A stretch of 24,000 nucleotides of DNA from Candidatus Heimdallarchaeota archaeon. GTDB taxonomy: Archaea > Asgardarchaeota > Heimdallarchaeia > Heimdallarchaeales > Kariarchaeaceae. Where the stretch lies: contig WAKA01000148.1 of the NCBI GenBank assembly GCA_015523565.1, positions 1 through 24,000 on the forward strand, in the 5' to 3' direction. Below are positions 1 through 24,000 of this stretch, piece by piece. Under the pieces are notes generated by a model. It saw nothing but the letters and a program-made list of their open reading frames with translations. It searched no databases and was not told the origin of the DNA. Each line of letters starts with the position of its first letter. The first letter of the stretch is position 1. The translations under genes and the position numbers were made by a program.

Positions 1-514
1 CCCACCCCTTGTCGGCAAAGGAACCCTTGTATCCCATCCCCTTGACAGGAATCTTTCCCTTTTCAGCCTCATTCAATACAATAAGATAAGGATTGGTTGC
101 TTCTTTTGTAATGTCTTTTGTCTGCCAATAAGAATCCGCAAACTTGTTAATCGCAGGATTTCTTTCAACGGTACAGAATTCAGGATATTCCTGTACGCAT
201 CTAAGGCATCCCGTGCAATATTCCCGTCGAGGCATAAATCCGCCGAACGGTCCACTGAACACACCATAAATGCAAGGTCTGCTTAACAATGTATCCCTAT
301 ATTCTTTTTTCAGCAATTTGAAATTGTATGTGAAAACCTCCTTAAGCAGAGTCTTGAAGAGCCCGAATTTCCCCACTTTGGGATAGAAAGGATAAGGTTT
401 GGAAATTCTTGGAGGTGCAGGGGATGTTCTTATTTTGAAACGATTATATTCACCAGTGGTTTTTTCAAGATCAATGGTTTTCTGTGCAAGAAATACAACA
501 GATTTTTTGCTCAT
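1..514 (-). CDS. Partial CDS (first 171 codons, runs off the left edge). Cys-containing oxidoreductase-like protein, tentatively the N-terminal part of an FMN-binding glutamate-synthase-family protein.
   Basis: Absent from the ORF track because it is open at the window edge. My translation from the ATG at 514-512 reads MSKKSVVFLAQKTIDLEK...RPCIYGVFSGPFGGFMPRREYCTGCLRCVQEYPEFC...EAEKGKIPVKGMGYKGSFADKGW, with no stop down to position 2. The family assignment rests only on remembered family patterns (the Cys cluster followed by a G-x-G-Y-x-G-x-F...GW segment). Confidence 0.5.
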   Translation of the reverse strand, partial: MSKKSVVFLAQKTIDLEKTTGEYNRFKIRTSPAPPRISKPYPFYPKVGKFGLFKTLLKEVFTYNFKLLKKEYRDTLLSRPCIYGVFSGPFGGFMPRREYCTGCLRCVQEYPEFCTVERNPAINKFADSYWQTKDITKEATNPYLIVLNEAEKGKIPVKGMGYKGSFADKGW

Positions 515-797
515 TTCCTTGGAAGTTTGCGTTATCAATATCATGTTTGGACGACATCTTGTTTAAAAATGATTCGAAATGAAATCGTCCACACAACACC
601 ATCCAAATTTGAACAAAATACAATATTTTTTTAAAATTAAAGATATAATCCCGCATTTTACGAATTTCATAGGAACAGATTGATTTCCGAAAATTATCAG
701 GAATTGGTTGGAAAAAGGCAGGGAAAGCTTCAAAATAAAATATTCGAAGCTGCGCTAAAAAGACCAGATGAGAAAATATCCAGAATCGTTGAACAGT

Positions 798-1184
798 TTA
801 TCCGAGAATTTCCGCGATTTTCTTTGCTGCAATATCCATTTCATGGAAGATAAGCCCTAGTTTTGCATCCTTGCTTGTTGAAACAGTCAAGACAGCATTT
901 GACCCGGCAGACACTGAAATGACATGACCATCCTTACCCTCTACAAATATTTTCTGAAGTAATCCCCGATTTAGGTTATTGCTGATCTTTTCGCCAAGAG
1001 ACAGCATTGCGGCCGTCATTGCGGCGACAATGGCATCTTCATATTCAGGAGGCATTCGTGAGGCAATTGGTAGACCTTCAATTGAAACTATTGCAGCAGC
1101 CTCAATTTCTTTTACATTTACATCAATCTCTCGAAGGATTTCATCCAAATCTTTTGCTTTATCGTCAAATGAGAAGTCGAACAT
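798..1184 (-). CDS. Roadblock/LC7 (MglB-like) domain protein
   Basis: 128-aa ORF with an ATG start. AAAIVSIEGLPIASRMP...AAMTAAMLSLGEKI...GHVISVSAGSNAVLTVSTSKDAKLGLIFHEM fits the Roadblock/LC7 alpha-beta-alpha pattern. The antisense ORFs 979-1233 and 1007-1201 are treated as shadows. Confidence 0.85.
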   Translation of the reverse strand: MFDFSFDDKAKDLDEILREIDVNVKEIEAAAIVSIEGLPIASRMPPEYEDAIVAAMTAAMLSLGEKISNNLNRGLLQKIFVEGKDGHVISVSAGSNAVLTVSTSKDAKLGLIFHEMDIAAKKIAEILG

Positions 1185-1316
1185 GGTCAGATCCCCAGTA
1201 ATTCATTTAGAAACTGTTTCTAATGGATATTAATCATTCTTTAATAAAAACATATTGGAAAGCAATTGGTTTTTGTTCAATGATTTATGATACTATAGTT
1301 CGCATGGGAAAATCGA

Positions 1317-1353
1317 TTATATAAAGGCGCACAATGTTGGGATTTATTAAATT
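1317..1353 (+). promoter_or_regulatory. Candidate archaeal promoter region for the GPN GTPase gene (two TATA-like boxes)
   Basis: TTATATAAA lies at 1317-1325 and TTTATTAAAT at about 1343-1352, which is 47 nt and about 20 nt upstream of the ATG at 1372. It sits in the divergent intergenic region shared with the Roadblock gene. Confidence 0.35.
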
Positions 1354-1371
1354 TGTTCAAAAACTCCACGT

Positions 1372-2133
1372 ATGAACATCGGATATTTTCTGGGACCGGC
1401 TGGTTCTGGAAAGTCTCATGCAACTGCTGCGCTTTATGATTGGATGAACAGGGTAGAATTGGACGTTATCACGGTCAATTTAGACCCCGCTGTGATTAGG
1501 TTGCCCTATGCACCCGCAATAGACATAAGGCAATATGTTGATTATGAGGATATTGTGGATAGGTTTGAGCTGGGACCAAATGGGGCAATCATCGCCGCCA
1601 TGGACCAAGTTGCCTTGAATATTGACGAGGTGATTGAGGAACTGAAAAATTATGGGGCAGATTATGTCTTGGTTGACCTGCCGGGACAGATGGAAGCATT
1701 TGCTTTCAGGGGAAGTGGTCCCCTTATAATCTCAAGCCTGGCACAGGACAATATTGCGGCAGGGGCATTTTTGATAGACCCAATATTGTGCAACACAGCC
1801 TCAAGCTTCATTTCAATTTTGCTCTTTGGGGTTTCAATAAGTTATAGGCTTCACACAGGCATGGCATTTGTCATCTCAAAGGGGGACTTACTGAAGGAAA
1901 ACCGATTGATACGCATGCAGGAATGGGTGGAAAATCCAGAATTTCTCATGGAGGACTTGAGATTGGAAAAAAACATCCTTAACGCGGACCTTTCCCAAAG
2001 GATTGCACAATTGGTCATTGAAAACGAACACCTCAGTGAATTCCCTGTAATCTCGTCAGAAACCCATCAGAACATAGACTTGGCGTTTGCAGAATTTCAG
2101 AGGATTTGGAATTCCGAAGACATGTTTAGTTAA
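1372..2133 (+). CDS. GPN-loop GTPase (Npa3/XAB1/PAB0955 family)
   Basis: Walker A GPAGSGKS, the eponymous GPN loop in FELGPNGA, DLPGQME (switch II/Walker B) and SKGDLL in the NKxD position. 253 aa, the typical size for the family. Confidence 0.9.
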   Translation: MNIGYFLGPAGSGKSHATAALYDWMNRVELDVITVNLDPAVIRLPYAPAIDIRQYVDYEDIVDRFELGPNGAIIAAMDQVALNIDEVIEELKNYGADYVLVDLPGQMEAFAFRGSGPLIISSLAQDNIAAGAFLIDPILCNTASSFISILLFGVSISYRLHTGMAFVISKGDLLKENRLIRMQEWVENPEFLMEDLRLEKNILNADLSQRIAQLVIENEHLSEFPVISSETHQNIDLAFAEFQRIWNSEDMFS

Positions 2134-2194
2134 TGAAAAAATCCTTGTATTTAATCGATGAGTATTTTATAGGAGAAAAACACTAGGGGAATCA

Positions 2195-2971
2195 GTGAAA
2201 GAGAGGTTCTCGCCCTATAACCTTATTTACGCAATCTACAAGCGGAATCTGAAAAGGAAAGTCAAGGCAGGAACTATCCCAAAACATGTAGGGCTTATTC
2301 TGGACGGCAATAGAAGAGGGGCAACCACTTTGGGGATTTCCAAGGAACGCGGATACAAGATGGGGGCACAAAAACTTGAGGAGGTCCTGAATTGGGCCTG
2401 GGATTTGGGAATCAAAGCAATTTCCGTCTGGATATTCTCTACAGAAAACTTCCAAAGGTCAGATGATGAGAAGTCGGTCATTTTTAAACTTGCCAAGGAA
2501 AACGCCATCAAGATAAGGAATGATGAAAGGGTACATGAAAAGAAAATACAGGTGCGGTTTTCAGGAGAAATATCAATGCTTCCCGAAAGCCTCCAAGAGG
2601 AATTTCGGAAGACGGAAGAGGCGACAAAAGATTACAACGACTACATATTGAACATTTGTGTCGCATACGGCGGCAGAAAAGAGATTGTGCATGCCGTAAA
2701 GAAAATTGCCAAACATGTCAAGGATGGGAAACTCGATATTGATTCCATCAATGAGGAAATGATTGCCATGTATCTCTATACCACAGGCCTTCCCGACCCT
2801 GACCTGATAATAAGAACCTCTGGGGAGATACGGCTTTCAGGCTTCCTTCTCTGGCAGGGAGTCTATTCGGAACTTTATTTCACAGATGTCTACTGGCCAT
2901 TGTTCCGTGAAATTGACTTTTTGCGGGCAATTAGGTCATACCAGTTGAGACAAAGAAGATTTGGAAAATAA
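2195..2971 (+). CDS. uppS: cis-prenyltransferase: tritrans,polycis-undecaprenyl-diphosphate synthase
   Basis: HVGLILDGNRRGA, VWIFSTENFQR, NICVAYGGR, IIRTSGEIRLSGFLLWQ and the C-terminal RRFG are classical UppS motifs. The start is GTG at 2195, with no earlier in-frame ATG. Confidence 0.9.
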   Translation: MKERFSPYNLIYAIYKRNLKRKVKAGTIPKHVGLILDGNRRGATTLGISKERGYKMGAQKLEEVLNWAWDLGIKAISVWIFSTENFQRSDDEKSVIFKLAKENAIKIRNDERVHEKKIQVRFSGEISMLPESLQEEFRKTEEATKDYNDYILNICVAYGGRKEIVHAVKKIAKHVKDGKLDIDSINEEMIAMYLYTTGLPDPDLIIRTSGEIRLSGFLLWQGVYSELYFTDVYWPLFREIDFLRAIRSYQLRQRRFGK

Positions 2972-2981
2972 AGGGAAAACA

Positions 2982-3434
2982 CTATTTGGTACGACCAATA
3001 CGGAATTTGAGGATGGATTGCCTTTTATATGTCTCAAGAATGTAGTCATGGCTTTCTGGAAGCTCACGCTTCTTCAACAGGGAGTTGCGAACCAATGGCT
3101 CTGAAACATACACCACCATTCGATCAAGATATGGAAGTTGGGAAAAAAGATCAGGAACCAAGTCTTCATTGGGTACAACCAGTTTCATGCCAATAATATG
3201 CCCAAATGAATCACCAGGTTGCAGAACAGTCAATGAGATGACATCATCAATGACAGAATACCGGTCAACACCCACGTGATCAACCAATGCGGGTTTCGAA
3301 AGATAGAGATTAACGCCAGACAATCTTAGCTCGATTGCCAATTCCTCAAGCACATTCAGCTCAGATGGAGAAATCAATCGATCCAGGGAAACATTTGAAG
3401 CCCGGCGCAAACGTCTCAGACGTTTATAATACAT
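2982..3434 (-). CDS. Hypothetical protein (150 aa), no recognisable motif
   Basis: ATG start with a TATA box 25-32 nt upstream. Convergent with uppS across an 10-nt gap. Basic N-terminus (MYYKRLRRLRRA). The antisense ORF 3085-3279 is treated as a shadow. Confidence 0.6.
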   Translation of the reverse strand: MYYKRLRRLRRASNVSLDRLISPSELNVLEELAIELRLSGVNLYLSKPALVDHVGVDRYSVIDDVISLTVLQPGDSFGHIIGMKLVVPNEDLVPDLFSQLPYLDRMVVYVSEPLVRNSLLKKRELPESHDYILETYKRQSILKFRIGRTK

Positions 3435-3458
3435 CTACTTAGATTCTGTGGAAAACAG

Positions 3459-3466
3459 TATAAATA
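3459..3466 (-). promoter_or_regulatory. TATA box for the 2982-3434 gene
   Basis: The plus strand reads AGTATAAATACG (minus-strand CGTATTTATACT), ending about 24 nt upstream of the ATG at 3434. This spacing fits a leaderless or short-leader archaeal mRNA. Confidence 0.5.
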
Positions 3467-3505
3467 CGTTCACTAAAAAAAAGAACCTAGTGACAAGTTT
3501 CTTGA

Positions 3506-4315
3506 TTTTCAAAAAATAAGCAAGATCATGGAAGGAACCAGCCCCACGCCAAACGAGCACCAAAGGTGGTGAAGAACATGGAAAAGAGGTACCGAGACAA
3601 TCTGATTTCCCAAGCAAAAGAAGCCTCCCAAACCTTGCCTTCGAAAAGGTCGTTTTCCTTAAGTGGAGGGATAAAACGGAAATGCCTGCTCTATATGATC
3701 TCCCCCCATCGAGAAGAAGACATTCAGATCACGGGAAAAATCCCATTGAATAAACCAGTGAAAGACAATTTATTCAGATCAGGATTGTATACCGATGAAG
3801 CCATTAAAGGACTAAAATCGATCCCGATCGAACAAATCATATGACTCCCCAAAAAGATACTATGAAGCCTTCCCTCTATGGCTTGAAGCAAGATTGAGAA
3901 GAATACTCCATACATTGACTCTCAATCAAAATCCCCTGATACATAATTTTGAAGCTTGGAAAAAATAATATTCAGCTCAGGAAAACTGACCGATGTAATT
4001 AGTACAAGAAGAATTTGGGAACTCGCCAAAAAATACCTCGCAATAGGTTCAAGATTACAGATGACCAAATTCGGCAAACAAATCATCTCCAAGCCATACA
4101 AACCGTTCAGATATCTGACAATGCCAACCCCCATTTTCCTTGATCACAAGATATTCCAAAATGGCAACTTCATCAAAATGCTCAAAAAAATATTCCCAAA
4201 TAAACCAATCCCCAAAAATCTTGAAAAAATACCCTCCAGAAAAAAATCTATCTTGATATCCTTGAAACCGCACATCAATCGCGCAACAAACCCTTCCCAA
4301 AAAAGACATAGATAA
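3506..4315 (+). pseudogene. 5'-truncated, frameshifted fragment of a paralogue of the 1149-aa gene (equivalent to about its last 270 residues)
   Basis: Reading frames 2, 0, 2 in turn gives collinear similarity to residues ~885-1149 of the large ORF. RYYEAFPLWLEARLRRILHTLTLNQNPLIHNFEAWKK (3855-3965) matches HYYQKIHYWIEAQLRRILNRLTLDKDLFEQNLDKWCK. RIWELAKKYL..KPFRYLTMPTPIFLDHKIF matches HILEIAKRYL..RPFRSGAYLTPIFLDPKLF. Frame breaks fall at about 3816-3843 and in the A-run at 3959-3965. Confidence 0.75.
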
Positions 4316-4355
4316 TTTCTTCAACTCTGTGAAAAACGTGGCTGAATTCCTAAAT
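4067..4355. repeat. Left arm of a long inverted repeat (partner 8843-9127); perfect core 4255-4355
   Basis: By manual alignment, the reverse complement of 4255-4355 is identical (101/101) to 8843-8943. Outward, the match continues with substitutions and small indels to about 4067 and 9127. Confidence 0.9.
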
Positions 4356-4400
4356 AATATTGTTATCAAAATCACAAAAAGGATTTGATTCAAATATAGA

Positions 4401-4412
4401 TTTATAAATACC
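4401..4412. promoter_or_regulatory. Orphan TATA-like element TTTATAAATACC between the tRNA 3' end and the left repeat arm
   Basis: It is the identical 12-mer to the putative L18e promoter box at 19277-19288. The core TTTATAAA is palindromic, so orientation is ambiguous and the target is unknown. Confidence 0.3.
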
Positions 4413-4431
4413 GTAGGAAACAGGAACTAGA

Positions 4432-4531
4432 TGATCCGGGAGGGATTCGAACCCACGATCACGTGCAATTTGGATGTTATCCAATTTGACCATCCCCAAG
4501 CACGCATGTTACCAAGCTACACTACCGGATC
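4432..4531 (-). tRNA. tRNA-Pro (anticodon GGG) with a 26-nt intron at the canonical 37/38 position; no encoded CCA
   Basis: Hand-folded. Acceptor GATCCGG/CCGGATC plus discriminator A. D arm GTGT-AGCTTGGTA-ACAT. Anticodon stem CGTGC/GCACG with loop TTGGGG..T. T arm GTGGG-TTCGAAT-CCCTC (one U-U mismatch). The intron at 4468-4493 contains the hairpin TTGGAT-AAC-ATCCAA. The mature length would be 74 nt. Confidence 0.85.
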
Positions 4532-4541
4532 TACTATTTGT

Positions 4542-4557
4542 TGTGGAATTTTCCACA
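4542..4557. repeat. Perfect 16-nt palindrome TGTGGAATTTTCCACA, 11 nt upstream of the tRNA 5' end
   Basis: Read directly from the sequence. It lies between an A/T-rich TATA-like stretch (4561-4573) and the mature tRNA 5' end. It could be an operator or a leader hairpin; the function is unknown. Confidence 0.6.
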
Positions 4558-4889
4558 TTTGATAATTAGATAATTTTCTTTTAATGTTTTTTCATGGTTA
4601 CGTGTTAGATTTTTTGATTCTTTTTAATTCTTTATTTCAGTGGGTTTCTGTTAAAATATTGATGGATTGTTTTGGTTTTCTTTTTTTCCTTTATGAATTT
4701 TTTTGGATACTTTGGATGTTTGGATTGTTAATTGAATTTTAGATAACGTTTTTGTCAGAGTTAGAGCAGCAACAGATGGTTTTATGGGGTTTCCGTCATG
4801 TGATTTTCGATAATTCATATTTTCTTGTTTTCTATCATCAGATTGAGGATCACATTTGGCATTGTTAAATTTTCATCAAAGGGTTATGA

Positions 4890-4931
4890 GGAGAGAGATG
4901 GATTGATTTATCGGGAGAGAGATGGATTGAT
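4890..4931. repeat. Two exact 18-nt direct repeats GGAGAGAGATGGATTGAT (4890-4907 and 4914-4931; period 24 nt)
   Basis: Read directly from the sequence. They lie immediately 3' of the stop codon (4935-4937) of the 1149-aa ORF. Confidence 0.85.
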
Positions 4932-4934
4932 AAT

Positions 4935-7900
4935 TCATATCCTTGCAAACAGGATTTTGAGTTTTCCGATTTCAGTTTTGAAATTTTGGATAATATTGAA
5001 GAAATGGTTGTTTTTGTGTGGCAAATTCATTTTAAGAATTGCATTGATGTCGGCTTCAAATGTTTTTCTGTAATCAAGGACAGGTTCAGGTTTATTATCA
5101 ACAATTATATTTATATCGAATCGTTGTATGATTTTCCGATACTGTTTTTTGTTTTCTGCAAACAGTTTTGGATCAAGGAAAATTGGGGTCAGGTAAGCCC
5201 CAGATCGGAATGGTCTGTCACCGAGCGTTCTTTTTATTAGGACCTTTTCTGCATTTTCGTCATAAGCCAAAGTGTGACCTGGGACAAGATATCGTTTAGC
5301 AATTTCGAGGATATGTTTTTTACCAAAAATGGTTTCGAAAGTCACATCAGTATTTCCTAGTTTTAGTTTGCACCATTTATCCAAATTCTGTTCGAACAGG
5401 TCTTTATCCAACGTCAATCGGTTCAAAATTCTGCGGAGCTGTGCTTCGATCCAATAATGGATTTTTTGGTAATAATGTTCTTTATTTTTAAATATCAAGA
5501 GATTTTCCCGTCCCGTTTTTGTTCCAAGATGTTTTGTTCCTAAAAATTCAGGGTCTATAGTGTCTGGATTTTGTGGAAAATGTCCAGGGAGCATTCTTAG
5601 GTCGAGAATTGTAAACACATTTCCTACAGGTTCGTTATTTGTTTTTGGATCAAACCATACGAAAACATTTTTCAAGTGGAGACAATTCATTTTAAATTTA
5701 ATCTTTACCAAGTTATCGGTAATTCCAGAGGCTACTTGTTTAAGTTCTTCAATCATAGACAATTCGAAAGGTTTTCCATGTTTTTTAGTGAAATCCATGA
5801 TTGTTTCTTGGTGGAAATAATTCATGAGTTCGTTGAAATATGTTGCAAGAAAGCTTATTAGTCTGCCATTTTTCATCAAATGTTTAAGAAAACTTTCAGC
5901 CCGTTCGATGTTAAGTTTTTTGTTCACCATCAGTGAATAATCATTCAATGTTCCTGTGGGGGGTCTGAAATGCAAATAGGTAAGTTTTTGTTTTTCATGG
6001 AAAGCTTCCACTATTTCAATCAACGGGACGGGGGGTTCTACAGCAGAGTATATTTCGGCGGTCAATCCTCCCAAAGGGCTGGGCAAATGACTATTGGAAA
6101 ATGATCGATGTCCAATTGGCAATTTTCCAAACCATAGCAAGACAATATCGGTTTCCTCTTCAGCGATAGCTTTTTTGTTAATTCTCCATCCTTTCAAGTA
6201 ATTGGATATTTTCTCTTCAGGAATCAGGAATTTAAGAAGGGATGATGGAGATTGTATGTATTTGACAGGGGCGTGGTGGTTTTCATAATGTATTCCAGCG
6301 GTCACACGAGTTGTGGTGACATAATTGTCGACTTCCACGTAGACCATGGTTTCTCCGTTTTGATTTGGTTTTGTTAAAATTATTGGATTTTTACTTTTTG
6401 TGTTGACCCTTTCGATTATTTTCATAAACAGATGTGGATCAATACCTCTCGTATTCCACTTCAGACCAAATTCAGAAACATCAAAAGAGCGATAATGATT
6501 GAAGGTTATTGGAAAATCCCCTCTCAATTTACCCAACAGATTTTCAACTTCCGAAGCAGTGGTTCCTGCATATGAGAGAATGTTTACTTCAGGCATCCAT
6601 CTGCCCAAGATGAAATTCGATTGGTGTCCTTGGTTCACAGTTGAAAAGACCAGATTGTACACTTGCTCCTGAAATCTTCTGAATTGATCCAGATCGTCTG
6701 TTTGAAGAGGAGCTCTTGAAAAAAGAGAAATGTCGTCAATTTCAATGGAAAACATGTCGAGATCATCGAAGTACCTGACAATGCCGTTCCGATCGATGAA
6801 TTTTGTGATACCAAAGCGATGAACTATTCCTTTTGGAGTATTGATTGTTTGTGGTGCAAAGAAGGTGTCTTTGTCAATGATACCGATATAAAGGGTCCCG
6901 TTTGCATCCCTCAAAGGGATTTGTATAATGTCCGATAGGTTTGATATGATGTCCCCGACAGAGGTGGAAACTAAGTTGTCTTGTTTTTTTATGATTAAGA
7001 GGTTATTTTCCATTGCATCTTTTATAGTATTGATTGAGCTAAACCCGATGCCAAGGTCTTTTGGTTCAGGCCACCTCCCACTTCTCATGAATTCAATCAT
7101 CTGATGTTGTGCAATGGAATTCTCCATCTTCTGGACGTATCCTTTGATTATGCAGTGAACAATCTGTTTCTGGTTCTCTGAAAGTTGTGAGAATTTCAGC
7201 TCACCGAAGCTCCTTTTTGCGATTGCCAACTTGAATTCATTTGTTGCAAGAGAAACTGCATTGGAAGAGCGTAACCCTTCTGAATCGACATAAAACAATT
7301 GGTCAATTCCCAGTGCACAGGTCAATTTTATCCAATCCCGTTTCAAGCGGTCGATTCGATCGAATCCGACACCACCAATAAACAAGCGTTTATCCTCTAT
7401 TGACCTAATCAAAGCAGGGTAGTCTTCAATCTTTCCAAGCACTAGTTTGGTATTTTCATTTCCTTTCAGTGTAATCCTGTTTGCATCGGTTATGAATGTT
7501 CTTCGATCCAAATTATCTGAAAGGTTTATTTTATACTCTTCAATGGTGTTCATAAAAGTCTTATCCTGTATTTGCTCAATCAGGAAGTTGGTGGTTCTTG
7601 TCAGGTCATCGGTTCCTTCAATTGGAGTGCTTGGGATAATCAATGTCAGCCTGTCTGTACCAGATGACACCCCATTTGCATCTAGGGTATGGCGTTTGAT
7701 GTGATCAATTGCATTTTTCAGGGCTTCATCAACGAGATCGACTGAAGTGCATGAAACAGGGATGTTCCTTTCCTTTATCTTATTGATGACTTGCTTTTTC
7801 TTTGCATCCGAGAGTTTGAACACTGTACCATTCAACACATTGTCTTCATTGGTGGAGCTGTTGAGGATCAGGCTTGCAGGGAAGATATCATTGTCCAACA

Positions 7901-8384
7901 GCCTGTTTACGAGGAAATAATAACTCAATTCTTTTTCAAGCATGTGAAGAATGAATTTTTCAGCCCTTTCGCCTTGATTGAAGAAAATTTCGGATCCTTT
8001 GATGAAGTTGGCGTTCGGATCCTTGATTACGTCAGTAATGGAATTGTATTTTGAGATCTCCCCAACATTCTTATTTGACTTGATAAACTCATAGTATTCG
8101 CCAAGAAGGTTTTTGTCCTTTGTTTCAAAATAGGTTTGCACCTTTTTGTCCTTTATGAACTGCGACTTTGTCTTGGTATGGTGGAAATAGTACATGAGAT
8201 TGACCTTTCGCAAGAAGATCTCGTTCAGTGAGATTTCCTTGATGGAATTAAGGTAATTCATGTCATAAAGCTTGGTCAGGTTGTTCTTCAACTCTTCATT
8301 CATTGGGATAGGTTCTGAAAGTTTGTGGGAAGCACAGCTCATGCATGAAAAGTGGAAGACCGGATACTGGTTACTGTCCGTCAA
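4935..8384 (-). CDS. Large protein of unknown function (1149 aa)
   Basis: This is the longest uninterrupted ORF in the window. Decayed paralogue fragments on both sides show it belongs to a real gene family. The annotated start is TTG at 8384, with the first in-frame ATGs at 8342 and 8303. I recognised no P-loop, helicase, HNH, Zn-finger pair, HExxH, recombinase or transposase signature. Confidence 0.8.
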   Translation of the reverse strand: MTDSNQYPVFHFSCMSCASHKLSEPIPMNEELKNNLTKLYDMNYLNSIKEISLNEIFLRKVNLMYYFHHTKTKSQFIKDKKVQTYFETKDKNLLGEYYEFIKSNKNVGEISKYNSITDVIKDPNANFIKGSEIFFNQGERAEKFILHMLEKELSYYFLVNRLLDNDIFPASLILNSSTNEDNVLNGTVFKLSDAKKKQVINKIKERNIPVSCTSVDLVDEALKNAIDHIKRHTLDANGVSSGTDRLTLIIPSTPIEGTDDLTRTTNFLIEQIQDKTFMNTIEEYKINLSDNLDRRTFITDANRITLKGNENTKLVLGKIEDYPALIRSIEDKRLFIGGVGFDRIDRLKRDWIKLTCALGIDQLFYVDSEGLRSSNAVSLATNEFKLAIAKRSFGELKFSQLSENQKQIVHCIIKGYVQKMENSIAQHQMIEFMRSGRWPEPKDLGIGFSSINTIKDAMENNLLIIKKQDNLVSTSVGDIISNLSDIIQIPLRDANGTLYIGIIDKDTFFAPQTINTPKGIVHRFGITKFIDRNGIVRYFDDLDMFSIEIDDISLFSRAPLQTDDLDQFRRFQEQVYNLVFSTVNQGHQSNFILGRWMPEVNILSYAGTTASEVENLLGKLRGDFPITFNHYRSFDVSEFGLKWNTRGIDPHLFMKIIERVNTKSKNPIILTKPNQNGETMVYVEVDNYVTTTRVTAGIHYENHHAPVKYIQSPSSLLKFLIPEEKISNYLKGWRINKKAIAEEETDIVLLWFGKLPIGHRSFSNSHLPSPLGGLTAEIYSAVEPPVPLIEIVEAFHEKQKLTYLHFRPPTGTLNDYSLMVNKKLNIERAESFLKHLMKNGRLISFLATYFNELMNYFHQETIMDFTKKHGKPFELSMIEELKQVASGITDNLVKIKFKMNCLHLKNVFVWFDPKTNNEPVGNVFTILDLRMLPGHFPQNPDTIDPEFLGTKHLGTKTGRENLLIFKNKEHYYQKIHYWIEAQLRRILNRLTLDKDLFEQNLDKWCKLKLGNTDVTFETIFGKKHILEIAKRYLVPGHTLAYDENAEKVLIKRTLGDRPFRSGAYLTPIFLDPKLFAENKKQYRKIIQRFDINIIVDNKPEPVLDYRKTFEADINAILKMNLPHKNNHFFNIIQNFKTEIGKLKILFARI

Positions 8385-8842
8385 ATTGAACTCACCAAGT
8401 GTAGGCCGGATGCTGAATGGCTTGCAAACCTATTGTTTTCAACAAATTGCACATCAACATACCTCTTCTCCTTGTTCTTGAAGAATACGCCGTATCCGTT
8501 AGGTTCTGCGGTAACTGTATGTTCCCTCCACGGATTTCTTGACACACAGGCGAACAAACTTGACGATTGTCTTGTTTTCAGTCGCTGAAACCTAGCGGGT
8601 TCAGACAGCTTGGCGAGACCATTTCGCCGTTAATCGGAACCTATCCTTTGTGACTATTTCCCATGATGGTTCTGAAGTGTCTATGATCCTTTCAGGTTTC
8701 ACAACTATAAGTCTTGGTAAACCGAAATGGAACGGATTCCTATCTCAACATAATTTGAATACAAAAAACGACCCATTTGTTCATCCATTCAGGGATGGTG
8801 ACTAATTCACAAGTCCAAATGGGTTCTAGATTTTATGGAAAC

Positions 8843-9127
8843 ATTTAGGAATTCAGCCACGTTTTTCACAGAGTTGAAGAAATTATCTATGTCTTTTTTG
8901 GGAAGGGTTTGTTGCGCGATTGATGTGCGGTTTCAAGGATATCGAGATAGATTTTTTTCTGGAGGAGTATTTTTTCGGGGTTTTTGGGAATTGGGTAATT
9001 TGGGAAGATTTTTTTGAACATCTTGATGAAGTTTCCATTTTGGAATATTTGTTCATAGATAATTGGGGTTAGCATTGTAAGATACCTGAATGGTACTTGG
9101 ATTGGAGACGATTTGTTTGCCGAATTT
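8843..9127. repeat. Right arm of the long inverted repeat (partner 4067-4355); perfect core 8843-8943
   Basis: See the left arm. After the core there is one mismatch (8944), then 21 matches, then a 1-nt indel. Identity over the outer part is about 80% by eye. Confidence 0.9.
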
Positions 9128-9200
9128 TATCTTCAGGTTTGTTGGCAAGGAGGTGGCATAATTAGTGGGCATTTGACTTGGTTTCACTGATGAAGGTCAG
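8887..9200 (-). pseudogene. Second 5'-truncated, frameshifted paralogue fragment of the 1149-aa gene (C-terminal part only)
   Basis: Minus-strand translation gives ..KFGKQIVSNP.. then, after a frameshift, MLTPIIYEQIFQNGNFIKMFKKIFPNYPIPKNPEKI... This parallels the left fragment (KFGKQIISKPYKPFRYLTMPTPIFLDHKIFQNGNFIKMLKKIFPNKPIPKNLEKI). A further 1-nt indel changes the last ~25 codons. The upstream limit is uncertain; weak similarity may reach about 9290. Confidence 0.65.
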
Positions 9201-9376
9201 CCAAGCGCAGTCCGCAGGATCTTTGGGGTTCATCCCCACTGCAGGCTTGCTCTCTGGACTCATCAAAGTGTTCCTTGGGAAGAAGTTCCAACGGCAACGC
9301 CAAGCTTATAATTCTTGGAAGGGAATAATAAAAAATATTGTGTATTTAGGAATAGTGTGAATACAATAGATTTCGT

Positions 9377-9877
9377 TTAGTCATTGCGATGCGCATTTTC
9401 CCATTTGTCGATGGGGGTGAACAGGATGCATGGCATTGGGGTATGTTTTTTGGTCAGGACGGCGGGGAGTGACATGACCTCACAGCCAGTATACCTTTTG
9501 TAGCTGGATATCAGCAGGGTAATTCCGACATAGGTTGTTGATCCCACAAAAAGTTCGAGGTTCTGCAAGAAATATCCCAAAGCCATGAAAGCACCGACAA
9601 TGCCATTTGCGAGGGTTGCCGCGGCATATTTGTTGGGCTGGATTTTTTTGGACTCAATCAGTTTGTGGAGGACAAGATATATGAGGGTGATGAGGATGAA
9701 AACGGAGAGGGAGAGGATGAGGGACATCAACAGGTTCGGTTTGTTGCTCACAATGAATACCCTGATGGCAAGTGCAAGGAAGAGAATGCCAAGGATGGTT
9801 CTTGTGGTCATTCCGATTGGTCCTGTCTTGGAGGGTTGGATGTTTTCTGTTTCACTTGTGTCTGTAAGTTCTGCCAT
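9377..9877 (-). CDS. Integral membrane protein (about 4 TM helices) with a C-terminal Cys-containing tail
   Basis: 166 aa with an ATG start. Four hydrophobic segments (ILGILFLALAIRVFIV, LLMSLILSLSVFILITLIYLVL, GIVGAFMALGYFL, YVGITLLISSY), then YTGCEVMSLP...PCILFTPIDKWE. The antisense ORFs 9585-9968 and 9665-10006 are treated as shadows. Confidence 0.65.
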   Translation of the reverse strand: MAELTDTSETENIQPSKTGPIGMTTRTILGILFLALAIRVFIVSNKPNLLMSLILSLSVFILITLIYLVLHKLIESKKIQPNKYAAATLANGIVGAFMALGYFLQNLELFVGSTTYVGITLLISSYKRYTGCEVMSLPAVLTKKHTPMPCILFTPIDKWENAHRND

Positions 9878-10062
9878 ACCCGCGCAAGAAGTTTTTCATT
9901 TTTTTTTCTTTCGATCCGCGAGACATGGGGGATTTCTTTTCACTATGTTATTCTGGAAGGGTGTATAACTGTCTTTCTGTGTACTCAGGATGTTCTTATT
10001 TTCTGATTTTTGTTCAAAAAGATTAAGTGCAAGGTAAACAAAGTTGATTAGAGGCGTTAAGA

Positions 10063-10686
10063 TTGTCAGAGTACCTGAACGTATTGATGGGGTTGGTCAA
10101 TCGCAAACCCCGTATTGGCATAGTCATCGATCTTAACGTATTGGATGTTGGTCGTGAAACCCGTCTGGACGTTTTGGGTGCATTGCGAGACAGGTTCAAT
10201 GAGTTGGGGCAGGTACGGCAGGCCTTGGTCATATCTCCGCGGCAGTTGAAACGTGATGAGCTGGAAGAGGTTCAGAGGGCGGGGTTCTCATTGAAAGTTG
10301 TGCCCAAGGCGCATTCGGAATTGAGTTTTTTGCTGGAGACATATGATTTGGCATTGAACGGGCAGATAAACGTGATTGTGATCGGCTCAGCAGATGAGCA
10401 ACTGACACCGTTGTTTTTGGCATGCAGGAACATACTGAATGAAACGATTGGGTTTTTTTTGGGAAAGGTGGGGGAGAAAGTCTTGCGTTCATTCAATGCG
10501 GTTGTGACACCAGAGACATTGGAGACATTTACTTTGTTTGAGGCAAGTGAGCCTGAATATGAGGCGGTGCGCAATTTTGTGGTTCAAAGCATCCAGACGG
10601 AGAACGGCAAGGAAACCCAAGAGATGGAGCCTGAAAATGTTGAGGCAGATTTGTTCGGTCCCATATCAGAGAATTTGGAAGATTAG
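10063..10686 (+). CDS. Hypothetical protein, possibly a NYN/LabA-like (PIN-fold) domain with partly substituted acidic residues and an acidic C-terminal tail
   Basis: RIGIVIDLNVLD resembles the first NYN strand (D-x-N). NVIVIGSADEQLTPLF resembles the S-G-D-S-D-F-x-P-L strand, but the second Asp is replaced by Gln. Start is TTG at 10063 or ATG at 10087. The gene is noticeably GC-richer than its neighbours. Confidence 0.55.
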   Translation: MSEYLNVLMGLVNRKPRIGIVIDLNVLDVGRETRLDVLGALRDRFNELGQVRQALVISPRQLKRDELEEVQRAGFSLKVVPKAHSELSFLLETYDLALNGQINVIVIGSADEQLTPLFLACRNILNETIGFFLGKVGEKVLRSFNAVVTPETLETFTLFEASEPEYEAVRNFVVQSIQTENGKETQEMEPENVEADLFGPISENLED

Positions 10687-10748
10687 AATTTTGGGGACCA
10701 AGGGGCGGGAAGATCAGGGATTGGAAGAGGACAGGATTTCAAAAGATT

Positions 10749-12359
10749 TCAGCCAATAGAGATCCATGCCGCGCTGATTCGCTGAGATTTGATTTCATAG
10801 TAACATGTGAAGTTTCCTTCTTGGCTCGTTATTTTTTGTAAAATGAGATTTTTAAGTGCAATTGTTGACTTTATTGAAAGATTGGTCAGTTTTGGGATGG
10901 TATCTCTGAGTTGTTTTCTGGTTTGATCCTGACCTTGGAAAAGCATTTTATTTGATGTAAGATCATAGACGATTATTTTTGGGTGGACAAATTCCATTGC
11001 ACGGTCAATTTCTTTTTTGATGAGGCATGAAATGAATTTTTCAACAAGTTCAATGGGGTGGAAAGGGGAGATGAGAAATTCAGGGGAAAAGACATTGCCT
11101 TTGGAGATGACCAATTCAATTGATGTGGTTGCAGTTATATCGTTGAGTGGATTTCTTCTAAGGAGAACCAAGTCTGCAAATGCCCCTTTTTTGATTTCAC
11201 CTATCAATTTGTTTCCGAAAACTTTTGCTGCGTTGTAAGTTGTTGCCTGCAAGACGTCTTCCGGACTCATGCCTGCAATGTTCATGATTCTCATTTCCTC
11301 ATGGATTGAAACACCATGCAATGTGCCGATATTGCCTGCGTCAGTTCCTGTTGCAATGGTTATACCATTTTCATGCAATTTTTTGAGATTGTGCATTGCA
11401 TTTGAGACAAGGGGTGAAAAGTCGTCATTTTCTTTGTTTTCATCTAGAGGAAGTGCTTGGATTGAGAACAGGTCAAACCATGAAGAGATTGCACGAGGGC
11501 ATCCCCATTTTTCTTCAAACATAGAGGTGTTTTTTGTACCTGCAAATACGTCACGATAGCCCTGTCTTACTTGAAGTGTTGGAATACAGATGGCATTTTT
11601 TGCCAAGTCAATGAATTCTTGGTCTATATGTTGGTCAAAGACCCCGTGAACCAAGATGTCTGCCCCTTGTTTAAGGGCTTCTTTTGCAGTTTTTAGCTCT
11701 GTGGCATGCACTGCGGCACGATACCCAAGTGCATGGCTTTCATTTATTGCCGCGGCAATGATCTTACAATCATTTTCGAAGTGCTGGGGACGATAGATAA
11801 ACCATATTTTAATGAAGACAGGGTTATGTTCAGCACATTTTCTTACAAGTTCCTTTGCATGCTCTTCAGATTGTGCTTGGATTATGGGGGGGTCACCAAG
11901 ATCCAATTTTTCTCTTGAGACAGTTGAGACCAGCGGACCTGTAACTTGGACATGTGGGGAATGGGAATTTCCTGCAAGTTCCCTGACTTCAAAATTCCAG
12001 AATGGCCCACCGCAATCGACAACGGCAGTGACACCAGACACAAGATATCTCTTGAAGGTATCTGGGAGGCTTTTTTTGATGTTATTGATTTCTTCAGAAT
12101 AGGGGACATGGTTTGTCAAGTCGAGTATGTCAGGTCTTGTATAGAGACCAGAGCTTTGGAAGAAGTGAATATGTGCATCGATGAGACCGGGGATTGCAAA
12201 CAGGTTGGAACAGTCAATAGTTATATCATTCTCTTCAGGCTCAGGTTCAATATTGTAATATATCTCTTTGATTAGTTCACCTTCAATTTTGATGGCTGAG
12301 GAATGGCACATTTTTTTCTGTTTGGAATCAAAGAAGGTGACATTGGTCAGAATGACCAT
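10749..12359 (-). CDS. Metal-dependent amidohydrolase-superfamily protein with a C-terminal ~110-aa extension
   Basis: PGLIDAHIHF (HxH metal site), AAVHATE, ILVHGV, ATGTDAG, GAFADLVLL (the typical C-terminal beta-sandwich return). The extension ELVEKFISCLIKKEIDRAMEFVHPKIIVYDL... looks NTF2/SnoaL-like. Confidence 0.85.
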   Translation of the reverse strand: MVILTNVTFFDSKQKKMCHSSAIKIEGELIKEIYYNIEPEPEENDITIDCSNLFAIPGLIDAHIHFFQSSGLYTRPDILDLTNHVPYSEEINNIKKSLPDTFKRYLVSGVTAVVDCGGPFWNFEVRELAGNSHSPHVQVTGPLVSTVSREKLDLGDPPIIQAQSEEHAKELVRKCAEHNPVFIKIWFIYRPQHFENDCKIIAAAINESHALGYRAAVHATELKTAKEALKQGADILVHGVFDQHIDQEFIDLAKNAICIPTLQVRQGYRDVFAGTKNTSMFEEKWGCPRAISSWFDLFSIQALPLDENKENDDFSPLVSNAMHNLKKLHENGITIATGTDAGNIGTLHGVSIHEEMRIMNIAGMSPEDVLQATTYNAAKVFGNKLIGEIKKGAFADLVLLRRNPLNDITATTSIELVISKGNVFSPEFLISPFHPIELVEKFISCLIKKEIDRAMEFVHPKIIVYDLTSNKMLFQGQDQTRKQLRDTIPKLTNLSIKSTIALKNLILQKITSQEGNFTCYYEIKSQRISAAWISIG

Positions 12360-12430
12360 ACATCAAGAGAATTTTAGGAGTAGATAAGTTTATCATATGC
12401 AAAAAATAGAGATGTGAAACAATGTTCAAT

Positions 12431-15256
12431 TCAATTGAGCTTTTTGTGATACTTTTGATCAGGTTCCTGTTGGCTCAATGTCGCTTGGGCGGCGGCGAGA
12501 CGTGCAACAGGGACACGATATGGGGAGCATGAAACGTAATCAAGACCGATCTTGTAGCAGAAGTGGATGGATGCGGGATCACCGCCCTGTTCACCGCAAA
12601 TTCCAACCTTTAGGTATTTTCCTGCCTTTGCGGCACTTTCCCTGCCCATTGCAACACACATGTCCATGAGTTTTCCGACACCATTGGTATCGATTGTCTG
12701 GAATGGGTCATTGGGGATTATTCCTTCTTCGATATAGAAAGGCAGGAATTTTCCGACATCGTCTCTTGAAAAGCCAAGGGTCATTTGATGTAAATCGTTG
12801 GTTCCGAAAGAGAAGAAATCGGCACCGAGTTCACCATCTGCGATTTCGTCTGCTGTAAGGGCGGCTCTGGGAATTTCGATCATGGTTCCGACCTTATAGT
12901 CTATTCTTTCTCCTTTTTCTTCGAACACTTTTTCAGCAGTTTCGTCGACAATTTGCCTAGAAAGGGTGAATTCCTCCTTAAAGCCCACAAGAGGAATCAT
13001 GATTTCAGGATGGACTTCAATTCCTTCTTTTTTGACGTCAAGGGCGGCTTCAATGATGGCACGTGTTTGCATTTCCATGATTTCAGGGAAAAGAAGCCCC
13101 AGTCTGCATCCTCTAAGACCGAGCATAGGGTTTGCCTCTTGGTAGTAAAGGACTTTTCTCAAGATTTTGATATTATGTGCAGTCTGTTCGGGATTTAGGA
13201 TTTGTTGCCAGATTTTTTCCCTGATTTCCAGTTCTTTTGGCAAGAATTCGTGAAGTGGAGGGTCAAGGAGCCTGATTGTGACGGGCAATCCGTGAAGCAC
13301 CCTGAACAGTTTTGTAAAGTCGTTTCTTTGCAGGTCAATCATTTGATTCAGGGCATTGAGTCTTTCCTCTTTTGTTTCTGCCAATATCATTTCCTGAACA
13401 AGAGGCAGGGCGTCAAAAAACTGGTGTTCGGTTCTTGCAAGTCCAATGCCTTGTGCCTTGAATTCGACTGCAATTTTTGCGTCTTTTTCCTTGTCCGCAT
13501 TGGTTCGAACCTTGATTTTTGCGAATTCGTCAGCCCAATCAAGAACAGTGAGGATATCATCAGGAAGTTTTGTAGGAGTGAATATTGGCAGGTATTCTTT
13601 GAATATTTCTGCTTTATCAAAAACCTCCATGGAGATTATGTCTCCTTCATTGAGGACAAAGCCGTTTTTTGTTCTAAGTTTTTTGCCGAGAAGGTCCATT
13701 CCAGAATTGCTTGCCCCAACAATGACCCTTTTGCCGATTTGCCGGCCGACAAGTGCCGCGTGGGAGGTCAATCCCCCAGTCATGGTAATAATGCCTGCCG
13801 AAGCGACCATTCCATGGAAATCTTCAGGAGAAGTCTCTTTCTTTATTAGGATGAGGCTTGGCACTTTTTTCCCGTTTTCCAGTCTCCATTTGGTGATTTT
13901 GAAGGGGGGATCAATTTCACCCTTCACAACTGCTTCAGCAAAATCGGAATCAAAAACTACATGACCTGCGGCAGCACCGGGTCCAGCGGGCAATCCAGAG
14001 CCAATAACAGTGGCTTTTTTGACGGGGGCGTTTTTTACAACTTCACTTAATGGTTTCTTATGAATCTGCTCGTCAAAATCAGGGATATCATAATAGAGAT
14101 GTTTCTTGGGATCCTCCCAAACCACACTTGGGAACATGCTTGACTCAATATCACGGGGAGTTACCCGCATGACTGCTTCTTCCCTTGCAATCATCTGCTC
14201 TTTGACAAGATCAACTGCGATTTTGGCGGCGGCGGTTCCAGTGCGTTTTCCAGCACGGGTCTGCAATATGTATAGCTTGCCGCTTTCAACAGTAAATTCA
14301 ATGTCCTGCATGTCCCTGTAATGTTTTTCCAATTTTTTGGCAAATTCTTTCAGTTGGTGATAGATTTCAGGCATTGTGTTTTCCAATTCGGAGATTGGCA
14401 TTGGTGTTCTGATTCCTGCCACCACATCTTCACCTTGTGCCTGCATAAGGAATTCACCATAGATTTCATCGACACCCGTGGCAGGATTTCGGGTAAAGAG
14501 GACACCAGTGCCTGATTTTTCATCCAGATTTCCGAAAACCATGGTTTGAACATTAACAGCAGTGCCGAGATCATCTGGAATACCTTCGAATTTTCTGTAG
14601 TTTCGGGCTCGTTTATTGTTCCAAGATTTGAAAACAGCGTGGATTGCCATTTCAAGTTGCTTATATGGATCGTTTGGGAAGGGTTCGCCGTACTCTTTTT
14701 GGAAATGATCCAGAAATTGACTGATGATACGATCCAATGATTCTTCAGACAATTGGTAATCATATTCCACATTTGCCCTTTTCTTTTCGTTTTCCAATAT
14801 TTCATTGAACGGTTCCGTTGGAATGTCACAGACAACGTCTGCGAACATGAAGATGAGTCTGCGGAAGCTGTCTTTGACAAAACGGGGGTTGCCCAGTTTT
14901 TTGGAAAAACGAGGGACAATCTCCTGTGTAAGTCCAACGTTAAGAACGGTATCCATCATTCCAGGCATACTTATTTTGGCGCCAGACCGTACAGAAAACA
15001 GGAGTGGCAAATCCAAGTCACCAAATTTTCTTCCCATTTTTTCTTCCACTTTCTTGACGCCTTCCAATACTTCATCCCACAGTCCTTCAGGGAATTTGTT
15101 CCCGTTTTCCAAGTATTCAACACAGACCTTTGTTGGGATTGTAAAACCAGGAGGAACCGGCAATCCAAGTTTGGTCATGGTTGCCAAGGAAGCTCCTTTT
15201 CCTCCCAGCAGATCCTTGTCAGGATCAATTTCTCCGAATAGAAAAACTCGTTTCAT
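12431..15256 (-). CDS. ppdK: Pyruvate, phosphate dikinase
   Basis: 941 aa. N-terminal LLGGKGASLATMTKLGLPVPPGFTI, phosphohistidine loop GGLTSHAALVGRQIGK, C-terminal PEP-utiliser TIM barrel (GLARTEHQF, FFSFGTNDLHQMT, VGICGEQGGDP). A GGTGA SD-like site lies at 15264-15268. Confidence 0.95.
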   Translation of the reverse strand: MKRVFLFGEIDPDKDLLGGKGASLATMTKLGLPVPPGFTIPTKVCVEYLENGNKFPEGLWDEVLEGVKKVEEKMGRKFGDLDLPLLFSVRSGAKISMPGMMDTVLNVGLTQEIVPRFSKKLGNPRFVKDSFRRLIFMFADVVCDIPTEPFNEILENEKKRANVEYDYQLSEESLDRIISQFLDHFQKEYGEPFPNDPYKQLEMAIHAVFKSWNNKRARNYRKFEGIPDDLGTAVNVQTMVFGNLDEKSGTGVLFTRNPATGVDEIYGEFLMQAQGEDVVAGIRTPMPISELENTMPEIYHQLKEFAKKLEKHYRDMQDIEFTVESGKLYILQTRAGKRTGTAAAKIAVDLVKEQMIAREEAVMRVTPRDIESSMFPSVVWEDPKKHLYYDIPDFDEQIHKKPLSEVVKNAPVKKATVIGSGLPAGPGAAAGHVVFDSDFAEAVVKGEIDPPFKITKWRLENGKKVPSLILIKKETSPEDFHGMVASAGIITMTGGLTSHAALVGRQIGKRVIVGASNSGMDLLGKKLRTKNGFVLNEGDIISMEVFDKAEIFKEYLPIFTPTKLPDDILTVLDWADEFAKIKVRTNADKEKDAKIAVEFKAQGIGLARTEHQFFDALPLVQEMILAETKEERLNALNQMIDLQRNDFTKLFRVLHGLPVTIRLLDPPLHEFLPKELEIREKIWQQILNPEQTAHNIKILRKVLYYQEANPMLGLRGCRLGLLFPEIMEMQTRAIIEAALDVKKEGIEVHPEIMIPLVGFKEEFTLSRQIVDETAEKVFEEKGERIDYKVGTMIEIPRAALTADEIADGELGADFFSFGTNDLHQMTLGFSRDDVGKFLPFYIEEGIIPNDPFQTIDTNGVGKLMDMCVAMGRESAAKAGKYLKVGICGEQGGDPASIHFCYKIGLDYVSCSPYRVPVARLAAAQATLSQQEPDQKYHKKLN

Positions 15257-15303
15257 AAAAAGCTCACCACTATTCTATACTGATATAAGTCCGAGTTCTA
15301 GCG

Positions 15304-15310
15304 TATAAAA
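15304..15310 (-). promoter_or_regulatory. TATA box candidate for ppdK
   Basis: The minus strand reads TTTTATA about 48 nt upstream of the ATG at 15256, in the 87-nt gap after the coiled-coil gene. Confidence 0.4.
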
Positions 15311-15343
15311 ATTGTCCTGAATAATTGGAAATTTGTTCCTTTT

Positions 15344-16597
15344 TCAGGAAGAAGCACTGTTTTTTACAAATTCAGGGATTGGAGGAAGAGATTTGGTCAA
15401 TGTATGGCCTGTGTTTTGTTTGAGGCGTTCGGTAAGCTTTTCCACCTCGCCGATTATTTTTTCCGCTTCTCTCAGTTCTCTTTCTATTATTCGTTTCATA
15501 TCCCTTTTAATGCCCTCCAGCTTGTTCTGGAGTTTGTCTATCTTGCCTTGCAGGTCAAGATCCTTAAGTTCAGTGGCGATATTTTCTCTTTTTTGTTTTA
15601 GCTCCCTGCTTTGTTTCCAAATGGATTCAAGTTCTCCATCAATTAAGGAATTAAGATGCTTAATAGCGCTTTCTTTCTTGTCTCGTTTCATTTCTATTTC
15701 ATTACTTTCCAATAGCCTGAGAATATCTGAAAAGAGACTCTTCAGCCCATTTACGGAAGATTGGTTTGCAAATGCGGTGGCGGCATCGGTTACAATTTCT
15801 TTGGCAAGGGTCACGTCTATTTTTTTCTTGCTTTTGCTTGATTTGTTGATGAATTTTCGAAGGGCCTTCCTGATTTCTGAAAGGGAATTGTCAAGGTTCT
15901 TTTGCAAGTTTGAAAATGCGGCGTCGACTTCCTTTTTTTCAGAAAGCAATGGGGAATTTTTGAGTTCCATGATCTGGGAGGACACAGTCTCTGCCTCTTC
16001 ATTAAGCTTGGCAAGTCCTTCCTGTTGCATTTCAAGGTCTTCCAGAAGTTGAAGGTATCGTTTTTCAAGTTCAAGAATGTCGTCAAGTATCCAAAGCCCT
16101 TCCTCAATTGAAGCTTTGGTATTATATTTATTGATCAGGAATTTCCTAGTTTCATCAATATCTTTCAGAACACGAAGATACGCTTTGTTTAAGCTTTTAA
16201 CACGTTTTGCATATTTCCTGTCCAATAATTTGATATATTTGCTGAAGACATTTTTTTCCAGTGTCTCCAATTCTTTTTGGACACTGTCGATAAACCTATT
16301 GACTGATTGGAGGGTAATGTTTTGTGGAGTTTGGAGCAAATCAACAGTTTCAGCCACACCCTCGTAGATTTTATGGCTATATTTTTCAATTGCACTTGTC
16401 TCATTTGAGTCTGGGTTGGCAACTCGGAATTCTTCTGCAATTATTTTCATATCAGATAGATGTTTTTCAATATTTTTGAGAAATTTGTCCTTAACCTTTT
16501 TTCTTTCCTTGGAAAGGACAGTATCTGCTTCTTTTTCGATTTTTGCACGTAGTTCATCAATTTCTTCCTTTAATTCCGAGTTCGCCATTATTTGCAA
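15344..16597 (-). CDS. Long coiled-coil protein (K/E/L-rich, ~415 aa), unknown function
   Basis: Heptad-like K/E/L-rich sequence throughout (ELRAKIEKEADTVL..., LELEKRYLQLLEDLEMQQEGLAKLNEEAE..., KDLDLQGKIDKLQNKLEGIKRDMKRIIERELREAEKIIGEVEKLTERL). Start is TTG at 16597 or, more likely, ATG at 16588. It lies 48 nt downstream of the GTPase gene on the same strand. Confidence 0.8.
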   Translation of the reverse strand: MQIMANSELKEEIDELRAKIEKEADTVLSKERKKVKDKFLKNIEKHLSDMKIIAEEFRVANPDSNETSAIEKYSHKIYEGVAETVDLLQTPQNITLQSVNRFIDSVQKELETLEKNVFSKYIKLLDRKYAKRVKSLNKAYLRVLKDIDETRKFLINKYNTKASIEEGLWILDDILELEKRYLQLLEDLEMQQEGLAKLNEEAETVSSQIMELKNSPLLSEKKEVDAAFSNLQKNLDNSLSEIRKALRKFINKSSKSKKKIDVTLAKEIVTDAATAFANQSSVNGLKSLFSDILRLLESNEIEMKRDKKESAIKHLNSLIDGELESIWKQSRELKQKRENIATELKDLDLQGKIDKLQNKLEGIKRDMKRIIERELREAEKIIGEVEKLTERLKQNTGHTLTKSLPPIPEFVKNSASS

Positions 16598-16645
16598 TTA
16601 AATTCACATCTTTTTCTAATTTTGCATACGAATTCGTGTATTTAA

Positions 16646-17215
16646 CTATAGCTTGTTATACATGGTTCGCATGATTATTTCACGTGAAACTGCCTGAAAA
16701 GCTTGTTTGACCCCAACCCCCTTAATGGCAATTGTGTTGATGGCCAAAGTCTGTGGGTCAAAACCGAGTGCCTTGAGAAGTTCTTCACGGGGCATGGCAT
16801 TCGGCAAGTCACGTTTGTTCAGGACAATGACAAGAGGGATTTCAGTACCCAACTTCTCGCCCATGAATTCTCTAAGTTCCTCTGCCGCTTCAACATTGTG
16901 TTCAAGCATGTCAGGATTTGAATCTGCCACGAATACAATTCCGTCTACACCCCGAAGAATCATTTTCCTTTGATCCCTGTGTCTTCTTTGACCAGCCACG
17001 GTATATACATCGAAAAGGACATTGTTTGTCGCAGAAAAAGGTGAGAAATCAAAATAGACAGTACGTCCTGAAGGATCTGCAATTGAGGTCAGTCCACCCT
17101 TGATAAGCCCGTCAACTTGGTCATGAAGGTACTTCAACAGGGTTGTTTTCCCCGCCAGACTTGATCCAGTAAACACAATTTTAAAGTGAATTCGTCCCTT
17201 GGCATCCTTACGCAT
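16646..17215 (-). CDS. Small Ras-superfamily GTPase, MglA/Arf-like
   Basis: G1 GSSLAGKTT; G3 YTVAGQ (Thr in place of the usual Asp, as in MglA TVPGQ); G4 NKRD; G5-like AIKGVGV. A GGAGTG SD-like site lies 7 nt upstream of the ATG. Confidence 0.88.
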   Translation of the reverse strand: MRKDAKGRIHFKIVFTGSSLAGKTTLLKYLHDQVDGLIKGGLTSIADPSGRTVYFDFSPFSATNNVLFDVYTVAGQRRHRDQRKMILRGVDGIVFVADSNPDMLEHNVEAAEELREFMGEKLGTEIPLVIVLNKRDLPNAMPREELLKALGFDPQTLAINTIAIKGVGVKQAFQAVSREIIMRTMYNKL

Positions 17216-17346
17216 TTTTTTGCACTCCGTGAAGAATGGGATTCTTCTTATCCTTATTTGATGTTATCATAGTTAATACTTATGATTTACTTCTTCCACA
17301 TTTCACTGAATAAAAAAATGTAGAAATTTTGGGCGATTTGGCAAGT

Positions 17347-17667
17347 CTACACAGGATTGATCTTTTTATCCCTGATGGCGATGACAACATAGTCATCCTC
17401 TAGAGCCACCAATATTTCGCCCGTAGTGATATCGATAGTGAAAAAGTTGACATCACCCCTTCCAATTTGATTTACGGCATTTTGGGCACGACCAACCAAT
17501 GCACTGAAAAGAGCGGCAGTTTTTTCTGCATCAGTTGCTGAGAAAGTTCCATCCCTTGACCGGAATGTTAACGGAAAACCCTCGGAACTGGCAATCACTA
17601 CGGCATATACCCCCTTATGGCTCATCAGGGAATCCAGAATCTGTGTAAAATTACTTCTTGATAGCAT
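17347..17667 (-). CDS. Roadblock/LC7 (MglB-like) domain protein
   Basis: 106 aa. GVYAVVIASSEGFPLTF...AALFSALVGRAQNAVNQIGRGDVNFFTIDITTGEILVALEDDYVVIAI fits the Roadblock fold pattern. It lies immediately upstream of the GTPase, in the same order as bacterial mglB-mglA. Confidence 0.85.
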   Translation of the reverse strand: MLSRSNFTQILDSLMSHKGVYAVVIASSEGFPLTFRSRDGTFSATDAEKTAALFSALVGRAQNAVNQIGRGDVNFFTIDITTGEILVALEDDYVVIAIRDKKINPV

Positions 17668-17700
17668 CTGTATTCCTCAATATACGTTTAGTTATTTTAG

Positions 17701-17708
17701 TATTTATA
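17701..17708 (-). promoter_or_regulatory. TATA box for the Roadblock-GTPase(-coiled-coil) unit
   Basis: The minus strand reads AGTATAAATAC, 34 nt upstream of the ATG at 17667. Confidence 0.5.
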
Positions 17709-17748
17709 CTATCATCTGAAAACTAGACTATTTTTTAAAAATCGTTGA

Positions 17749-17964
17749 TTATTGTCGAACGGCAATATTTTCAATTTCTATGTTGAATTGATTTGCTTTC
17801 TTCAACAGGTCATTTTCAGTGCCTTCTTCAAGGACTACGGTATAGAGAGTCTTGGGAGTGCGAAGCTTGTATTTTATTTTATTTCCAGACCTCACTGCAA
17901 CGATACGGCTTGTCCTTTTGAACAAATCATCTGTCAACTCATCAGGAGAAATTTCTTTTGGCAT
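17749..17964 (-). CDS. rpl38e: Ribosomal protein eL38 (L38e)-like
   Basis: 71 aa, the same length as eukaryotic eL38. MP.. N-terminus. IKYKLRTPKTLYTVVL aligns with the human VKFKVRCSRYLYTLVI core recalled from memory. Confidence 0.6.
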   Translation of the reverse strand: MPKEISPDELTDDLFKRTSRIVAVRSGNKIKYKLRTPKTLYTVVLEEGTENDLLKKANQFNIEIENIAVRQ

Positions 17965-17984
17965 ATTCCAGTCTTGGAGTAACT

Positions 17985-17994
17985 AAAATAAAAA
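17985..17994 (-). promoter_or_regulatory. TATA-like box for the eL38-like gene (leaderless-type spacing)
   Basis: The minus strand reads TTTTTATTTT, centred about 26 nt upstream of the ATG at 17964. There is no SD-like site in between. Confidence 0.4.
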
Positions 17995-18089
17995 GCCTAA
18001 GTTAAGGCACAGGAAAGTGAAAAATCAAGTCAATAATTCGAAAAGAATTATAAGGACGAAAGGTGAAAAAAGAATGACAATAAAGAGTG

Positions 18090-18353
18090 ATGATTATGGC
18101 ACCATTTGGAAGCGCAATCAAAAACGGTTTAATGTTTACGATAACATCAATAATAGGAGCATACCTATTTGCATATTTTTTCTCATACGGATTATTATTC
18201 TTGTTTTATCGATTTAATCAAAACGACTATACCTTACACCCAACGGGCATTTTACTGATTTTTGCATCATTAATGTCAGCATTTTTATTGATTGGAATTC
18301 CGTTCTTTAAGTTCCTGTCAGATACAGTTGAAGACGGTTTGATTGAGTTTTAA
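18090..18353 (+). CDS. Small hydrophobic protein (about 87 aa, 2 predicted TM helices)
   Basis: Two long hydrophobic stretches (LMFTITSIIGAYLFAYFFSYGLLFLF and GILLIFASLMSAFLLIGIPFF). ATG at 18090 (GTG at 18087 in the track). Its stop overlaps the rpoD stop in convergent orientation. The competing ORF 18017-18217 looks less protein-like. Confidence 0.45.
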   Translation: MIMAPFGSAIKNGLMFTITSIIGAYLFAYFFSYGLLFLFYRFNQNDYTLHPTGILLIFASLMSAFLLIGIPFFKFLSDTVEDGLIEF

Positions 18354-19174
18354 CTTTCCTCATACATTACTTGCTGGAATTTCTCAATAAAATCATCTAT
18401 TTTTTTATCCAAGATTTCAGATGCTTTCAATACAATGTTTTCAGGGATTAATGCCCCAGTGCTTTCCAATTCAAATATGATAGTGTTTCTATCATATGTC
18501 ACCTCAACGTCACCCTCTTCAAATCCATTTGTGATACACTCGTCACAAATACCATCAAGGACGTTATTGACTTCAACTTTTTTTCCAGAAACATTGAAAT
18601 TCTGTTTTGGACAGCTTTTAAGCACTTTTTCATTGAATTTTGCCTTGGGGTTAATTTTGATTTTTGGCATGAATTTGAAGAAGAGTGTCCCTACAGGTTG
18701 CCATTTGGCATGCTCTCTACCTGTGCCGAATCTTGCAATTGCCTCCAGAATGAGCCGTTGGTCACGACCCATTTTCATGATCGGGATCTCGTCTTGGATG
18801 GGATATATGCGATGATCTAAAGGATCAAGATCCCTGCTATATACCATTTTTTCATGGTTCCTGTCAGTCTCTTGAGTCAAAGTCAGCGAGACTGTACACA
18901 TGTTACAGCCCTTTCCCTCACATGAAGGGCATTCTGATTGATAGAAAAGGTCATCTATTTCACTGTTCAGTGGAATCAAGCCCAGTCTATGGGCGATAAA
19001 CTCGTCAAAGATCGCAGTTGTGTTCTCAATCATGATGACATCTTCAATGGCAATAGTTGGCACGTCCAACAAGATGATTCTGCGTATTGCATTGACAAAA
19101 GCTGGAAAAGTGTTTTTGATGATGAATTTTAATGAGTCCCTGTCATCCACTTCAATTTTTTCAATCTCGATCAA
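18350..19174 (-). CDS. rpoD: DNA-directed RNA polymerase subunit D (Rpo3)
   Basis: FVNAIRRIILLDVPTIAIEDV, FIAHRLGLIPL, and the Cys cluster CPSCEGKGCNMC plus a later CPK...C..C typical of the archaeal subunit D Fe-S domain. TTG start, preceded by GGTGA 6 nt upstream. Confidence 0.9.
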   Translation of the reverse strand: MIEIEKIEVDDRDSLKFIIKNTFPAFVNAIRRIILLDVPTIAIEDVIMIENTTAIFDEFIAHRLGLIPLNSEIDDLFYQSECPSCEGKGCNMCTVSLTLTQETDRNHEKMVYSRDLDPLDHRIYPIQDEIPIMKMGRDQRLILEAIARFGTGREHAKWQPVGTLFFKFMPKIKINPKAKFNEKVLKSCPKQNFNVSGKKVEVNNVLDGICDECITNGFEEGDVEVTYDRNTIIFELESTGALIPENIVLKASEILDKKIDDFIEKFQQVMYEES

Positions 19175-19276
19175 GTACAGTCACCTAGTCCCTAAACCAC
19201 TAAGCTTCGTTTTCCTTTAAAGGAATGTCGATTCAGAACAGGGAGAAGAATTCTTGGGCGGTAAACTAAAAACGGG

Positions 19277-19288
19277 TTTATAAATACC
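19277..19288 (+). promoter_or_regulatory. TATA box (TTTATAAATACC) for the L18e-L13-S9 operon
   Basis: Strong archaeal TATA consensus 54 nt upstream of the ATG at 19342, in the divergent rpoD / rpl18e intergenic region. Confidence 0.55.
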
Positions 19289-19341
19289 AAAGACGCAGGG
19301 AGATTGAAGGAAGCCAATGGCTTCAAGGAAGTGAGTAACGA

Positions 19342-19701
19342 ATGGATCGGTTACCAGAAAATCCAGTTGTTGCGAGCCTGATCAAGGCGTTAAAGGTCGC
19401 TGCGAACAAGCATGAGGCTCCCATCTGGCGAACAATATCAAAGAAGCTCCAGAGACCCCGCCGCAGGAAAATTGTGGTCAATCTCAGCAAGATAGAGAGA
19501 TACACAAAAGATGGAGAAGCGGTCGTTGTGCCGGGAAAAGTTCTTGGTGCGGGTGAATTGACAAGACCAATCACAGTTGCTGCCGTGGCATTCAGCAAAT
19601 CAGCGGAAGAAAAAATCAAGGCAGCCAAAGGACAGGCCATTAGGATTATGGAATTAGTAGAACAAAATCCTAAAGGATCCAAAGTCAGGATAATTGCATA
19701 G
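19342..19701 (+). CDS. rpl18e: 50S ribosomal protein L18e
   Basis: 119 aa. NPVVASLIKALKVAANKHEAPIWRTISKKLQRPRRRK..VNLSKI...VVVPGKVLGAG is the typical L18e sequence. Confidence 0.9.
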   Translation: MDRLPENPVVASLIKALKVAANKHEAPIWRTISKKLQRPRRRKIVVNLSKIERYTKDGEAVVVPGKVLGAGELTRPITVAAVAFSKSAEEKIKAAKGQAIRIMELVEQNPKGSKVRIIA

Positions 19702-19712
19702 AGGTGAAATTT

Positions 19713-20153
19713 ATGGCTGAAAAGATATACATTGATGCAACTGGGCATGTACTTGGGAGACTTAGTTCTGCAATTGTTCCCCTCATCATGGGAGGAAAGG
19801 AAGTTGTCGTAGTCAATGCAGAAAAGGCAGTTGTAACAGGCAACCGCAGGTTTATTCTGAACAAGTATTTGACTTTGAGAAGAAAGAAAACCCTGACAAA
19901 TCCAAGAAGGGGACCATTCTTCCCCAGATTTCCTGACAGGATCCTGAGAAGGACAGTAAGGGGAATGTTGCCATATAAGACAACAAGTGGTCGAGAGGCA
20001 TTCAGGAGGCTTTCTGCATACATCGGCATTCCAGAGGAGTTGGAAGGCAAGGAATTCCAGACAGTTGACCATGCAAAGCTTCGAGAGACGGCACGACGGT
20101 TCATGACTCTCGAGGAGATTGGCCGAGAAATTGGCTGGAGACATGAAGGGTGA
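19713..20153 (+). CDS. rpl13: 50S ribosomal protein uL13
   Basis: IDATGHVLGRLSS..., VVVVNAEKAVVTG, RGMLP. I prefer the ATG at 19713, which is preceded by GAGGTGA at 19701-19707, over the GTG at 19704 used by the track. Confidence 0.9.
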   Translation: MAEKIYIDATGHVLGRLSSAIVPLIMGGKEVVVVNAEKAVVTGNRRFILNKYLTLRRKKTLTNPRRGPFFPRFPDRILRRTVRGMLPYKTTSGREAFRRLSAYIGIPEELEGKEFQTVDHAKLRETARRFMTLEEIGREIGWRHEG

Positions 20154-20157
20154 TTGA

Positions 20158-20589
20158 ATGGCTAAAAAAGGAGATAAGAAGAAAAAGATCATTCTTGCAT
20201 CTGGCAAAAGAAGAACTGCCGTTGCAAGAGTAAGAATCATGGAAACAACGACCAATCCACAATTTCGTGTCAATGGCACAAGAATTGAAGTATGGCCAAA
20301 CGAGTTTGCTAAAAAAGTCATGATGGAGCCTATCATTCTCCTTGGTGACCTTTATAAAAATAACTTGGACATCAAAGTCAAGGTCTTTGGAGGGGGTTGG
20401 ATGGGACAAGCAAGTGCGGTCAAGATTGCTTTGGCACGGGCTTTAAATGAATACTATAAGAGTGCGCAGGTCACCTCCCTGTTCAATGATTATGACAGAA
20501 CATGGCTTTCAGGGGATGTCAGAAGGACAGAACCTAAGAAAGCAGGAGGAAGAGGCGCAAGAGCAAGATTCCAGAAATCATATCGTTGA
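20158..20589 (+). CDS. rps9: 30S ribosomal protein uS9
   Basis: SGKRRTAVARVRI, KVKVFGGGWMGQASAVKIALARAL, C-terminal RRTEPKKAGGRGARARFQKSYR. GGTGAT lies 5 nt upstream of the ATG. Confidence 0.92.
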   Translation: MAKKGDKKKKIILASGKRRTAVARVRIMETTTNPQFRVNGTRIEVWPNEFAKKVMMEPIILLGDLYKNNLDIKVKVFGGGWMGQASAVKIALARALNEYYKSAQVTSLFNDYDRTWLSGDVRRTEPKKAGGRGARARFQKSYR

Positions 20590-20603
20590 TACAGTACAGC
20601 AAG

Positions 20604-20624
20604 TTTTTTCAGAACCTATTTTTT
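20604..20624 (+). terminator. Oligo-T terminator candidate after rps9
   Basis: Two T6 runs (20604-20609 and 20619-24) within the duplicated motif TTTTTTCAGA, 15-35 nt after the rps9 stop. Confidence 0.4.
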
Positions 20625-20634
20625 CAGATTTAAT

Positions 20635-21657
20635 GTGGACGAATTCATAATAGATGGCAATCAATATGAGGGGGGCGGATCAATTCTTCGTGTTGCAGTA
20701 CCTATTGCAGTTGCATTAGGCAGACCCGTAACAGTTTATAACATACGTAAAAAACGAAACAAGCCAGGATTGAGATTGCAACACCTTTTAGGGTTAAAAC
20801 TTATGCAAGATGTAGTTCAAGGAGAACTGGAAGGAGGAGATATTGGAAGTGAAAAAATCACCCTCATTCCAAGGGAATACAAGGAAAAAGAGCATGAACT
20901 ATCAATTCCAACCGCGGGAGCAATAACATTGGTAATGCAATTAGTGCAAAATTATGTGTCGGCAAGTGGCAATTCAGTTTCTTGCCGATTTATTGGCGGA
21001 GGAACACATACTGCATTTTCGCCTACTTGGGAAGAAATAAAATATGTAACTGCATTTTATTTCAGGAGATTTGGGATTGAATTTGAGATGAACTGCAATA
21101 GGGTTGGGTTTTTTCCCAAAGGAGGAGCACGAGGGTTTTTCAGGATTCAAAAATCGCATGGGCAGGCATCACCCGTTGTAATAGAAGAGGAAGAGCACAA
21201 TGGTAATGAGAAAATAGAGATAATTTCAATAAGTAGCCATAAACTCAAAAATGCAAAAGTTGCAGAAAGGCAGATAAAAGGTTTCAAGAAATTTTTCCCA
21301 GACACCATAGACCATGTGAAATATGTCAATTCAGATCCAGGAAGTGCTATAATTGCCATATTCCAAGGGAAATACAAAAAGGGATACAGTTCCCTTGGAG
21401 AAAGAGGAATAAGAGCAGAAGAAGTGGGAAAGAGTTTAGCGAAAAGAATGCAAGGGGATTATCGCAACAATGCACTGGATATGTTTGTAAGTGACCAAAT
21501 ATTGGTTCCCCTTGCATTTTCCCCAAAGGGAAGTAAAGCGAGAGTCATATTGACGGATCACGTCAGGGCAAACCTGTCAGTAATTAATGACATGCTTGAC
21601 GAAAGACTTGCCGTAAAAGAGATAACCTCAACAATTGTGGAAGTTGAAAGAATTTAG
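20635..21657 (+). CDS. rtcA: RNA 3'-terminal phosphate cyclase
   Basis: N-terminal IDGNQYEGGGSILRVAVPIAVALGRPVTVYNIR..RNKPGLRLQH, GGGTHTAFSP, FFPKGGA, VSDQILVPLA, and TDHVRAN aligning with the catalytic-His segment of E. coli RtcA (SCHLLTN, from memory). GTG start. Confidence 0.9.
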   Translation: MDEFIIDGNQYEGGGSILRVAVPIAVALGRPVTVYNIRKKRNKPGLRLQHLLGLKLMQDVVQGELEGGDIGSEKITLIPREYKEKEHELSIPTAGAITLVMQLVQNYVSASGNSVSCRFIGGGTHTAFSPTWEEIKYVTAFYFRRFGIEFEMNCNRVGFFPKGGARGFFRIQKSHGQASPVVIEEEEHNGNEKIEIISISSHKLKNAKVAERQIKGFKKFFPDTIDHVKYVNSDPGSAIIAIFQGKYKKGYSSLGERGIRAEEVGKSLAKRMQGDYRNNALDMFVSDQILVPLAFSPKGSKARVILTDHVRANLSVINDMLDERLAVKEITSTIVEVERI

Positions 21658-21950
21658 GCTTTCAGGTCATAGATTGGAAGAGAAATATTGGTCCTTGAAT
21701 CAATGTACCTTTTGAATTTCAAGAGAGAGGCTTCAGAACCATGTGCCACTTTCAGCATTTTGTAGAAATCACATGTCAAACAATTTCCTTGGCTTTTTCC
21801 AAATACAATTGGATTACAGTATGTTCCAGCAACATAAGCGCAAGCACGACCTGCGTTTTTACCACCCAAAAAGCCGTCAGCAGGAGTAAATTTGGCGGCG
21901 GGACAATTCTTTTCTCTTCCACATTTTTTGAATTCCCAGCAATTTAACAT
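21654..21950 (-). CDS. Small Cys-rich protein, two-CW-domain-like
   Basis: 98 aa. MLNCWEFKKCGREKNCPAA...GGKNAGRACAYVAGTYC....GNCLTCDFY matches the remembered two-CW pattern (CWEF.KCGRE..CPA...GG.NAGR.CW..AGT.C). The second CW is replaced by CA. There are 8 Cys in the first 63 residues. Confidence 0.7.
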   Translation of the reverse strand: MLNCWEFKKCGREKNCPAAKFTPADGFLGGKNAGRACAYVAGTYCNPIVFGKSQGNCLTCDFYKMLKVAHGSEASLLKFKRYIDSRTNISLPIYDLKA

Positions 21951-22010
21951 GATAAATAATAGGGAAATTAAATAAAAATTCTTTTCTGAAGTAGATTTTA
22001 GGAATTTATT

Positions 22011-24000
22011 TCATGCGTCCAATCTGGAAACAACCAATTCCAGCAAATCAACAACTTGCAGATCTGCACCTGTATTTTTAATGCCATCTTCCAGCATTGC
22101 AGTGCAGAAGGGACAAGAGACGCCAATGAAATCGGCACCTGTGTCTGCGGCCATTGAAACCCTTGTTCTATTTATTTGTTCACCGCCTGCATCTTGTTCA
22201 AACCACATCCGACCACCGCCAGCACCACAACACATAGCCACATCCTTGTTCATGGACATTTCAACAAATTCAACACCGTCAAGATATTTGATGATTTCAC
22301 GGGGAGATGAATAAATGCCATTATGGCGACCAAGATAGCATGAGTCATGGTAGGTTAATTTGACAGTATCCCCTTTTTTCAGGGGAAGTTTACCGGTTCG
22401 CAACAATTTTGCGACGTAATCAGTTGCATGAATGACACGGTAGACGCCTCCAAAGTCAGGGAATTCATTTGCAAGAGTGTTGAAACAATGTGGGCAAAAG
22501 GTGATGATTTCCTTGACATTATAGGAATTCAAAAGTTGAATATTTTCAGTAATTAATTCTTGTGCAAGAAATTCATTTCCAAGTCTCCTGACAGGGTCAC
22601 CAGTACATTTCTCTTCTTTACCCAAAATGGCAAAGTCAATGCCTGCGGCTTGCAGGATTTTCACAAGTGCAGTCGAAACCTTTTTTGCCCTTTCATCAAA
22701 AGACCCAGCACATCCTACCCAGAAAAGGATATCGGCATCTGGGTTTTCTTTCATCGTCTTGACACCCAAGCCTTCAGCCCATAAGTCCCTATCTGATTTC
22801 GAAATTCCCCAAGGGTTGGAATTTCTTTCAACATTGGTGAACATTTTGTCTATACCTGAGGGAAATTCACTTTGCATCAGTGTTTGTTCACGTCTCAGGT
22901 CAATAATCTTGTCAATATGCTCTATAAATAGTGGACAAGCAGTTTGACAGGCATTGCAGGTGGTGCATGCCCAAATAGTCTCTTTTGGAATGACCTCCCC
23001 TGTCAGATGCTTGTAGTGAATTTCTGCATCAGGATTTTCATAAGCAAAGGTGGCAACCTCAAGAAGGTTTTCACGCAAGTCCAAGATCAAGGATTTTGGA
23101 GACAGCGGTTGACCATTGATATATGCGGGACAGACTTCTTGACATCGTCCACAACCAGTACAACTATAGAGGTCAAGCATTTGTTTCCATGTAAAATCCT
23201 CTATTTTTGAAACACCATATTCCTCTATTGTTTCATCCTCAAAGTCCAAAGGAACTAATCGTCCCGAAGGTTTCAGATTTCTGAAAAATACGTTGAAAGG
23301 AGCAGAGACAATGTGAAAATGCTTGGATGGATAAAACCTTGGTACGCGAATCTGAGTGCCAAAAATGTAAATCAAGAAGAGCAAGACAGAGAGTGAATGC
23401 CCCCACCAAAGCAGATTTTCCAAAACCTCTAGATCCCAACCAGTTGATACAAACCATTTCGCAATGGTCAATGCAATAGTTGGACCCAATTCAGAGCTGT
23501 TAAGGGAATGACCACGGTCAACAATCCATGGATGAACCCCACGAGCAAGTTCAGACGCTTCAAGCAAAACAGAAAAGCTTGCATGAATGGCGACTGCATA
23601 AATAATGATAAGGGCATCCCTGCGAAGCCCTGGACTTCCCTCCATCCGAACCGAATTTGTGTACCTTCTTGCCCAACCAAGTGCAAGGGCAATCATCAAG
23701 AAAAATATCATCCAATCCTCAAGCCAAAGAATGAAGTCGTATCCACTTCCAAGAAAGCTTAAAGAGAAATTGGGGAAGTATGCCCGAACAAAAACCTCCC
23801 CTGCAACAATATTGATTGCGATAAACGCATAAAAAATGACAAAATGCCCAAGTCCTGCAGGATGGCGAAGTAACCTTCTTTGTCCGAAAACATAAACAAG
23901 GACGCTTCTAATCCGTTCACCAAAATCACCCCATCTCTCAGGAGCGGGCTTTCCACGTTTCATTTGCTTGTATAGTTGATACAATGCCTGAAAGGTGAAA
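22011..24000 (-). CDS. Membrane-anchored HdrD/DsrK/GlpC-type Fe-S oxidoreductase (N-terminal multi-TM, NarI/DsrM-like domain fused to a 2x[4Fe-4S] plus 2xCCG domain); probably 5'-partial
   Basis: Ferredoxin motifs CTGCGRCQEVCP and CTTCNACQTACP. Two CCG domains (GCAG...CTGD...CPHC and SCYLG...CCGAGGG...CPFC). The N-terminal ~230 aa carry 5-6 hydrophobic helices with conserved His. The frame stays open upstream of the TTG at 23984 to the window edge, so the true start may lie outside the window. Confidence 0.85.
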   Translation of the reverse strand, partial: FTFQALYQLYKQMKRGKPAPERWGDFGERIRSVLVYVFGQRRLLRHPAGLGHFVIFYAFIAINIVAGEVFVRAYFPNFSLSFLGSGYDFILWLEDWMIFFLMIALALGWARRYTNSVRMEGSPGLRRDALIIIYAVAIHASFSVLLEASELARGVHPWIVDRGHSLNSSELGPTIALTIAKWFVSTGWDLEVLENLLWWGHSLSVLLFLIYIFGTQIRVPRFYPSKHFHIVSAPFNVFFRNLKPSGRLVPLDFEDETIEEYGVSKIEDFTWKQMLDLYSCTGCGRCQEVCPAYINGQPLSPKSLILDLRENLLEVATFAYENPDAEIHYKHLTGEVIPKETIWACTTCNACQTACPLFIEHIDKIIDLRREQTLMQSEFPSGIDKMFTNVERNSNPWGISKSDRDLWAEGLGVKTMKENPDADILFWVGCAGSFDERAKKVSTALVKILQAAGIDFAILGKEEKCTGDPVRRLGNEFLAQELITENIQLLNSYNVKEIITFCPHCFNTLANEFPDFGGVYRVIHATDYVAKLLRTGKLPLKKGDTVKLTYHDSCYLGRHNGIYSSPREIIKYLDGVEFVEMSMNKDVAMCCGAGGGRMWFEQDAGGEQINRTRVSMAADTGADFIGVSCPFCTAMLEDGIKNTGADLQVVDLLELVVSRLDA

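Follow-up and report, generated by a model that had tools for sequence, protein, structure and literature searches.

What kind of structure is the pair of long inverted repeats that encloses a tRNA-Pro gene and a 1149-aa ORF in the genome of a Heimdall-group Asgard archaeon: the ends of a mobile element, the arms of an invertible switch, or something less purposeful? Our window, the whole stretch of DNA that was analysed, covers 24,000 nt of contig WAKA01000148.1. A sequence-only reading of it had described an exact core, 4255-4355 as the reverse complement of 8843-8943, and an outward match at about 80% with small indels to about 4067 and 9127, and both were recovered here. The core matches at 101/101 positions with mismatching bases on either side, and gapped self-comparison gives an inverted pair, 4060-4355 against 9134-8843, that is 88.9% identical over 297 columns (E 1e-88) and interrupted by three indels (2, 3 and 1 nt). 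Outside the core, identity between the arms falls to 83%, and they differ at no fewer than 30 positions. Divergence is greatest in the outer parts and nil at the inner ends, and 4223-4355, which comprises the core and an adjacent stretch, has just 2 differences from its partner arm. The longest exact inverted match in each of twenty shuffled windows was 13-22 nt, against 101 nt in the real one. Self-blast of the window, a check which that reading had proposed, returned this single inverted pair with no further copy, and no significant match extended the homology past the inner edge of the arms. The enclosed 4487 nt (4356-8842) hold just what had been listed for them, namely the tRNA, an A/T-rich spacer (GC 0.30) between tRNA and ORF, the ORF itself, hereafter G1, and 458 nt upstream of it:

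4432-4531, reverse strand: tRNA-Pro(GGG) (Rfam, 51 bits), with a 26-nt intron at position 37/38
4574-4606, reverse strand: block upstream of the tRNA, 100% identical to its ortholog and probably the tRNA promoter or leader
4935-8384, reverse strand: G1, the intact 1149-aa ORF, a member of an orphan family; same strand as tRNA-Pro and upstream of it
8385-8842, reverse strand: the 458-nt region upstream of G1, lineage-specific, with no Rfam family and no significant RNA fold (z = -1.8)

The earlier reading missed where the arms come from. Judged by their homology, they are not transposon ends but coding sequence, from the C-terminal parts of two defunct copies of a gene, G2. G2 in turn is a paralog of the intact G1 enclosed between them, and the repeat consists of the 3′ parts of its two pseudogenised copies:

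3638-3841, forward strand: N-terminal piece of G2 that comprises a conserved 5′ leader and about residues 1-49 (tblastn, blastn)
3816-4388, forward strand: C-terminal fragment of G2, family positions from about 960 to the end (tblastn, HMM, frame translations)
4060-4355, forward strand: left arm, the 3′ coding part of decayed G2, about codons 1040-1138 of the family (self-blast, tblastn, HMM)
4255-4355, no strand assigned: 101-nt core, identical to 8843-8943 in reverse complement and interpreted as a gene-conversion tract
8843-9134, reverse strand: right arm, 292 nt remaining of a second G2 copy (self-blast, tblastn)

Several lines of homology support this assignment. G1 matches 3840-3965 and 3995-4213 in tblastn (E 2e-9), including the motifs EAxLRRIL..LTL and TPIFLD, and the family HMM matches the left copy at 3816-3965 (E 1e-11) and 3953-4312 (E 6e-9). 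The G2-type protein P0015 aligns with both the left arm (3947-4252, 54% identity, E 1e-33) and the right arm (9093-8971, 74% identity, E 3e-15), and a second G2-type protein, P0014, aligns with 3695-3841 (59% identity, E 5e-15; all tblastn); at the nucleotide level, the N-terminal fragment is 73-74% identical to L010 and L014 (blastn). On the left, homology to the family runs on outward beyond the arm edge. The left copy, ~3638-4388 on the forward strand, carries an internal deletion and frameshifts. Its N- and C-terminal parts are joined out of frame at 3841/3842, with ~900 codons lost internally; an in-frame stop and a change of frame lie near 3950-3965, and a second frameshift falls within ~4200-4300 (between about 4232 and 4290). 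The right fragment is frameshifted, and its 5′ side is truncated at about 9135-9140. Together, the frameshifts, the 1- and 2-nt indels between the arms, the in-frame stop, and the out-of-frame deletion junction indicate that both G2 copies are pseudogenes. The last 33 nt of the left copy, ending in a stop at 4386-4388, would correspond to a TLPKKD...RI-stop tail on a by-eye match; the HMM gave no support for this C-terminal tail.

Why, then, is one stretch of two decayed genes perfectly preserved? At an identity of 83%, a run of 101 consecutive matches has p about 1e-8. Selection on a functional site in the core is unlikely, because in a third lineage, L009, the core is no more conserved than its surroundings (75-77% identity in the core and 74-75% outside it). 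Gene conversion or recombination, as the sequence-only reading had claimed, stands as the best explanation for 101/101 matches against this 83% background, and the core is best read as a recent tract of one or the other, produced by the host's homologous recombination. Conversion as the mechanism is something we infer, as are the order of events and any part the arms took in inversion of the locus.

Such inversion appears from comparison with a related MAG (L014/L015), whose flanks are collinear with the window at 794-3484 and 9338-22277 and delimit the following interval:

3485-9337, no strand assigned: rearranged, lineage-specific interval of 5.85 kb

The L014 locus lacks G1, and its G2 stands convergent (tail to tail) with the orthologous tRNA-Pro(GGG). 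The G2 N-terminal block and the tRNA-Pro block are both inverted in the window, and their order is reversed. An inverted G2/tRNA-Pro module between collinear flanks shows that the locus was inverted at least once, in either the window lineage or the L014 lineage. The earlier proposal of inversion thus holds insofar as the locus is inverted between lineages, but not as a simple flip of 4356-8842, since the inverted stretch spans at least 3638-4613 and crosses the left arm. G2 has likewise been cut down in L009 to a C-terminal fragment, there adjoining DUF2299. The arms were not significantly matched by the 488-aa second ORF of L014 G2, so their orthology rests on L009 together with the N-terminal block. 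A deletion junction common to L009 and the window was considered and ruled out, the upstream DNA in L009 being unrelated to the N-terminal fragment in the window.

These data lead us to regard the inverted repeat as probably incidental, left behind by decay of a gene family and by homologous recombination at the tRNA-Pro locus, and not as a dedicated device. G2 would be the old resident of the site, its tail facing that of tRNA-Pro(GGG). All that survives of it in the window lineage is two dead pieces in opposite orientations (left, ~3638-4388, forward; right, 8843-9134, reverse), whose common 3′ coding stretch now reads as arms, with G1 lying between them, upstream of the tRNA. Rearrangement of the 5.85-kb interval involved one or more inversions of the G2/tRNA-Pro module, and general host recombination would later have copied ~100-130 nt of one pseudogene fragment into the other, possibly with a crossover, leaving the perfect core. 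For the origin of the second, inverted G2 fragment, at least two orders of events fit equally well. Inverted duplicates of paralogs or pseudogenes can be homogenised by intrachromosomal gene conversion and provide substrates for chromosomal inversion. The locus resembles such gene-converted duplicates in its two inverted, diverged coding copies, its perfect patch inside 83% identical DNA, its difference in orientation between lineages, and its want of a dedicated recombinase, whereas it differs in that the copies belong to an orphan family, that one is only 292 nt long, and that the inversion extends beyond the arm-bounded segment. Read in this way, the repeat is what paralog decay and gene conversion ordinarily produce, and it serves as a worked example in which the long "terminal inverted repeats" of a MAG turn out to be relics of pseudogenes.

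A rival account, doubtful though possible, would make the G genes the hallmark of a small mobile or selfish element, hitherto undescribed, that enters the genomes of Heimdall-group Asgard archaea next to tRNA genes. The tRNA-Pro site might then have been hit repeatedly, by G2 and later by G1, with the arms as relics of earlier insertions and recombination; in its minimal form, just as tentative, this would be a single-gene element whose enzyme bears no detectable resemblance to the integrases and transposases known so far. The distribution of the family lends itself to such an account. It is very rare and taxonomically narrow, with only 14 representatives among 1.8 billion proteins, found in a few Heimdall-group Asgard MAGs, and one further locus among GTDB representatives; no relatives were found in JGI metagenomes. 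Members lie less than 500 nt from differing tRNAs, namely Pro (window, L014), Val(GAC) (L002/L005/L008), Met(CAT) (L011/L012), and probably Glu(UUC) (L007). Each tRNA-linked locus that we fetched has exactly one tRNA, always beside the G gene, and the Pro, Val, and probable Glu tRNAs sit 97-403 nt downstream on the same strand, the exceptions to this placement being Met, which is upstream in one lineage, and one G locus without a tRNA. Genomic neighbours vary among homologs (in the window they are a membrane protein, an NYN-like protein, an amidohydrolase, and PPDK), an orthologous locus lacks G1, and pseudogenes and fragments are common in the family.

Other features of the family speak against mobility. 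Paralogs are 28-59% identical, with no near-identical copies; a scan of IMG/VR found no homologs; no target-site duplications were found around its members, no direct or inverted repeats bound a G1 unit, no inverted repeats flank the other homolog loci, and four G loci contain no att-like partial tRNA copies. G2 is syntenic in at least two lineages, pointing to long residence and not to recent movement. Domain, sequence, and defence scans of G1 and its neighbours turned up no defence match and, in keeping with the earlier reading, no recognisable recombinase or transposase. Across ten members scanned, Pfam, PHROGs, PADLOC, and NCBIfam gave no consistent match that would point to a function for G1, and neither sequence-profile searches of the PDB nor a fold search with Foldseek gave any. 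Negative as these similarity searches are, G1 may be a novel enzyme, and it may have a role in recombination.

Two kinds of known element invite comparison. In Ca. Heimdallarchaeum, aloposons (Wu et al. 2022, PMC8813620) combine tandem genes for proteins of 3,000-6,000 aa with a conserved set of four genes upstream, one of them for a MinD/ParA-like ATPase. They share with the G loci a Heimdall-group host, large genes without known function upstream of tRNAs that differ by genome, and truncated or fragmented homologous copies elsewhere, but the window has a single 1,149-aa gene (the longest member found by family profile search has 1,156 aa) with housekeeping neighbours, and the four upstream genes are absent. 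Like elements that target tRNAs through tyrosine integrases (SSV-type, pNOB8-type in archaea), the G loci present accessory DNA at tRNAs, with relics piling up at one tRNA; unlike them, they consist of a single gene with neither an integrase domain nor a direct repeat of part of the tRNA, and that gene lies mostly 5′ of the tRNA and not 3′. The orphan family, at ~1,150 aa with no recognisable domain or fold, repeatedly decaying and adjoining four or five different tRNA genes, is nonetheless a more interesting lead than the repeat, and might reveal a new DNA-integration enzyme.

A transposon-like element, with the arms as its terminal inverted repeats and G1 and tRNA-Pro as cargo, is very unlikely, even though an inverted pair of ~300 bp around a 4.5-kb unit with one large orphan ORF is what first suggests it. 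Besides the coding origin of the arms and the outward continuation of family homology on the left, the pattern of divergence, with identical inner and diverged outer ends, is the reverse of that of functional termini. The tRNA is also chromosomal: its exons are 74/74 identical to the ortholog at L014, and the tRNA and its upstream block occur there as orthologous DNA without G1. Homolog loci lack inverted repeats, and the window holds no second copy of the unit.

Slighter still is the chance that a site-specific recombinase operates the segment as a programmed switch altering expression of G1 or the tRNA. Inverted repeats surround a gene and the orientation of the locus differs between lineages, yet the 24-kb window contains no recombinase or invertase, the arms lie within pseudogenes, and a flip would alter no recognisable gene fusion or promoter junction. 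An alternative assembly, a check also proposed by the earlier reading, is available as GCA_027071915.1 (L006, 99.94% identical); it has both arms in the same arrangement, and the orientation of the enclosed segment is the same in both assemblies. Known invertases act at short crossover sites, whereas the arms are long and have diverged. Invertible segments such as Hin/Gin/Cin, shufflons, and phase-variable hsdS likewise combine a segment flanked by inverted repeats with silent C-terminal gene fragments close to an intact gene of the family, but here the recombinase is missing, the fragments are frameshifted, and the arms lie outside the expressed G1, whose C-terminus is matched at only ~71% over 48 nt.

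No likelier is an artefact of assembly (a repeat collapsed or joined chimerically), or a reading of the arms as real small protein genes, although the source is a metagenome assembly and the NCBI annotation of L006 places an 84-aa gene inside the left arm. The differences between the arms mark two distinct loci, the same structure recurs in the separate assembly L006, the ENA scaffold L013 matches the window at 100% across their overlap, and the core at 101 nt is shorter than typical read pairs. Against the 84-aa ORF (4055-4309, reverse strand) as a gene stand strong protein homology on the opposite strand and a broken version in the right arm.

The tRNA-Pro gene itself was missed by ARAGORN in bacterial mode because of its 26-nt intron, and the intron-less ortholog is called tRNA-Pro(ggg) by the same program. 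An intron has thus been gained or lost between close lineages.

The inverted repeat that the sequence-only reading had described in the window is real and well above chance. Its 101-nt core is perfect, as had been claimed, with 4255-4355 the exact reverse complement of 8843-8943 (101/101) and a mismatch directly on either side. A sensitive self-comparison of the window returned a sole inverted pair, 4060-4355 against 9134-8843, in which the diverged outward extension is apparent: identity is 88.9% over 297 columns and 83% outside the core, with three indels of 2, 3 and 1 nt, and detectable similarity ends abruptly at 4355/8843. At the 83% background of the arms, a run of 101 matches has p ~1e-8, and the longest exact inverted match in shuffled windows was <=22 nt, versus the 101 nt observed. 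The enclosed 4487 nt likewise hold what had been listed for them, namely the tRNA, an A/T-rich spacer, the 1149-aa ORF (here G1) and 458 nt upstream of the ORF. An alternative assembly, GCA_027071915.1, has both arms arranged as in the window on contig JALSYK010000380.1 (99.94% identical), its 6 differences all falling in the amidohydrolase gene, distant from the arms; window positions 1-18342 are 100% identical to ENA scaffold_208 of metagenome ERZ23495365.

Features at the inverted repeat
~3638-4388, + strand: left copy of G2, a paralog of G1 (left arm, 4060-4355)
4432-4531, - strand: tRNA-Pro(GGG) (Rfam, 51 bits), with a 26-nt intron at position 37/38
4935-8384, - strand: G1, intact
8843-9134, - strand: right copy of G2 (right arm)

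The arms are pseudogene relics of G2, the paralog of the enclosed gene. A tblastn search with G1 as query matched the remaining window sequence at 3840-3965 and 3995-4213 on the + strand (residues 965-1101, including the family motifs EAxLRRIL..LTL and TPIFLD), and the family HMM matched 3816-3965 and 3953-4312. Two G2-type proteins from other metagenomes fit the fragments better than G1 does: P0015 matches the left arm region at 3947-4252 (54% identity, E 1e-33) and the right arm at 9093-8971 (74%, E 3e-15), and P0014, an N-terminal fragment, matches 3695-3841 (59%, E 5e-15). By these matches, the left copy consists of family residues ~1-49 fused out of frame to ~960-end, with ~900 codons deleted internally; an in-frame stop and additional changes of frame disrupt it further. 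Of the right copy 292 nt are left, truncated on the 5' side at ~9135-9140 and carrying a 2-nt frameshift. The arms are the stretch common to these two dead copies; on the left side, family homology carries on outward beyond the arm. NCBI annotates an 84-aa gene in the left arm (4055-4309, - strand, equivalent to 9198-9452 of JALSYK010000380.1), on the strand antisense to the G2 pseudogene. The corresponding ORF of the right arm is broken, and the annotated one is probably spurious, kept open by the A-rich sense strand.

As pseudogene relics, the arms are very unlikely to be an invertible switch. They were rejected as transposon ends, as their outer parts are the most diverged, the opposite of functional transposon termini; a search for a recombinase, transposase, target-site duplication, att-type partial tRNA repeat or element-delimiting repeat found none, in agreement with the reported absence of recombinase and transposase genes.

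The closest relative of the window's amidohydrolase (53% identity) lies on contigs from two MAG assemblies, L014 (GCA_964645535.1) and L015 (GCA_003696825.1), where gene order is as in the window. Collinearity with L014, in window orientation, extends over 794-3484 and 9338-22277. The intervening 5.85 kb (3485-9337) is not collinear with the 5.87-kb counterpart in L014, and the two have only two blocks in common, both inverted and in reversed order relative to L014.

Blocks common to the window and L014 intervals
3638-3841: G2 N-terminal region
4431-4613: tRNA-Pro plus ~90 nt upstream

At the L014 locus G1 is absent, and the G2-type gene, present as 246-aa and 488-aa ORFs, lies tail to tail with tRNA-Pro(GGG) at 105 nt. 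The idea of an inversion-prone locus is thus partly supported, in that the G2/tRNA-Pro module of the window and that of L014 face opposite ways with respect to the conserved flanks, but the difference is no simple flip of 4356-8842, because the inverted G2 N-terminal block lies outside the arm-bounded segment. The locus has undergone at least one inversion since the lineages split, on the side of either the window or L014. In a third lineage, represented by contig L009, the DUF2299-G2 neighbourhood is as in L014, and G2 is a frameshifted C-terminal fragment 74-77% identical to the window arms. Given its states in the window, L014 and L009, G2 is a long-standing resident of the locus that is decaying independently in each lineage. 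The L009 fragment (1-120 and 327-773 of a 776-nt contig) begins at about family position 960, close to the start of the window's C-terminal fragment; the contig terminates within the core-equivalent region, a possible hint of a repeat in that lineage as well.

Two histories fit the locus equally well. The whole G2/tRNA module may have inverted, with an inverted copy of part of the G2 3' region appearing later beyond G1; or two full inverted G2 copies may have flanked G1 and the tRNA and then recombined, after which the amidohydrolase-side copy lost its 5' part and, with it, the DUF2299 gene block, which is missing from the window. In both, the perfect core would be a later event. Recent conversion or recombination, as had been proposed, is supported: the core is no better conserved in L009 than non-core sequence, which argues against a selected site. 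The simplest mechanism would be gene conversion, possibly with crossover, through the host's general recombination system.

The tRNA-Pro itself differs between the lineages. The L014 gene (17023-17096) is intron-less and agrees with the exons of the window gene at 74/74 positions, and therefore the intron was recently gained or lost; ARAGORN in bacterial mode did not detect the intron-bearing gene of the window. Upstream of the tRNA, at a distance of 43-75 nt from its 5' end, a 33-nt block (4574-4606) matches L014 at 100%, in surroundings that are ~70% identical or unalignable; the block is probably the tRNA promoter or leader. The tRNA-Pro and this block are chromosomal DNA and no element cargo.

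The inverted repeat is a known kind of structure, and the part worth following is rather the tRNA-linked G gene family. This is an orphan family: G1 has only 5 homologs among 5.8 billion clustered proteins, a profile search of 1.84 billion proteins found 14 family representatives, several of which are fragments, G1 had no match in Pfam, PHROGs, PADLOC, NCBIfam or PDB sequences, and its structural model (pLDDT 67) had no Foldseek match in PDB or BFVD.

tRNA neighbours of G-family genes
Window, G1: tRNA-Pro(GGG), gene 403 nt upstream of tRNA, same strand
Window and L014, G2: tRNA-Pro(GGG), convergent with tRNA
L002/L005/L008 (P0005 lineage): tRNA-Val(GAC), gene 97 nt upstream of tRNA
L007 (P0002): intron-bearing tRNA, read by eye as Glu(UUC), gene 151 nt upstream of tRNA
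L011/L012 (P0009): tRNA-Met(CAT), ~500 nt apart, divergent
L001: no tRNA

Every tRNA-bearing G locus examined has exactly one tRNA, always the neighbour of the G gene (<=~500 nt), which by our estimate is very unlikely to arise by chance at typical archaeal tRNA density; genomic contexts differ between loci. In L008, a GTDB representative MAG, the gene (9791-13025) is split into two ORFs and its 90%-similar L002 counterpart (1842-5069) is intact, which shows the gene to be dispensable, and in decay, in some lineages. The tRNA adjacency resembles that of aloposons, elements of Ca. Heimdallarchaeum (Wu et al. 2022, PMC8813620), but G loci have neither of the defining aloposon features, tandem genes of 3,000-6,000 aa and four genes upstream, one of them for a ParA-like ATPase. 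Because these features are missing, as are near-identical copies indicating recent movement, we do not conclude that the family is a new tRNA-associated selfish element, and treat this as a candidate reading that is rather unlikely. Metagenome ERZ23495365 carries three divergent G-family genes (28-45% mutual identity) on scaffolds 208, 396 and 988 (L013, L001 and L011), which have similar GC content (0.39-0.41). Directly 3' of the G1 stop codon lie two tandem 24-nt repeats (4884-4931), TTATGAGGAGAGAGATGGATTGAT and TTATCGGGAGAGAGATGGATTGAT.

The surrounding genes are largely housekeeping (GPN-loop GTPase, UppS, amidohydrolase, PPDK, RpoD, RtcA and an HdrD-like protein). The named best matches of ribosomal protein S9 are to Ca. 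Kariarchaeaceae (58%) and Heimdallarchaeota (55%), both in Promethearchaeati, the Asgard archaea. A 337-aa ORF at 19323-20336 (- strand) is no real gene; it runs antisense to L18e (19342-19701), L13 (19704-20153) and S9 (20158-20589) on the + strand. Roadblock/LC7 proteins and Arf-like small GTPases are typical Asgard signature proteins, and the window carries two genes of the former and one of the latter (798-1184, 16646-17215 and 17347-17667), in synteny shared with L014; a relative's counterpart of the GTPase is named MglA-like by NCBI.

What the first reader, a model, noticed from the sequence alone, without database searches (positions are those of the whole stretch)
4935..8384. Orphan 1149-aa protein: the best candidate for an undescribed function
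This is a 3.45-kb uninterrupted ORF belonging to a multi-copy family, as shown by the two decayed paralogue fragments flanking it. I find no Walker A/B, DExD/H, HNH, paired CxxC zinc fingers (only 7 Cys in total), HExxH, tyrosine-recombinase or DDE-type pattern, TM helix or coiled coil. There are only weak hints. (i) Residues ~496-548 read GTLYIGIIDKDTFF, then about 30 aa, then GIVRYFDDLDMFSIE. That is a hydrophobic strand ending in Asp (D504), followed ~36 aa later by a hydrophobic Y-x-D-D hairpin (D540/D541). This is the generic signature of palm-type nucleotidyltransferases. It resembles RT motifs A/C in wording, but the spacing is more like a minimal palm of the cyclase/GGDEF/Cas10 type. 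(ii) The C-terminal FEADINAILKMN superficially resembles a RuvC-III D-x-N-A-A-x-N motif. Neither hint is enough for a call. Its location next to a tRNA gene, inside an inverted-repeat-bounded segment within an accessory region, fits an element-borne or defence-type gene.
Basis: partly seen in the sequence, partly recalled or inferred. Interest (0 to 1): 0.78.

Follow-up and report, generated by a model that had tools for sequence, protein, structure and literature searches.

The report
Orphan gene always beside tRNA genes
A large protein gene found only in a few Heimdall-type Asgard archaea matches no known protein, sits beside a different tRNA gene in every genome examined, is younger than its neighbours and leaves broken copies, so it is probably a new kind of selfish mobile gene.

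Summary
The uninterrupted 1149-codon ORF (4935-8384, minus strand), the adjacent tRNA, two decayed paralogue pieces and the ~300-nt inverted repeat they form are all real.

The two functional hints fail. D504, D540/D541 and FEADINAILKMN are not conserved in the family. The "palm" stretch is predicted all-beta.

The protein is a true orphan:
- An exhaustive HMM search of 1.84 billion representative proteins finds 13 relatives.
- Pfam, NCBIfam, PHROGs, PADLOC and PDB give no credible match by sequence or profile.
- Foldseek of a medium-quality AF2 model gives nothing.

The new evidence comes from context:
- All five independent loci have a tRNA gene within 500 nt, and each has a different tRNA. 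Pro, Glu, Val and Trp lie 88-403 nt downstream on the same strand. Met lies upstream and divergent.
- In two genome pairs, synonymous sites of the family gene are far less diverged than those of flanking host genes (omega ~0.2).
- Close relatives show absence, opposite orientation and 5' truncation at the same locus.
- One assembly holds at least two copies.

Best reading (confidence ~0.4): a single-gene selfish element aimed at tRNA-gene flanks, resembling Heimdallarchaeal aloposons in behaviour only. Its chemistry is unknown.

The parts
4935..8384 (-). Intact family gene 'A', 1149 codons from TTG (the databases annotate 1122 or 1135 aa from ATG 8303 or 8342). It is the only ORF of the unit.
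   Evidence: Omega is about 0.2 against the copy in L016.
7332..7367 (-). Invariant motif G-R-x-D-x-L-x-R-D-W (residues 340-351 of the 1149-aa form; 313-324 of the 1122-aa form).
   Evidence: Invariant in 8 full-length homologues of 28-59% identity.
7071..7130 (-). Invariant motif K-x-x-N-x-x-A-Q-H-Q-x-I-E-x-M-R-S-G-R-W (residues 419-438 of 1149; 392-411 of 1122). This is the most conserved block of the family.
   Evidence: It falls partly in a low-confidence loop of the model.
6588..6632 (-). Motif Q-G-H-x-S-N-...-G-x-W-M-P-E (residues 585-599 of 1149), with invariant G, H, N, G, P and E.
6741..6899 (-). The acidic residues are not conserved, and the stretch is predicted as an all-beta subdomain.
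4432..4531 (-). tRNA-Pro(GGG) with a 26-nt anticodon-loop intron. Its 5' end lies 403 nt downstream of the stop codon of gene A, on the same strand.
4532..4934 (-). A-rich 403-nt spacer between gene A and the tRNA. It contains a 2 x 24-nt tandem repeat (4884-4931) just after the stop codon, and a short hairpin (TGTGG-N6-CCACA) just upstream of the tRNA.
8385..8842 (-). ORF-free 458-nt region upstream of gene A. Its outer end is the sharp end of the right repeat arm. No conserved or known RNA was found here.
   Evidence: Fold z-score is -1.8.
3695..4315 (+). Pseudogene 'B-left', a copy of a second subfamily with an internal deletion. The first 49 codons, including the start Met (3695-3841), are joined to the C-terminal ~180 codons (profile positions 945 to ~1092), with a frameshift near 3960.
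   Evidence: A related fragment occurs in another sample (P0021/L009).
8843..9134 (-). Pseudogene 'B-right', a 5'-truncated copy of the same subfamily (profile positions ~1030-1092). It has the same 3' boundary as B-left.
4060..4355 (.). Left arm of the inverted repeat. Its partner is 8843-9134. The arms are 83-88% identical overall, and the inner ~110 nt are 100% identical. They bracket gene A plus the tRNA.
2982..3434 (-). Last host gene (150 aa, unknown function) that is syntenic with close relatives. Synteny with L010 and L016 ends just to its right.

Best explanation
The ORF is the single gene of a small selfish element, about 3.5-4.3 kb long and restricted to Heimdall-related Asgard archaea. 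The element settles in the immediate flank of tRNA genes, usually about 90-400 nt upstream of the tRNA and reading towards it. It moves between lineages, and older copies are left to decay.

**Shown**
- The family is tiny and has no known relatives.
- It is under purifying selection.
- Every locus examined is next to a tRNA gene, and the tRNA is different each time.
- Copies are younger than the host genes around them.
- Closely related genomes differ in presence, orientation and completeness of the copy at the same spot.
- Decayed copies of another subfamily sit on both sides of the same tRNA.

**Inferred**
- Because no other gene travels with it, the protein itself probably recognises the tRNA-gene flank and carries out insertion, as a nucleic-acid enzyme of an unrecognised fold. 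Candidate active-site residues, in 1122-aa numbering, are D318, D323, H400, E404, H560 and E572, together with many invariant Arg and Lys.
- Being upstream of the tRNA may also give the transcript a 3' end through tRNA processing.
- The two B-type remnants, being inverted repeats, have allowed the segment holding gene A and the tRNA to flip.

The chemistry of movement is not known. It could work through DNA or RNA, and by cut-and-paste, copying or homing.
For: **Orphan status**
- Only 13 hits in 1.84e9 representative proteins, and 5-6 clusters in the 5.8e9 set.
- No credible match in Pfam, PADLOC, PHROGs, NCBIfam or PDB sequences and profiles.
- No Foldseek match in PDB or BFVD.
- No match in plasmids, phages or IMG/VR.

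**tRNA adjacency at all five independent loci**

| Locus | tRNA | Position |
|---|---|---|
| window | Pro(GGG) | 403 nt downstream, same strand |
| L003 | Glu(UUC) | 151 nt downstream, same strand |
| L002 / L004 | Val(GAC) | 107 / 98 nt downstream, same strand |
| L001 | Trp(CCA), two introns | 88 nt downstream, same strand |
| L007 / L008 | Met(CAT) | ~500 nt upstream, divergent |

The rough chance probability is about 1e-9.

**Younger than the host**
- Window versus L016: identity at four-fold degenerate sites is 0.60 for the family gene and 0.24-0.35 for four flanking host genes (random is about 0.27). Fisher p = 4e-6.
- L002 versus L004: 0.54-0.65 for the family gene and 0.365 for FAU-1. 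Fisher p = 6e-7.
- Omega is about 0.2.

**Polymorphism at the same host locus**
- L010 has the same Roadblock-GPN-UPPS-orf150 synteny but no family copy and no tRNA.
- L016 has a 5'-truncated copy of gene A, starting at profile position 590, in the opposite orientation.
- L011 and L013 have no copy.

**Decay products**
- B-left (internal deletion) and B-right (5'-truncated) share a 3' boundary.
- The L002 copy is frameshifted.

**Single-gene unit**
- In L004 the gene alone fills the gap between FAU-1 and tRNA-Val.
- At least two divergent copies occur in one assembly.

**Precedent**
Against: - No catalytic fold or motif of any known transposase, integrase or reverse transcriptase was found.
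- There are no terminal inverted repeats at the ORF flanks, no target-site duplication and no partial tRNA copy.
- No clean filled-versus-empty pair with both junctions could be obtained, because the contigs end too soon.
- In L002 and L004 the gene is at the same place in both genomes, so it is not hypermobile.
- Low synonymous divergence could in principle reflect constraint on the RNA rather than youth.
- All the genomes are MAGs or short contigs, so copy numbers and some junctions could be affected by assembly.
Confidence: 0.4

Rival explanations
1. The gene is accessory cargo, for example an unrecognised defence or conflict gene. It sits in tRNA-linked variable hot spots and is moved in trans, by other elements' recombinases or by homologous recombination anchored on conserved tRNA genes. 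On this view the protein has nothing to do with its own movement.
For: - tRNA genes are general hot spots. In L002 and L004 the 3' side of tRNA-Val is also variable.
- Patchy distribution, young age and truncated remnants fit defence islands as well as mobile elements.
- No transposase-like motif was found.
Against: - PADLOC gives no match.
- No integrase or partner gene is seen next to it at any locus.
- The gene lies on the 5' side of the tRNA, not the 3' side where classical islands integrate.
- It is hard to explain why one family would be placed next to five different tRNAs, four times in the same orientation and at a similar distance, if the placement were not specified by the unit itself.
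Confidence: 0.25
2. The gene is an ordinary lineage-specific cellular gene family with several old paralogues. Its position upstream of tRNA genes is functional, for example through co-transcription with 3'-end formation by RNase P, or because the protein acts on tRNA. The fragments and the inverted repeat are then by-products of local duplication and rearrangement.
For: - Purifying selection, with omega about 0.2.
- Stable position in L002 and L004.
- The neighbours are housekeeping genes.
- Each subfamily seen so far has its own tRNA.
Against: - Synonymous divergence is much lower than in flanking genes in two independent genome pairs. The control gene orf150 evolves fast yet is saturated at synonymous sites.
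- Close relatives lack the gene or carry it truncated at the syntenic site.
- Pseudogenised copies exist.
- The family is absent from a related 1.13-Mb contig neighbourhood and from nearly all Asgard data.
Confidence: 0.2
3. This is the first reader's reading: a minimal palm-type nucleotidyltransferase (RT, cyclase, GGDEF or Cas10-like) using D504 and D540/D541, and/or a RuvC-like nuclease using the C-terminal D-x-N-A motif.
For: The strings are present in this one sequence. Nothing else supports this reading.
Against: - None of the proposed residues is conserved among eight homologues.
- The region is predicted as all-beta, without the helix of a beta-alpha-beta-beta palm.
- There are no Pfam, PDB or Foldseek matches to any polymerase, cyclase or RNase H-like family.
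Confidence: 0.03

Closest known systems
Aloposons of Ca. Heimdallarchaeum (Wu et al. 2022, Nat Microbiol; PMC8813620)
   Same: - The host group is also Heimdall-type Asgard archaea.
- They are transposon-like units without a known transposase.
- Different copies lie at different tRNA genes, with the tRNA downstream of the large gene or genes.
- Truncated fragments of the large genes occur elsewhere in the genome.
   Different: - Aloposons carry two tandem genes of 3,000-6,000 aa plus four upstream genes, including a MinD/ParA-like ATPase. Here there is a single 1,149-aa gene and no partners.
- No sequence similarity to anything outside the 13-member family was detected.
- A direct profile comparison with Otus and Ephialtes could not be run.
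Eukaryotic retrotransposons targeted to tRNA-gene flanks (yeast Ty1/Ty3, Dictyostelium TRE5/TRE3) and site-specific single-ORF non-LTR elements such as R2. The comparison rests on my own knowledge.
   Same: - Insertion in the flank of many different tRNA genes rather than inside them.
- No terminal inverted repeats.
- A single ORF of about 1,100 aa (R2).
- Truncated dead copies that share the 3' end.
   Different: - No reverse-transcriptase, endonuclease or integrase domain is detectable.
- The only invariant aspartates lie in a predicted helix.
- One remnant is an internal deletion rather than a 5' truncation.
- Archaea have no Pol III machinery for such an element to tether to.
Genomic islands and proviruses integrated into tRNA genes by tyrosine recombinases (pNOB8- and SSV-type in archaea). 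The comparison rests on my own knowledge.
   Same: - Association with tRNA genes.
- Variable presence among relatives.
- The mobility gene lies at the tRNA-proximal end.
   Different: - No integrase domain is present.
- The unit is on the 5' side of an intact tRNA.
- There is no att-type partial tRNA repeat in 24 kb.
- It is a single gene.
Invertible segments and shufflons bounded by inverted repeats
   Same: - A ~300-nt inverted repeat brackets gene A plus the tRNA.
- The orthologous copy in L016 has the opposite orientation.
   Different: - The repeat arms are dead gene fragments.
- Inversion would not change any coding sequence.
- No invertase gene is present.
- The inversion is most simply explained as a by-product of homologous recombination.

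Membership tests
Palm-domain nucleotidyltransferases (RT, GGDEF, cyclase, Cas10) | Invariant catalytic Asp at the end of the motif-A strand, and a D-D (or G-D-D / x-D-D) hairpin in motif C. | tested here: not met
   The D504, D540 and D541 columns vary: D/E/A/T, D/E/P and D/N/E/K.
Palm-domain nucleotidyltransferases (RT, GGDEF, cyclase, Cas10) | Beta-alpha-beta-beta palm fold, and a profile match. | tested here: not met
   Residues 469-521 (1122-aa numbering) are predicted as six strands with no helix, at pLDDT about 76-85. There are no Pfam, PDB or Foldseek hits. The model is of medium quality only.
RuvC / RNase H-like nucleases (including DDE transposases) | Conserved acidic triad on an RNase H fold, with a conserved motif III. 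| tested here: not met
   FEADINAILKMN is not conserved. The invariant acidic residues are only D318, D323, E404, E572, E825 and E953, and none lies in a predicted beta-alpha-beta core. There is no profile or fold match.
Aloposons | Different copies lie at different tRNA genes, with the tRNA downstream of the large gene. | tested here: met
   Four of five loci have a tRNA 88-403 nt downstream on the same strand, each a different tRNA.
Aloposons | Tandem giant genes (3,000-6,000 aa; Otus and Ephialtes), and four conserved upstream genes including a MinD/ParA ATPase. | tested here: not met
   There is a single 1,075-1,156-aa gene. The neighbours differ at every locus, and none is ParA-like.
Aloposons | Homology of the protein to Otus or Ephialtes. 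| tested here: inconclusive
   The exhaustive HMM search returned only the 13 family members. No direct profile-profile comparison with the aloposon proteins was possible.
tRNA-integrating elements with tyrosine or serine recombinases | A recombinase catalytic domain, att direct repeats that include part of the tRNA, and an element located 3' of the intact tRNA. | tested here: not met
   There is no integrase or resolvase profile hit. There is no partial tRNA copy in the window. The gene lies on the 5' side of the tRNA at all five loci.
Insertion sequences with terminal inverted repeats | Short terminal inverted repeats directly flanking the transposase gene, and target-site duplications. | tested here: not met
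   The only inverted repeat near the gene is formed by paralogue fragments lying 460-580 nt away from the ORF ends. No conserved non-coding ends are shared among the loci.
Non-LTR retrotransposons (R2 / TRE type) | A reverse-transcriptase domain. | tested here: not met
   No RVT profile hit for any of 11 members at E <= 5. No fold match.
Non-LTR retrotransposons (R2 / TRE type) | Site-specific insertion, and 5'-truncated copies that share the 3' end. | tested here: inconclusive
   B-right and the L016 copy are 5'-truncated, but B-left is an internal deletion. No poly-A or target duplication was seen.
Known anti-phage defence systems (PADLOC) | A match to a defence-system protein model, and conserved partner genes. 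| tested here: not met
   No PADLOC family at E <= 1. No conserved neighbours.

The most novel reading that the evidence does not exclude
The protein founds a new superfamily of mobility enzymes, unrelated to DDE, HUH, tyrosine or serine recombinase, Cas1 or reverse-transcriptase enzymes. It drives a minimal single-gene element to insert just upstream of tRNA genes in the closest archaeal relatives of eukaryotes. Each subfamily would be tuned to its own tRNA gene. This would be an archaeal counterpart of the tRNA-flank 'safe haven' strategy otherwise known from eukaryotic retrotransposons, and possibly the core of what aloposons use.
Probability: 0.25. Interest if true: 0.88.

Novelty: new variant of a known kind. 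Interest (0 to 1): 0.7.

Why it matters
If this is right, it adds a new self-sufficient mobile element, and probably a new type of DNA- or RNA-handling enzyme, to a group with very few described non-viral mobile elements. As of 2024, aloposons were the only non-viral integrated elements that had been reported from Asgard archaea (PMC11529989).

The element would show that targeting the flanks of tRNA genes is also used in Asgard archaea. That strategy is best known from compact eukaryotic genomes.

A protein that recognises specific tRNA-gene flanks and inserts 3.5 kb of DNA there would also be of practical interest as a site-specific insertion tool.

Even if the mobility reading is wrong, the strict pairing of one orphan family with five different tRNA genes needs an explanation.

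Tried and rejected
**Homology and structure**
- Pfam, PADLOC, PHROGs and NCBIfam scans of the protein gave nothing credible. Pfam and PHROGs were run on all 11 family members; PADLOC and NCBIfam only on the window protein.
- PDB searches by sequence and by profile gave nothing consistent.
- The first AF2 model, from 5 sequences, was poor (pLDDT 47). The second, from 11 sequences, was usable in parts (pLDDT 64).
- Foldseek against PDB and BFVD gave nothing below E = 0.1.

**Wider sequence collections**
- Searches for relatives in JGI metagenome contigs, IMG/VR, plasmids and phages found none.

**Non-coding RNA and element ends**
- A conserved or known ncRNA in the 458-nt upstream region was considered, as a guide-RNA, retron or group II idea. 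There is no Rfam hit, no conservation among loci, and a fold z-score of only -1.8, so it was dropped.
- An att-type partial tRNA repeat was sought in the window, and none was found.
- A conserved 3'-terminal sequence shared among loci was sought. Only trivial A-rich 9-mers are shared. Short hairpins just upstream of several of the tRNAs were seen by eye, but were not tested against chance.

**Motif readings considered by eye and rejected**
- HEPN (R-x4-H at LRxLPGH): the His is replaced by Gln in three of the eight members.
- HUH: there is no H-hydrophobic-H.
- GIY-YIG: the 'YIG' is not conserved.
- Kinase-like HRD/APE: the spacing is wrong.
- A tyrosine-recombinase tetrad: the only invariant Tyr (Y295) lies N-terminal to the basic residues.

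**Other**
- Database accessions were searched in the literature, with no hits.
- The empty-site test was only partly successful. Relatives lacking the gene were found, but synteny also breaks there, and the contigs end before the second junction.


Full report
**1. What is in the window**

The ORF at 4935..8384 on the minus strand is real and uninterrupted, 1149 codons from a TTG start.

- 7 Cys.
- No Walker A, HExxH or DExD motif, and a single CxxC.
- No hydrophobic stretch long enough for a membrane helix.

Databases annotate shorter forms (1122 aa from ATG 8303; 1135 aa from ATG 8342). Homology to relatives continues upstream of both ATGs, so the long ORF call is reasonable.

The surrounding genes identify the organism as an Asgard archaeon:
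- An Arf-family GTPase and two Roadblock/LC7 proteins.
- A GPN-loop GTPase.
- RpoD/Rpb3, ribosomal protein S9 and RtcA.
- PPDK and a two-CW protein.

The closest named relatives of its undecaprenyl-diphosphate synthase are Heimdallarchaeota, Heimdallarchaeaceae and Kariarchaeaceae, at 55-59% identity. A related locus also carries an actin gene.

**2.

*tRNA.* Default ARAGORN found no tRNA. Rfam and ARAGORN with intron search show tRNA-Pro(GGG) with a 26-nt intron at 4432-4531 (minus strand). Its 5' end is 403 nt downstream of the ORF's stop codon, on the same strand.

*Decayed copies.* A profile of the family finds a decayed copy at 3816-4312 (+), with E = 2e-12 and 8e-10 and a frameshift near 3960. 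It also finds a weak copy at 9126-8890 (-).

*Inverted repeat.* The two copies are 83-88% identical to each other in DNA. They form an inverted repeat, 4060-4355 / 8843-9134. Its inner ~110 nt are identical, and the homology stops abruptly at 4355 and 8843.

*Structure of the left copy.* It also keeps the first 49 codons of a family member, including the start Met (3695-3841; 59% identity to P0020, E = 5e-15). It is therefore a copy with an internal deletion, in which profile positions ~50-945 are lost. The right copy is 5'-truncated. Both belong to a subfamily ('B') different from the intact gene ('A'). A related B fragment occurs in another sample (P0021/L009).

**3. The protein is a genuine orphan**

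*Family size.* The word-indexed search of 5.8 billion clusters found 5 clusters (40-59% identity). An exhaustive HMM search of 1.84 billion representative proteins found 13 hits. These include three more distant full-length members (P0012, P0015, P0016; 28-43% identity) and several fragments.

*No matches elsewhere.*

| Search | Result |
|---|---|
| Pfam, PHROGs (all 11 members); PADLOC, NCBIfam (window protein) | nothing credible |
| PDB by sequence or profile | nothing |
| JGI metagenome contigs, IMG/VR, plasmids, phages | nothing |

**4.

Among eight full-length homologues:

| Residue (1149-aa numbering) | Residues in the eight homologues |
|---|---|
| D504 | D D D D E D A T |
| D540 | D D E E P D P P |
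| D541 | D D N D N N E K |

The stretch is predicted as six consecutive beta strands without a helix, at pLDDT about 76-85. It is therefore not a beta-alpha-beta-beta palm. FEADINAILKMN lies in the most variable part of the alignment.

The blocks that are invariant are different ones (1122-aa numbering; add 27 for the 1149-aa form):
- G-R-x-D-x-L-x-R-D-W (313-324).
- K-x-x-N-x-x-A-Q-H-Q-x-I-E-x-M-R-S-G-R-W (392-411).
- R496 / G498 / T500.
- G559-H560-x-x-N563 ... P571-E572.
- P-S-P (741-743).
- E825, K871, K878, R903.
- E953 ... R958 ... Q972-N973 ... W977.

Several of these blocks fall in loops that the model could not place. Many invariant Arg and Lys residues together with a few His, Asp and Glu suggest a nucleic-acid-binding enzyme. 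This is inference only.

**5. Context gives the real lead: every locus is next to a tRNA gene, and each time a different one**

| Locus (protein) | tRNA | Position relative to the family gene |
|---|---|---|
| window | Pro(GGG) | 403 nt downstream, same strand |
| L003 (P0002, 59% identity) | Glu(UUC), 17-nt intron | 151 nt downstream, same strand |
| L002 / L004 (P0013+P0014 / P0005) | Val(GAC) | 107 / 98 nt downstream, same strand |
| L001 (P0003) | Trp(CCA) | 88 nt downstream, same strand |
| L007 / L008 (P0015, 28% identity) | Met(CAT) | ~500 nt upstream, divergent |

- The tRNA-Val was missed by the gathering-mode scans but scores 57 bits in E-value mode.
- The tRNA-Trp was missed by both programs because it has two introns: 32 nt in the anticodon loop and 31 nt in the T-loop. 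It was recognised after removing the T-loop insertion.
- These are the only tRNA genes that ARAGORN (with intron search), backed by Rfam on part of the loci, found in the ~126 kb of non-redundant sequence fetched.
- A rough chance estimate for this pattern is about 1e-9.
- No other gene is conserved next to the family. The neighbours are a periplasmic-binding protein, FAU-1/RNase E-G, a pterin-binding protein and others.
- In L004 the family gene alone fills the space between FAU-1 and tRNA-Val.

**6. The gene is younger than its surroundings and polymorphic among close relatives**

*Window versus L016.* L016 is from assembly GCA_027054415.1, and its UPPS is 87% identical in protein to the window's.

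| Gene | Identity at four-fold degenerate sites |
|---|---|
| Four flanking host genes | 0.24-0.35 (random expectation ~0.27; pS 0.69-0.88) |
| Family gene | 0.60 (pS 0.42, dS 0.61, dN 0.12, omega 0.20) |

Fisher p = 4e-6. One of the host genes, orf150, evolves fast yet is still saturated at synonymous sites. It therefore serves as a control.

*L002 versus L004.* The same contrast appears: 0.365 for FAU-1 against 0.54-0.65 for the family gene (p = 6e-7).

*The host locus in relatives.*
- L010 (UPPS 88%) has the same Roadblock-GPN-UPPS-orf150 order and then an unrelated gene. It has no family copy and no tRNA.
- L016 shares L010's flank up to ...CTTTTTTTCAAT(A/C)AA. It then runs straight into a copy of gene A that starts at profile position 590 and points the other way from the window's copy.
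- L011 (69%) and L013 (77%) have no copy near UPPS.

*Copy number and decay.*
- GCA_027054415.1 thus holds at least two family loci: this truncated A copy, and the intact P0005, which is only 43% identical to A.
- Two samples each hold both an A-like member and P0015.
- The L002 copy carries a frameshift.

**7. Interpretation**

*Favoured reading: a single-gene selfish element that settles in tRNA-gene flanks.* Four lines of evidence point to it:
- The unit consists of one gene.
- It is attached to five different tRNA genes.
- It has been exchanged or re-inserted more recently than the host lineages split.
- It is accompanied by decayed copies and by presence, orientation and truncation differences among relatives.

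*A scenario for the window, as inference.* A B-type copy inserted first near tRNA-Pro. The A-type copy came to lie between it and the tRNA. The two B remnants, being inverted, then allowed the A + tRNA segment to flip, which would explain the opposite orientation in L016. Their 100% identical inner 110 nt would reflect conversion or crossover in that process.

*Role of the protein.* Because nothing else travels with the gene, the protein probably performs target recognition and insertion. The chemistry is unknown.

*Known mobility mechanisms.* No known class fits: DDE/RNase H, HUH, tyrosine or serine recombinase, Cas1, or reverse transcriptase. There are also no terminal inverted repeats, target duplications or att repeats.

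*Confidence: about 0.4.* Three reasons keep it at this level:
- No clean filled/empty pair with both junctions was obtained.
- All the data are MAGs and short contigs.
- L002 and L004 show the gene can stay put for a long time.

**8. Rivals**

- (a) Cargo or defence gene in tRNA-linked hot spots, moved in trans (0.25). This fits the patchiness and the youth of the gene. It does not explain the consistent 5'-side, same-strand placement at five tRNAs without any integrase nearby, and PADLOC finds nothing.
- (b) Ordinary cellular paralogues functionally tied to tRNA genes (0.2). This fits omega of about 0.2 and the housekeeping neighbours. It does not fit the synonymous-age contrast, the absences in relatives or the pseudogenes.
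This is refuted on conservation and on predicted fold.

**9. Comparison with what is known**

- *Aloposons.* The closest described thing is the aloposon of Ca. Heimdallarchaeum. [quoted passage not shown] The behaviour and the host group match. The defining gene content does not: aloposons have two tandem genes of 3,000-6,000 aa and four upstream genes including MinD/ParA. No homology was detected either.
- *Eukaryotic tRNA-flank retrotransposons and R2-type single-ORF elements.* These are functional analogies without any RT domain here.
- *Classical tRNA-integrating islands.* These differ in side (3' versus 5'), in integrase content and in att repeats.
- *Novelty call.* I therefore file this as a new variant of a known kind (tRNA-associated Asgard mobile elements), built on a protein family that is itself new.

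**10. Verdict**

| Item | Verdict |
|---|---|
| Observation | Confirmed |
| 'Orphan, element-borne' | Supported and strengthened |
| 'Palm / RuvC' | Rejected |

Interest is 0.7. A specialist in mobile elements or Asgard biology would find it surprising that an orphan 1,100-aa protein pairs strictly with five different tRNA genes. The hypothesis is directly testable with closed genomes and simple biochemistry.

Noticed in passing
L001 4779-4914 (+): tRNA-Trp(CCA) with two introns: 32 nt at the canonical anticodon-loop site, and 31 nt inside the T-loop (about position 59/60). Both ARAGORN (with intron search) and Rfam missed it. ARAGORN recognised it only after the T-loop insertion was removed by hand.
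   Followed up: yes
window 4432-4531; L002 13133-13209; L004 5168-5242: Tool sensitivity. Default ARAGORN misses the intron-containing tRNA-Pro. The Rfam gathering-mode scans with fast filters missed a 57-bit tRNA-Val that the E-value mode and ARAGORN both find. tRNA counts in such genomes are easily underestimated.
   Followed up: yes
window 4884-4931: A 2 x 24-nt tandem repeat (TTATGAGGAGAGAGATGGATTGAT / TTATCGGGAGAGAGATGGATTGAT) lies immediately downstream of the stop codon of the large ORF. Its purpose is unknown.
   Followed up: no
window ~4548-4563; L001 ~4742-4759; L002 and L004, the last ~30 nt before tRNA-Val: Short hairpins (5-8 bp stems) lie within ~40 nt upstream of several of the adjacent tRNA genes. 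The sequences differ between L002 and L004, but a hairpin is kept in both. They could be part of the tRNA leader or promoter, an element end, or chance.
   Followed up: partly
L002 ~11580-11690: The family copy in this MAG is split into two ORFs (P0013 and P0014) by a frameshift at profile position ~610. It could be a pseudogene, a sequencing error or a programmed shift. P0013's 90%-identity cluster has 4 member sequences on 2 contigs.
   Followed up: partly
window 8385-8842: A 458-nt ORF-free stretch lies upstream of the large ORF. It has no Rfam match and no conservation in other loci, and its fold z-score is -1.8. It may be a long leader or decayed sequence.
   Followed up: partly
window 798-1184, 1372-2133, 16646-17215, 17347-17667: Eukaryote-like small-GTPase modules: a Roadblock/LC7 gene next to a GPN-loop GTPase, and an Arf-family GTPase next to a second Roadblock/LC7 gene. 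These pairings are typical of Asgard genomes. The first pair is syntenic in L010, L011, L012 and L016; L013 keeps only GPN-UPPS.
   Followed up: no
window 15344-16597 (-), 19323-20336 (-), 9377-9877 (-), 2982-3434 (-): Four further ORFs (417, 337, 166 and 150 aa) have no Pfam or NCBIfam family. The 417-aa ORF has only weak coiled-coil/SMC-like similarity, and the 166-aa ORF looks membrane-bound.
   Followed up: no
window 10063-10686 (+); L011 10790-11377 (-): A NYN-like nuclease gene (below the Pfam threshold in the window) lies near UPPS in both the window and the more distant relative L011, but in opposite orientations. This hints at further rearrangement of the region.
   Followed up: no
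window vs L016, host genes 798-3434: Synonymous differences between these two genomes exceed the random expectation (pS up to 0.88 in UPPS). This suggests different codon preferences in two lineages whose proteins are 87-96% identical.
   Followed up: partly
L010 ~11350-11400: In the relative that lacks the family copy, the sequence at the point where L016's copy begins is a short direct duplication, CTTTTTTTCAATC ... ACTTTTTTTCAATC, about 22 nt apart. It could be a footprint or chance in AT-rich DNA.
   Followed up: no
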